Shown here: one piece after another, positions 1 to 64,000 of the stretch
How positions within the stretch are numbered: position 1 is the first letter of the stretch
Layout of the letters: each line of letters opens with the position of its first letter
Origin: Rhynchopus sp. YZ270_cl-10
Lineage: Eukaryota
Assembly: GCA_964035575.1 (NCBI GenBank)
Contig: OZ037833.1
Span: 434,001 to 498,000, forward strand
Direction: 5' to 3'
DNA length: 64,000 nucleotides
Made by a program: the position numbers and the translations under genes
The notes under the pieces: generated by a model
The model's input: the letters and a program-made list of their open reading frames with translations, nothing else
Databases searched by the model: none
Told to the model about the DNA's origin: nothing

Positions 1-29
1 TTACTTCGGGGAGGGGACCGAAGGGGTCT

Positions 30-730
30 TTATGTGTCGCTCTTGACAAAACAATTCTGATACACAACACTACAAAGTGTGTCGAGGGGAGGGAAAACAG
101 GTGACCCTAGATTTAAGGGGCAGGACGGGGTGGGTGAGCCAGATGACACACCGCGAACAGTGGGGGTAGAACAACAGTCCAGTCTGATGGCTGCTTGCAC
201 CACTTCTTCTTGACGGAGCGCCTCCTGCAACTCTTCTAGGGGGCGAGAACCAAAAATTCTGCACAACGACTTCAGCGACTCGCAAGGTTTATCTGTCCCG
301 CTTAGCTCGCTCGCCAAGAAGCCGACAAGAGTTCTGAGGCGAGGTGTCACGTGGCTGTAGATGTCGGCCCCTGAGGAGGCCCGGGTATCACCAGGAGTGG
401 GGCATCGTTTCGCGGCTGGGGGTTGTGGACTATCCCTTTTCCCGGCCACGATGTGTTCCAACTTAGATTCGAGTTCATCCAAGTCTGTGGCGGTCACCTT
501 GTGGAAAGTGGACTCCACGCGTTCCAAAAACCCCTTGAGCCGGTACATCTCTTCTTCGTCGGAGGAGGCTGCTTCGTTCGCTTTCCTCACTTCCACCAGG
601 ATCGCCCCCAGCGTCGAGCCGTTCTGCGCCTTGCCGATTTTGGCCTGGAACGCCACCCACCGACCCGCACGGGACGCGTTCATCTTGCCGGAGAAGATGT
701 TGCCGATTAGATCGACAATCTGGTACGCCA
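30..730 (-). pseudogene. 3' part of an unknown protein-coding ORF, bounded upstream by AT-rich repeat-like sequence
   Basis: GC-rich, coding-like ~230 codons on the gene strand. Composition switches abruptly to AT-rich CGTAC-containing sequence at ~731. No recognisable family. Confidence 0.35.
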
Positions 731-1636
731 CAGTGTTCCACGTACATTTTTCAACGTACATTTTTCAATATTTTCAAAATATTGAAAATATTGATCAATA
801 TTTTCAATATATTGATCAATATTTTACTATTTTCCCACTGAAAAATACCATACAAAATAAATCAATATTTATCAATATTTTTAATATTTTTGTTTTTTTT
901 ACACGTACTTTTTGAAAATATTAAAATATTGAACTTTTTTCAAAAAACTATTATTAAATATATTTGCGAAGCCGTGTCCCAAGGAATTTTTTTTTTGATT
1001 GGGTTTCACCCAGGGTCACGTGGATCATGTGGACCACGTGGGATTTTTAAAGAATAGCCTTTTCCCAGCTATTTACTTTGTACTGTACGATTTGCGGATT
1101 TCCAACTATTCACCCTTTTCATCCACAAATAGCCGGTGTGCCCCTCCTTAATAGGTATTGCTATGTTACGCGAAAGATGTGGGGGAAAAACATCAGAAAA
1201 GAAATTGTGCATCGTGGTGCAACACACATCTAAATAAAAATGTGTTCATTTCTTTTTTTTCTTTTGATAAATTGCTTGGAGCAGTGTAGTTTTGCCTCTG
1301 GTTGTGTTTCCACAGTTTTTGTGCAAAATCTCCACTTTTTCCCTTTCTTTTGTTACTGTTGATATTGGGTTTTCTTTTGGGTTGATGCGGCTTTGTCATT
1401 TTTATTTTTTATTTTGCTTTTTTCGCAACACAAAAAACAAAAATCAAAAAGGAACACAAAAAGGGAAATCTTGAAAGGTGGACCAAGCCTCGTGCTTAGT
1501 AATCACTTCACAAAACGATTTAAAAAAAAAACCCCCCAGCAAAATCCCTTGAAAAATCTTTTCGAAGGCCCAGTTTGTTTGTTGTTGAACCACATCACAA
1601 AAAAAAAAGGGGGGAAAAAGCGTTTTGAAATCTTCA

Positions 1637-2749
1637 CACGGTTCGGAAAAGTACTTTTTTAAAAAGTGATATTTTTTGGTCAAAAAAAGTACTTTTTCAC
1701 TTTTCGAAAAAAAAAGTACTTTTTTTTTTTTCGTCAAAATTGTACAGGAAAAAAAAAAGTACTTTTTATTTTTCCGTCAAAAATTGTACGGAGAGAAAAA
1801 ATAAAAAGTACTTTTTTTTTTTCTGTACAAAAAATTTAGAACACTGGAAAAAAAAAAGTACTTTTTATTTTTTCTCTCCGTACAATTTTTGACGGGAAAA
1901 AAAAAAGTACTTTTTTTTTTTTTCCTCCGTACAATTTTTGCACCACGGCGTACGAAAGCGCTTGAAGCGTTTTTTTTTTTTTCGGGGGGAAAAAAAAGCA
2001 CTTTTCGCTTGATGAAAAAAAAAAAAGCGCTTTTTTTTTTTTGTGTGGGGTTTTTGGTAAGGCGTACCTGTTCTCATGATTTTTTGATATTTTGGTTGTT
2101 TTTTTGTGTTGGGGTCAGCCCCGCCGCCAGGATTTTTGAGGTTTGAAAAACTTCTGTTGGATGGTCCCAAAAAAACCCCCCTGCAATCGTAGCCTCCGGC
2201 AGAGAGAAGAATGTTCCCCAAGCACAGTCAGAGTTCCTCCGAATCAACGACATTCGCTCCTTCTCACTTCCCACCGGGCTGTTGTGCAGGAGGCATGTAC
2301 ATTGTACTCTTCCGTGGCCGGTGCAGGTGGCCGTCCACAAGCTGCAGTGGATGTCAGCCTTCTTATCAGCAAACAGCGGTCATGGCACCCAAAGGTTCCT
2401 GGCGAAGCCACGGTACGCAACATTTCTAAAAAATGTTGCCATAAAATGGCACTGCGTTTGTAATTTTTGTCAGAAAAATGCCCACAGCGGGAAATCGGCG
2501 ACTCGATAAATTTGGTTTGGGTCACTTGTAGTGTGGACTTAAACCCCCTTAACAAACCCCTTCAGGAAAAAAAAGCGCTTTTTCCTAAAAATTCAAGCGC
2601 TTTTTTTTTGAAAATTTCTCAAAAAACTCCTCGAAGCGCTTTCGTACGCCGTGTTGCACAGAAAAAAAAAAAGTACTTTTTTTTCTTCAAGTACTTTTTT
2701 TTTTTGGAAAAGTACTTTACTTTTGGGCAAAGTACTTTTCCGATCCGTG
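1637..2749. mobile_element. Non-autonomous TIR element (MITE), 6-bp TSD
   Basis: TIR CACGG(T/A)TCGGAAAAGTACTTT at both ends with 1 mismatch. TSD TCTTCA at 1631-1636 and 2750-2755. Many subterminal AAAAGTACTTTT motifs. Confidence 0.85.
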
Positions 2750-5700
2750 TCTTCAAATAAAATAGTAAATGCAGATGAACTTCAAGCCGATTAAAATTTC
2801 CTTTTTTTTTACGCCCACACAGTTTTGCTTTGGTCAAAAATTCGAATAATAAAATAAAAAATGCACACACGGAGAGAGGGAGGACGAGAGACCCCTTTGC
2901 TAAAAAGGGACTGACTACAGTGTTCATTTTCAAGTTGATGAACTTTTTTTTTTTTTTTGTTTTTTTTTTTTTTTTTTGTATAATTTGCAGGCTCTCCGCT
3001 AGGATTTCCGATTTTGAAAATATTCTGTTGATGGTCCACGTTGGTGGGGTACATGCTTGCGCCGCAGGCGCACGGTACGCAACTTTTTTTTTTACCAACG
3101 CCCGATTTTGACTTTTTTGGGACGTTTGAGCACTCACCTCTCCATATCTTCTTCTCCTGAGCTTTTTTGACAGGTAGAACGGGTCTGAACCACTTAGCAG
3201 AACTTTTTTTTTTTTTCTTTTTTTCCCCATTTTCAAAAAGTTCTGTTGACAATCAACAGAACTTTAGTACCTAGCGGAGTGCCTGATATTTTGTTATGTC
3301 GACGATAGTTAAAATACCCATCGGTGGGCAATTTTTCTCCCCATTTTCTTGTGAAAAGCATCCCCGAGGATGCTCCACAAATCCCCACTTTTTTTTCAAA
3401 AAAAACAAAAAACAAAGAACGAACGAACGGGGTCTGTGGGGGAAGGGGTAAAATTGTGAAAAAGATAAAATATGTTGTGCAAAAGGGGACGGGGCACGGC
3501 AGACAGGCACCAACAAGAAGGGGAAGGGAGGGGAGACAATAGAGATATTGGAACAATAAAATATGAAAGTATACCCCTCAACAAGGCAAAAAAAAAGGGG
3601 GGGTTATTTCCCCCTATATCACTCCTCTTCTTTTGGTGATAATTTGTTTTTGGTTTTAGCGGCTGGCATTCAGACAGCACCTTTTTTTTTTTGAAAATTT
3701 GGCAGTATTAGTGGACACCCGAGGATGAACTCCACGATATATTTTTTTGTTTTTGCATACAATTTCCTGAATATGTGCTTGCACACTAAATTGAGTGTTG
3801 CGATTGCGGGGGGTATGCATTTATTTTTAGCGTTTTGCTTTTGTTCGAGTTGAATCGAACACTGGGAGAAAAGGGGCAGTAGGGGGGGAAGGGGGGGGCA
3901 TTTTTCACCCGCCCTCCCTCCTCTAAATCGACTGTGTCATGCTGAGGACGGTTAACATGATAAACACATTGAGAAAAACACTGGTCACGTCATGACATAG
4001 CCATCCAATCATGGGAGGGAGAAGGAGAAAAAAAAATATTTTCTTTTTTTTTGCACACGACACATCAATTCGATGATGGGGTTCGGTACAAAAAAATGCA
4101 ATGTTGTTGTTGTTGTTGTTGTTGTTGTTTTTTTTTTTTGAAAAATATTGTTGGAATAGTGTAGTTGCCACATATACAAGCTCCACTGTCCCTAAAGTCA
4201 CTTTTTGAGTGCTTTTTTTTTCATTTTTACCTTGGGGGAATTGTAATGTAAGGGAGATAAAGAAAACTTAAAAAAGATGAACAGGGTGCTTCTGGCCTTG
4301 CTGTGCACATGAACACAATGCATCATTTTAGTAAGTAGCAAAAATCCCGCCTCTCAAAAAAAAATGTTTCATATACATTCTTTTCTGACGAAAAGAAGGT
4401 ACTCAAAAAAAAATTATGTTGGTATAGTCAAGAAGCAGTCGGAAGAATACAACTTCGAGCCATCTTTTTTTTTTGCAACAGATTTTGAAAAAAATTTCCA
4501 TTTTTTCACCCTCTCGAATTTGTATCTCAACCTCTACAGCAAAATAAGAAAAGAAAATAAGGGAGTTAAAGAATTTTGAACCAACCCTAGTCACAAATCT
4601 TCAACGCGGAAATGGTGGGAAGGGTGCAGGAAAATGAAAAAGAAAAAAAAATAATAATACTCGAACCATAACGGGGTTGGTGAAGTAGGGGGAGGGGAGT
4701 GAGGGAGTTTTTCCTAATTCAGCCCTTTTGAGGGGAAAGAGCTGAAGGTAAATAACATAAATATGTTCCATTGGAGAGAAAAAAAAATAGGTGCACATTC
4801 TTCAAAAAAGAGTGCAGTTGATAGTGGAATGTTTCAGCAGATGCAAAGGGCCATCCAAAAAAATACAATAAAACGATGAATGTACCATGTGTACAACACA
4901 CCCACAAAAAAAAAAAAACAAATCACAGAAAGGGAAATCATTTGTGAGTCAAGGAACTGAGGGTAGGGAGACTGACAATACGTTTTTTTTGAAGACTTGG
5001 TATTTTGTGTCGACACCCCCAAGGATGAGCTCACACTATTTAGGGGTGTGGAGAACAGAGGTTTTTTTACGGGGGGGTGGGGGGGGGTTTCACCCCCCCC
5101 CCACGATTTTTTTCCCGGCTTTTGGGGGGGTGAAAATAAAATTTTTTTTTGGAAAATAAAAAATAAAATCTTGATGGTGTTCTCTTACTCTCCCCCCGAT
5201 ACCTTTCTCGCGCCAAGAACCATCCAAGGGAGTTAGAGGGTGGGCGTGTTTTCCTAGAATTTGACGGACGGAGCTCGTAGAACCCAACGAGGAATGAGAA
5301 AAAAGGATAGGGCGAAATCATAAAAGTAGCGTACCGTGCGCCTGCGGCGCAAGCTTACTGTAAATTGTATGACATGGTACTGGGTACTTAACACAAAAAA
5401 GTGGACGGCATCTAAAAATTTCCGCCTGCGGCGCGGCAGCCCTTGACCCAGTTTCCCCCTTTTCTTGTTCAGTCGGCAGGATCACTTGGCCCTTACACTG
5501 ATGTTGACCAAAAGCCAAGAACTTGTCCATTTCGTCAAATTGACCCCACCACAGCGCGGACGGATTCCAAAAATCCCCCACGAACCAGCTTCTCCAGGGG
5601 CTTCGCGCGCGAAGCGCGCGAAAAATTTTGCAACCCGAAAAACACCTCACCCCCCCTAAGGTCAAAAAAACCGGTCCCAAAAAAAACCTCTGGTGGAGAA

Positions 5701-5842
5701 ACGGAAAAAAAAAACTCTTTCTTCTGTTTTCTGGTTCGATGTTGTGCGTATTTTTTTTTTCTGTAGCCTGCACGAAAAAAAAAAGGCGGATTTCCATTTA
5801 GTTCGCTCCCCCTCCCCCACTCTACCCTGCAACCCTATACAA

Positions 5843-5978
5843 TGGGGGTCCAGCCTCGGAGCTGGACCAAAAGCTGGAGGCACCAACTAGCGGGTGCGGC
5901 ACCCCCCGAAAAGCGGGTGTGGCCACATACGCTAGGTTGAGGCTCCCGTTTGACTCCAGCTCAGAGGCTGGACCTCCA
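5843..5978. repeat. Fold-back element (nested inverted repeats)
   Basis: GGTCCAGCCTCGGAGCTGGA versus TCCAGCTCAGAGGCTGGACC are 19/20 complementary, with an inner CTAGCG...CGCTAG stem. Confidence 0.7.
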
Positions 5979-6238
5979 CCCAATGCGCTACTTCGTTAAC
6001 GAAAACCCTCTTTTTTATCCTGACCCACCCACTCAGCTGCGCTCTCAGGAAAAACTCAGCTTCTTATTTTAAAATTTCTGGAGTCGACGGACTTCAAAAA
6101 AAGCGGGGAAGAAAAAAGAAACAATCAAAGATTCTTGAACATTTTTTTTTTTCCTTGATGGGAACTGTTGATAGTACGATGATACCCATTTTTCCGCGAG
6201 AATAAGATTAAAAAAAAGACAGAGGGGTCACCACTCTT

Positions 6239-6658
6239 CATGGATGTAGAAAGTACGTGACGAAAAAAAAGTACTTTTTTTCCAAAAATCGGGTTACGTG
6301 ATACTTCACGTACGTGACGTTTTTTGAAAAAAAAGTTTACGTGATTTACGTGATTTCGAAAAAAAAACAAAAAAAAGTACTTTTTTTTTCACGTGAAAAT
6401 CAACGTACGTGAAAATATTGGAGCGTTTTCGGCCATAAAAATGCCCGAAAACACCCGCATTTGCATTTCCGGAATCCGCCCATTCTGTGGTGGGGGATAT
6501 ACAGAAAAATGGACAAAATTTTAGTGACTAAAATTTTCACGAAATATGAACCCACACCCAAATGGGTAAAAAAGTACTTTTTTTTTTCATTTTTCGTCAC
6601 GTACTTTTTTACTTTTTTTTTTTTAAAAAAAGTACGTGAAGTACTTTCTACATCCATG
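6239..6658. mobile_element. MITE, 6-bp TSD
   Basis: Perfect 18-bp TIR CATGGATGTAGAAAGTAC. TSD ACTCTT at 6233-6238 and 6659-6664. Confidence 0.9.
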
Positions 6659-8770
6659 ACTCTTGCAAAAAAAAATTTTTTTTTTTTTTAAAGTTGAAAG
6701 TGCAAACCTCATCGGTCGACGCAGACACCAAAATAATTGGATTTTTTTTTGTAAACACTGCTCAAGTACTTTACGAGGTCGCCACTGAGGGGGAAAAAAC
6801 CTGGCGTCCTAACAAAACCCCCTTAACTTAAACCCTGGCTTAACTCTATGAGGGGAGAAAAAAAAAATGTAATCAAGATGCGCTTAGGGCTTCGTCACCT
6901 TAAAAATCAAAATTATTACGCATCCACTTGCCGTTTGAATAAAGAAAACAAAGACGAAAAAGGGGGTTTGGGGGGAAGAGTTTAATTCTTGAACGCATCC
7001 CCACACTCAGGTACACCTTTTTTTTTTATCACCAAACGCTGCTCACAATGTTGAACGAAAGAATTTTGACAATTTTCCTGATGAAGATGTAGTGTGTGTG
7101 AGTGAGATGGGGAGCACGGGAGGGAAAAAGACGACTCGTGGATACTGAAAAATTTCCTTAGAAATGCATACATGTCTTATAAAAAATAAATCCTTTTCTT
7201 GGGAGAGGGGAAAAGTGTCAAGTGTCGTTCCCTCAACCACCCCCCTTCCTGCAGTTGTTTGCTGCGTTGGCGCTTCCACACACACTATATCTCACCTGTT
7301 TGGGTGGTGGTGTTGCGGAGCACGGTTGGGGTGAGTGAACGACGTGACACTTTTCCGCTCACAAAATAGTAAAAAAAATAAAATAAAAAGTGGAAAACTC
7401 TGGGCCATTTTTGTACGCTAATATATTTTGGATTTTTGTTTTTCTCCAGTGGCTTTAGCCGTTTTTTTTTTGTGATCACGCTTTGAAGCATCAACTTTCC
7501 TTGTATATTGCATATCCCCAAAAAGAAATAGAGGTGGAGTTGGGGAGGGGGAGAAGGGTGCAAGTGCCTCAGGCGGACGTAGTCACCAGGGGGAAAAATA
7601 TAATAAAAGAAAGAAAAATAGTTTGTAAGATGAACCTACGCACTCAGTGCTTAGTAGCAATCTTACAAAAAGATTTTCTTTAAAAATACAACAGAAAAAT
7701 AAAATAAAAAATGACAACGATTAGAGAGGGGATAGTATGTTTGTTGGGGTTTTTTTTGTTATTTTTGCTTTTGGTAGACTTACTGAAACCAACACAACAA
7801 CAAAAAAAAGAAATTTTTTCTTTTGTCGGTTGTGTGGTAGCGACAAATCAATCAAGGTTAGGATTTTTTCTTTTTTTGTTTTGGTTTTGTTTTGCTGCTT
7901 TTTTTTTTTTGCTTTTTGCTATTTTTACCAGGGTTCATGGCTATGTAACTTCAGTGACCACTTCAGTTACATAATCATAAGGGGTACTAACTTGGTTTTA
8001 GAAGAAAAAAATCCAGAAGTGGGTCGCTTTTGGTGAAAATGGGGCTGACCCACTTTTTTTTCTTCTCAAGTGTTTTCTAAGGAAGAGGGTCAACTGGCCC
8101 AATAACCAACCACAGCTAGTCTCCCCTGATTTTTGCACCTACTCGGCCTTGCACACCATTTCGTTTTGCTTTTTTTTTTGAAAGCTTGGTTGTATTAGTG
8201 TTAGCCACCCTAGAGTGTGCTCCACAACACGCTTTTTGATTTTTTGATTTTGAAAAGTTGAGGTATGAAAACCAGAATAGCCGGTCGTTTGGGCTTCAAC
8301 GGGGCACCGTACGTTGCATATGAGTTACCAACCGAGAAGGGGAAGGGAGGACAGGGGGACACGAGAGAAAAAATGAAACACGTAAAAAACATAAGAAGGA
8401 ATACAAAGCCCTCTCGTGAACAGTGTACCCCAAAAAAAAAAAGAAAAGCTTGGTGGAAACACCACCCTAAAGGGGAAAAAAACAACCCTTTTTATTTCAA
8501 TACCACTAACGCGACAACGGTTCTTTTCCTTCGTCTTGGCAGCAATATAACTATATGACCTTCAAGCCTTTCTTTGACCACCTTTTTCACTTGAATTTGT
8601 GGTACTTTTATGAGCGTATGTTTTGGGATGTGACCTTTTCCCGATTATTTTTTATTCGGTTTTTCTTCTAAATGGAGTTCACCGTCGGTGCTGTGGGAGT
8701 TGTGTCTGCAAGCATGATCTGTGTTTTTGAGGTTGTTTTTTGAGGTTTCTGATATCGCTAGAAAGCATAC

Positions 8771-11700
8771 CCTGAAGTTGTGGTTTCTCACCATCGCGAC
8801 GGCCTGTGAAACCTGTATGCGGAGTGCCTGGGGGTCGTATAGCAGGGCGAGGATGGGCTGCGGGGTGTTGGACGCGACCTGTGTGCATTGCATTTTTTTT
8901 TTTTTTTTTGATAAATTGTTGGAGTAGAGTAGTTGCCTCGGTAGTGTTGCCACAGTTTTTGTGCAAATCTCCACTGTCCAAAAAAGTTCACTCACGAAAA
9001 AGGCCTCAGATCTCATCTCGGCCTTTCTTTTCAATAACATACCTCAAGGAGCATCCCGCACACCCTCGGAGCCAGCTGTCCCCCTGTGTACGGCAGAACG
9101 CGGGAGTACAACGCGTTTCCAAGCCACGTTGTGAACTCCTGCGGTGCTGCGGAGCTGGAGTAGACGACACCGGTGCCGGCACACTGCACGGAGGAGGCTG
9201 AGGGGCAGGTCCACTCTGGCTTGGGTGCGGCCATGGCGTAGACGGGCGGGGTTGCGACGGCAGCGACGGGTGTACCCGCATTTGGCACAACCTGCTGCGC
9301 ACCTTGCACACCACCCTGCACCACCTGCTGCCCAACCGGGGTAATCGTTGCCACCGCAGCCACACTACTGTACCCACCGGGGACCATCATCGGTGCCTGC
9401 CCTTGCCCCACCTGCACCACCCCTTGCACCCCCTGTACCTGCCCCTGGTACGTCTCTGGAAGAGAATTCAACGACAAATTCCCTGAATCTATGGAACACC
9501 TTCTTGGTCTTGCTGCATGCGGCGAGGGTGACGGGGATGGGGATGAATACCCCACGCTTGACCCTGCAGAGGATGGAGCGGAGTCTGTTTCGGGGGAGGT
9601 CCGCCCGGACGGTGCGTGGCTGACATGCAGTGCGGTGAGTTGCTGCTTGCCGTACGGCGCGCCGAATGGGGTAGAGTACTTAACAGTCACCTCCGCCACC
9701 TTGCTGGACACAGAGTATCCGATGACCTCCCCAACCACCCCGTTGAGGTGCGGGCGGTCGGACAGACCCTTCGCTGCAACGGCTGCACCAAGCGGGAGGA
9801 AGTCCTGCAAACTCAACAACTGCAACTCCTTCACCCCCACAGCAACCACACCAAGCTCTGCACCGAAATCCACCTCCGCCAGCACCCCACTGACCGCAGG
9901 CTTTCCTGGCGCGGCATATGACCCACCACGCACCTTAGTAATGACACCTCTTGCCCCTTTCGGAAGCTGTGCCTTTCTCTTCTTCTTTGTGATAGCAGAG
10001 TATTCGACGCACACACCGGCAACATGCTGTGTCGGGACTGCCTTTGCGAGAGATGCTGGGGGGACGGGATGCTGTAGAGGCGCGGGGGGGTCGCGCTGAA
10101 TGCGGTCGAAGAGAGAGCTGCCTGGGGTTTTGAGGGGTTTTTCTTCATATTTTTTTTGACTGTGCACCGGCTGCGGCTGCTGCGGCTGCGGAGGTTGCTG
10201 AGGAGGCTGAGGTGTCTGGGGCGGAAGGGAAGCGACAGAAACGGGAGGAGCCGGAGCCGGAGGAGAAGGAGGAGGAGGAGCGGATGCACTGATTCTCGCA
10301 AGCGCTGCCTGTTTGTCGGCAGCCTCCTGCGCCACTTTAGCCCTCTTCTCCTTTTCTTTGTCCTTCTCATCATAAAAGTAGTCCGAAGCCGCATTGTTGA
10401 AGACCCCAAAGAGGGCCTCGCGTTGTTCTGACAGACACGGCTGTACCGGCTGCTCCGGCTGCAGCCGCGGCTTTGCCTCTGCGCTTTCCTTTTCCTTTTT
10501 GATTTGCTCTGCTGTCAATGGAGGGTTGCTCACAATACTTTCATCCCTTCTTGTCGAGCTTTGGTAACAGTGTGCTGAGGTTACCCCGGGGATGTTGGGA
10601 ATCATTGATGGGAAGTAGCCTGACGGGTAGGGATACTGCATAGGCATGCTTGGAGGAGGAGGAGGAGGAGGAGGGCAGTACGCCAAGGGCGCGGGTGCAT
10701 GCGAGAGAGGTTGTGGAAGCGGTTGTGGAAGCGGGATCGAGATGGAGGTGTCGTAGGCGGAGTCGGTTTCACGGAGAAGTTCGAAGAGAAGCTCGGGAAC
10801 CCCGCTTGCATCATGCGCGCGGGAGTTGCGGGCACGAATCGCATTTAATATGTCAAATGCTCGGTGTGCCTGCGAAATGGTTGCCTGCCACTGCGTCGCT
10901 TGCGTCGCCCTCGACACATTGTTTGTGACATCTGCAGGGTCCTCTACCAAAAGAACCTCTCCCTCCTCTTCTTCCCCACGCTGCAAAAAGCAGCCCTGAA
11001 GCACAGAGCATTTCACCTCTGCGAGCGTCCCGTCGGATCCATAATGAGTTACGAAGCCAAAAAATGAAATCAAAATGTCCAGATCCGAAGGATGAACCTG
11101 CTCCGTCGGGGGAACAAAAACCTCCCGTTGACCATACGGTGGGAGAGTCCCACTCATCTGGCAATGGGTGATGTAGAGGAGCGACCAAGACACACTGTTT
11201 GGGAAGCCCTCGAAGGCCTTGGTGATATGCCGCGCCTTTGCCCATTGCTTGATAACGGAGAGCGGCGCTTTGACGCGGGGGTTGCGTTCGAGCAGATCCC
11301 TTACAACGGCATCACGCTTCCCACTAGAGGAGTTTCCAATACAAAGGTCCACCGGAAGACGTTTTTCTCCTTTACCATACGCAAGACGCACAATGGGAAC
11401 GGTAGCAGTGAAAACCTGCTCTTCCACGGAAAAGCCGTGCTCGCTGTGACAACCTCCAATCCCGCAGGCAATTTTGCGCAAAATGCGGACCTGCTCATCA
11501 CGCGCGATTTGCACCATATCTTCGGTATCGGAGCTGAATAGGATGGAGAGATCGAGGTCGCTCCCAGCAAGCGCGGTGCCTTGCGCAAACGATCCGCAGA
11601 CCATAAGACGCTGAACCAACCCGGTGTCGCTGTGCAAAATAGAATCTATCGCCTCTTCTAGTCGTTGCCTGCCTTCAAAATGGGTGCTTGGGGGTTGCAG

Positions 11701-11826
11701 CACCTTTTGCAGCTTATCCATATGCCTTTCAAACTCTGCATCTCTCCACACCGGTTGAAACATCGGCACAGCGGGCATCACATATTCACTATAATACGAT
11801 GCTGCCGCAGGAGGATACGGAGGCAT
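8771..11826 (-). CDS. Non-canonical poly(A) polymerase/TUTase (Cid1/TENT-like) with C-terminal MLLE (PABC) domain; exons 11826-9043 and 8878-8771 or further
   Basis: GSFAQGTALAGSDLDL plus PVDLCI catalytic motifs and PAP-associated VEDPADVTNNVSR. LGNALYSRV...CGMLLE joins via a GTATG...CAG intron (9042-8879) to ILALLYDPQALRIQVSQAVAMV. The 3' end is uncertain: donor at 8770 or read-on to 8645. Confidence 0.85.
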
Positions 11827-12922
11827 GGGAAAGAGAATACAAGAGGAGCAGCAGAGGAGTGAGGGGTGTGTCTCCCGACAAGGGGGGAGAAGCGGGGGGA
11901 GGAGGCACACAGAAGGTCGGGGTTTTTTTGTGTGCGCGAAAAAAAAGGGGGGTTTGGTTGGGGGGTGGGGGGGCGGTTTCAGTATGGGTGCCTGTGGAGT
12001 GGATGTGTGGGGAACGTGGAGTGATAAGTGATTAAGTGCAGTGAAATTCGTCAGGCAGATGATCATAAGCCAGAGGGGGGGGGGTGTTTCCGGGGGAAAA
12101 GAAGCACTGCTGGAGGTACGGAAGTGCGACCCTCCCACTCCCACTCGCCACGCCCTCAGCGGAGCCCTCCTGGAAAGCCCATCACAAAAGGGAAAAGATA
12201 GAGTACATGATAGATCTGTTGAAAGGGCTGTATGGAAGGCACGATGAGATCAGACTGGAGGAGCGGATCTGAAAAGGAGAAACAATCTCAGTTCTTGAAC
12301 GTGGTGGTGAATCATTGAATCACTGACGGCGGATGGAGCGAACCGCATCTCTTGAACTCAACTCCGTTTCTATTAGGCACCCCCTCTGTTGGGTTATTTT
12401 GCGTAACCCACAGCGACCTTTTATAATCAAAGATCGTTTGAACTACGAGATGCCCCCCAAAAAGATTTCACGACAAATCTTCGACAAGATCCGCACGACA
12501 CTTCGCACATCGTCACAGTTTTCTTCAAACTAAGGAAGGCGAGACAATTCGCGAGAAATCACCGAAAGAGAGCCGCAAAAAGATCCTTGATCGCAGTGTG
12601 TATAAGAAATACCCTATTCATCCTGCACGCCAAACCCAAGGGGAACCCCGAAGGAGGTTCACTACGCAGAGCACTTCAACCTCCTGAAGACCGAAGAGCA
12701 GAACGCCCTTTCCACCCTTTGGACCACGTCTGCCCTCAATCATGCGCACAAACTGAACCACAACTCTATAGAAGCCAAATACCACACGGTTCGGAATCAC
12801 CCCCCTTAAGAAAGTGGGCTACCTCTGTTGCATTTTTTGGTCCGAAGTCAGAAGATCGCATTTTGAGACAAATGGACGACCGGATGTGGCTGTACTACAT
12901 TTTTGTCATTGTACACGTCATT

Positions 12923-12986
12923 TGGTGTGGCTGACGACCCCGAAATAGCAGAAAATAGCACAAAAATAGCACCCCTTTTCAACACC
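12923..12986. repeat. Short copy of the TGGTGTGGCTGA/AATAGCA mini-element
   Basis: Shares TGGTGTGGCTGACGAC and AAATAGCA repeats with 38850-38983. Confidence 0.55.
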
Positions 12987-13389
12987 AACTTTGCTAATCA
13001 AACAACTTATTTCTCTTCTAAATCAGATTTCTTTGTCTGGGCTTCGCAGAACCGGGTCAAAAGGGGGAGCTGACGGAGATCTCCCTTTCTTCTATAAGGG
13101 ATGTGTGCTCATGATCACAGTTTCTTCCAGGAAGATTTTTTTTTTTTTTCTTCTTTTTTTCAAAAAATCTGAAAAAAAAAAAAAATAAAAAAGAAGATTT
13201 CTTCTTTTGGGAAAAATAAAAATAAAAAAAAATTTGGGGAAAAAATTTTGACGGGCCTCAGAGGCCTGGTCATATGGGCCAGTCTCCGAAGCACGCTCCA
13301 TTTACAACCAAGAGTGTGCCTTTGTACACCCTCTTCAGGTAAAAACCATCTGAGATGTGTAAAAACACCTGCCTCGCACAGTCCCAACA

Positions 13390-13700
13390 CAAAATTTTCC
13401 GCTCGCTGCGCTCGCGGAGGTACACCTTAAAAATTTTTCCGCTCGCTTCGCTCGCGGAAGTACCACCAAAATTTTCTCCGCTCGCTGCGCTCGCGGAAAG
13501 ACACCCCCAATGTGAACTGTTACGTGAAATAAAATAACGGGCGTGGAAAAATTTTTTTGAGCCTCCCCACGATTTCACAAAAACCCAAAATTTAGCGTCA
13601 GGCCCTGGTTTCCCCATTTTGCCGTGAATTTTCACACCTCTTCCAACTTTGTCAGGGAGGAGCGCGCGCGAAGCGCGCGCGACGACCGCTTGTGTGGGGA
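13390..13700. repeat. Degenerate TE-like region with three CCGCTCGCT(G/T)CGCTCGCGG motifs and CGCGCGAAGCGCGCG
   Basis: Three direct motif copies at 13399-13496. CAGGGAGG..CGCGAAGCGCG..GACGACCGCT is shared with ~52875 and ~56530. Confidence 0.5.
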
Positions 13701-13934
13701 GAAAGCTCGGAATGTACTTTTCTGAAGGGGGAAAAAAATCTTCTTCAAAATTCACACCCGAAGAAGGAGCGAAGAATCCCTGCTCATGATGCAAAAAAAA
13801 AAAAGATAAAATGGAGGGCGCTATTTTTTTCCCCCCTCGTATTTGAGTAGGGTTTATCTAGTGGTTGTACGCTTTAATTTCTCTTTGAAGCTTATTTTTC
13901 ATTACTTCTATTGGTAGTATATTGTGTTCAAAAA

Positions 13935-14705
13935 TGGCTTAGAGGAACCTAAGCCTCTCGTGTGCTTAGTCTGATCAGATTGTACTTAATGTTTTGAGCA
14001 TTGGTTCCATCATCAATCAAACTCTCGTGCTTGGTCACCTTTTAAACAATAAAAAAAATTGACTTTTGAAATGTAACTCCTTCTGACCAGTGAACCGGGT
14101 TGGTATATCATCTGATACTGGGTGGACCTCAATCATGCAGTCCTACATCCATTTCGTGGTTTTACATCTGAAAAAAAAAGAAAACAAAAAGAGTTTGAAA
14201 CGTGCTAAAAAAGAAGAACAGTTTATAAGATGATACAAAGCCTCTCTGTGCTTAGTCACCTTGGAAAAAAAAAATGGAATACCAGGTTGGCTTTTCGTTA
14301 CTCTATTTGGGAAGGCAAAAAATGCCGGTTGTAAAATAATAAAATAGGTTGAAAGTGCAAAGTTAGTCAAGGTATGGTGAAAGGCATTTCCTCAGAAAAG
14401 TGTTTGATTATCCCCCGGAGTAACAAAAAAAGAAACGTCCAAGAAACAAAAATGCCTCGTGTGTGCGCACTAAAATAGAGGGAGACAAGAGGGGGACAAA
14501 AACAAGAAGAGGATTGATTTATCAAGATAATCGCCTCTCGTGGTTAGGCACCTTAAGGAAGGAACCTATGATATGTTTCAAAAAGAAAGAAGAAAAAATG
14601 AAAAGAAAATTTTATAAGATGATCCTCATGCCTTCTCATGCTTGGTCACCTTGATCACAAAAAAAAAAAAATGTAAGATGAATGTACCTCTCTCGGACAC
14701 ACTAA
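13935..14705 (-). repeat. Cluster of ~7 degenerate retrotransposon 3'-hairpin stubs (family A)
   Basis: Variants of TAAGATGAACCTAAGCCTCTCGTGCTTAGTCACCTT at ~13944, 14018, 14220, 14450, 14520, 14610 and 14672. Confidence 0.75.
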
Positions 14706-14794
14706 AACACACATCTTTTTCAAAAAAAAAAAGAGAAAAAAGTGAAGTTGATAGTGCAAACGCCTCTGGGACGCAGGCACTGACACTCCGCGGG

Positions 14795-17700
14795 TTATCG
14801 AACCCCGGAGTGATGTGCATGGGTGTGGTTTACAGGGAAGCTGTAAGCAGGTATACAGTCATTACCCCACCCTGATCGGGAAGGGGGGACAGCATGATTT
14901 AAAGATTCAAGAAAAGCACGTGTTTTGGCACACAACACTGGGCGTCTGCTGAATCCGATGAGCGCCGGGGCGCCGACGGAACGGAGGGAGTGCACACGAT
15001 CCCTCTTCACACCAGGGAATGGGGCGCGGCGGAGATTCGCTGTTAAAGCTCGCATGTTAGCCTTGACGATGAGCCTTTGCATGACCCGCCCACGTTCACG
15101 GATATTAGAGGTCTGTTTGGCGAGGAAGACCCTTGTGCGCAATTCGAAGTCGACCGCGAGCTCGACACACGACACGTCGCGGGGTTCTTTGCTCCACTCG
15201 AGCGTAATCACCCACCACAGGAAAGTTTTCAAAGTGAACGCCTCCCTATAGCTGGAGGAAAAACTAGGCCGTAGCTTGGTCAGGTAAGTGCGGAAGGGGG
15301 TATCGCGTTTAGAGGCAGCAAATGTGAGATTCCAAGGATGTACAGCCGGGGCCACATCCGTTGGATTTGAGAGGGTCGTGTCGATCGTGGTGACGGCATC
15401 GAGGAGAAGAGACTGTACCGCCTTCACCGCCACCTTGTTCACATTGGAGGGCACAATGCCGTGCAGCACAAAGCAGGTGGGCAGCCCCTTGCCATAGAGG
15501 CTGATGGCCGACGCATGTAAGGCAGTGAACGCCGCTGTGTGGACAATGCTGCAGTGCCACAGTAGGTGGCGTGTGTGGCATGTAACCTGGATGAGGCACA
15601 AGGGGCATTTATCGCTGAAGTCTGCCTCGGGTAAGCCACTGCGCTTGAGCCCTGCTGGATGGCAGAAGAGGACTCCGCCACACAGAACACGTCGCATCCG
15701 GAAAGCCTTGAGGGGGTCGTGGTACTGTAGGGTGTGCCACAGGGCATTGGTGGCGCGGGTGTCAATGCCGTCGCTTATGCCGTCGTACGTAGGGCGTTTA
15801 CTCTGCAGATCATCCCAGACCGCCGTACGCGCCAGAGCTCGCACTTCATGGGCCCTCTTGGCTTTGTCTGTCCCGATGATGGGGATAGTCTTCGCGGTTG
15901 CAGACGTAGACGTCACTGCCCTCATCTCAGGGTCCCAACTCACGTCACATCTGCGGGAGGCGGCGAGGACAGACCCCACTGGACCAACTGCATGCATAGG
16001 TGTACCCCGGGTTGCCAGGGTCTCGTACCTCTCTCTGATGCTCATGCACCTCTGGCGTATGGCGTCATTGCGTTCCACACTGGCGGCGTAAGCTCTGAAC
16101 GTCCTGCATATTGCACTCGAGAGGGGGTGTGCCACGTGCGCCTTCAGGCAGAGTGTGAGCAGTGCATCCACTGAACGAGTAAGGTAGGTGGGGCCCCAGC
16201 AGCACATCGCCACCGCCGTCGATAATTCATTCATCACTGACTGAGGGGGCATGTTGAAGGCGGACTCATATAACACTGAAGGGAGGATGGCAGAAGTGGC
16301 GATAGACACCTTCTGGGAGAAGGAGAGCTGTGTCGCACCCAAACATGAGAGCGCCCTAATGGCTGACTGGTATACCGTAGCGTTGTAGCGCCCCTTGCTC
16401 CGTAGGGAGCTGTACATCATCACGCCAAGTGAGCGAAGCGACTTAGTTGTCTGGAACACATGATTGTCCTCAGACTTCAGCGTGCATTTGTGGTTCTTCA
16501 GCGATGAGAAGGCATAGGTCTTCGCCATGTTGAGGCGCATGCCTGTGAGGCGGCAGAAGTCCTCCACTCGCAACAGACACGCCCCCACCGAAGCTTCGCT
16601 ATGGCGAGACAGAAGGTATGCGTCGTCAGCAAACGACCGTACAAACGCCTCAGGTACCTCCGCCGTGATGCAGTGCGTCAGGACCGACATCAAGGCGTTG
16701 ATGAGCACCACAGAGAGTGGGCACCCCTGCAGGATCCCATTCGTCACGGAGTACGCCTCTCCTACGCCGGAGGGCAGCTTGAACCGCCGTCTCAACGTGG
16801 CGTACATCGCTCGTATAGGTGTCATGATCCTGGGGTGAAGCCCCATCTTTTCAACAAGATCTAAGGTGAGGCCTTGCGGTACGCGATCGAAGCATTTCGC
16901 AAAGTCTAGTGCCAGTCCGTGTAGCGGTTCGCCACCGAGCAGAGCGTCCTCCATCTGTGTGAAGACGTCATACAGGACATCGTTCGTGCTGTGCTTTGGG
17001 CGGAAGCCATGTTGCGACGGGTGTGCCCATTGTTCCTGCCATTGTTGAACTGCCTGCAGGCGTGCGCAGGCCCATAACCGGTATACCGCACTGGTCACAG
17101 TCACAGGACGTAGCTTCAAGGGGGACTGGTCTTCGCCTTTGGGAAGGAGCGTCACCAGGGCGGTCAACAAGGCTTGTGGCCACACACCGTTCGTTTCTAT
17201 CGTGTTGAACACTCGAGCAAAACCTTCCAGTATGCATAGGGGCATCGCATGAAGTTCCAATGAGCGCCAGCCATCAGTTCCGCAGGCGTCCGTGCGCTTA
17301 CCTTTCCTGTCGAGCGTTCTACGCAAGTCAGCACCACTTAGTGGGTCTAGGGACATCGGGGAATTTGCGACGAAGCTGCCGAAACGTTGCTCGAAAGAGG
17401 CGAGAGTTGGCTCGGGATGGTCGTGGTCGTATAGGTTGAACACTGACTTCCACTCATCACGCAGTAGTTTGTCCATCTCCCTGTGATTGGCCGTAAGCAC
17501 ACCGTCCTCTCCCCGAAGGGCGGAAATAGGAACACCCTGTTTCCCCATGCACCACGCTGTGAGTTTCCGTCGCTCGCTGCTAAAATCCACCTTCAGCTTG
17601 GTGGTGTACTGCTTCTCGCGTTGTAGCCGGGTATTGCGTATCTCGAGGTTCATAAGCGCCTTGGACTTGTTCAACAGAGAGTTAAGGATCTGTAGCTGCT

Positions 17701-19237
17701 TTTCGAGCGCGGGTGGGACTGTCGTCTCCTCGGACCTCAGCAACTTGAGCGTGACTGCGGTGCGGAACACTTTACCCCAGGCGTTACGCACAGGATTCTC
17801 CATCACCCCACCAGGACAAGATTCTGTCTTCGCAATGAGGTCCGTGAGCTTATACTCAAATTTGGCAAGTTGGTCCTGTCGGGGGGAAGACCCACCAACA
17901 GACGCCGGTCGCGTAGGTGCACACACCGGTTTCAGCACAGGATGGGGGATCTTGGAGCGGCCGCAGAACCCTTTGGAGAGCGTGTCACCAGCTGCCTTTG
18001 CCGCGAGCAGGAGAAACTCTTCCCCAGCCAGCGCGATCGCTTCCCACGCATCGTCAATGTCACCGGACGCAAGTGTAGCGGCACAGTTGTGTTGTTGTAG
18101 AAGGTTCTTGCCGACTGTCTCAGCATTCGCCACCGTCCCAAGTTCCGGCATCTGTTTGGGGATGGTATACCGAAGTGTCGACTCTGTAAACACAGAGAGG
18201 CAGAGTCGCACGTTGACGGACTTGTGGCTGGGGATGCAGTTGATACGATGTGTCCAACAGCTATGGACGGCATGTGCAGCGACGCTGTTCAGCAAGATGT
18301 AATCGATACGGGTCCCTGCTGAGTCTTTGCGGGTGAACGTGGCAGGGGGCTTGCCGTCATCCCCAGTGCTGCCCAGGAGCGCGACGTCGCACCAGTCCTT
18401 GGCGAGTGCTTTCCGCAATGTTGGTGATCTTTCCACATCAGTGTTGAGGTCGCCGCACACAATCAACGGAACGTTACCCAGGGTTTCTCGAAACTTCACA
18501 AGCACTGTGTGGAGGAGTTCTTCGCGTGCAGCAACTGTAGCTCTTGGCGTGTCACCTGACGGGGCGTACACATTCACCACATGCAGGAACAGACGGCCGG
18601 AACCAAGCGCTACGCGCGTGTGCACCACACGTTTCCTCAGCTCGGGCTTCAGAGAAGACGTCAGTTCGGTGTCCAGGAACATGATGCCCGGTCTCTTCAG
18701 CATGGTGGCCACTCCCCCACGTTCCCCAATGTGTGGACTGCGGAGGCCATGGACGAGTGTGCCATCCATGGGGGGGCCCCATTCTGGAGACCAGACTGTG
18801 GTGAAGAAGTCGTTCATCTCCAAGATCTTGGACTCGGTCAACTTTGTCTCTTGTAGACACACTATATCGCACTTCAGGTCGCGTATGATATGTGCGTAGT
18901 TCTGTAGGGATGTGCAGTTGATGGTGGTTAGCGTGAGGGTGTTCTCAGCAGCGGAGCAGCACGTACGCGAGGAGGAGGATCTATCCGTTGAAGAGGAAGA
19001 AGAAGAAGCAGAGGTAGAAGAAGATGTGTCTGAGAGTGACGGGGGGAAAACGGGGCGAGGAGAAAACGATGCCAAGGATGATGATGATGATGATGATGAT
19101 GAGGAGGAGGAGGAGGAGGTACGGTTTGGGAAGTGGCGGGGACCAGGGCGCGTTTCGATGCACTCGCGAGGAAGCTGCTCGTAGTTGTAGGCGGCGAGTG
19201 ATTCCGGAAAACGCTTCGTGCTGTTGGTGTGGGGGAG
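14795..19237 (-). CDS. ORF2: apurinic-type endonuclease, reverse transcriptase and CCHC finger
   Basis: APE motifs TINC, CLQET, VYAP, GDLN, RIDY, SH. RT motifs LRPVT, QHGFR, LDFAKCFD, GILQGCPLS, FADD. C-terminal CPLC..H....C. The frame is open from 19237 to the stop at 14795. Confidence 0.95.
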   Translation of the reverse strand, partial: LPHTNSTKRFPESLAAYNYEQLPRECIETRPGPRHFPNRTSSSSSSSSSSSSSSLASFSPRPVFPPSLSDTSSSTSASSSSSSTDRSSSSRTCCSAAENTLTLTTINCTSLQNYAHIIRDLKCDIVCLQETKLTESKILEMNDFFTTVWSPEWGPPMDGTLVHGLRSPHIGERGGVATMLKRPGIMFLDTELTSSLKPELRKRVVHTRVALGSGRLFLHVVNVYAPSGDTPRATVAAREELLHTVLVKFRETLGNVPLIVCGDLNTDVERSPTLRKALAKDWCDVALLGSTGDDGKPPATFTRKDSAGTRIDYILLNSVAAHAVHSCWTHRINCIPSHKSVNVRLCLSVFTESTLRYTIPKQMPELGTVANAETVGKNLLQQHNCAATLASGDIDDAWEAIALAGEEFLLLAAKAAGDTLSKGFCGRSKIPHPVLKPVCAPTRPASVGGSSPRQDQLAKFEYKLTDLIAKTESCPGGVMENPVRNAWGKVFRTAVTLKLLRSEETTVPPALEKQLQILNSLLNKSKALMNLEIRNTRLQREKQYTTKLKVDFSSERRKLTAWCMGKQGVPISALRGEDGVLTANHREMDKLLRDEWKSVFNLYDHDHPEPTLASFEQRFGSFVANSPMSLDPLSGADLRRTLDRKGKRTDACGTDGWRSLELHAMPLCILEGFARVFNTIETNGVWPQALLTALVTLLPKGEDQSPLKLRPVTVTSAVYRLWACARLQAVQQWQEQWAHPSQHGFRPKHSTNDVLYDVFTQMEDALLGGEPLHGLALDFAKCFDRVPQGLTLDLVEKMGLHPRIMTPIRAMYATLRRRFKLPSGVGEAYSVTNGILQGCPLSVVLINALMSVLTHCITAEVPEAFVRSFADDAYLLSRHSEASVGACLLRVEDFCRLTGMRLNMAKTYAFSSLKNHKCTLKSEDNHVFQTTKSLRSLGVMMYSSLRSKGRYNATVYQSAIRALSCLGATQLSFSQKVSIATSAILPSVLYESAFNMPPQSVMNELSTAVAMCCWGPTYLTRSVDALLTLCLKAHVAHPLSSAICRTFRAYAASVERNDAIRQRCMSIRERYETLATRGTPMHAVGPVGSVLAASRRCDVSWDPEMRAVTSTSATAKTIPIIGTDKAKRAHEVRALARTAVWDDLQSKRPTYDGISDGIDTRATNALWHTLQYHDPLKAFRMRRVLCGGVLFCHPAGLKRSGLPEADFSDKCPLCLIQVTCHTRHLLWHCSIVHTAAFTALHASAISLYGKGLPTCFVLHGIVPSNVNKVAVKAVQSLLLDAVTTIDTTLSNPTDVAPAVHPWNLTFAASKRDTPFRTYLTKLRPSFSSSYREAFTLKTFLWWVITLEWSKEPRDVSCVELAVDFELRTRVFLAKQTSNIRERGRVMQRLIVKANMRALTANLRRAPFPGVKRDRVHSLRSVGAPALIGFSRRPVLCAKTRAFLESLNHAVPPSRSGWGNDCIPAYSFPVNHTHAHHSGVR

Positions 19238-19750
19238 TCAGTCGCGCTTAGGTGACGAGGCCGCCCCGGTGAATTGAGGGCGGGAGTAGTCGTGGGATTT
19301 ACCGTCCTGCGCATTCGGGATGTGGATGGCTCCCTTGAACTGCCTCATCTTGCGTGTGGGCCGGTCCTCCGGGACCGTCTCGCGAATGAGCAGGGGTTCG
19401 TGATAGTCCCCTCGCGCTATCTTCGTGAACTGGGGTCGTTCCTGTGCGCACACGATGATCACATGCTGGCGTTTCTTTTTGTATGAGGAGACACACTTGC
19501 AGTCGAATCCCGAAGCCTGGAGGGTTTTGACGATGTCCTCCCTCAGCTCGTACTGGCGCGCTCCGAGGACGGTGTACTTCATCGCCCGAGGGTCCATCAA
19601 CGGCGTCACATTGTTCACCCCAATGTCGTTGACCGCCTCCGCTGTCGCGTAGTTGTTGGTGAGGCGGATGCCGAGGCCCCCCCCGCTGCCGATCACCAGT
19701 CCCAAGGTGGTTTCCTCATGGGAGTTGCAGAACTCCCACGCGTGGTCCAT
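19238..19750 (-). CDS. ORF1 of the retrotransposon (170 aa, unknown function)
   Basis: ATG-started, GC-rich ORF directly upstream of ORF2 and in the same frame. Confidence 0.7.
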   Translation of the reverse strand: MDHAWEFCNSHEETTLGLVIGSGGGLGIRLTNNYATAEAVNDIGVNNVTPLMDPRAMKYTVLGARQYELREDIVKTLQASGFDCKCVSSYKKKRQHVIIVCAQERPQFTKIARGDYHEPLLIRETVPEDRPTRKMRQFKGAIHIPNAQDGKSHDYSRPQFTGAASSPKRD

Positions 19751-19988
19751 TGTGAAAAAAAAAATTCAAAAACAGAAAGTCTCCAATAAGACTTGATGGT
19801 AAAATATATGACTTCTTACTTTTTTGGCCTAAGGACCAAACAACGATGAAATCATCCACATAACATTTCTAATAATTCTATGTTGTTTTGCATCGACACC
19901 CCATTATAGGGAAACGTCATTTTTTTTTGCAAATCTAATATATTCCCCACCCCTTTTTCTAGTTTTAAAATATTTTTGTTTTTTTGTG

Positions 19989-22900
19989 TCACTCCCATGT
20001 TTCATTGTGGATATGAAATCTGAGTCTTCGGCGAAGGAGGTTAAGCTTATCGACACTCTTCCGCACCGCGATTTGCATCGATTTTGGCCCACAAACGACA
20101 ACTGCTGCAGCACGAATCTGCCCGTTTAGCCCAGGAATATCAGGATTTCCAAGCTCATTCTGGACACTGAGGGTTTCGAAAACGTCTGGGTGCTTCGATG
20201 CTGACCCGCCCCCTTGAAAGAGGTTCGGCCTCCCTTGGTACAGGATCTGCACTCGTTGACACCCTAGGGTGTTTGCCTTTGCGTCTGCAATGGACTGCAT
20301 ATGGTCTACATCGCATTGTCCTGGCACCTCTGTCTGTGGAGGCTGCATTTCAACCTCAGCGTTTGTAAGATTCCCTAACAGATTCCCCCCGGTCTCGTGA
20401 AGGTACGCTCTGAAGACGAAGTTCAAATTTGAGGTAGGTTTTTCGTTGTCAACGTCCAACGCCATTCGGATCGTTCCGGTAGGTTGTTGTCCACAGAAGA
20501 GATCGAATAAACGCCGATCCTTCGCCGCCCATACTAAAGTAATCACCTTAGTTCTGCTCACCCCAACCGGAAGTTGCTGTCCCCATCTCGGGTCCAAATA
20601 GTACTCCAACATAGACATCAATGGAGCGGCGCCTAGCCCTCCCGCAATCAATACAACGTGTTCATATCTCCGTACATCAACGCAGGGTGATCCGTACGGT
20701 CCCATAACCCGAATTTTCCCTAATTGGCGAGATTCAGAGTGTTGGTGAACCTTTTGCGACCAGGTTCTCATATGAGGATGTGATGCGATGTGGAAGGTGA
20801 ATGCTGTAGTGGGTTCTCCTCGGAGCGGTTCCATTTGGTCGTCGGCGATGTGGACGGGGCGGCTGGACATGGCAACACTGTGCCAAGAGTAGTCGATGGC
20901 AGGGAAGGAGATGAGAACGTACTGCAACGGAGAGAGCCGGTCGATCCCGAACTCATCGTGGAAAACCGAGTAGTTGGAGACAGCGATCTTCACTTCCACA
21001 GAGCAGACCTGCATATCACCAAAGGTGCCTTCCTGGTATGAGGCAACAGCACTCCGTGTTGACCCATCTTGAAAGCATGATGGCGGCGCGCACCCCATCC
21101 CACCATGCGCAATGCCCCAATGGTAAAGCCAGTACATCACCTCAATAAAAACAAGGACCAAGGTAAAGACTGTGCCATAAATGAGTTTCCAATAGTGAAC
21201 ATGTGCCCAGGTGAATGCCCAGAGAGCACAGAAGAGTTCGAGACGGCGGAAGGCGGTGGGTTTGAACCATTTCTGTTGTAGGGTGAAGATTATTTCATAT
21301 ATCAAATCTACTGAATAGAAGGTATACCATGGTGCACTATAAAGGGTGAAGATGAAAAGGAAAAAAAGCATTTTAGTTTGGTATCTGAACAAGGGGTGGG
21401 AATGACACAAAGGCATACCCTCCTACGTTGGTCTGACATCGCATTGAGCAGGACCACACCAAGCACTCCGAAGAGAGAGAAGAAGCCGGGCAGACCTGCG
21501 TGCCGCCCTGTGGTGCCGTCATCCCAGGACAGTGCATCCGAGGAGTAGTGTGCGATCTGTGTGGTATTGTGAATAGGGTATTTCGGATACTTTACATAAA
21601 TCCGATAGAGAGAGACAATGTGTTGGCTATGTGGGAATGGGAGTGGAGGGAGCGGAAGGAGTTTATTTGATAAAAATTGCAGAATTTAGTTTTCAGGCAT
21701 GTCACCAAAAAGGCGAAGGAGGGTGTGAAGTGTGGGTAATGTACATACCATCCCAATGCCGTGCACCAGCAGCAGCACCAGAAGCAGCCTGCAGTTGAAG
21801 TTATGCCACCTCCGCGCGCGGCGCTTCGTCAACGCGAACATCCACAGTACAGGGGATGAGTTTGTCAGCGGGATGAGGAAGAGAGAAAAGCACAACAGCG
21901 CCCCTGCACCAAAGGCACGTACTTCTGGAGCAGAAAGACGGTCCTGTGTGGAGACGGGTTGTGCGTTGTGTAAAGAGAATAAAAAAACAAAAAAAAACAT
22001 ACCCGAGAGTACTCCTTAGCGTACAACCCTACCCACATCGACACCAACACTATGTACGACAGCACCAAAAACGCCTGAAACGTTGTCAAATGGAACTCCT
22101 CCATGCCCTGTCAGGTGGTATTTTTATTTTTTGAAAATCTTTCTATTGCCATACCTGAAACAACACCGAAACGCGCCACAAAAAGTTTTTCGGTGAATAC
22201 CGTGTAACATAGTACCCCGAGCATGCCATGAGCGTGAGATAGAGCACCGTGAAGTCGATCCACCAATATGGCATGCTTTCTTTGACACAGCTGCTGTCGA
22301 CGGTGCCATCTTCGAAGTGGATGCAGACAGTGCCTTGGGTGGTGTGCATTGCTTGGTCTGCAGGGCCGTAGGCGTAACTCACGTAGTAACTGTTGAGGGA
22401 CGCATTCGCAAGCGAAACATCGGCTACCGCATCGGTTGTCAACAACGGCCGTTTGAACTTCACGGTGTACTTATCGCGCACCCCGGTTTCCTCGAAGGAA
22501 ATGAAGGTAAGCCCTGGAGTGCCCCCTTGCTGAGAGTCAGGCAGCACCGCGCCGTTGTGTTCAACGTCGCCTGCCCAGCAGTCCTGGAGCATTGAATCAT
22601 CTGGGTCGATTGTGATGTCGCGGTCCACCTTCCATACGTCAGTGTTCCGCATGCCCGGTTCAAGGGAAATGCCCACCGCTCCTTGCATCTCTGCCTTCAG
22701 CATGATCGTCACCCAAATCTCCTTCGGGGTGCTTGCAGTATTGACTACCCAACAGAGACGGAATTCGTCTACAACAAAGTCATGACAAAACTTCATTTCC
22801 GGCGACTGTCCTCCTGCGGCAAAGGGCACCGGAGTGGACCCCACCGAGCTTGAGGTGGAGGCGCGGTACGCAACCTGGGTGGATCCTCTGTCGGTGCACT

Positions 22901-25900
22901 GTTGGATTTCTTGCGTCTCAGGGTCGATCCCTCCGTAGCCCCACAGAAGCACCTGGCTTGCCACCAACGGATCAATCGCAAGATCGTCGTACGCAAAGGG
23001 GCTGATCGGGGGGTCCAAAACCACCATCGGGTTGTTTGAAATCCTCGCTAAAACGCTGTAGTCCCCTTGCATGCCTGCTAGCTGGCTTGTGGAGGTAAGG
23101 TTCCCAACCGCGTAGTTAGCATCCACAGGCACCGATACATCCCAGAACAGCGTGCTGTAGAGGGTGTCAGAGGCGCGGGTAAAGGTCTTCGCTTGGGTAA
23201 AAATCGCGTTGTTTGCAACAGGGTCTGCGTTTCTAGTGGGGACAAACTTTTCCTTCAGTGCTAAAGTGTCAACAAGACCGAAGTTGAAGTACGCGATTTT
23301 GACTCCTTCAGCCCATCCGTTCAGTTTTGGTACTGTAGTAGCATCTTGCGGTTCGAGGGAAGAGAGCGGATCGACCACCCAGAGGTTAACTAATTGTTCT
23401 GTGTCGTATGTCTTCCAAGATTCGCGTTGCACGACTTCAAGAACGTCGGAGACTGTGGTGATGCCGCCGAAAGCTTTTGAAACGGGGTCGGTCCCATCGC
23501 CCAGCCAGTTTCGTGGCACCTCCACGATGACCAGCTTGTGTACATCCGAATATACATTTGAGGCGGCCGTATCCTCAAAGGGAACGTTCAATGAGAATGA
23601 CACCGCCACGTCTGACAGCGTTTTGATTGAATCATCGTTTGCCCCCGACGGCAAATTTTCGAACACCGGCGCCAGCGCTGCAACCGCCTCGCCAAACCTA
23701 TACAACGTAGCCCCCGTTTTTGCGTCCTCATTTTGAAGCCCCTCCGCCTCACGCACAGTCACCGCAGTCGGGTGACGGAACACAAACACTCTATCCGCTA
23801 AGGCATGCGTCATATTCCCTGGAACCGCATTGGGGGAAGAATAATACCACAACGGACGGTCCGCATAATAGCCTTTCTCCCTTGATAGAGTGACGAGAGG
23901 CGCTGAACGCGAGGTATGTGACACTGTAGGGCACGTATAGTGCACAACCGGCTGATGGCAGGTACCATTCCAAAAGCAATGCTCCCTCGGGCAGGTCACC
24001 TCGGAGAGCTTCTCGGCACACTCCTTCATGGTGCTGTCCACCGCTGTGATAGGATGCTCATTTGTCCCCTCTGCCAGCCGGATCACCTCAAGGCATGTTC
24101 CTCCTATGGCACGGCTCATGACATAAGAGATTTTGTTTTGTGCGTTAACGACTTTGTACAGTATAGTAGGGTTCGCGAATGCGGTGGAAAATTCGGGGTC
24201 AGAATTTTCAAAATATCCGAAATTGATTCCGGTCAATTCTTGGTTGTTATGGTAAAATGATACGGTCGGGAAGAGGTAACGGTGGGCACGCTCTGCAAGG
24301 ACTGAAGCGGGGTGGATCGCCGGGGTCAAACGGGAGAGAGATGAGGCTACGACAGTCCACGTCTTTTGCAGGGTTTCGGAAAGCAACGCGGATTCCGATT
24401 TTATGGGAAATGCAGTCGCAGCGTAGTCTCCATTCTGAGGGATCTCCACAACAGAAATAGAGTGGAGGTCTGAGTACCCTGCTTGCCCTGCGGAGCGAGA
24501 AACTATCTCATAATTTTGTGCCTCAGCCGCAGTAAAGACAGTTTCATTGAAGCGTAGTGCATAGCTGCTCATTGACGAAATCGGTTGATTGCCTACTGCA
24601 GATTCCAAACTAAATGGAAGCGGGGTGTTCATCAAGGCATAGAAGAACACCCTCAGACCTGGTCTTCCACTGACGTAGGCACTCCGTTTTTCGTAGACCT
24701 TTTTCTCATCCACTTCATTGCTTTGCGTGCTCGCGGAAGGAGCAGATAAAATCGGAAACGCATGAATCGAAGCAGGATTGATCGGATATGTGCTCTGTGA
24801 TAGCAGGTCTGTCGTTGGGTCGAATGTATCTGGTGAATCTGGGGCCGCCCACAGAGTGTGAAATACTGAGTATAGAGGCGATTCGGGTAGGTATGGGAGG
24901 AGGATTTTGCCGGATTTTACACGATATGCACGGAGAACAGTACGAACGGATTGTTCGGCAAGCTGCATGAAGTAAATTTCGTAGCTTTTGTGATACCCTA
25001 CACTCAATGTGACCCCCGACGGCGGCTGTGTCGTTGCAGAGCAGACCGGCCAATGATAATAAATTCCCCCTCTTTTCCGCGCAGGCCACCTCTTTCGCGA
25101 GATATCCAACACCGAGGTAACCTGCTCTGCAGTCTCCCCGGACGGAATCAACACCTCCTGCAGTTCTACCAAATCCGAATACCCCACGACACTTCCATTC
25201 ACGATCCGTTCATTTGCCGGAATCGCCTCGAACACTGGCAACAAATCCAACACCCTTTCATTTTGCAAAAAAATGTACACCCGGTTGACTGGGATCTCAT
25301 AGGTAGATTCATACGGAACGACATTTGTACGTTGCGACGCCTCGGTAGGCAGCGTCAAAGGGTAGCGAAACGAGGCATTCACGACCGGCCAAAAATTGAG
25401 GATCTTCCCCCGGTAGTACCCCACTCTCGGCAGGGCGAGGTTGTACTCCGGGAGCTCCTTCGCCTCCAACATGCTTTGCTCCACCTTTTCATCAATGTCT
25501 AATACAGGATAATTCAACGCCCACGGCATTTCTACCACAGTCATCCCCAACACTGCTGCCTCCGACCGATACAAATCCCCCCCTGGAGCAACCGCAGCCG
25601 GTGCATACACATAGGGACGTACCAGCCCTGTTGTCCCCCCAAATGGCAGCGTATTGAAGACACGCCCATTTTGGGTTGCCACCTCCGTCTCATACACCCT
25701 CCCCGGAACTAAGTCTGCGAGAAGCGGAAGTTGTTGGGTACCCCGCATTAAAACCTCCCACCCTTCGTTGTATGTTTCAAATGGTGAGGAGTAAGTCCGT
25801 GCATTAATTGCACCCCATCTCGGAACCTCACCTTGAGAAACAAAGAGACACTCAATAGTGGTGTCGTTCCAATACCATGAGAGGCGTGGGATTGCGAAGG

Positions 25901-28900
25901 GAGTGCCGTCCTTGGTGACGGTGGTTGCGCTGTGGGAAACCGCGCAGGTTATTAAAATGCTGGTGGAGGTGCGAACCCAGGAGGATGGAATGGAATCGAT
26001 CGAGGTAATAGGGAGCGGGGTGCTGTGGACATCGGGTACGGTCACCAAGGTGGCCTTCCAGATATGCGAATACCCGGTCTGTCCTGGAACAACAGAGGCA
26101 ATGTTTGCCTGCGTCTCTGGCGCCCAATATGCAGCAGCGCCAGCATCGGAGGGGCGACGAAGACAGAATACCTCTGCAGTGACGATACTCTTTTCGTCCA
26201 CAATCGGCATGCGTCCGGTCACACCATTGTTCATCGGAGTGTCATCCACCTGATAATACCCTGGATCCGATAAGTCTATGTAATAATTCTGCACACCATT
26301 GTACCACCCCTTTTGCAACGCAATGTCCATGGCCTTCAATGCTATTGCCTCCCCGGGGTCGATGGACATAATTTTTATGTTGACAATCTCAAGCGGGTTT
26401 TTCCTTTGCAATGAAGTGGTCACAGCGAGAAGGTCTGTTGCGCTGTTAATCCCATCCCTCGCCCCCTTCGGAACCACCGCGGAGTATACTATCTTAATAG
26501 GAGAGTACTGCACGGAGGATGGAATGTCTCCGAGAATGTATTTCTGTACGGCAGGAGCCAGCACCACGCTCTCATCCTCTTCGTATATTTCGTACATCTT
26601 GTCGATGGTGTTGTGCGTAAGATTGGAGAAGAAAGCGCAGTTCACCACCTGGCCTTGGTACCATAGCTGTCTCAGTTCTATTTTACTGTCATTCTGTTCG
26701 AATTGAGCCAACGCAGATACAACAGGGCAATCCCAGTAATAGTCTGTTTCTTCTACATAGGCATCTACAGCACGAAGCTCTGCCAAGGAGGTGATGTCAT
26801 CCGTCAACTGATCCGGCAGTCTCACACGACGGACCTTCATGACGTCAGAGTAGTCTGACAGACCTGGGACCGAATCGATGATGGACAGCCTTCCTACGGG
26901 GTGCCATAGCTCGTAGACGTACATAGTGTTTAGTAAGCCAGAATTTTCTGTTGTTTCGGTCAACGTATTCTTGACAATGTAGTGCGACACCTTCGAATTC
27001 AAAAAGAACGAATCGGTCTGTGTGTACGTCGCAGGCTTATCAAGAGGGAGCGGCAGACCTACGGAGGGTGGGCTGTTTGGGATGGACGCATTCCCGGTGG
27101 TCAGTTTCCAGTAGATGTCGGTGGAGCCGCGCATCGCAATGCCGTTAGAATGGATGTGCGTAATGTCGATTGTGCCTGCACCGCATTCACCTGTCGTCCT
27201 GCTGTCGCCTGCTGCGTAGAGTACCCTAGCTGCAGTGAAAGGGTCCTCCGGAATGTAGCCTTCGGGGTCATGTGCTGACCCAGTATATCCCCTAGTAAAT
27301 GAAAGAACAATTTTTCTCCCAGTAACCTCGATTTTTTGATCAGCAAGCGTCATGGTTGCGCGGGAGGTATCCGGAGGGCCTGAAATTTGGTCGGAATAAG
27401 CGGATCTGATACACGAAGCGCCATGCCGATCCGACATTCCGACCACCAAATCAGCGTTGGTCATTTGCGTTGACCCGACGTCTGAAAAGCCAATTCCGAC
27501 ATAACCCGGTTCGTACCTCGCGTCGAACAAAGCCTCCATCTGCACCTGCACCACACCAACCTCATTGGAAACAGTCCACCGCAAGAATATTTCCGCCATA
27601 GGAAAGACATTTGTTGACCCCTCTGCCGGGTACACCTTCATCTCTCTTGTGTATCCATGGGATGCTTCCACGGGAGCTGGGGTTTCTTCTTCAGCTAAGG
27701 CAAGAATGTTAAGAATAAACCGGTTCACGTATGTAACGCTGCTTAAGGTAGGGTCGAAGGAAGCTGAATCCGAGACGTTCGCTGGTAGCAGCGAGGTGGA
27801 GTTGATAACAGTAGTGTTTCCGTCGGGGAGTTGCCAGGTCTGCATCAGGAAGATCCCGGTGTTGGTCTGCATGGTGCTGTTCAGCTCTGCGGAGGATATG
27901 TTTACTAAGGCCGCAACCGGGGCGGTGCCTTCACTGTGAAGCTGCTCCCACATCAAATTGATTGACGAAACGGAATAGGTGTTTGGCACTTCTTCCGCAG
28001 TTTCCCAGGATTGCATGGGGGATTCGACGAATGCACCCATTTTTACCCCAAAATCGATGCAATAAGTTGGGGTCGTGCTGTCGCGGAACCACATAATCAT
28101 TTTGCTCACCTTCACCCCATATGAGTTTCGAACAGACGATCCAGAGCTGAGTGTCGGGCAATTCAGCCAAATCTGTGTCCTCCCTCTCCGCCAATCCTGA
28201 GGAATTGCGTGCGCCCAGCTTACGATACCTGCCGTATAATTTGATGGAACCACCGCATAAAATACCTGCTTTATATCAGAATAACCTTGAATTCCTGGCA
28301 ACGCTGTGGTTAATGGATACTGCCCGGGAATGCGATTATTTGAGACACGCGACGTAGTTGATTGAAGAAACGCACGCACCGCGTCATGACGTTGATCCCC
28401 TAATAACGCAGCCTCATCCTCCTCATCGATCAGAAGGTATACCGGCAGCGCCTTTGGCACTCCATCAGAACCAAATACACCGCCATTTGTCTCGATTTCG
28501 ACGTACGCGAAGTTCTTCGTGTCTTCCGTATAGCCTATCGTCTCTGCAATCAAAACTTCTCGCCCCAAGAAGAGTGGGGTAGGGGCGAGAGAAGATGTGT
28601 GAAAGTCGTTTGTCGTCAGAGGGCGAGAAAAGTTGATGACAGTGGACAACGACGTCACCTCAGTCCCAAGAAGTGTCAAATCCTGCTGGAAGTCCATGAC
28701 CGGTCTAGCCAACCCCGCGCTCTTCCTATCCTCAACCCGAACACTCCCTCCCCGATCAATCCAAACAGTCGCAATATCCGCAAACGAAAACCCTTCCCCA
28801 ACCCCAATCCCTACCCAAACATTTTCTGCACTGATGTTCCCAGAGTATTTTATGCTGAACCGAATTTCGCGAGAATTTTGCATTTCCCATGACACCGAAA

Positions 28901-30461
28901 GACGGGTATTGATCAGCTTCTCTCCATGCATATCTGCGAAGGGAATCACCGGGGCTGCAGTCACCGCAGTCAAAAACGGAGAAGGGGTAAGAATAGGGGG
29001 TTCTACTAGAGGTGCGTCGCTTTGCGCTGGGGTGTCGGAATCGGTCCAGAGGGACTGCACAGAACGCCACTGAGTTTGGTATAGACTGTTGAAGAGCGAG
29101 ACCCAGCTTTCATTGCATCGAGGAACCAAAGGGCCTCGTTGGACTGACCAGGTGAGAACCCCGTACTGTCCTAATGTAATGTCAGAGTCGGGGCGGTGCT
29201 TTCCTGTAGAGTCAAAGGCGGAGGCATCGAAATCGCGTTCAAACATAACGTACATCTCTCCACTGCGCAGAACGTTCATCTGCACATTGCGAACCCCCAT
29301 CAAATTGTCTGATGATAGTACCGGATCGGGAATGCCAGAAGAATACGAAGAGTCTGCAGGAACATAGCCAAATTGGGTGCACACTTCATCCCCTTCTTGA
29401 GGAACATAGAATAGCGCGGTTTCGGAGCCGACAGATTGAAGCTCTGCCACACTACGCGCTGCAGAGAACCCAAGACCCAACCACCCGGCACCAAATCTGG
29501 TAGAAAACAAAAACGTTACCGTCGAAGTGTCTGCGTCTGCAGTGTATTGCAGAGTCGTTAAATTCGAAAGAGCTACGGTATGTTGAAACGTTGTCTCCCA
29601 AAACGGTGCGCCCACCGAAGAAACATGCCAGGTTACGACCGGAGCAATGTCAGGATCATCACCAAATTGCGTAGGAATCTGCGACAATCCCGCAAATGAG
29701 GTGACCGAATTCAATATGTAGGTCGCCGCGACGTTCACGTTGCGCTTCACAAAATAGGGGATGAAACTGTGCACACCTGGCGGAACTTCGAGAAGTGCAT
29801 TCCCCTCCACCCTTTGCGGCGTAGGAAGCCTTTGCAGCACCCACGCTATGAGACTCCCATTGCTCGTTTTCACGCCATGATCACGACCTGGGTAATGCAA
29901 CACATCGTTATGAAGCACCATACAATAATGTGCCGCTCCTTCTACTATATAACGCCTTAAAACTGCGGTTTCGAATTGAAGGGTAGCGGTGGTTGCGACA
30001 GAGGGGCAATGCAGAAAGGTGCCTTGGGGAATGAGGTTCCATCCGTTTTGTTGTACTGCGGAGGTGACGTCGGAGGCAGATTGGAGGGAAAGCTGTTGAA
30101 ATATTCCGGCATCGGTTGCGGGGATGGCCACCACAATGATACGCCAGATTCCTGTGTATTTGATTGCGGTGGAGGAGCGGGTTTCAGTGTCCCCTAAGAT
30201 CGCGGTGTCGGCTATGTACGGCGAATCTGCAATGGGGGATAATATGCCTGCATCGTTGACAAAAGAGAAGTGGTACATCGTTGCCGGTGGGTCCGAGGAG
30301 GTCACTAACTCTGCCCCAGAGAATTCATAGTATTCGAGCCGTCTGCCGGACACCCATCCCTGTTGTTGTGTGATGCGCCCGGTGGGGACGGCAGCCTCAG
30401 CACGCCAGGCCTCCTGCACAGCCAGGAGCAACATAAGGCATCGTAGATACCGAAGAAGCAT
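19989..30461 (-). CDS. Giant (~3,342 aa) signal-peptide protein: 4 DOMON domains, repeated YSD modules, ferric-reductase transmembrane region and FAD/NADPH domains; exons 30461-22155, 22107-22003, 21943-21749, 21556-21419, 21272-19989
   Basis: Four phase-0 GTATG...CAG introns join the ORFs in frame. DOMON motifs GWLGLGFS, WVGIGV, YVGIGFS..MTNAD, GMRNTD. Heme His pair in RRWH...LVH. GPYG, LIAGGLG, CGP and HNETW motifs. Confidence 0.85.
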
Positions 30462-31168
30462 TCAGGAAAAAAACAAAAAAACAAAAAACAAAGAGAGAGA
30501 CAGACAGAGAGAGCCCCCCCCAATGCAGGGACCTCCCAAAGGGGGAGGGGGAGGGGGGGTGTGTTCTGGAGGGGGGGGTGGTGAAGAAAATTTGGCTTGA
30601 AAATACAAAGAAAAAAGCCGCCGTGAACAGTGGGGTTGCTTATAGATGATGGGATCATCTTCGTCAAATGCTCGCTTTGCAGAGTGTAGCGAACTCCAAC
30701 CTCTGACGGATACGTTGCGCACTTTCAGGGAGACACACAAGGCGTCGTAGCGAAAGGAGCAGCCGGCGCTAAGAGATACATTGATAAAATGAAGCTTTTT
30801 TTTGGTGGGACAGATTTTGCATTTTTTTGATCGCACAACACACAGCGGCTTTTTTTTTGTAGGGATAGAAGAGAGCAGCAAAGCCCTGGAGAGAAAGAGC
30901 CGTATGTAGCGTGTGTGTGTGAGGAGGCAGAAAAAGACAAAAAAAACACAACAAAAATACAAGGCAAAATATCCCTTGAACCACCCCCCATCGTAAGTAA
31001 GAAAAAGGTAAAGCTGAACCAAAGCTCTCTTCTCAATGCTTTGGTCACCTAAAAAGGAAACTCCAAAACAAACCTCAATAATGTACACAACACACTCCCC
31101 CTTTTTTTTCACAAAAAATATATCAACTACAGCCCCTCCGCTAGATAGGATTCTGTAATCACCCATGA

Positions 31169-31243
31169 GGATCGATGATTGCAATTATTCTCCTTGAATG
31201 AGGAATGCCTAGTAGGCGCAAGTCATCAGCTTGCACTGATTAC
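31169..31243 (+). pseudogene. Isolated 18S rRNA fragment
   Basis: GGATCGATGATTGCAATTATT..TTGAATGAGGAATGCCTAGTAGGCGCAAGTCATCAGCTTGCACTGATTAC matches the conserved eukaryotic SSU segment preceding GTCCCTGCCC. Confidence 0.85.
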
Positions 31244-31301
31244 AAAAGCCCTCTTTTTTTTAAAACCCATTTTTTTGAACTATTCTTGACAAAGAAATAT
31301 C

Positions 31302-32261
31302 TCAGATGTCAAAGACAATGGGTTCTCTCCCCAAGGCCTGTCCGTGGTTGTACATGGCTGCGTTGATATATTTTGTCCCAAATTTATCTGTTGACTCCCC
31401 ATATGCATCGTGCACATGCCCGGACACGACTGCAAATGGATGCAACTGCAGGGCCGCCTTGGTGAGGCGTGGACAGCCGCTTTTATCATCATTCTGCCCC
31501 TCCGGCGGACCGTGCACGACAAGCACATCACAGTCATCCGGTATATGCTCATACGGGTTATACAGCGAAGGACTCATTGGCCAATAAAACGCAGACCCAT
31601 ACAGCTTCAACGACGCACGCACCTCTCCGACCACAACCTGGATTGTTGCTACACCGTTTTTCAAGAATGTTGCGTTGCTTAAGAGAGAAACCTGCTTCTT
31701 TGCGATGGGACCTTGCGCTTCATGGTTCCCTTCTACTACAATGATAGATTTAAAGCGAGTCTGCTCGCCTAGCCAAACATTAAAATCCTTTGCATCCTCT
31801 AGACTGCCATATCTCGTATAATCCCCAGCATGAATGAGCACATCACCTTCAGGAATGTTCACCTCACGATGTCTACCGTGGGTGTCGGAAATGCAGACCA
31901 CACGAAGCCCTTTCTTTTCCTTCTGCTTTTTCGACAAACTGAGCAACCTACACAACTGCTGGCAGCCCACCGCAGCAATCAGTGAGATCACCCCGGTTGC
32001 TGCAGATAGTCCCGAGATCTGCACCATGATCTCTTCTTTCGAGGGCCCCGATGAAGACGATGACGACGAGCAAAGCGAACCCTCCTCCTCCTCCTCCTCA
32101 CCCCCTCCCGCAGGCAAGGTAGATGGTGGGGGTGGAGGCGAAGGGGTGGTGTCGGAGGCCTCTTGCGGGGGTGTGCTCGGGGCTGGTGTTGTGGGTGGGG
32201 GTACGTCCCGGGTGGTGTCGGTGCCCGAGATGGTATTACTATGGGAACAGGACCCTCCCAT
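31302..32261 (-). CDS. Calcineurin-like metallophosphoesterase (MPPED/239FB-like)
   Basis: ISDTH, HAGD, GNHE, HGPP and GHVH motifs. Likely start MGGSCS lies right after a pyrimidine-rich CCACAG. Confidence 0.9.
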   Translation of the reverse strand: MGGSCSHSNTISGTDTTRDVPPPTTPAPSTPPQEASDTTPSPPPPPSTLPAGGGEEEEEEGSLCSSSSSSSGPSKEEIMVQISGLSAATGVISLIAAVGCQQLCRLLSLSKKQKEKKGLRVVCISDTHGRHREVNIPEGDVLIHAGDYTRYGSLEDAKDFNVWLGEQTRFKSIIVVEGNHEAQGPIAKKQVSLLSNATFLKNGVATIQVVVGEVRASLKLYGSAFYWPMSPSLYNPYEHIPDDCDVLVVHGPPEGQNDDKSGCPRLTKAALQLHPFAVVSGHVHDAYGESTDKFGTKYINAAMYNHGQALGREPIVFDI

Positions 32262-33620
32262 CTGTGGAGGAAATGATGATAAATGGGGGGATATTTGAGT
32301 AATACCAGATAAATGGTTCCAAACCACTGTAATGTCATGACATGGCACGATGCGATGTTTAAGAGTAACGAAGTTCTTAAGGGGTTAGCATGACATATTG
32401 TCATTTTTATTAATTTATCGTGCATCCCCCAGATTCGGCAGGGGGTCAATTCCCCTAGAAACAACCCTGCATGGTGTCCATTCACCCGGCTGCATGAGCT
32501 GCCGCATATCAGGCTGATGTCTTTTTCGAGTGCAGCCATTGTCATGTACATTCCATATAGGATATCAGTGTAGAGATTCACGGTACAGAGTGTGCAGAGT
32601 GCAACACCTACCACACTTTGGTTTCATCTATTACTAGATCAGCAGTGTAGAGATGCAGTGCTATAATAGGAAGGGGAGGAAGAAGGGGTGGGGGGGACTA
32701 AAGGGAGGGGAGGGAATCTTGGGAAAAAAAATCGATGGGGGGAAGAGTTTAGAATGAGCTTCTTTCTTGATATGAAGGTGAAGGAAGTTTTTTTTTTTTT
32801 TTTGACTCGATTTTCATTTTTTTTTTGCATTTCAAATTGTTGTGTGTTTGTAGCTAGAAGAAAAAATGAATTGCGTTTTGTTTGAAAAGCGGGCACAAAA
32901 GCGGGTTTTTGGGAGAGAGTGGAAAAGCTAAAAAAAAAAACGACACATTGATGACTTCTCAAACCCCCTTTTTGTTTGTTCGATGCAAGGTTGTTGATGT
33001 GCCTCATATGCACCATTAAACTCGCTGTAAGAAAGAAAACTTAAGAAAAAGCGAGTGCTTTCTGCAAAAAGGAATGCATCACCTCAACAATATTTTTTGT
33101 TTTTTGACTTGAAGGACAGAGACATCACGCACCAAGCAAAAATAAAATAAAAATAAAACTTGAAATACAAAAGCCCTCTCGTGGCAGTGCACTGTAAAAC
33201 AAAAATGCAAAAGAAAGAAAAAATTACATATTGTCATACCCCCCGTACGTAACACATATCATCCAAGACAACACATTTTTTTTTTGGGAAACTTGGTTTT
33301 AGTATGGACACCCGAGGATGAGCTCCACAATCCAAGACATTCTTTTTTTTTGTGGTCAAAACTGGTTTTTGTTTTGTTTTGTTTTGTTGTTATTAATACA
33401 CCACCATCGCCATATCCTCTCCTTCGAAAAAAAAAAAAGGAGAAAAAAAAGGGGGGCACTTGAATTCCAAAGCCCATGACAGTGTACCCCAAATATTAGT
33501 CCCAGCCGCTGTGTGATTGGCTAAAACCATTTTAACCCCTTTTTTGCAAAAAAAAAAACCCCCTCCCAAAATACGTACAAAACTCATTGTTGATTCTTAT
33601 AAAAAAACGGAAAAAAAAAT

Positions 33621-36500
33621 TTATCCTGCACGAGTGGAGTACTTCATTTTCTCCGCCTTTTTGACGGCCTGGTCCTCTACGGGAAGCCCCTTTCTTCTGC
33701 GCACTTTGTTGATCAGCGTTTTGGGGATGTTTGTGATGAGCGCGACGTCGTTTTCATCGAGGTCTTCCAACTCTTCTTCGGTCTTTGGGACGAAGAAGGG
33801 GTCGTGGTCGATCCTTCCCCAATGACTGAAACAAAGCGTCGGATGAGCGTTTCCCGACGTCTTAATACGAAGATCATCTGCAAGACCAAACGACTCTGTT
33901 ACTGGGAGGTACGAAATCACCCTGAACGCCATGGTGCCTTCAATAGGAATGTTGTCGACAATTTCAGCACGCCGTTTCTTCAGAACATCGTACACCTTGC
34001 CGTGACAGCCGGTAGCTGCGACGATATCGCATTCATACATTGGTTCCACCAGACGTCTGCCCTCTGCCATGAAGGCCTGACGGCATCCCTGGTACACTGC
34101 GGACATTGCCTGCCCAGAGAGCGGTCCGTAACACCCATCCGATTCGTCGTCTTCGGTGATGGTAACCGCTTCGACAATAAACGCCACTCCAGTCATAGGT
34201 TCGTCGCAAAGAGGCCCTTTCTCCACCGCAAGCTGAAACCCTGCAATGACAGAATCGTTGATTTGCCTCATGGTTGCTGTCTTTGTATCCGCGCTTTCAA
34301 TTGGTGCAGGAGAATCTTCAAGTAATGCGGCCAAAGCAGTCCACACCGACGTCACCTTAAAATCTGCAACAGAGCACGCAAGAAGACAGCTCCCACACTG
34401 TTTTGGACCAAGAGACCAGATTCCGTAGTCTTTCCAGATTTGTGCGAACATTTCGTCTTCTGCGAAGACATCACGAAGGTTTCTTGCAGCTTCCATCAGC
34501 TCCTCACGCTCTGTTACAGAAGCAACGTTGTCGGCTGAGTATTGACACAGCGCCTTTAACGCTGTAGAATGGGTTTCCAACGCTGTTGCAATCTCTGTTG
34601 GAATGTCGTACGCTTTGACGGAAAAGCTGCATTGTTTGTTTGCGGTCTGTACTGTCGAAGGTTTGCTCTGTTCTGCTACAATCGTTTCTTTGAATGATAC
34701 GAGAGGCTCCGAGACTCGCATTTCAATCTGCGCATATCTGTCGTTCAAATCCCTGATACAACGGTCAGCGTGCACCTCACCTGCAGTCGAGATGACGTAT
34801 TCACCTTGCTCAGTGAGGATCACCTCCACCTGCGGGTCGGCTTTGTCGAGAAGCGCGAGACCGTTTTTGAGTTTGTCCAGATCTGCTGCGTTTGAAGGTT
34901 CAATCGACATCCGAATCACCGCAGCGGAAGGAAACACCATCTGAGAAAAACCACATGCTGCAGGAGACGATGCAAGCGTCGCGGACTTTAGTACATTACC
35001 CCCAAGCCCTCCGACGCCAAAAATGGTCCCAGCGACCACAGAATCAACCGGAGCCAGACCTTTTCCCATGAGGAGGAAGAGCTGCGAAACGGTGATTTCC
35101 TTAGCAGTAGAAGTGCCCCCTGCTTGATGCTTAGGGTCGAGCACCCAAAGCTTGTCGCCTCTTTTGATGGTGCCGCTGAAGATGCGGGCAACACCGACGA
35201 AAGCGGTTTTGTTTTCGATAACGTTTTCTGCATCGACTTCGACTTCGGAGGATTGCAGTGCAACGCCAGGAAGCTGGTCGGTGTCAAACATCTTCGCGAT
35301 GTACACCATCACCTCCCCTTCCGGGTCGCAGGAGAGCAGGGATTTTTCGTACTGTTCGCGCACCGATTTGGGTTGAATCGTTGGGAGGTCGGGGAGGAGA
35401 CGGGGTACTCGGTAACTCTGTGATTCCACCGGGGAAGGAAGCTGTGTTACGCACGCATCCATGACACATCGAGACAGAGGCAACCAAGCATTCATTAACG
35501 CAGCAACCCCGTCAGGACCGTCCTTTTTGCGTAGAATGTTCTCCTTGACCTGGAGCCCCAAAGCGACTGTCATTTTCATGAGTGCATCACCCCGCTCGGT
35601 GTTGTCTGCAATCGAAATCGTTGCGTACATTTTCCAAATCTGTTCAAGAATGAATTTTACACACATCGGCTGGGAGTCTGCCCTCGGGGGTTTCGCGGAG
35701 ATCTTTTTGCGTTTCGTGTCAAGGTACCATTCTCCCCACAGCGCTGTCGCCAACGATTTTTCCGACCAATTCAGTTTCGACGCATAAATCGACGCAAAGT
35801 TCTGCGGGGTGAACCCCCACCCATCAATCGAAGAGGCAAACACGACGTTCCCCTTTGCAGGCTCAAACCACTGCTCTGTGCCTTCCTCTTCCTCTTCGAG
35901 AAGATCGTTTTCGACACGGTGCGCACTAAGCTGCGACCCAGTGATCCTATCCGCTTCGACAAACTCAGCCATAATAACGTTCGCGTCTTGAATGATTTGC
36001 GACAACGCAAGATACGCTTCCGCAGGCTCCATCTTTTTCGTAGTAATCAACAAATCGATTTTGTTGATAACCAAACACGTCTTCACCTTCTCTTTGTAAG
36101 CCTGCTGCAGCACAGCGCGGGTCTGCGTTGCTACCCCATCTACCGCATCGACCAGAAGAAATCCTCCATCAGACAGCCGCACCGCAGTCGACACTTCACA
36201 CGAAAAATCCACGTGTCCCGGAGAATCAATGAGGTTCAGTGCGTACTCCTTCTGTTCGTGGACGTGAGCCAAAGCGATGGTGCTTGCTTTCATGGTGATC
36301 AGACGTTCCTGCTCGTCTTCTCGGCAGTCCATGAAGCGGACCTTCCCTGCTAGGGCATTGCTGATGAGGCCGTTGGAGGCGACGAGGACATCGGAAAGGG
36401 TTGTCTTGCCGTGGTCGACGTGAGCAAGCATGCAGAAGTTGCGCACCCGGTTGGGGTCCTTCTGGATGCGATGCAGCTTGAGGTTGCGTGCATCAGTCAT
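33621..36500 (-). CDS. EFL1: Elongation factor-like GTPase 1 (Efl1/Ria1)
   Basis: AHVDHGKTTLSD, ITMKAS, DSPGHVDFS, INKID, AGEVH and C-terminal RRRKGL. EF-2-like but without the diphthamide region. Confidence 0.92.
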   Translation of the reverse strand: MTDARNLKLHRIQKDPNRVRNFCMLAHVDHGKTTLSDVLVASNGLISNALAGKVRFMDCREDEQERLITMKASTIALAHVHEQKEYALNLIDSPGHVDFSCEVSTAVRLSDGGFLLVDAVDGVATQTRAVLQQAYKEKVKTCLVINKIDLLITTKKMEPAEAYLALSQIIQDANVIMAEFVEADRITGSQLSAHRVENDLLEEEEEGTEQWFEPAKGNVVFASSIDGWGFTPQNFASIYASKLNWSEKSLATALWGEWYLDTKRKKISAKPPRADSQPMCVKFILEQIWKMYATISIADNTERGDALMKMTVALGLQVKENILRKKDGPDGVAALMNAWLPLSRCVMDACVTQLPSPVESQSYRVPRLLPDLPTIQPKSVREQYEKSLLSCDPEGEVMVYIAKMFDTDQLPGVALQSSEVEVDAENVIENKTAFVGVARIFSGTIKRGDKLWVLDPKHQAGGTSTAKEITVSQLFLLMGKGLAPVDSVVAGTIFGVGGLGGNVLKSATLASSPAACGFSQMVFPSAAVIRMSIEPSNAADLDKLKNGLALLDKADPQVEVILTEQGEYVISTAGEVHADRCIRDLNDRYAQIEMRVSEPLVSFKETIVAEQSKPSTVQTANKQCSFSVKAYDIPTEIATALETHSTALKALCQYSADNVASVTEREELMEAARNLRDVFAEDEMFAQIWKDYGIWSLGPKQCGSCLLACSVADFKVTSVWTALAALLEDSPAPIESADTKTATMRQINDSVIAGFQLAVEKGPLCDEPMTGVAFIVEAVTITEDDESDGCYGPLSGQAMSAVYQGCRQAFMAEGRRLVEPMYECDIVAATGCHGKVYDVLKKRRAEIVDNIPIEGTMAFRVISYLPVTESFGLADDLRIKTSGNAHPTLCFSHWGRIDHDPFFVPKTEEELEDLDENDVALITNIPKTLINKVRRRKGLPVEDQAVKKAEKMKYSTRAG

Positions 36501-38191
36501 TTTTGTAAAGGGGTGGGGGAGGAGGGGGTGATTCTGTTCTGTAGTGGCGGTTGTGGAGTTGGTGAGGTGGGGGGGTAAAACATAAAACAAAAACGGAGGC
36601 AGTCTTGGGTAGTATTTTCTTGTTTGTTGAAAACTTGGTATTAGTGTAGACACCCGAGGATGAACTCCACTGTGCTTGTTTGTTTTTTTTGTGTGCATTA
36701 TTTGCAAACCACAGAGAGGGAACAGGGTGGTGATGGTGTGACCAGGGTCACGTCAACATGACCTTCCTCCACTTTGTCTTGTTATTTTTCCTTTTTTGCT
36801 TTTTTTTTTTGTGTGTTTTTGTGTTGGTTTGCTTTGTTTTTTTGCATCGACGATCATCCGATGGGTTTTGTATGGGGTTATGTACACCCAAATCTACCCT
36901 GACAAGCGTTGAGATACTTACAGACAGAATTTTTGATTTTTTTTTTTATACCCAGTTGCCCGGAAAGTTAGGAAAGAGAGTTTTTTTTTATTATACCCAC
37001 AAGCGTAGCTTAGAGGAGAAATAGTTCCTTCCGATACGGTCGCCAATCTCCCCTCAAACAGGGTAATTGAGCCATCAAACGAAAGGCGCCTTTTTTCTTA
37101 CTTACAAGTATACCTATCAGAGTTACTATTTTTTGGGTTGCTTTTTTGTATTTTTTTATAACTGCGACAGAAAATGTGTGTCGCTGTTTTGTTTTGAAAA
37201 ACTTGGTTGTTTTTATATCAGTGGACACACATCGCACTCCACTAATTTATTTTGTAAAATTTTGTAAAATCAAACAACCACCCGAAAAAATAAGTTCTGA
37301 AGGGAGACAAATGACAAAGGCACACTTCATGAGAGAGTGGAACATGTGAGACTTTATTTATTTTTTTGGAAACAATGTTTTTGAGACCATTTCTTTTGGG
37401 TCTGGTTGGTTTAGCTGCCATTCAAGACTTTCTTTACTATTTGTAAAAGGTTTCGATGACTGCCTTCATAGAGGCCCCCAAAAAATAAAATAAAAAAGGA
37501 ATTCTTGACGCAATGGCACCTCTGACGTACCCACTGTACGATGCCAGCCATCCGGGATGAAAGAAGAAGAGAAAAAAAGAGAAGTTGACAATGCAAACGT
37601 CTCTGGGACGCAGGCACGAAAAAATAAAAAGATCGAGTCTTTGTCTGCGCTAAAAGCCGGGCGAAAATAGACAATTGCAACAGGCACGGTCATTTCCCAA
37701 AAAAAAAAGCGTTACGCATAAACGAGAACACTGTACATCGAACGAACCCCATGTTAGGTGTGCCAAAAAAAAAAAAAAAATCTTTTTCGCAAGACAAATT
37801 TGTGAACAAAAGACACAAAAGAGAAAAGAGAAAAGTTGGGGTACAATTTTATGCAACCCCAAAAATTGCAATAAAAAAATCATCCTTTTTTATCAACGCC
37901 AATATGGGCCATATATTTGTTGCTAACAAATAGCTCAAATTCTTTCATTTGTTTGGTCATATAAACAGACCACTTCACAGCTTCAGGCATATTCTTATTT
38001 GTTGCTGATGTGCACACAGACTAAACACTTTACATAAAATAACTTGGACTCCTCCTCCTCCTCTAGGCCTATTTTTTGTATTTTTTCTTGCACACACATT
38101 GGGGACCATATTCTCCATGAGAACCACCCCCCTTATCAACACACAAAACACCATCCCGCCTCTCTCCTCCTCCTCCTCCTCCTCCTTTTCA

Positions 38192-38752
38192 CTATTTCTC
38201 ATCCTTCGGGCAAAACGCGGTACACTTCATATCCATTAGGGACTGCAGGTCTGGATTTGTCGCACCTGCACCTGCCTCAGTGACCGGAGGAACAAAAGGG
38301 GGCAAATCCTGCATGCCACCAGGCTGCCCACCATCCACATTCGGGTACGTCGGATGCCAGCGCTGCAGCAGTGTAGTGTAATCACAGGGAAACTCATCCT
38401 TGCCTAACCTCTCATTTACCTCATTGTGCAGCCGGCAGGTCCATAGCGCAAAGTCCTCTCGGGAGGCCACCTGCGGTGGGTCCTTTTTAAGCTGCAGTCT
38501 CATATGGGTTGCGCAGTGTGTACAGGGGTACACATGGCTCCATGCGTTTATGAAGTCATACAGCCGCTTTTGTTGCATGGATGAGGGGCGTTCAGGGTAG
38601 GCTACTGCGGTGGTGTGCAGGATTGTCCAGCCTGCGTTGCCAATAGCATCTGGGTCGGGGGCGTCCTCAAGGTCGATGGTGGGAGGGGGGGGAGGTGATG
38701 TGATTGGTGGTGGTGGCGCGGTGTTGGCGGAGCTGCTCGAAGTGCCACCCAT
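38192..38752 (-). CDS. ERV1: Erv1/ALR FAD-dependent sulfhydryl oxidase
   Basis: WTILHT, YPCTHCA, CRLHNEVNERLGK..F.C, and C-terminal CTAFC shuttle cysteines. Confidence 0.9.
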   Translation of the reverse strand: MGGTSSSSANTAPPPPITSPPPPPTIDLEDAPDPDAIGNAGWTILHTTAVAYPERPSSMQQKRLYDFINAWSHVYPCTHCATHMRLQLKKDPPQVASREDFALWTCRLHNEVNERLGKDEFPCDYTTLLQRWHPTYPNVDGGQPGGMQDLPPFVPPVTEAGAGATNPDLQSLMDMKCTAFCPKDEK

Positions 38753-38849
38753 TGTGTTGTGGATTGGAGGGGAGGGGGGAGGGGGTTTGCCCTGGAGGAG
38801 GGAATAGGGGTGGCATAGGAGGTGGGGGGTATAATATGTAACACAACTC

Positions 38850-38983
38850 TGGTGTGGCTGACGACCTCCAAAATAGCAGAAAAAAGAGCACAAAAATAAT
38901 ACCTCCCTTCAGCACCGAAAAATCCAGATGACCAGAATAGCAGAAAAATAGCAGAAAGTAGCACTCCCCTTTCAGCCGCACCA
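38850..38983. mobile_element. Mini inverted-repeat element
   Basis: TGGTGTGGCTGA...TCAGCCGCACCA inverted ends (11/12) with internal AATAGCAGAAA repeats. No TSD seen. Confidence 0.55.
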
Positions 38984-38989
38984 AACATT

Positions 38990-39702
38990 GGCACAAACCA
39001 TCACAATACACTGAGTAGTGATTAGTGCCAGTTCAACAGCAACGATATGAACAAGCCTTTGAAGATATGAGTCACATGGAGAGGGCATGGAAAAGAAGAG
39101 TCCTGTTCTGTTTCTTTGTTGTGAACAATATAAGAAAAACAGCATAAATATACTGCAGCAATATCATACAATGCAGCGAGGCACAGAGCACGCCTGAAAA
39201 ATGGCTTGGCTGAAAAATGCGTCTGAGGCGTGGCTGAGGCATACAAGTATTCCCGAGTACGCCTCAGCCACGCCTGGGCATTATTCATCCGTCCATAGCC
39301 AGGCCGACTTAGCCTCGTTGCATATGATGGGAAATGGAAGAAAGAACTAAAATGATGAGGTTTTCTGTTGTTCTAAAGCAGTGCAATAATTACGGTCATC
39401 CACGAAACAGGTTGCCAAGGTATCAAAGGTGAAAAAGCATGAGTGGCTACTTGCCATGCACAGCACACCACACAGTGGTATGTGCCTTCAGCCTGTTTCA
39501 TTACTGAGACACCACAAGGCAACGGCGTGTCAACCATGCAACATGAAACACACTGCCACAACAAAACTATAAACAACGAACAAACAAATCCTTTCAAGAC
39601 GAGTGCTCCGCGCACACATCTTTAAAGTGGAGGTGGACAGGTGACAACAAATTAAAAAAGAAAAAAAAACACTGACGACGGCCGGGAACGTATCCCGAAC
39701 TG
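38990..39702. repeat. ~710-bp direct repeat, copy 1
   Basis: Near-identical to 40900-41614. Confidence 0.95.
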
Positions 39703-40114
39703 ATGTGTCGTACAGGTCGAAAAGATTGAGAAAAGAATATTGAAAAAGATGAACCTAAGCCTCGCTTAGAACACCTTCATACAATCGTTAAGAAAGGCTC
39801 TATTGTGTGCGACGGTGCATTAGCAGGCAAGATGCGAAGATACAAATGAACGTTCAACCCCAACTCTTCCTGACCTGTTGTGAGGTGTATCTCTTTCCTC
39901 TCAACAGCAGGAAGTAAGGGGAGACGGACGTATCTGCCGTATGAGGGGTGTGAGGCGATCACGCGAAATTGGAACGAAAAAAGAGAAGTTGAAAAGTGCA
40001 AACAGGAAAATAACATAATCATGGACAAGCGCTTGAACAGACCATGGGGGAGAAAACAGTTTCACAACTTGGGAAGGTGTGGGGCAATGTGCAAGCAGTC
40101 TGCGTTGCACGTAT

Positions 40115-40816
40115 CTAGAACTGAGAAGGGTACGCCTTCACGGGCAGCATGTTGTTGCCCTGGACAACGTGTGCAGTAGGAGCCACAGCCTCCACATCAG
40201 CAGTGTTGTTTGCAGGGGCAGCATCAGTCCACCCAGTGAGGCAGAAGAGGAGGCAGTTCACGATACCAAGCCCAGCCGCAACAAAGATGAACGGAATCCC
40301 GTAGTTCAGGGAGCACTCAGAGAGGGAGTGGTCGTTGTCACTCGAATGGAGCAGCGAGTCGTCGTTGATGAGGTTCTTGTGCACTGCACCCAGCAGGATC
40401 GAGCCGCAGATCACCGCAAACAACGCTCCAAACAGGTGGATGAAGCCAGCAAACCTCCCCACAGACTGCGGCAGCATGCCCACACACGACGCAACGAAAA
40501 ACGTGATTGCAGACATAATGGCAAACGCCTGTGCCGCCTTAAAGAGTGTGCTCACCTCGTCCAGGTCCTTTGTCTTGATTTCCGTCCCTGAAATCCACTC
40601 ACCAAACAACATGAACGATTGCCTACCTCTGAACAGCCCTGTCGACGGCATGGGAAGCTCAGTCACCGCAGGCAGCGTCGGGTTCAAGACAATGGGATGG
40701 TCAAGGGACACAAAGCAAGCCTTCGTCACACTGTTCTCCGCGACAGCAGTTGCAATGATCAAGCATATCGCAATAGTGCTGCACACCAACATCACGACGC
40801 GTGCAGTGGTGCACAT
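40115..40816 (-). CDS. Amastin-like four-TM surface protein
   Basis: Four hydrophobic segments with FKAAQAFAIMS and YGIPFIFVAAGLGIVN, resembling amastin motifs. Confidence 0.75.
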   Translation of the reverse strand: MCTTARVVMLVCSTIAICLIIATAVAENSVTKACFVSLDHPIVLNPTLPAVTELPMPSTGLFRGRQSFMLFGEWISGTEIKTKDLDEVSTLFKAAQAFAIMSAITFFVASCVGMLPQSVGRFAGFIHLFGALFAVICGSILLGAVHKNLINDDSLLHSSDNDHSLSECSLNYGIPFIFVAAGLGIVNCLLFCLTGWTDAAPANNTADVEAVAPTAHVVQGNNMLPVKAYPSQF

Positions 40817-40899
40817 TGTTTTGTGTTTTGTGTTTTGTTTCGTAGAGTTACTGAGTCGTGGTGTGGGTAGGGTGGGTGGGTGGGTGGGTGGGTGGTATG

Positions 40900-41614
40900 G
40901 GCACAAACCATCACAATACACACTCAGTAATGATTGGCGTCAGTTCAACAGCAACGATATGAACAAGCCTTTGAAGATATGAGTCACGTGGAGAGGGCAT
41001 GGAAAAGAAGAGTCCTGTTCTGTTTCTTTGTTGTGAACAATATAAGAAAAACAGCATAAATATACTGCAGCAATATCATACAATGCAGCGAGGCACAGAG
41101 CACGCCTGAAAAATGGCTTGGCTGAAAAATGCGTCTGAGGCGTGGCTGAGGCATACAAGTATTCCCGAGTACGCCTCAGCCACGCCTGGGCATTATTCAT
41201 CCGTCCATAGCCAGGCCGACTTAGCCTCGTTGCATATGATGGGAAATGGAAGAAAGAACTAAAATGATGAGGTTTTCTGTTGTTCTAAAGCAGTGCAATA
41301 ATTACGGTCATCCACGAAACAGGTTGCCAAGGTATCAAAGGTGAAAAAGCATGAGTGGCTACTTGCCATGCACAGCACACCACACAGTGGTATGTGCCTT
41401 CAGCCTGTTTCATTACTGAGACACCACAAGGCAACGGCGTGTCAACCATGCAACATGAAACACACTGCCACAACAAAACTATAAACAACGAACAAACAAA
41501 TCCTTTCAAGACGAGTGCTCCGCGCACACATCTTTAAAGTGGAGGTGGACAGGTGACAACAAATTAAAAAAGAAAAAAAAACACTGACGACGGCCGGGAA
41601 CGTATCCCGAACTG
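40900..41614. repeat. ~710-bp direct repeat, copy 2
   Basis: Near-identical to 38990-39702. Confidence 0.95.
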
Positions 41615-41960
41615 TGGCACGCCAAGCTCCGCAACAAGCTTCCCCTTCACCTGTGCAAGGGTGGCGCTCCCGTCCACTTCTATCACACAGCTTGCAGACT
41701 CGAAGTGTCCTGTGATGTCCATGTTCAGGGGGTGTAACTCTGGGAAGGGTGTGTACAGGGCACTGGAAGAGGAAAATATGTCAGGAGCTCCGAAAGCATG
41801 AGGGGCAAGGCAAAGGTAGTGTTATGTATTACTCAAGGGGATGCGTTGTAAACGAAGGGACCTCTGAACCGGTGAGTCATCTCATAAGAGAAAAATATGC
41901 GTTACTTCGCTTCTCCCCAACAATGCCAGAGGAAGATTTCCAAGCAGGGGTTGTCAGGAC

Positions 41961-43739
41961 TTATTGTGTTCTCTGTCGCTTCGCAGGTGGTTCTACGCCA
42001 TCACCGCTCCGGTAGCCAGGTCTCTCACTTAAACCGGATATGATTATTTGATTCAATATGACACGGTTCGACCCGCAATAGTTTAGCTTCATCTCCGGCA
42101 AACTATAAAAGAGAAGAAAGCCCCCCATTGTGTGAACACGGCTGAAGGGAGAGAGATCGACTGTGTTCAACTTGCAGCACGCAAGGAAGAAGCTACCAAC
42201 GACAGTGACATTACCCAACGCAGAAAGACACACTTCTTTGAGTGATCTACACGAGAGGAGGAAGTTGTCTTCAATCCGGGTGACACTGCTCAACCCTGAA
42301 AGGTGAATGCTGCTTAGCCTAGAGCAGCCCGAAAGGAAGTCTCTACCAACCTTCGTTAGACGCAAAACTGAAGTGTCCAAGTCTTCCAATGCCTCGCAGC
42401 CACAAAGAAACCCGTCCCCAACCTCAGTGACTTTACCCAGTCCTGACAAGCAAATGCTTGCCAAAGAAGTGCAGTGTGCAAGGAATGCATTACCCACTGT
42501 AGTCACGTTGGAGGGGGCACTGAGGTCAAGTGTTTGCAAATGCGAGTATGAAAAGAAGGAATTCGGAATGCTCGCAACACCCGTCTGCAGCAGCAAGCAC
42601 GCCGCCTCAGGGTTTGTCACAGTCCCCAGCCGCGCCGCTGTGAAGTCTGTCTCGCCCAATGCGCGAAGCTTTGTGATGATGGGATACGTCTTGTCCGCCG
42701 CCACTGCTACTATGCGCCCATCCATCAGGGCGATATCATCTCCGTCTTCTATTCTCCCGTATGAGTCCGTCATGTGAAAGCTGTGTTCTTGTAATGCAAG
42801 GTTGGACGCCACCTTCCTACGCAGATCCACAGCCGTGTCACCGGCACGTAATTCAACCGTGAAGTTATTGGCAAAAGACGCAATCATCACAGACACAACA
42901 GGTGCTACTCTGTGGACAAGTGCATTGTGCACACGTGACACAGGAAGCTTCAGGGATATCGTTGCGTATGGGTGTGCAGCACCCTCATGGCGGTGGAGCT
43001 CTACACTCTCTTCCATGCTGTCGATGCGGCGCATGATGGCCTGCGACTCTGTGAACGCACGCAGCGCCTGGTCGTCCCCAAGCTGGCACACCGCCTCGCA
43101 CCCAGCAATCACATCTCCCGCCTTCGCAACAAACGCATCCAATGCACGCACCTCCCCCTCAGCACTCAGTGCCTGTGTCAGGAACACACGTTGCAACTCC
43201 TCCTCACACACCACACGGCTCCGTGACAGACCCTCACCCATGACTAAATACTCCACGTCGGTCTGCAGGAGAATGTCAGCGTAATTCTTCTCCTGACGAG
43301 AGAACAAGCCCCCAACCACGCTGCACTCTGCAGCTGCATCGGCCTGCTTCTGCTTCAGGGCTGCTGCGTGCGCACGAAGCGTGTCGCGTCGGCGTTCGAT
43401 GTACTTCACGATGTCTGTTGTCTTGTGTCCCGCATGCTCGTTCTTGTCGCAGCGCATGCAGATCAACGCGTCTCCACACTCAGGGGTTTCACAGACGAGG
43501 TGCAGCTTGTATTCTGGGTGCAGTGCACAGTTTGAAGACGTCCCGTACGAAACAACAGAGGCGTGGTGCATTTCACGGTCTCGTGCCCTTGGGTGCAGAG
43601 CTTCGAAGCAGGCAGGGTTGTCACACATGAACAGATCGATGCACACACCACACTGCAGCTGTGCAGGTGCATAACAGCCCTCTGCCTCACACGAAGGGAT
43701 GTGCGGTGCTGTCGGCTCCATGACACCATCCTGGCCCAT
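41961..43739 (-). CDS. Tandem B-box, coiled coil, ubiquitin-like and LRR protein
   Basis: CxxC/H B-box motifs (CALH..CETPEC..ICMRC..HAGH). The Ubl-like VELRAGDTAVDLRRKVA and the 23-aa LRRs are related to the genes at 57-62 kb. Confidence 0.85.
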   Translation of the reverse strand: MGQDGVMEPTAPHIPSCEAEGCYAPAQLQCGVCIDLFMCDNPACFEALHPRARDREMHHASVVSYGTSSNCALHPEYKLHLVCETPECGDALICMRCDKNEHAGHKTTDIVKYIERRRDTLRAHAAALKQKQADAAAECSVVGGLFSRQEKNYADILLQTDVEYLVMGEGLSRSRVVCEEELQRVFLTQALSAEGEVRALDAFVAKAGDVIAGCEAVCQLGDDQALRAFTESQAIMRRIDSMEESVELHRHEGAAHPYATISLKLPVSRVHNALVHRVAPVVSVMIASFANNFTVELRAGDTAVDLRRKVASNLALQEHSFHMTDSYGRIEDGDDIALMDGRIVAVAADKTYPIITKLRALGETDFTAARLGTVTNPEAACLLLQTGVASIPNSFFSYSHLQTLDLSAPSNVTTVGNAFLAHCTSLASICLSGLGKVTEVGDGFLCGCEALEDLDTSVLRLTKVGRDFLSGCSRLSSIHLSGLSSVTRIEDNFLLSCRSLKEVCLSALGNVTVVGSFFLACCKLNTVDLSPFSRVHTMGGFLLFYSLPEMKLNYCGSNRVILNQIIISGLSERPGYRSGDGVEPPAKRQRTQ

Positions 43740-44623
43740 CTTGGGAGGGGGGATGTTCTGATGGGTGATGTGGTGGAGTGGGGAAGGTATACCGCAACAA
43801 ACAAAACAAAAAATTGATCCATCAAATCTATCTCAGAGACACAAAGCTGATAACACAAAAATCAACACAAATTCGACCGATTTTCTCACAAAGTCGCCTG
43901 AAGGCTAACGAATTAATTAAGGTATAGATGCATCCTCACGATCATCCTCAGGCCGTATGTTTATGTGCAATGTCTGGGGAAAGCACTAAAGCACTACCCT
44001 CTACCCGGGTTTGGAAAAGTCCAGGAAAAAACACAATTTGCAGAATAAGAACCGTGTTGAAAGACACCGTCAGAGCGCGTTACATTTACATTCAACCGAA
44101 GAAAATATTTTCACTGTTCTGGATCTTAGAACCCTGTCAAAGAAAGAGCGTCTTCGGAGGGGAAACATTTTACTACCGATTATTTTTTCCTTCCTTCAAA
44201 ACTTCACACACAACGCCTTTGGTTTTTGGGAGACACACAAAGGTGCCAGGTTCTATGATATGCACGGAACCACCCTGCACCTGTCACATTGTTTCCCGCT
44301 GCAATACATGGAGAAACGTTTCGCGATCGAAACTAGGGGATTTCTAAATTTGTCCCCCCCCCCATACCCCCGACTTACCATTCCTTTTAAAAAAGGACAC
44401 GTTTCTCAAAACAAGAAGAAAGTTTGAAAGACGGATGAGCCTCCCAACAGACAGAGATATACATCGCTATAAACGTTCTGGGCACGTAGGAATCGAGGTC
44501 CCACGAACCCACCTTCACACCCACTCTGCAGAACATTATGTCAAGTGGCAGAGCTCCTTCATGCAGGAAACACTTTGATACGCACAAAGCTTTCTGTTTC
44601 GTGTGTTCAGATCATCGCCGGTC

Positions 44624-47600
44624 TCATTTAATCTCATTGAGCCCCAAGACCTCTACTAGCACCACGGCGAGAAACTGTGTGTGGGGGTGGGTGAGGGGTG
44701 AGGAAGGCGTCCTTCTGGCATTGCATTTTGGCAGTTTCCTTATAAGTAGCTTTGCCAAAAAGGAGGGAAAATGGATGTGGTAATGTGTTTACCAAAATAA
44801 GAGACAGCTACCTCCGACTGAAACCTAAGATAAAAGCAAGCACTGCATCCCTGGATGCACTCCCACAGAATAAAAAGAGGGGTAAAACAAACATACCAGA
44901 ACCCCAGCCATCGCAACGTAGGCACAGGTCAGGCGCTTAGTGTCGTGCAGGACAAACGCTAAGAGAGGTGCCTCCTCCCAGTGTTGGCAGAGTACGTGTA
45001 CGTTGTACTTTTTGTACTTTGTACTTTTGTACTTTTTGACGTACTTTTTGGCGCCCAAATCCGTACTTTATGACCCTATATTTTACCCTGGGAATTCGAA
45101 GCAAAATCCGTATTTCCCCTCTCTTCACCCCAATCACACTCAAAAAAGGTTTTTTGTTATTCAATGGTGTTCCGGAGAGGGCCCATATTGACATGTCCTT
45201 GACATGTCCCCGACAGTGGGGGGTGTCATTTTGTAATTTGCTTAAGAGTGGGTTTTGTTTTTGCCCGGGAAAATCACCCACTAAGGAAGGGGTAGTGCTC
45301 AAAACCGCCCGAAGTCTGGAAGTGGCCGTCTTCTGGGCTATGTAGGCATCATAGGTGGTGCCTACTAGTGGTCTGAGCACACGGAGTTGCGACAACTCGG
45401 CCATAGTACCATAGTACCATAGTACCATAGTACCATAGTACCATAGTACCATAGTACCATAGTACCATAGTACCATAGTACCATAGTACCATAGTACCAT
45501 AGTACCATAGTACCATAGTACCATAGTACCATAGTACCATAGTACCATAGTACCATAGTACCATAGTACCATAGTACCATAGTACCATAGTACCATAGTA
45601 CCATAGTACCATAGTACCATAGTACCATAGTACCATAGTACCATAGTACCATAGTACCATAGTACCATAAGGTCGCCCAGAGCCCACCACGCGCACATTC
45701 TTGAGAAGCCGTTTATAGCTCTGTGCACTGAGCATTTTCCGTACTGCCAACACTGCCCCCAAACCTTTTTTTTTGCCCCCACACTGGTACACCAGCTGCA
45801 CAAACCCGGCCACAAACCCAGATGTACTTTTTGTGTATTTTTTGTACTTTTTACGTACTTTTTGTACTATTGTACTATTGTACTTTTTACGTACTTTTTG
45901 AAATTGGACACGTACTCTGCCAACACTGCCTCCTCCTCCTCCCCTTCCCCCTCCTCCTCCTCGTGCACGTCGTCACCCTCAGCCGTCTTCTTCTTCTTCT
46001 GTGATTTACCCTTATTGCCGTTCTTCCTCTGTGCTTTCGTCCTCTTACGCAGTATCTCACGTTCGTGAGGCCAGACGTGAGGCGTCTCAAAGCCGCTGTC
46101 TTTCCCCACAGCTGGGGCTTCCACAACCTTTTCCTCGTTGTCCGGCTGGCTGTCCTTATTTGAAGTAGCCATACTCAAAGATGGCAAAAACCCGAACAAT
46201 GTGCCCGCTCTTGGAATGGAGGGTTTGGGTTTTGTAGACTCCGTCAGCTCTGGTGGGACCGTAGGGGTGTGGGTGGGAGTCTGCGCAGAGGGTGCAGATG
46301 TGTCCGCAGGGTCTTCGTGACCTGTCGTGTCTGCTTTGGGTGCTTTGGGGGCAGCCTTCTTAGGCTTGTTTGCTTTGGGCTTAGGTTTGGGTTTGTCGTC
46401 AGGGTCAGAGAAGTCGGCGACGGTAGGCTTGCATTTGTGGACAGGCGAAGGCATCGTGTCGTTTTGCTTGAGCGTTTCCTGCTGACGCTTGATGCGGTAA
46501 AACACGCGCTTGTTGCGCTCCTGCTCCTGATCACGCTCACGCTCACGCTCACGCTCACGCTCACGCTCACGCTCACGCTCCTCCTGCTCACGCTCCTCCT
46601 GCTCACGCTCCTCCTGCTCACGCTCCTCCTGCTCACGCTCCTCCTGCTCACGCTCCTCCTGCTCACGCTCCTGCTCACGCTCCTGCTCACGCTCCTGCTC
46701 ACGCTTGATACGTTCCTGCTCACGCTCCTCCTGCTCACGCTGCTGCTCGCGCTTGATACGTTCCTGCTCACGCTCATTGCGCTCCTCCTCTTTGCGCAGG
46801 AGCTCCTCCTCCTTCTGCTTCCTCTCCAGCCCTGCAGCAGCCTCGCGACGAGCCTGCTCTCTGACTTCTTCAACAAGGTCCGCGACAGCACGGCGCAGCT
46901 CCTCCGCCAGCACAACACGCTGCTCCTTCTCAAGGAGGACTAGCTCGCGGCGGTCCAGCTCCTCAGCGCGCACCCCGCCCTGCACCTCCTGGTCTGCACG
47001 CAGGATCGCAAGCTTGTGTTCGCGCTCCTTCCTTGCCACGCGTTCACCCTCAGCAACAAGAGCATCTGCCTGCATCTCCGCAAAGGCATCGTAGTGCTGG
47101 AGGAACTCTGCTGTGACAACCTCACGTGCCTTCAGCTCGTCCTCTCCAAACAGCATGCGTGCACGGTCCTGGTGTTTGTGGAAGTTCTCAACACGTTTAG
47201 ACTCAGCCTTGTTCTTCTTGGCGTGTTCGCGTTGTGCGGCCTCGGGGTTTTCTTCTATTTGTAGGTTGTGATGCATATTTGGTAGAGACAAAGAGAAAGG
47301 CTGGGCTGCAGTAGTCAGGGATATCGTTGCGTATGGGTGTGCAGCACCCTCATGGCGGTGGAGCTCTACACTCTCTTCCATGCTGTCGATGCGGCGCATG
47401 ATGGCCTGCGACTCTGTGAACGCACGCAGCGCCTGGTCGTCCCCAAGCTGGCACACCGCCTCGCACCCAGCAATCACATCTCCCGCCTTCGCAACAAACG
47501 CATCCAATGCACGCACCTCCCCTTCAGCACTCAGTGCCTGTGTCAGGAACACATGTTGCAACTCCTCCTCACACACCACACGGCTCCGTGACAGACCCTC

Positions 47601-48104
47601 ACCCATGACTAAATACTCCACGTCGGTCTGCAGGAGAATGTCAGCGTAATTCTTCTCCTGATGCGAGAACGAGCCTCCAACCACGCTGCACACCTCAGCT
47701 GCATCGGCCTGCTTCTGCTTCAGGGCTGCTGCGTGCGCACGAAGCGTGTCGCATCGGCGTTCAATGTACTTCACGATGTCTGTTGTCTTGTGTCCCGCAT
47801 GCTCGTTCTTGTCGCAGCGCATGCAGATCAACGCGTCTCCACACTCAGGGGTTTCACAGACGAGGTGCAGCTTGTATTCTGGATGCAGTGCACAGTTTGA
47901 GGACGTGCCGTGTGAAACGACAGAGGCGTGGTGCATTTCACGGTCTCGTGCCCTTGGGTGCAGAGCTTCGAAGCAGGCAGGGTTGTCACACATGAACAGA
48001 TCGATGCACACACCACACTGCAGCTGTGCGGGTGCATAACAGTTCCTTGCCTCACACGAAGGGATGTGCGGTGCTGTTGGCTCCACGTCACCATCCTGAC
48101 CCAT
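44624..48104 (-). CDS. B-box/coiled-coil protein with predicted C-terminal membrane anchor, interrupted by a MITE
   Basis: The first ~263 aa are near-identical to the 41961-43739 protein, followed by an EREQE repeat. Removing the MITE and one TSD restores the frame. Intron 44896-44675 (GTATG..CAG) then gives ...AMAGVL|FLAVVLVEVLGLNEIK*. Confidence 0.7.
44979..45928. mobile_element. hAT-like MITE, 8-bp TSD
   Basis: Perfect 21-bp TIR CAGTGTTGGCAGAGTACGTGT. TSD CCTCCTCC at 44971-44978 and 45929-45936. Confidence 0.95.
45401..45669. repeat. (CCATAGTA)n tandem repeat, ~33 units
   Basis: Perfect 8-mer array inside the MITE. Confidence 0.98.
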
Positions 48105-48296
48105 CTTGGGAGGGGGGATGCTCTGATGTGGCTGATGCGGTGGGGTGGGGAAGGTGCATCACTGTGCCGAATCAACAAAAAAAGACCGTCGTTTTTTTAG
48201 CCCCCTGGCAATATCCCCTCACTTAACACCCCCTTGATCTTCATGCCAATGTTAATCGACACAAACATCCTCCCCCTCCCTCCCCCCGCTCCCAAA

Positions 48297-49610
48297 TCAC
48301 TCCCGCTTCTTGGCCATGGCGAGAAACGTTGCTATTTTCGCGTAGTCGCTACGCTCTCCGCTCAGGAGAGCCTCGCGCGCACTCTCCTCACCTCTCATGA
48401 GGAAGAGACGATGCGAGCGCTGTTTACGCTGCCTCTCACGCTCATCACGTTGCGCAAGGTGGAAGTTGTCCTCCTCCAGGTTAATCAGCTGGGTACGTTC
48501 CGTTCCTTCTGCGGACAATACTGCGCCTCGCTCTCTGGCTTGCAGACCTGCGAGCTGCACTTCATTTACTCGAAATCGATTCCGCATCTCCGATTGCACA
48601 AGCTGTCGTCGTGCGTGCACCTCCCCGCCTTCTACCGCATTCATCTCGCGCAGCACCGAATCTCTGTACTCAGGGCTTGTTATCAAAAGGTTCAAATCTT
48701 GCTTCATAGCAACGGTCGCTAAGTCTATGTAATCGTGCCGTTCCCGCTCCAGCATCTGCCGCTCCACCCCTGCCCAGACACAGAACTCCCGTAGGGTATC
48801 ATCTTCAAACATATTGTACAAAGACAACACCCCCTCCCCTTCATGTCGTGTCACCTTTCTGTTCCGCCTCGTTTTTTTACTACCCTTTGTAATCTCGAGA
48901 ACAGAGGAGCTTCGTATCAACTCCACCTCAACCCTCTGCTCTTCAGTCACCCCATTGCGGACATCATCTAAGAGATTCTCTTTGGCGCAGAGCACATCCG
49001 AAAACGCTATTTTCTGAACCCCATAATAAGAAACCGCATCTAAAAGAAAGCTCAATGAACACAAAAACACGCAATCTGCCACACAGATCGTTGAAATTGG
49101 TGAAGTGTTGACCGCAGATATAGTATTACCACAGGAAAGCTTTCCATTTGGACGCACCCTCCCCCTGAGGGAGGTAAACGCGGAGTGGCACTGAACATTA
49201 GCGTTTTGGAGAGTGGACAGAACAGAGATTATTGCGGTTGCCTCTTTTGCAGTGAGTGTTGTGTTGGAGAGATTGAGAATGTCATTTCGACGGTCAACGC
49301 AGTGGGAGAGACGAAGGAGAGCTTTGGAACGGTGTTTCGCACCTTGTGCCTGAATTATTCCTTTTAATGCAAGGCAACCCACAGCGATGCGCACCGCACT
49401 CAGCCGGTCCGCCTCCTTCATCGAAAGGACATTAAGCAAATCTCGCTCCCTGCGTTTCCGTTTCCGGAATGCGACTGTCGTAGCGCCGCACCGAGAGACT
49501 GCAGCAGCACTCCCTACGTCTGCTCGCACAGAAGCAAGATCGTCGCCCACACACCGCGCCTTCCGAGGTACCACAGCACGGGGTATGTCCCACATCGTGG
49601 GGGAGCTCAT
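48297..49610 (-). CDS. Hypothetical protein with charged coiled-coil C-terminus
   Basis: 437-aa ATG ORF on the gene strand after a pyrimidine tract. No family recognised. Confidence 0.65.
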   Translation of the reverse strand: MSSPTMWDIPRAVVPRKARCVGDDLASVRADVGSAAAVSRCGATTVAFRKRKRRERDLLNVLSMKEADRLSAVRIAVGCLALKGIIQAQGAKHRSKALLRLSHCVDRRNDILNLSNTTLTAKEATAIISVLSTLQNANVQCHSAFTSLRGRVRPNGKLSCGNTISAVNTSPISTICVADCVFLCSLSFLLDAVSYYGVQKIAFSDVLCAKENLLDDVRNGVTEEQRVEVELIRSSSVLEITKGSKKTRRNRKVTRHEGEGVLSLYNMFEDDTLREFCVWAGVERQMLERERHDYIDLATVAMKQDLNLLITSPEYRDSVLREMNAVEGGEVHARRQLVQSEMRNRFRVNEVQLAGLQARERGAVLSAEGTERTQLINLEEDNFHLAQRDERERQRKQRSHRLFLMRGEESAREALLSGERSDYAKIATFLAMAKKRE

Positions 49611-61352: not shown

Positions 61353-62498
61353 TTAGACATCATCTCCCCCGTCAACTTCTATTCCACTGTCGACAACGGT
61401 GTGCACGTCGTACGGAAGCTTTCCAGCCCAAGTGTCTGCTTGCATGCCTGTGAGGTCAACAGTCGACAACTTCGCGCAACCAGATAAGAAGTTGTCCCCG
61501 ATCGAAGTGACTGCTTTCATGCCTGTGAGGTCAACGGTCGACAACGTCGTGCAACGAGCTAAGAAGTGGATCCCGATCGAAGTGACTGCTTTCATGCCTG
61601 TGAGGTCAACAGTCGACAACGTCGCGCAACCAGATAAGAAGTTGTGCCCTATCGAAGTGACTGCTTTCATGCCTGTGAGGTCAACGGTCGACAACGATGC
61701 GCAACCAACTAGGAAGCAGTCCGCAATCGAAGTGACTGCTTTCATGCTTGTGAGGTCAACGGTCGACAACTTCGCGCAACGAGATAAGAAGTAGGGCCCG
61801 ATCGAAGTAACTGCTTGCATGCCTGTGAAGTCAACAGTCGACAACGTCGTGCAATCAGATAAGAAGTTGTCCCCGATCGAAGTGACTGCTTTCATGCCTG
61901 CGAGGTCAACGGTCGACAACTTCGTGCAACCAGATAAGAAGCAGTTCCCGATCGAAGTGACTGCTTGCATGCCTGTGAGGTCAACAGTCGACAACATTGT
62001 ACAGCCAGCTAGGAACCCGTGCCCAATGGCGGTGACGAAAGGCAAATTTGGTAGGTCCAGTATGGTGTCGCAGTGAGGAAGGGAAGTGTCACGAATGTCA
62101 TCCACAATCGACACGCAACTGGAACCAATGCACGTTACTGTACTATACTCGAAGAAGTCATCTGGAATCTCAGTCACAACTTCTGCCTGCAGAAGCAAGG
62201 AAGCCACCTTCGGATCGGTCACCTCCTTCAACCTTTCATCTGTGATGTTGGTCTCACCCAGTGCACGAAGTGCTGCTATGGCCTCGTATTTCGTCGTTTT
62301 CGTCAGTACTACTTTGTCCCCAGCACTCAGTTCTGTGATGTCCTCCCCTTCCTCCTTCCCTCCGAAGCCCATATGAAAGCTGTCTTCGGCCAACCCCGTT
62401 GCTGTCGCCACCTTCCGACGCAGGGCCTCCGTTGTGTCATCCTCACCCACCTCAATCACATGCTCCGTTTCGTCATACCCCTGTATCGTCACATCCAT
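61353..62498 (-). CDS. Ubiquitin-like domain plus 23-aa LRR array (shorter paralogue)
   Basis: N-terminus near-identical to the 57169-58830 gene, with ~9 LRR units. Confidence 0.88.
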   Translation of the reverse strand: MDVTIQGYDETEHVIEVGEDDTTEALRRKVATATGLAEDSFHMGFGGKEEGEDITELSAGDKVVLTKTTKYEAIAALRALGETNITDERLKEVTDPKVASLLLQAEVVTEIPDDFFEYSTVTCIGSSCVSIVDDIRDTSLPHCDTILDLPNLPFVTAIGHGFLAGCTMLSTVDLTGMQAVTSIGNCFLSGCTKLSTVDLAGMKAVTSIGDNFLSDCTTLSTVDFTGMQAVTSIGPYFLSRCAKLSTVDLTSMKAVTSIADCFLVGCASLSTVDLTGMKAVTSIGHNFLSGCATLSTVDLTGMKAVTSIGIHFLARCTTLSTVDLTGMKAVTSIGDNFLSGCAKLSTVDLTGMQADTWAGKLPYDVHTVVDSGIEVDGGDDV

Positions 62499-62675
62499 TT
62501 TTTGTGTCTTTCTCTGTTTGTGGTGTTGTGGGATCAGGGAAGAAACAGGGAGCCCAACTCCCCCCACGGAATCGCCAACTAGTTGCTCTGTAACTGTACG
62601 CAGACATGTGGCACTTTGCTATGAAGTCGTCCACTCCAAATGACTGCTTTCACGCCTGCAATCGTGGGTGTAGTA

Positions 62676-63493
62676 CTAACACTCACTCTCCGCTGTGACC
62701 TGCTTTGATTTGTCACGCGTCTCAAGTACATAGGCCACCGCGTCTGCGATAGACTTCTCTTTGTCCGTGAGGATCTGGTTGTTGATGGATGCGATCTCCG
62801 CCTTCTTGCGTTCTTCTTCAATGAGTTGGTCGTACTTCACGGATGCCTCCAAGCCTTCTCTCCCTGCCTCAAGCATGGCAACGCGCTTTTCAACTTCGAG
62901 AAGCTTCCTGCGTTCTTCGTTGAGGAGAAGCGTTTGTCTGGTTTCTTCCAATGCTTCAAAGGTTTCGCGTATTTTGTGTGGAATGGTGGGCTTTGTGACA
63001 CGAACTGCGATGACGTTAATCCCGGTGTTGTGTTTGTCACAGAGCGAGGTGGCTAGCATAGCATCAAGCTGCGCGAATTTGTCGATGTACACCTCGTGAA
63101 GCGTGTGGGTGGAACAGAACTGATTCATCGTACGGTGTATTCTATCAGAAATGATCGCAACGGTGTGTGTACATAGTTGTGAAAAGTTGTGAAAAGTTGT
63201 GAAGCGTTGTGCATAGGATTGAAATTTGTGACATTTTGTGAAACTTTGCGAAACTTTGCAAAACGCCGCCCCCCGGATAGCACCAAAATCCATATTTTAT
63301 CGTAACCTACACCATAGTCTTTGACAGTCGTCTCAACGTGAGAGCGTTGTAACATATTCACCACCTCGATATTCTCAATAGTAACCATCACCCCACCACT
63401 CGTCCCACAAGATATATTACGCACCACATCCGTCTGTGTAGCAACCTGCACCATCTCAATCATATCAATCGGGGTCTTCATCGAAAACCCATG
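62676..63493 (-). pseudogene. Erlin-like SPFH-domain gene fragment interrupted by a 137-nt insert
   Basis: TDVVRNISCGTSGGVM..IEVVN..YDKIWI / SDRIHRTMNQFCSTHTLHEVYIDKF..VRVTKP. N- and C-termini are not evident. Confidence 0.8.
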
Positions 63494-63494
63494 G

Positions 63495-64000
63495 AGGTCT
63501 AGAGTGTGAAGCAAGCTGCATCTTCAGGGTTTGTAGCCATGTGGCGAAGCTGGAACAGGGATATAGGAAGACGATTGAACAGGTAAGGTCCTGAGACGGA
63601 GCCTACCCCTTTCCTGGACTGGAATGCCGTAAAGTGGTATTTGATGTTCACAACGCCCACAAAGAAATGAAAAATGTGAATGTCCACCTTGCTAGGATAC
63701 TAATGAGAGGATGGGAGGGTGAAAGTGGAGGGAGATATATCAGATTGCTACTATGTGTGACCCCAATCAATGCAAAAGCGAAGAAGAGAAAAGAAGAAAA
63801 AGATCCGCAAGTCGCAAATATGATTGAGTACGAAGCCGTGTGCTCAGTCCTCCTGTGATGCGAAAAGTCCCCGAGGAGTTGTGGAAGAACTAGGAGAAAA
63901 GTTCGTGGCTGACATCATGCATCGTTTCATTATTATTGTGTCACGTACGTGACCCCATCACGTGCTTTCGACAGCCACGTTAAAGGGCATTGGCTCTGCT
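63495..64000. repeat. Third copy of a triplicated intergenic segment
   Basis: Matches ~54785-55194 and ~60615-61333. Confidence 0.9.

Follow-up and report, generated by a model that had tools for sequence, protein, structure and literature searches.

A LINE must regain its 5′ end in every cycle, and trans-splicing should destroy that end. How, then, does a LINE persist in a genome of the kind described for Diplonema papillatum, where genes form unidirectional clusters and transcripts undergo leader trans-splicing (PMC10161547)? Trypanosome LINEs combine an internal promoter with unspliced RNA, an arrangement proposed as a general trait (PMC1874656); a leader-headed euglenozoan LINE would represent the opposite solution, in which the host transcribes and caps the element and insertion takes place where that happens. 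The question is raised here by one insertion in a 64,000-nt stretch of DNA (the window), which a preliminary description had taken for a complete LINE.

Organization of the family A element

All long host reading frames of the window lie on the minus strand, and its single plus-strand frame of more than 230 codons is located inside the LINE, antisense to it. We delineated the following features of this element, termed family A:

14747–19751, minus strand: family A APE-RT LINE copy, 5′-truncated, 5005 bp
14742–14746, minus strand: 3′ target-site duplication, reading TTCAC on the element strand, with T-runs beyond it
19752–19756, minus strand: 5′ copy of the target-site duplication; 19752–19755 also fit the element's own ORF1 (4-nt microhomology)
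19238–19750, minus strand: C-terminal 170 codons of ORF1 (Met374–543) plus TGA, with a predicted RRM-like domain at ORF1 residues 425–504
14795–19237, minus strand: ORF2, 1480 codons, directly after the TGA and in frame with ORF1
About 18907–18275, minus strand: APE domain of ORF2 (codons 111–321)
About 17122–16421, minus strand: RT domain of ORF2 (codons 706–939)
14747–14794, minus strand: 3′ UTR, 48 nt, without poly(A)
14781–14753, minus strand: terminal hairpin in the 3′ UTR
14812–14784, minus strand: second hairpin, overlapping the ORF2 stop codon

With APE and RT in one ORF, a target-site duplication, a fixed 3′ end, truncated copies and no LTRs, the element is an APE-type LINE. Both ORF2 domains pass the profile cut-offs (APE, PF03372, E 1e-14; RT, PF00078, E 8e-22); no ATG lies ahead of the APE domain, and a Cys/His cluster lies beyond the RT. 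Searches for RNase H returned no match in ORF2 (E up to 0.01) or in P0001 (E up to 1). Among solved structures, L1 ORF2p was the best match to ORF2 (E 3e-18), with R2 at 2e-11. The accompanying RT tree (36 rows) was built by a quick method without clade-labelled references. Metagenome scans with ORF2 and with the 3′-end pattern yielded no matches.

ORF1 gave no Pfam match above cut-off. In the structure model (pLDDT 71.5), matches to the RRM fold span residues 263–356 and 425–504, the best reaching Z 7.6 (rmsd 2.6, 77 aligned), which lies below the tool's caution level of Z 8, and the best Foldseek match (E 5e-4) corresponds to the RRMs of Prp24. ORF1 may carry two RRM-like domains, at Z about 7.5 in the predicted fold; the best score in the ESM Atlas, 0.85, serves as a lead only.

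The 3′ end runs from a hairpin followed by TATCAAC into TTCAC and then T-runs, in agreement with the preliminary description, and its last 69 nt form the two hairpins (folding z −4.15; 0/200 shuffles as stable). The reported GTGAA duplication was likewise recovered on both sides of the copy, at 14742–14746 and 19752–19756, with the ATG at 19750, 1 nt inside the duplication, opening the 170-codon frame. The reconstructed empty site, previously called a continuous A-tract, is an A-tract, although one broken by a few Gs and one GTG; the empty site of the 19751–14747 insertion was not found among 15 of 47 contig joints.

The window copy lacks the 5′ part of the element

The proximity of the duplication to the ATG had led to the view that the element is complete without a 5′ UTR and begins 1 nt before ORF1. 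When ORF1 was searched against proteins near its own length, none of 45 candidates matched; P0036 surfaced only in a search for longer proteins, and its residues 466–635 are identical to the window ORF1 (170/170). The ORF1 cluster comprises six members—four long ones, one of 179 aa and the 170 aa of the window—and the window ATG corresponds to Met374 of a 543-aa ORF1.

Sequencing reads lead to the same point from the DNA side. The contigs of all four public runs mapped to 19330–19900 depart from the window at 19755. There they share a 30-letter loose end (4/4 runs, agreement 1), which on manual reading of the minus strand shows an open frame continuous with the ATG at 19750 and encodes the residues that immediately precede 466–635 in P0036. 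The majority contig of each run (4/4) extends upstream of the window copy in frame. In runs X4 and X5 the longer contig continues for 804 nt past 19755 at depths of 374 and 422, while the contig bearing the window's flank reaches 104 and 98, a ratio that suggests about four longer copies, with depth taken as a rough guide only.

Because longer in-frame contigs occur in 4/4 runs and P0036 matches with full identity, the claim that the element has no 5′ UTR is refuted. The reading of a complete element starting 1 nt before the ORF1 ATG draws on the duplication lying 1 nt from the ATG of a 170-codon frame, but that ATG is an internal Met and four long ORF1 records stand beside the longer contigs; we attach almost no probability to it. 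The window copy is truncated, and longer copies exist—the finding that the preliminary description had itself named as telling against completeness. The truncation joint lies 5 nt upstream of this internal Met, and the match of 19752–19755 to both element and target leaves a 4-nt ambiguity in the 5′ boundary; microhomology at the 5′ joint is also described for truncated L1 (PMC10760644). We estimate the full-length element at ~6.27 kb.

Target sites, orientation and 3′ ends without poly(A)

Several shorter LINE pieces, assigned to family A or to a sister family (family B), occur elsewhere in the window:

37584–37617, minus strand: family A 3′-end remnant, 34 nt, in a T-rich tract, with TTC on both sides
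60771–61000, minus strand: family B (P0003/P0058) 5′-truncated insertion, 230 bp, with target-site duplication ATGAAA at 60765–60770 and 61001–61006
13941–13971, 14022–14041, 14216–14262, 14533–14555 and 14605–14657, minus strand: five decayed family B 3′ ends
7617–7655, minus strand: family B 3′-end remnant
39746–39790, minus strand: family B 3′-end remnant

The family A remnant stops at the same base as the 3′ end of the window copy, and each of its two one-sided stem substitutions retains hairpin pairing. The insertion at 60771–61000, already noted for its similar duplication, is real and is missing from two paralogous sites (about 54916 and 63667); it is not, however, another copy of the same element, being 98% identical to P0003/P0058 and 47% to family A. 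It too ends in a hairpin (z −3.63) with no poly(A). The cluster at 13941–14657, just downstream of the LINE, is an insertion hot spot.

All ten LINE pieces found in the window (2 of family A, 8 of family B) lie on the host-gene strand; counted as five loci, a sense bias of this kind has a chance of 1 in 32 (one-sided). Runs of at least 8 T are evenly split between the strands (61 vs 61). TTC or TTCAY recurs at the LINE junctions, and the duplications measure 5, 3 and 6 bp. These observations support sense insertion into T-rich tracts at TTC(AY), as had been proposed for polypyrimidine tracts. The duplications are short, however, and the junctional TTC may be part of the 3′ end of the element. 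Selection purging antisense copies, rather than targeting, could be the source of the strand bias.

Reads and protein records extend this picture to copies outside the window. In runs X1, X2, X3 and X6, the loose ends past the 3′ junction consist of A-rich plus-strand sequence (T-rich on the element strand), and those at short 5′ junctions are likewise A-rich; in the rows at 14758, GTGAA or GAGAA adjoins the element's 3′ end. The absence of poly(A) is thus shared across copies. The polarity is opposite to that of L1, as proposed. Depth summed over contigs in X2, used qualitatively only, reached 951,636 at the 3′ end, 1,656 at ORF1 and about 300 in the flank. Among 15 listed of 37 ORF2 records of family A, four are truncated with a read-in flank, and the last 12 residues of each include 5–9 Phe/Leu but not a single Lys; a Phe/Leu-rich, Lys-less flank of this kind was seen in 2 of 14 family B records compared. 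The family B count excludes P0060, in which the additional residues precede the ORF2 start instead of marking a truncation; P0113, an ORF1 of another family with 6 extra residues that are not Phe-rich, was left out as well. At the other end of the element, P0051 reads past the 3′ end as ...ALSTSL. It agrees with the window as far as TTCAC and differs beyond that point, where it has no run of Lys.

A spliced-leader match at the 5′ end of two long copies

Two of the four long ORF1 records, P0036 and P0041, carry extra N-terminal residues that read the upstream DNA in two different frames, whereas P0038 and P0039 have no such read-through. The two records come from different contigs and unrelated loci, yet for 46 codons both read-through peptides can be encoded by one DNA sequence, whereas 60 shuffles gave a mean of 5.9 and a maximum of 7. 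Back-translation, which assumes one sequence common to the two protein records, fixes 139 of the 141 bases of this shared DNA. Beyond this stretch no frame relates the two peptides, their longest common run being 6 compared with up to 8 in 200 shuffles, and both end Phe-rich, i.e. in T-rich flanks.

The shared DNA opens with bases compatible with TTCAC, followed by a match to a spliced leader. The row 'Euglenozoa 14', used as reference, carries no species name; we take it to be the Diplonema leader. This 39-nt sequence, printed in PMC3795323, is another organism's and may differ from the host's own. The match amounts to 36 identities over leader positions 2–39 (36/38) plus one extra base, and its score of 31 compares with 14 for the highest-scoring site of the 64-kb window and 13 for the highest of 2000 shuffles. 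It terminates at the leader's last base. Each record has one clean, nearly whole leader, with no tandem of leader plus relic, and a search for leader-derived peptides in all proteins retrieved returned P0036 and P0041 only. The window itself holds four weak matches to the leader sequence (about 1.5 expected), none at a LINE junction. We found no species-labelled diplonemid leader sequence in the papers searched.

Between the leader match and the ORF1 ATG lies a UTR of ~115 nt, C-rich and then A-rich. The sequence after the leader match contains no Sm-like site and shows no pairing with the 3′ half of the leader; it is therefore unlikely to be the intron of a leader RNA. The only AGs in the fixed upstream DNA are two inside the leader relic; the 98 fixed UTR bases have none (46 of 10,000 shuffles), but we did not count this as evidence, because the As sit together in one run and the final codons are unfixed.

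Full-length family A copies are therefore likely made from trans-spliced mRNA, a reading based on two records whose DNA was deduced from proteins. The earlier suggestion of host read-through transcription and trans-splicing thus gains support from evidence other than that on which it was built, namely the leader match in two long copies. A fixed leader tag would allow the 5′ boundaries of diplonemid LINEs to be annotated exactly, and where leader reads join the element, and whether daughter copies gain relics, is now a concretely testable question.

The C-rich then A-rich composition of this UTR is also seen in the 5′ regions of several host genes of the window.

Proposed mechanism and alternative explanations

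The window copy lies in sense in a T-rich tract, without poly(A), and its full-length relatives appear leader-headed; we therefore consider it probable that family A retrotransposes from host-transcribed, trans-spliced mRNA. Host polycistronic transcription, serving in place of a promoter of the element's own, would read through a source copy, and the host would trans-splice its leader ~115 nt upstream of the ORF1 ATG. The ORF2 protein would then recognize the 3′ hairpins and nick the A-rich strand after GAA, with priming on the U-rich sequence just beyond the element's end rather than on poly(A), the reverse of L1. Most cDNAs would stop early and join by microhomology, a joint of the kind observed in the window copy. 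Complete cDNAs would copy the leader and halt 1–3 nt short of its first base, leaving a leader copy in the DNA; the halt would perhaps reflect stalling at the methylated cap, cap4 being named in PMC1874656. Against this account, re-splicing of leader-headed copies at the two AGs inside the relic should produce tandem relics, and both copies have a single clean leader.

An extension of this scheme would give the T-rich target a dual job: U-rich priming in the absence of poly(A) and, at the same time, a polypyrimidine signal for a promoter-less LINE, with a fresh leader exactly replacing the old DNA-encoded one. Such a target would rebuild each full-length daughter as a translatable, transposition-competent mRNA with a constant 5′ end. 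We advance this replacement tentatively, as a doubtful addition; it builds on the suggestion that TG acts as an acceptor in dinoflagellates (PMC12014239).

Alternatively, the element might have acquired the leader in a single capture and have copied it ever since as a permanent component, possibly an internal promoter, with no fresh trans-splicing in each cycle. Both copies share one leader–UTR junction with no tandem relic, their leader differs from the printed one at two positions and by an extra base, and for dinoflagellates a possible promoter role of a leader box is mentioned (PMC12014239). These differences may, however, simply be those of the host species' own leader; trans-splicing predicts a match that runs up to the final leader base and no further, as observed, and the host would still splice read-through copies, so that we regard a single capture as unlikely. 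It is rather improbable, too, that leader-headed copies are dead-end by-products of a master element with its own upstream promoter or outron, occasionally copied unspliced in the manner of L1Tc/ingi. L1Tc RNA is indeed initiated at the element's own promoter and left unspliced (PMC1874656), P0038 and P0039, lacking read-through, could extend farther upstream, and in Hydra ~30% of transposable-element reads bear a leader (PMC12220107), so that splicing of such RNA can be incidental; yet both informative long copies (2/2) begin at the leader, and the strand bias is consistent with reliance on host transcription.

Of quite another kind is the idea of a CRE/SLACS-like element residing in spliced-leader RNA genes, or of a template-switch chimera between leader RNA and the LINE. 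A GT follows the leader match, and a GT after the leader marks the leader exon–intron border; moreover, CRE elements insert in leader genes (PMC12278014). Against this stand an endonuclease that is APE and not RLE, the lack of an Sm-like site and of exon–downstream pairing, and window copies without flanking leader sequence. Nor do the two leader-headed copies form part of a leader-gene array, because their upstream flanks are unrelated to each other, and we judge this origin very improbable. Trans-splicing of host-made transcripts remains our preferred account of the leader.

Comparison with known elements

The closest ORF2 relatives are unclassified APE-RT LINEs of Diplonema papillatum (P0012, P0014–P0018 and P0020–P0024), 36–42% identical over the searched part and likewise encoding APE and RT, and the ORF1 relatives are hypothetical proteins of the same species (ORF1-like P0076 and P0078). 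With the named relatives of both ORFs coming from this species, the host is probably a diplonemid. The CR1, L2 and RTE-type LINEs also lack poly(A), their 3′ end being set by a stem–loop and short target homology, and they usually carry short terminal tandem repeats. Family A has in common with them the 3′ stem–loop without poly(A) but has no terminal tandem repeats. A rigorous analysis of the transposable elements of Diplonema papillatum is described as still needed (PMC10161547).

With human L1, family A shares two ORFs, the APE-RT arrangement, 5′ truncation with microhomology and, possibly, an RRM-like ORF1 fold (predicted here). Human L1 has an internal promoter. It primes the T-rich nicked strand on poly(A) (PMC10760644), whereas family A lacks poly(A) and would be primed by an A-rich strand; lacking the L1 priming feature, family A was not placed among L1-like elements.

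The ingi/L1Tc/RIME/SIDER elements resemble family A as euglenozoan LINEs in a polycistronic genome. In ingi/L1Tc, a single long ORF includes an RNase H domain. The trypanosomatid ingi/L1Tc group has an A-rich 3′ end and duplications of 11–19 bp (PMC2323293), and ingi/L1Tc are further described as having a 77–79 bp promoter signature and unspliced RNA, with 19 ingi/RIME cDNAs without leader (PMC1874656). Family A differs in having no A tail, a leader match at its 5′ end and two ORFs, with duplications of 3–6 bp in families A and B; on its 3′ end, duplication length and missing RNase H, it was not assigned to ingi/L1Tc. Membership in CRE/SLACS/CZAR was likewise rejected on the criteria given in PMC12278014, the endonuclease being APE rather than restriction-like and the flanks unrelated and T-rich.

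The nearest parallel for the 5′ end comes from the DinoRL retrogenes, in which leader DNA at the 5′ end marks an origin from trans-spliced mRNA (PMC12014239). In DinoRL, it is genes of the host that were copied in trans, with re-splicing giving leader-relic tandems, whereas family A is an autonomous euglenozoan LINE with a single leader; the relic feature itself, a DNA-encoded leader ending at its last base, is present by back-translation in 2/2 informative long records. Leader-bearing transcripts of transposable elements are known from Hydra (PMC12220107); in a library lacking most subscription papers, we found no published description of a LINE whose genomic copies start in a leader.

SIDER2 elements have an upstream T-rich motif and are located in 3′ UTRs (PMC2323293). 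By analogy with SIDERs in Leishmania, the many short sense-oriented 3′ ends may shape host 3′ UTRs.

Expression of the second open reading frame

In the family-A LINE, ORF1 and ORF2 share one frame, separated by a lone TGA that is followed by C (window 19237-18817, minus strand). ORF1 ends at TGA in all six family-A ORF1 records (6/6), and ORF2 contains no ATG upstream of its APE domain, the first Met falling within that domain. Judged from sequence, ORF2 is likely expressed by stop read-through or non-AUG initiation. Upstream of the APE domain lies an altered version of a motif resembling the NPGP-type motifs of the related proteins P0002, P0004, P0007 and P0011; the trypanosome LINE L1Tc carries a 2A sequence at a comparable position (PMC1874656). 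A further related ORF2 protein, P0009, carries an OTU-like cysteine protease domain at its N-terminus (PF02338, E 7e-10).

Shared 3' ends and an insertion hot spot

At window 14806-14812, many contigs from the public sequencing runs X1-X3 have only the final 60-65 nt of the family-A LINE in common; beyond these they carry a different head of ~20 nt, then GTGAAAA or ATGAAAA. These contigs probably represent very short elements that are non-autonomous and abundant, or else subfamilies, that use the family-A 3' end.

The stretch adjoining the family-A LINE is an insertion hot spot for 3' ends of the sister family B, and the T-rich ends left by each insertion there may have seeded the next:

13941-14657: five family-B 3' ends, all decayed, in a span of 720 bp

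Neighboring genes and repeats

Two genes adjoin each other in the window, and local segmental duplications occupy regions 38987-48155 and 53704-64000, among them duplicated CRAL-TRIO genes and duplicated ubiquitin-like and BspA-LRR genes with 75-bp repeats. Tandem arrays were recognized from repetitive open frames, and palindromic stretches from self-comparison of the window.

19989-21422: gene with ferric-reductase-type NAD-binding domain
22143-30461, minus: intronless gene, 2772-aa protein with DOMON domains
38987-39702 with 40897-41614: segmental duplication pair
42950-43788 with 47315-48155: duplicated B-box genes
~45400-45700 and ~55200-55700: short tandem-repeat arrays
1707-1940 and 5843-5978: palindromes or inverted repeats

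What the first reader, a model, noticed from the sequence alone, without database searches (positions are those of the whole stretch)
14795..19750. LINE with ORF1 and ORF2 in one frame, separated by a single TGA-C, and no usable ORF2 start
Seen: ORF1 ends GAC TGA CTC (19240-19238) and the same frame stays open to 14795. The first in-frame ATG lies inside the endonuclease, after the TINC and QET motifs, so it cannot give an intact enzyme. A poly-Ser linker follows the stop. Known: UGA-C is a leaky context, and read-through produces Gag-Pol in gammaretroviruses. Inference: programmed read-through yields a ~1,650-aa fusion, which is unusual for a non-LTR element.
Basis: partly seen in the sequence, partly recalled or inferred. 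Interest (0 to 1): 0.8.

Follow-up and report, generated by a model that had tools for sequence, protein, structure and literature searches.

The report
LINE joining leaky stop and 2A
A jumping gene (LINE) in what is likely a euglenozoan protist has its two genes in one reading frame, parted by a stop codon that its copies share and followed by a ribosome-skip-like peptide instead of a start codon, so its copying enzyme is likely made when ribosomes occasionally read through that stop, which has not been measured.

Summary
The layout is real and is not a private mutation. All 6 of 6 ORF1 proteins in the cluster end at this stop, and multi-copy contigs in 4 of 4 runs carry it unchanged.

This copy is 5'-truncated: full ORF1 has 543 aa, so a fusion would be 2,024 aa, not 1,650.

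A more abundant sister subfamily with different upstream DNA also has an in-frame TGA, followed by CGG, the textbook type II readthrough signal. Three distant families show in-frame TGA junctions too; three other loci do not.

Best reading (0.6, inferred): low-level readthrough makes ORF2. Main rival (0.27): L1-like AUG-independent reinitiation. No stimulatory hairpin was found and no expression data were available.

Readthrough was already proposed in print for Paramecium LINEs, and this scan noted the in-frame-stop layout in 7 earlier findings on other genomes. The pairing with a 2A-like peptide is the new part.

The parts
14715..19755 (-). 5'-truncated copy of an APE-RT LINE (non-LTR retrotransposon)
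   Evidence: Multi-copy contigs end at 19755 while single-copy flank contigs run on; Pfam domains. The 3' limit is approximate (T-rich tail).
19241..19750 (-). C-terminal 170 aa (residues 374-543) of ORF1; its ATG is an internal Met of the full 543-aa protein
   Evidence: The model of full ORF1 matches RRM proteins weakly (best E 5.5e-4, TM-score 0.15 by query).
19238..19240 (-). ORF1 stop TGA, followed by CTC, in frame with ORF2
   Evidence: 6 of 6 ORF1 cluster members end here. No difference in the contigs of 4 of 4 runs.
19139..19216 (-). 2A-like peptide, ORF2-frame residues 8-33, ending CIETRPGP (Arg where active 2As have Asn)
   Evidence: 18 of 26 residues identical to P0002, which ends NIETNPGP; P0003 has GDIETNPGP.
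18968..19117 (-). Ser-rich linker; as RNA it is a pyrimidine-rich tract with downstream AG dinucleotides
   Evidence: Sequence.
18203..18943 (-). APE-type endonuclease, residues about 99-345; its first 42 residues lie upstream of the first ATG
   Evidence: Pfam Exo_endo_phos E 1.3e-14; the QET motif aligns weakly with AP endonucleases in the PDB (best E 0.0016).
18815..18817 (-). First in-frame ATG (Met141), inside the endonuclease
16421..17122 (-). Reverse transcriptase domain (FADD motif)
   Evidence: Pfam RVT_1 E 8.3e-22; nearest solved protein is human L1 ORF2p, E 3e-18.
15551..15607 (-). Cys/His (CCHC-like) motif in the C-terminal part of ORF2
   Evidence: Sequence; the Cys and His residues are kept in 5 of 5 rows of alignment A1.
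14795..14797 (-). ORF2 stop TAA
14715..14830 (-). 3' end: two hairpins and a T-rich tail, shared with a very high-copy short repeat
   Evidence: z -4.03, 0 of 200 shuffles fold as well; summed contig depth 157,000-564,000 in 3 of 4 runs; partial copy at 37560-37617.

Best explanation
This is a 5'-truncated copy of a young LINE family whose ORF1 and ORF2 lie in one frame, parted by one shared UGA, and ORF2 is likely made by occasional readthrough of that stop. Most ribosomes would stop and release ORF1p (543 aa). A few would read on through a 2A-like peptide 8-33 codons downstream. With an intact NPGP motif, as in the nearest relative, the skip would likely free an ORF2p that starts at Pro and needs no AUG (about 1,448 aa). 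In this subfamily Arg replaces the Asn, so the product is more likely a 2,024-aa ORF1-ORF2 fusion, with partial skipping possible. Shown: the frame, the shared stop, the missing AUG, protein-level conservation upstream of the first AUG, and TGA-CGG in a sister subfamily. Inferred: readthrough itself, its rate, and any skipping.
For: (1) The stop is fixed in the family. 6 of 6 ORF1 cluster members (170-680 aa, six contigs) end at the same residue. Contigs over the stop show 0 differences in 4 of 4 runs, at about 5.5 and 3.7 times the flank depth in X2 and X4. None of the 15 listed of 37 ORF2 cluster members is fused to ORF1. (2) The pre-AUG region is conserved as protein. Against P0002, residues 8-33 are 18/26 and residues 99-140 are 29/42 identical, versus 203/320 in the RT region. 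Both listed variants in residues 8-33 are synonymous. (3) A contig at about 3.3-3.7 times the depth of this subfamily (X2 record 8, X3 record 16) aligns without gaps over 19128-19217 and then diverges. Its 16-nt loose end reads TGA CGG in the ORF2 frame, 3 codons before Lys-Arg rather than 7. UGACGG is a type II readthrough hexamer (PMC13517186, passages). Such hexamers make up 1 of 120 stop triplets in the element and 44 of 4,048 in the window. (4) Among distant relatives, 4 of 8 loci that reach upstream of the endonuclease (3 families) have one in-frame TGA closing an open frame: TGA-CTG, TGA-CAA and TGA-TG(C/T). The last family has no Met and a canonical 2A before the endonuclease. (5) 16 of 30 relatives with sequence upstream of the endonuclease carry an [N/H/R]PGP motif there.
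Against: No expression, ribosome or peptide data. UGA-CUC in this subfamily is not a type II hexamer, and 2 of 15 host genes in the window also end in TGA-C. No downstream structure beats shuffles (z -0.68 to +1.62 for windows starting at or after the stop; -1.42 to +0.8 in four relatives), although UGACGG viruses need one. The TGA-CGG evidence is one short contig end listed in 2 of 4 runs, both of one study. Only 5 nt upstream of that stop were seen, so an ORF1 ending there is not shown. TGA is the commonest stop triplet in these sequences (56-84%). Four TGA-C among 5 junctions has p 0.003-0.027, or 0.014-0.076 if the two sister subfamilies count once, and this was counted after the fact. 3 of the 8 loci (L001, L012, L046) lack the layout and 1 (L045) is uninformative. 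L005 and L009 have a Met before the endonuclease, and the ORF1 profile hits none of the loci. Human L1 ORF2 is reported to be translated AUG-independently without a fusion (review passage).
Confidence: 0.6

Rival explanations
1. AUG-independent termination-reinitiation, as reported for human L1. Ribosomes terminate at the ORF1 stop and restart a few codons downstream, for example at the in-frame ACG at codon 7 (19219). The 2A-like peptide is then the usual N-terminal element of ORF2p and no fusion is made.
For: Conservation with P0002 begins right after codon 7. P0002, P0154, P0003, P0033, P0043 and P0083 were called with a Met just before or inside their 2A-like peptide. 2As sit near the ORF2 N-terminus in many LINEs (PMC3708506). 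L1 ORF2 translation is described as AUG-independent (PMC11485995). No readthrough stimulator was found.
Against: The sister subfamily has GAG where this one has ACG, and it keeps TGA-C in frame at a different spacing; reinitiation does not require that. Reinitiation after long ORFs is mostly AUG-dependent and usually out of frame (PMC10275272, passages).
Confidence: 0.27
2. A separate ORF2 mRNA is made by spliced-leader trans-splicing at the pyrimidine-rich Ser linker (or from an internal promoter) and is translated from a near-cognate codon just before the endonuclease.
For: The linker is a pyrimidine tract followed by AG, and near-cognate ACG codons lie at residues 84, 92 and 102. The host looks euglenozoan: 14 of 14 ORFs of 300 aa or more lie on one strand, and the named relatives are from Diplonema. 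In Tca2 a junction promoter mimicked readthrough in reporters (PMC2194720, abstract).
Against: It leaves unexplained the conserved, synonymous-only peptide upstream of the tract and the TGA-C kept in frame.
Confidence: 0.06
3. The stop is a nonsense mutation or assembly error in a single-ORF element that spread passively, or UGA is a sense codon in this host.
For: ORF1-ORF2 fusion models exist for Diplonema relatives (P0054 and others).
Against: The stop is shared by all copies seen, and a second subfamily has its own in-frame TGA. ORF2 stays open for 1,480 codons. Host genes end at TGA (6 of 15; one right after its last Pfam domain). The Diplonema fusions jump from inside the ORF1 zinc finger straight to the first endonuclease strand, at the residue where P0141 ends, so they look like spliced gene models (inferred).
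Confidence: 0.04

Closest known systems
Paramecium tetraurelia non-LTR Group 3 (Guerin et al. 2017, PMC5405496; passages seen; Table S3 not read)
   Same: [quoted passage not shown]
   Different: Ciliate clade; no 2A-like peptide in the passages seen; a proposal only, no test in those passages.
2A-bearing APE LINEs: trypanosome L1Tc/Ingi and Rex1, L2, CR1, Crack elements (PMC3708506, parts 1-2 of 6; PMC3894237, parts 1-2 of 3)
   Same: 2A-like peptide just before the APE domain; a few such elements keep an ORF1.
   Different: Most lack ORF1, and the 2A lies 40-80 aa from the ORF2 N-terminus. Here ORF1 is present, there is no AUG, the peptide follows an in-frame stop, the Asn is Arg, and Pfam finds no RNase H.
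Type II viral readthrough (VEEV and CTFV UGA-CGG; Sindbis UGA-CUA; PMC13517186, passages)
   Same: In-frame UGA-C ahead of the polymerase; the sister subfamily has the exact UGACGG hexamer.
   Different: This subfamily has UGA-CUC; no downstream stem-loop scores above shuffles; not a virus.
Human LINE-1 (ORF2 by unconventional reinitiation; PMC5972666 and PMC11485995, passages; the primary paper was not held)
   Same: Two-ORF APE-RT LINE; L1 ORF2p is the nearest solved protein; ORF2 translation is AUG-independent.
   Different: L1 has a 63-nt spacer and an ORF2 AUG; here the first codon after the stop is already in the ORF2 frame and there is no AUG.
Diplonema papillatum LINE-like ORFs (named hits; PMC10161547, passages)
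   Same: Nearest named relatives (43-59% identity in the RT region); the window groups with them in a quick RT tree (40-row group, SH-aLRT 94); ORF1 is homologous.
   Different: The genome paper leaves the elements unclassified; their junction DNA could not be read here.

Membership tests
APE-type non-LTR retrotransposon (LINE) | N-terminal APE endonuclease plus RT in ORF2 | tested here: met
   Pfam E 1.3e-14 and 8.3e-22; L1 ORF2p is the nearest PDB protein.
APE-type non-LTR retrotransposon (LINE) | Dispersed copies with variable 5' truncation | tested here: met
   37-member ORF2 cluster; several of the 15 listed members start with unrelated flank.
APE-type non-LTR retrotransposon (LINE) | ORF1 nucleic-acid-binding protein | tested here: inconclusive
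   24 homologues; model pLDDT 74 with weak RRM matches; no convincing Pfam family.
APE-type non-LTR retrotransposon (LINE) | 3' poly(A) or simple-repeat tail and target-site duplication | tested here: inconclusive
   The tail is T-rich, not poly(A); both ends abut T runs, so no duplication can be delimited.
Ingi clade (L1Tc, Tbingi) | No ORF1 (single ORF) | tested here: not met
   543-aa ORF1 present; feature from PMC3894237.
Ingi clade (L1Tc, Tbingi) | RNase H domain | tested here: not met
   No RNase H among Pfam hits at E<=0.01; feature from PMC12278014.
Ingi clade (L1Tc, Tbingi) | 77-nt 5' signature | not testable with these tools
   This copy lacks its 5' end and no genome is held.
Type II stop-codon readthrough | UGACGG or UGACUA hexamer | tested here: inconclusive
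   Not met in the window (UGACUC); met in the sister subfamily's contig end.
Type II stop-codon readthrough | Downstream stimulatory stem-loop | tested here: not met
   No window starting at or after the stop reaches z below -0.7.
Type II stop-codon readthrough | Measured readthrough product | not testable with these tools
   No reporter, ribosome profiling or proteomics available.
2A/StopGo peptide | (D/G/C/N)(V/I)ExNPGP core | tested here: not met
   The window has CIETRPGP. No substitution at the Asn reached the activity threshold in two model 2As (bioRxiv 10.64898/2026.09.24.754024, passages). P0002 and P0003 meet the core.
2A/StopGo peptide | Class B Trp about 16 residues before the last Pro | tested here: not met
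   That position is Asn, flanked by Tyr; feature from PMC12338488.
2A/StopGo peptide | Ribosome skipping activity | not testable with these tools
   Needs a reporter assay.

The most novel reading that the evidence does not exclude
A LINE lineage uses two recoding steps in series: programmed UGA readthrough sets how much ORF2 is made, and a 2A skip about 30 codons later frees an AUG-less ORF2p from ORF1p. The RPGP variant skips on its own host's ribosomes, widening the 2A motif.
Probability: 0.25. Interest if true: 0.8.

Novelty: new variant of a known kind. Interest (0 to 1): 0.55.

Why it matters
How LINEs translate ORF2 from a two-ORF RNA is an open question (PMC3708506, PMC3894237). Readthrough has been proposed for one ciliate group, but I found no measurement in any LINE in the searches run. 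This family offers a short, testable junction with two natural stop contexts (UGA-CUC and UGA-CGG) and natural 2A variants (RPGP, NPGP). If both steps hold, it gives 2A peptides in two-ORF LINEs a clear job, which is freeing ORF2p after readthrough. It would also mean gene callers cut these ORF2s at an internal Met or bridge the stop with false introns.

Tried and rejected
Sequencing error or private nonsense codon: rejected. Contigs drop rare variants, so a rare sense-codon copy is not excluded.

UGA as a sense codon in the host: rejected.

Stimulatory hairpin: none above shuffles. A stem at about +24 to +86 recurs in the predicted folds, but at chance level. Rfam gave 1 match at E 0.12, below its gathering score.

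Out-of-frame UGAUG coupling in L002/L014: that frame closes after 19 codons.

Diplonema ORF1-ORF2 fusions as natural sense-codon relatives: set aside as probable gene-model artefacts.

P0142, an ORF1 fragment ending Met-Leu, could be the sister subfamily's ORF1, but it is a single record and could not be linked.

Empty searches: the 170-aa ORF1 fragment among proteins of 93-298 aa, the first metagenome scan, viral contigs, and Atlas hits for ORF1, all under 0.9. The Atlas search for ORF2 did not complete. No RNA holder listed.

No whole genome is held, so copies could be read only through protein clusters and short contigs. The careful RT tree did not finish; the quick tree (73 of 110 rows after removing near-duplicates) had no reference clades, so no clade name is given.

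Full report
Observation. On the - strand an ORF runs from ATG 19750 to GAC TGA CTC at 19243-19235, and the same frame stays open for 1,480 codons to TAA 14797-14795. Pfam finds an endonuclease (residues 111-321) and a reverse transcriptase (706-939). The first in-frame Met is residue 141, after the TINC and QET motifs, and there is no AUG in any frame before it. Starting there would drop the first strand and the QET glutamate, which by recalled knowledge of APE nucleases binds the metal; QET aligns weakly with solved AP endonucleases.

What the element is. It is a 5'-truncated LINE copy. The 170-aa ORF1 is residues 374-543 of a 543-aa protein found in longer forms on other contigs. Multi-copy contigs end at 19755 while flank contigs run on. 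The RT region has 106 relatives at E<=1e-20 among 4,563 candidates, and nearly all those with a species name are from Diplonema papillatum. A quick RT tree puts the window with P0002 and P0154 inside a 40-row group that holds the Diplonema elements (SH-aLRT 94). All 14 ORFs of 300 aa or more in the window lie on one strand, which fits a euglenozoan host (inference). ORF1 has 24 homologues and a model with weak RRM-like matches. It is not an Ingi element: it has an ORF1 and Pfam finds no RNase H.

The stop is a family feature. All 6 of 6 ORF1 cluster members end at the same residue. Contigs across the stop show no difference in 4 of 4 runs from two studies, at several times the flank depth in the two runs where both were listed. 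None of the 15 listed of 37 ORF2 cluster members is fused to ORF1; the other 22 were not shown. Host genes use all three stops (6 TGA, 5 TAG, 4 TAA of 15), so the code is standard.

The region before the first AUG is conserved as protein. Against P0002 (51% identical overall), residues 8-33 are 18/26 and 99-140 are 29/42 identical, compared with 203/320 for the RT region; 17% of 26-residue windows in residues 99-1480 reach 18 identities. Both listed variants in residues 8-33 are synonymous. ORF2 translation must therefore begin at or before about codon 8, by readthrough or by a non-AUG restart.

The missed feature. Residues 8-33 end in CIETRPGP. P0002 has NIETNPGP and P0003 has GDIETNPGP, and 16 of 30 relatives with upstream sequence carry an [N/H/R]PGP motif before the endonuclease; one of them, P0108, also has RPGP. 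This is the position of 2A-like peptides in L1Tc, Ingi and many other LINEs (PMC3708506, parts 1-2 of 6). A recent preprint gives the core as (D/G/C/N)(V/I)ExNPGP and found no Asn substitution that reached its activity threshold (10.64898/2026.09.24.754024, passages; supplements closed). The window's peptide therefore fails the motif and the nearest relative's passes. It also lacks the class B Trp (PMC12338488, passages). Eukaryotic 2A-like peptides may mainly lower protein output rather than skip (PMC13405545, passages).

Evidence that favours readthrough. A more abundant sister subfamily appears as a 111-nt contig (depth 1,784 in X2, 2,167 in X3) that aligns without gaps over 19128-19217 and then diverges. 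Its loose end, read by hand in the ORF2 frame, gives TTG TGA CGG AGC GAG before the conserved Lys-Arg. So a second in-frame TGA-C sits at a different spacing in different sequence, and UGACGG is a type II readthrough hexamer (PMC13517186, passages). Such hexamers are 1 of 120 stop triplets in the element and 44 of 4,048 in the window. Its depth in X2 is about 18 times the flank, matching the 18 contigs of P0001 and P0004-P0007; that link is inferred. Among 49 related loci, 8 reach upstream of the endonuclease. L002 and L014 (one family), L005 and L009 have one in-frame TGA closing an open frame. L001, L012 and L046 do not, and L045 has no stop within its contig. L002/L014 repeat the window's layout closely: TGA, about 30 codons without Met, a canonical 2A, then the endonuclease; their stop is followed by T, not C.

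Evidence against. No expression data. UGA-CUC is not a type II hexamer, and TGA-C ends 2 of 15 host genes. No downstream structure beats shuffles. The TGA-CGG end was listed in 2 of 4 runs, both of one study, and shows only 5 nt upstream of the stop. TGA is the commonest stop triplet in these sequences, and the TGA-C tally gives p of 0.003-0.076 after the fact. The distant loci fall in a sister group of the tree and their upstream frames do not match the ORF1 profile. Several relatives were called with a Met just before or inside the 2A-like peptide, which suits initiation there. Human L1 is described as making ORF2p AUG-independently (PMC11485995, one passage; PMC5972666, passages), although reinitiation after long ORFs usually needs an AUG and is usually out of frame (PMC10275272, passages). 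Tca2 warns that junction reporters can mislead (PMC2194720, abstract).

Mechanism. Most likely (0.6) ribosomes translating ORF1 usually stop at UGA and a small share read through. With an intact 2A the skip would release a 576-aa extended ORF1p and a 1,448-aa ORF2p starting at Pro. With RPGP a 2,024-aa fusion is the likelier product (lengths). Rivals: AUG-independent reinitiation (0.27), trans-splicing in the pyrimidine-rich linker (0.06), and a spread nonsense codon or altered code (0.04).

Novelty. Read-through was suggested for Paramecium Group 3 LINEs from consensus sequences (PMC5405496, passages; supplements not read). This scan holds 7 earlier notes of the same layout in other genomes, none matching this sequence or genome and none returned with all the words readthrough, 2A, StopGo and LINE. 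These are unchecked notes and not support. Paper searches (listings seen) returned no measured readthrough in a LINE and no readthrough-plus-2A junction. Most subscription journals are not searched, and unseen supplements of the 2A surveys may list such elements. The Diplonema genome paper (PMC10161547, passages) and a trypanosomatid mobilome survey (PMC12278014, passages) do not describe this family in the passages seen.

Verdict. A real, family-level feature and a new variant of a known kind: interest 0.55. The boldest reading, readthrough and a 2A skip in series, has probability about 0.25 and would deserve 0.8.

Noticed in passing
window 14722-14812 and 37560-37617: The LINE's 3' end folds into two hairpins (z -4.0) and has summed contig depth over a thousand times the flank in 3 of 4 runs. 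It is probably shared with a very high-copy SINE-like repeat; a partial copy lies at 37560-37617.
   Followed up: partly
window 19756-19770 and 14715-14745; P0008, P0009, P0013, P0167: The element ends in a T-rich rather than poly(A) tail, and its 5' break follows a T run. Other truncated copies begin with Phe/Leu-rich flank, suggesting insertion behind pyrimidine tracts in the host's sense direction.
   Followed up: no
window 19157-20100, run X1 versus X2: In X1 the ORF1 end lies on a flank-spanning contig at single-copy depth, while in X2 it is about 5.5 times the flank. Copy number may differ between samples.
   Followed up: no
P0154/P0155/P0165 with P0168: A second LINE family on contigs of the same lengths has a zinc-finger ORF1 and an ORF2 beginning with DIHPHPGP. 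Some copies have a Met 5 residues before the motif's Leu-Leu and others were called from inside the endonuclease.
   Followed up: partly
P0054, P0175, P0183, P0184 (Diplonema records): Annotated ORF1-ORF2 fusions jump from inside the ORF1 zinc finger to the first endonuclease strand; they are probably gene models that splice out a stop.
   Followed up: partly
L045-L049: Five contigs in prokaryotic genome bins encode relatives of this eukaryotic LINE, probably bin contamination.
   Followed up: no
window 38987-64000: Tandem duplications of B-box, BspA-type LRR with ubiquitin-like, and CRAL-TRIO genes.
   Followed up: no
window 19989-30461: A 2,772-aa DOMON-domain ORF and a ferric-reductase-like NAD-binding ORF lie just upstream of the insertion.
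   Followed up: no
window 1707-1975: A self-complementary stretch of about 200 bp.
   Followed up: no

What the first reader, a model, noticed from the sequence alone, without database searches (positions are those of the whole stretch)
19989..30461. Giant extracellular multi-DOMON ferric reductase/NOX fusion
Three ORF-track fragments and one unlisted exon splice into a ~3,342-aa protein. It has a ~2,700-aa ectodomain with four DOMON domains (the third and fourth keep candidate Met/His heme ligands) and roughly ten YS(D/P)...VP...(I)TS...CP modules, on top of an FRD-FAD-NADPH core. Known: DOMON-FRD fusions exist but are much smaller. The repeat module resembles a prokaryotic DUF7482-type domain (from recall, unverified). 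Inference: a trans-membrane electron conduit to a large surface substrate-binding array.
Basis: partly seen in the sequence, partly recalled or inferred. Interest (0 to 1): 0.8.

Follow-up and report, generated by a model that had tools for sequence, protein, structure and literature searches.

The report
Giant looped surface metal reductase
A single-celled eukaryote splices five exons into a gene for a 3,342-residue membrane protein that joins a ferric-reductase-type core to four DOMON domains and seven pairs of an unstudied DUF7482-like repeat; it likely passes electrons from NADPH to copper or iron at the cell surface, although one of the four usual membrane heme ligands is replaced.

Summary
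The gene is real. Five exons give exactly 3,342 aa. One public contig skips all four GT-AG introns and links most of the ectodomain to the reductase core; a second carries a spliced leader upstream of the ATG. Seven full-length relatives (3,101-3,438 aa) share the layout, from three diplonemids, two named kinetoplastids and two metagenome records.

- The repeats form seven A/B pairs (14 modules), not about ten.
- DUF7482 kinship is shown through relatives, not by a direct Pfam hit.
- DOMON2 appears split by a ~1,860-aa insert, so most of the ectodomain would be a closed loop.
- The NOX signature is absent.
- The TM5 inner-heme His is Glu here and in Rhynchopus. Both inner His are lost in three relatives, while the outer pair is invariant (8 of 8).

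Bacterial DUF7482 genes go with cupredoxins, P-type ATPases and MsrQ-like or DsbD-like membrane proteins. Best reading: a surface copper/iron reductase (0.5). Rivals: a thiol/oxidant-defence relay, or a redox sensor or adhesin. I found this architecture neither in ten paper searches nor in earlier scan notes; the scan saw DOMON reductases and DUF7482 only separately.

The parts
30462..30567 (-). Trans-splice acceptor AG (30567-30566) and 104-nt 5' UTR
   Evidence: X4 contig ends at 30566 with 11 loose letters that match the end of a longer loose piece seen at 32262; naming them a euglenozoan spliced leader is from recall
22155..30461 (-). Exon 1 CDS, aa 1-2769: signal peptide, whole ectodomain, first TM helix
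   Evidence: ORF; translation; X4 contigs
30393..30461 (-). Probable signal peptide, aa 1-~23
   Evidence: Judged by eye; hydrophobic N-termini also in P0151, P0003, P0004, P0005, P0154; no predictor run
29607..30371 (-). DUF7482-like module pair 1 (aa 31-285)
29067..29564 (-). DOMON1 (aa ~300-465), no Met/His ligands
   Evidence: Pfam E 0.008, below cut-off; alignment and own profile
28596..28913 (-). DOMON2 N-terminal part (aa 517-622); Phe at the Met position
   Evidence: Pfam E 3e-15, covering profile 3-105 of 124
27702..28562 (-). Module pair 2 (aa 634-920), Cys768/Cys801 invariant
27096..27599 (-). DOMON3 (aa 955-1122), candidate heme ligands Met1000 and His1104 (or His1102)
   Evidence: Pfam E 1e-11; Met in 7 of 8 family members; His judged by eye
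26364..27023 (-). Module pair 3 (aa 1147-1366), Cys1245/Cys1275 invariant; predicted as one compact, mostly beta unit
   Evidence: AlphaFold2 pLDDT 90.9, pTM 0.85
25500..26324 (-). Module pair 4 (aa 1380-1654), Cys1506/Cys1538 invariant
24744..25433 (-). Module pair 5 (aa 1677-1906), no Cys pair
   Evidence: B half placed by position and relatives
23922..24695 (-). Module pair 6 (aa 1923-2180), no Cys pair; B half degenerate
23019..23888 (-). Module pair 7 (aa 2192-2481), no Cys pair
22857..23006 (-). Probable C-terminal part of DOMON2 (aa 2486-2535), 1,863 aa after the N part; Cys2522 near the His position
   Evidence: W2507, G2510 and G2526 invariant
22296..22778 (-). DOMON4 (aa 2562-2722), candidate heme ligands Met2604 and His2706
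   Evidence: Pfam E 3e-4, below cut-off; His 8 of 8, Met 6 of 8
22108..22154 (-). Intron 1 (47 nt); same position implied in Rhynchopus
   Evidence: Joint in X4; P0002 (ORF) and P0151 (transcript) part at the same residue
22003..22107 (-). Exon 2 (aa 2770-2804), FRD TM1; the exon not listed in the ORF track
21749..21943 (-). Exon 3 (aa 2805-2869), TM2-TM3 with His2851, His2865 and Met2869 (NOX His-119 position)
   Evidence: Pfam Ferric_reduct E 0.016
21419..21556 (-). Exon 4 (aa 2870-2915), TM4; Pro2892 at the NOX Thr-178 position
19989..21272 (-). Exon 5 (aa 2916-3342 and stop): TM5 with Glu2927 in place of the inner-heme His and with His2941, TM6, FAD and NADPH domains
   Evidence: Pfam NAD_binding_6 32.8 bits, over cut-off; phmmer to a NOX5-type dehydrogenase domain E 5e-6

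Best explanation
This spliced 3,342-aa protein carries a ferric-reductase-type membrane domain with FAD/NADPH domains, four DOMON domains and seven DUF7482-like module pairs, and it likely works as a cell-surface metal reductase that would pass electrons from NADPH through FAD and the membrane heme(s) to predicted hemes in DOMON4 and DOMON3, and on to copper or iron held by the repeat array. Shown: gene structure, domain order, family conservation, ligand residues. Inferred: seven-TM topology with the ectodomain outside (or in a lumen); heme in DOMON3/4; DOMON2 reassembling from two parts, so that six module pairs and DOMON3 form a loop anchored beside DOMON4; a disulfide in pairs 1-4; metal binding by the modules; copper favoured over iron. 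In this species the inner heme would be His/Glu-ligated or absent.
For: Splicing. Seven full-length relatives with the same order. One of them is a single intronless ORF (L033). The outer-heme His pair is invariant in 8 of 8, and all four His are kept in 3 of 8. The NADPH domain is the best-conserved region against Rhynchopus (66%, against 35-55% for ectodomain regions), which argues against decay. The NOX signature is absent, which points to a metal reductase by the criteria of PMC3591440. DOMON-fused FREs are known (PMC3591440, passages). In an evenly drawn sample of one bacterial phylum, 7 of 17 DUF7482 loci had a cupredoxin fused or adjacent, 3 of 17 a P-type ATPase and 2 of 17 a DsbD_2 domain. 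In a second set, 3 of 32 loci hold an MsrQ-like FRD gene, each beside ApbE.
Against: Glu2927 replaces the TM5 inner-heme His; Rhynchopus shares it; P0012, P0024 and P0154 lack both inner His. PMC3591440 says the bacterial long forms keep all four His. The FAD motif is altered (Ser for Pro at 3047), and the TM6 Arg kept in P0003/P0004 is gone. DOMON1 and DOMON2 lack Met/His here. No His/Met/Cys metal site is evident in the modules. The copper link comes from bacterial neighbours, has no background control, and rests mostly on single-module proteins. The three ApbE/FRD loci look closely related (the two intact FRD genes are about 60% identical), so they count as about one event, and one of the three FRD genes looks frameshifted. 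No activity, location or expression data exist.
Confidence: 0.5

Rival explanations
1. An extracellular thiol or oxidant-defence relay: electrons would go to the Cys pairs of the modules, or to oxidised surface proteins, as MsrQ feeds MsrP, and not to a metal.
For: The module Cys co-varies with a second Cys 20-45 aa later: 29 both, 17 neither, 4 discordant, of 50 A-type modules. Three such pairs are invariant. Bacterial relatives are exported, often Met-rich lipoproteins. They lie near DM13 (3 loci by Pfam), fasciclin (2), Spondin_N (1), ApbE plus MsrQ-like (3) and DsbD_2 (2) genes. Earlier scan notes report selenocysteine at this Cys and MsrPQ neighbours (unchecked leads).
Against: Co-variation fits a plain structural disulfide equally well, and the modules are not independent. 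Three of seven pairs lack the Cys pair. No in-frame TGA was seen in 20 matches from 19 of 201 genomes. In two-module non-family proteins the two Cys do not co-vary (p 0.14).
Confidence: 0.2
2. A redox- or ligand-sensing receptor or adhesin built from a reductase. The core would no longer carry electrons across the membrane in lineages that lost inner-heme ligands, and the NADPH domain would signal.
For: Inner-heme ligands are partly or wholly lost in 5 of 8 members, apparently more than once. The three members lacking both inner His also lack the FAD-motif His and the CGP Cys. The ectodomain is about 2,700 aa with 22 N-glycosylation sequons. Some non-family proteins join the module to PKD/Ig-like domains.
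Against: Outer-heme His and DOMON4 His are invariant in 8 of 8. Three members keep all four His. Single-heme conduction has precedent in STEAP/YedZ (PMC3591440, passages). The CGP Cys is also absent in P0005, which keeps all four His.
Confidence: 0.2
3. A superoxide-producing NADPH oxidase (NOX/DUOX-like) with a large ectodomain.
For: The best PDB sequence matches of the core are DUOX1 and NOX5/NOX2. The seven-TM layout with a big ectodomain resembles DUOX.
Against: The His-119 position is Met in 8 of 8, and Thr-178 is absent in all members that align there. Pfam finds no EF-hand or peroxidase domain. The 11 PDB hits are NOX-type domains and other flavo-reductases, so closeness to NOX may reflect what has been solved.
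Confidence: 0.07
4. An artefact: two neighbouring genes read as one.
For: The spliced contig comes from one run whose kind is not on record. A contig is not a molecule, and these organisms transcribe polycistronically (recalled). A 50-nt hole separates the two contigs.
Against: All four joints keep the frame. The contig that starts at 28773 has no listed loose 5' end. Seven relatives are single proteins, one of them intronless.
Confidence: 0.02

Closest known systems
DOMON-containing eukaryotic ferric reductases (model M10 of Zhang et al. 2013, PMC3591440; Naegleria, Albugo, Phytophthora)
   Same: Extracellular DOMON domains ahead of an FRD, FAD and NADPH core; no NOX signature
   Different: Four DOMONs, not one or two; about 2,700-aa ectodomain with seven DUF7482-like pairs; DOMON2 apparently split by 1,863 aa; one inner-heme His replaced by Glu
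Pfam DUF7482 (PF24298)
   Same: Same module, with the YS(D/P) and NCP motifs and an A/B pairing; 80 of 97 scanned non-family hits match it
   Different: The window protein itself gives no Pfam hit; here there are 14 modules fused to a reductase; the B-module Cys is lost and a new Cys sits in the first strand of B
Database entries KAJ9472030.1 (Diplonema papillatum 'Ferric reduction oxidase 5') and CUG10079.1 (Bodo saltans, hypothetical / DOMON domain-containing)
   Same: Same architecture and size, probable orthologues; 31% identity to the Diplonema protein
   Different: Labels as given by the sources; no description of the architecture found in the searches run; they differ in inner-heme ligands (four His in Diplonema, two in Bodo)
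Bacterial MsrQ-like/ApbE extracytosolic electron transfer systems (PMC8238504) and STEAP/YedZ single-heme FRDs
   Same: An FRD delivering electrons outside the cell; DUF7482 genes sit in 3 such clusters; loss of inner-heme ligands
   Different: Separate small proteins in bacteria; STEAP/YedZ carry Arg at the first His, whereas here that His is kept
NOX/DUOX
   Same: FRD-FAD-NADPH core; DUOX also has seven TM helices and a large ectodomain (recalled)
   Different: No His-119, no Thr-178, no EF-hands, no peroxidase domain

Membership tests
Canonical eukaryotic ferric reductase (eFRE) | Six-helix FRD transmembrane domain | tested here: met
   Hydropathy finds TM1-4 and TM6, and TM5 is placed by alignment. 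Pfam PF01794 is weak on exon 3 alone (E 0.016) but over cut-off in P0003, P0004 and P0005.
Canonical eukaryotic ferric reductase (eFRE) | Four heme-ligating His in TM3 and TM5 | tested here: not met
   His2851, His2865 and His2941 present; Glu2927 at the fourth site. Met in 3 of 7 relatives. The window protein is therefore not filed as a canonical member.
Canonical eukaryotic ferric reductase (eFRE) | FAD-binding domain | tested here: inconclusive
   Aligns to a NOX5-type dehydrogenase domain (E 5e-6); no PF08022 hit; motif His kept, following Pro changed to Ser
Canonical eukaryotic ferric reductase (eFRE) | NADPH-binding domain | tested here: met
   PF08030 32.8 bits over cut-off 22.2; Gly motif, CGP and terminal Glu/aromatic residue kept
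Canonical eukaryotic ferric reductase (eFRE) | Metal reductase activity | not testable with these tools
   Needs an assay
DOMON-eFRE subfamily (M10) | Extracellular DOMON domain(s) N-terminal to the FRD | tested here: met
   Four DOMON regions; the paper lists one or two
DOMON-eFRE subfamily (M10) | Falls in that clade of the FRD tree | not tested
   No named reference sequences were retrieved; one search gave 2 hits without a taxon
NOX/DUOX | His-119 in TM3 | tested here: not met
   Met2869; Met in 8 of 8
NOX/DUOX | Thr-178/Gly-179 in TM4 | tested here: not met
   Pro-Gly here; Ala-Gly in P0151, P0003, P0004 and P0005, placed by the DUOX1 alignment
DUF7482 (PF24298) | Match to the Pfam model over the cut-off | tested here: not met
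   No hit for the whole ORF or any of its segments. Of 7 full-length relatives, 4 are over cut-off, 1 is below and 2 give no hit.
DUF7482 (PF24298) | Homology to DUF7482-bearing proteins by profile | tested here: met
   A profile of 8 window modules finds 317 proteins, and 80 of 97 scanned non-family hits carry PF24298. The reverse profile finds 9 window modules against a shuffle maximum of 2.7 bits. Filed as DUF7482-like.
Heme-binding DOMON | Met and His axial ligands (rule recalled from Iyer et al. 2007, not read) | tested here: met
   Met for DOMON3 and DOMON4 only. DOMON1 and DOMON2 lack them here, while DOMON2 keeps both in P0005, P0012 and P0154, judged by eye.
Heme-binding DOMON | Heme actually bound | not testable with these tools
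   Needs spectra
STEAP/YedZ | Arg in place of the first TM3 His | tested here: not met
   His2851 kept; Phe or Ile in the three relatives that lose it
Any solved fold (module pair) | Structural match in the PDB | tested here: inconclusive
   see Tried and rejected

The most novel reading that the evidence does not exclude
An undescribed, ancient euglenozoan surface redox machine. A lasso-shaped ectodomain, in which about 1,860 residues of copper-handling DUF7482 modules and a heme DOMON loop out of a split DOMON, is fed with NADPH electrons through a membrane domain that has repeatedly dropped to a single heme. It would give the first function, and possibly a new fold, for DUF7482, and show single-heme conduction in a full-length FRE.
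Probability: 0.22. Interest if true: 0.85.

Novelty: new variant of a known kind. Interest (0 to 1): 0.65.

Why it matters
Diplonemids are described as abundant, little-studied marine protists (abstract start of PMC12699882); I found nothing in print on surface metal reductases in them or in Bodo. A conserved ~370-kDa reductase kept in both groups would be a prime candidate for how they take up or detoxify metals. The fusion ties the uncharacterised DUF7482 domain directly to a membrane electron source, which makes its function testable. The family is also a natural series with four, three and two membrane His ligands, which tests whether a full-length FRE can work with one heme. A DOMON interrupted by more than 1,600 residues in all eight members would be an unusual piece of protein architecture.

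Tried and rejected
Genome and runs:
- No whole genome is held, so paralogues were not counted.
- The run search listed no holder on record as RNA. X4 was recognised as spliced only by laying it.

Homology searches:
- Word-based searches found only the window ORF itself, nothing for exon 5 among longer proteins, and 2 weak hits for the Papus core among shorter ones.
- Plasmids, NCBIfam for the ectodomain, PDB sequences for the ectodomain and the module alignment and viral contigs gave nothing.
- The ESM Atlas gave no usable hit for the window module and only signal-peptide hits under 0.9 for P0027.

Structure:
- Single-sequence folding failed (pLDDT 29.8).
- For the good model, Foldseek found no PDB match at E<=0.001. 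VIA-align over 48,161 chains gave a best Z of 3.4, rmsd 2.3, 38 residues aligned. This does not prove a new fold.
- Complex prediction of the two DOMON2 parts was not available, so the split rests on profiles only.

Other tests:
- The module tree (quick method; 47 family A-type modules and 65 non-family modules, every second one of those available) groups 45 of 47 family modules with weak support (85). It gives no donor or direction, so gene transfer is not claimed.
- Selenocysteine at the module Cys was not seen in 20 matches.
- Rfam found nothing credible around the gene.

Papers: ten searches found no description of this architecture. (DUF7482, 0 papers), 46, 66, 67, 111 and 115 were read as listings only; some searches gave background papers. 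Subscription journals are not covered. No supplements were opened; those of PMC3591440 might list a euglenozoan member.

Rejected: the NOX label; 'about ten' modules; 'prokaryote-only' repeat.
Full report
GENE. The feature lies on the minus strand. A 2,772-codon ORF (30461-22143) is cut at a GT donor at 22154. Four more exons follow (22107-22003, 21943-21749, 21556-21419, 21272-19989). Together they give 3,342 aa with phase-0 GT-AG introns of 47, 59, 192 and 146 nt. Five public runs hold the DNA, none on record as RNA. Laid on the locus, run X4 has a 9,173-nt contig that skips 4 of 4 introns and runs from 28773 (aa ~563) past the stop to 19157. X1, X3 and X5 show none of these joints, nor does X2 for the two introns testable. 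A second X4 contig covers 28824-30566 and ends in 11 loose letters at an AG 104 nt before the ATG. A longer version of the same loose end occurs at 32262; from recall it is the 3' end of a euglenozoan spliced leader. Limits: one run, contigs not reads, and a 50-nt unbridged hole.

FAMILY. A profile of 8 window modules searched against 1.84 billion representatives gave 317 hits at E<=0.001. Among the top 150 and their cluster members are seven full-length relatives: Rhynchopus humris P0151 (3,431 aa, 44% identity), Sulcionema specki P0003 (3,101), Diplonema papillatum P0004 (3,164), Papus ankaliazontas P0005 (3,427), Bodo saltans P0024 (3,438), and the records P0012 (3,407) and P0154 (3,329) without a taxon. 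Partial members (P0002, P0007, P0008, P0042, P0139, P0155-P0159) were left out of the counts 'of 8'. A metagenome scan gave L033, where the gene is one intronless 3,410-codon ORF beside a dynein-assembly-factor gene. The fusion is therefore real and shared by diplonemids and free-living kinetoplastids. By closest relatives, cis-introns and leader, the window organism is most likely a diplonemid (inference).

REPEAT MODULE. Eight of 14 candidate modules pass a leave-one-out test. The window protein does not hit Pfam DUF7482. However, 4 of 7 relatives do so over the cut-off, and 80 of 97 scanned non-family hits match it (17 of 25 at E<=0.01; 63 of 72 at E<=0.001; 42 of 139 were not scanned). A profile from 236 modules of 138 non-family proteins finds 9 window modules above 8 bits, against a best of 2.7 in 30 shuffles, and 7-15 modules in the relatives. 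Non-family proteins carry 2, 4 or 6 modules in 119 of 138 cases. The window's modules alternate A and B, giving seven pairs; the weakest B halves are placed by position and by relatives. Pair 3, folded with 75 relatives, gives one confident, mostly beta unit (pLDDT 90.9, pTM 0.85). Fold searches are reported under Tried and rejected. In the family, the Cys of the A-module NCP motif co-varies with a Cys near the start of B (29 both, 17 neither, 4 discordant, of 50; not independent). C768/C801, C1245/C1275 and C1506/C1538 are invariant, which suggests a disulfide. The module is not confined to prokaryotes: Chytriomyces, Endogone and Nitzschia have it (3 of 10 looked up; the other 7 had no taxon). 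The tree gives no direction of transfer.

SPLIT DOMON. Pfam covers DOMON2 only to position 105 of 124. A profile built from DOMON3 and DOMON4 alone places its last 40-55 positions just before DOMON4 in 4 of 8 proteins (iE 4e-6 to 0.003). Scoring the N part followed by that segment extends the match to the profile's end in 8 of 8. It beats all of 318-390 control segments in 4 of 8, and all but 1, 4, 8 and 1 in the others (window: 1 of 359 higher). The gap is 1,626-1,900 aa. In P0005, P0012 and P0154 the two parts together carry Met and His; in the four diplonemid-type proteins they carry Phe and Cys (by eye). If the halves reassemble, pairs 2-7 and DOMON3 form a closed loop anchored next to DOMON4 at the membrane. 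This rests on profiles only.

CORE. One extra helix after DOMON4 plus the six FRD helices would put the ectodomain outside and the FAD/NADPH domains in the cytosol (inference). PMC3591440 (abstract, passages, and section 14 in full) defines four heme His, and His-119/Thr-178 as NOX marks. Here the His-119 site is Met in 8 of 8 and Thr-178 is Pro, so this is not a NOX. The outer-heme pair (H2865, H2941) is invariant. The inner pair is complete in P0003, P0004 and P0005, His/Glu in the window and Rhynchopus, and absent in P0012, P0024 and P0154. No other letter was listed for X4 or the other runs anywhere in the gene. The NADPH domain is still the best-conserved region among diplonemids (66% to Rhynchopus, 55% to Diplonema). 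The core is therefore under selection, but its electron path here is non-canonical.

WHAT THE MODULE DOES ELSEWHERE. Two bacterial samples were examined. (1) A pattern scan gave 32 loci, 31 titled Chloroflexota. The 25 examined encode exported proteins, mostly Tat lipoproteins, often with Met-rich linkers. Among neighbours of 26 loci, Pfam finds a sensor kinase in 11, DM13 in 3, fasciclin in 2, Spondin_N in 1 and ApbE in 3. The three ApbE loci also hold an MsrQ-like FRD gene (PF01794 E 1e-4 to 3e-4, below cut-off; four His by eye; one copy looks frameshifted). These three look closely related. PMC8238504 (passages) describes MsrQ-like/ApbE clusters as extracytosolic electron transfer systems, some probably iron reductases. 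PMC7189620 and PMC4140639 (passages) note that DM13 goes with DOMON and is predicted to act in electron transfer. (2) An evenly drawn set of 201 genomes gave matches in 19. Of 17 loci scanned within 1.5 kb (55 ORFs; L052-L054 left out), 7 have a cupredoxin fused or adjacent, 3 a P-type ATPase, 2 DsbD_2 and 2 Lipoprotein_15. There is no background control, and most of these are single-module proteins. Among the first hits, cupredoxin fusions occur in 3 of 97. All this is guilt by association, pointing to copper and envelope redox.

MECHANISM. Most likely (0.5): NADPH to FAD to membrane heme(s) to DOMON4/DOMON3 hemes to Cu(II) or Fe(III) gathered by the looped array. The parts and their order are shown; every functional step is inferred. 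Rivals: a thiol/oxidant-defence relay (0.2), a sensor or adhesin with a non-conducting core (0.2), a NOX (0.07), an artefact (0.02).

KNOWN OR NEW. It works like a DOMON-fused ferric reductase (M10 of PMC3591440), but it fails the four-His test and is not filed as a canonical eFRE. Its modules are DUF7482-like. Relatives sit in databases under generic labels. Ten paper searches found no account of the architecture, and the scan's notes show no look-alike. The notes do hold DOMON reductases and DUF7482 proteins separately, which I used as leads only. Iyer 2007 and Aravind 2001 were not read; the Met/His rule is recalled. Verdict: new variant of a known kind, interest 0.65.

Noticed in passing
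window 31165-31243: A ~79-nt stretch matched by very deep contigs that continue as what looks, from recall, like small-subunit rRNA. It is flanked by a short inverted repeat. Possibly an inserted rRNA fragment; Rfam reported nothing there.
   Followed up: partly
window 21307-21339 (intron 4) and ~30931-30939: A short, high-copy dispersed element; contigs of three runs join the two places, with 19 other letters between.
   Followed up: no
window 14795-19765 (-): LINE-like retroelement (endonuclease plus reverse transcriptase) right after the gene; the spliced X4 contig runs on to 19157, into its upstream ORF.
   Followed up: no
window 31302-32262 (-): Metallophosphoesterase gene with a spliced-leader-like loose end at 32262.
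   Followed up: no
window 57169-58980 and 61353-62618 (-): Two BspA-type leucine-rich-repeat ORFs with a weak N-terminal ubiquitin-like match, alternating with duplicated CRAL-TRIO ORFs at 53433-54578 and 59463-60389.
   Followed up: no
window 41961-43832 and 45867-48158 (-): Two ORFs with a weak B-box match, the first also with BspA-type leucine-rich repeats.
   Followed up: no
window 9031-12249 (-): Non-canonical poly(A) polymerase-like nucleotidyltransferase ORF with a weak C-terminal MLLE match.
   Followed up: no
L051:481-1821 (-); L036:213-1421 (-): A DUF7482-DsbD_2-cupredoxin fusion, and a DsbD_2-cupredoxin gene beside a DUF7482 gene, both next to a P-type-ATPase-like gene.
   Followed up: partly
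proteins P0073, P0079, P0058: Stand-alone secreted DUF7482-like proteins in Chytriomyces, Endogone and Nitzschia; the two whose sequences I read (P0073, P0058) end in hydrophobic tails like GPI signals.
   Followed up: no
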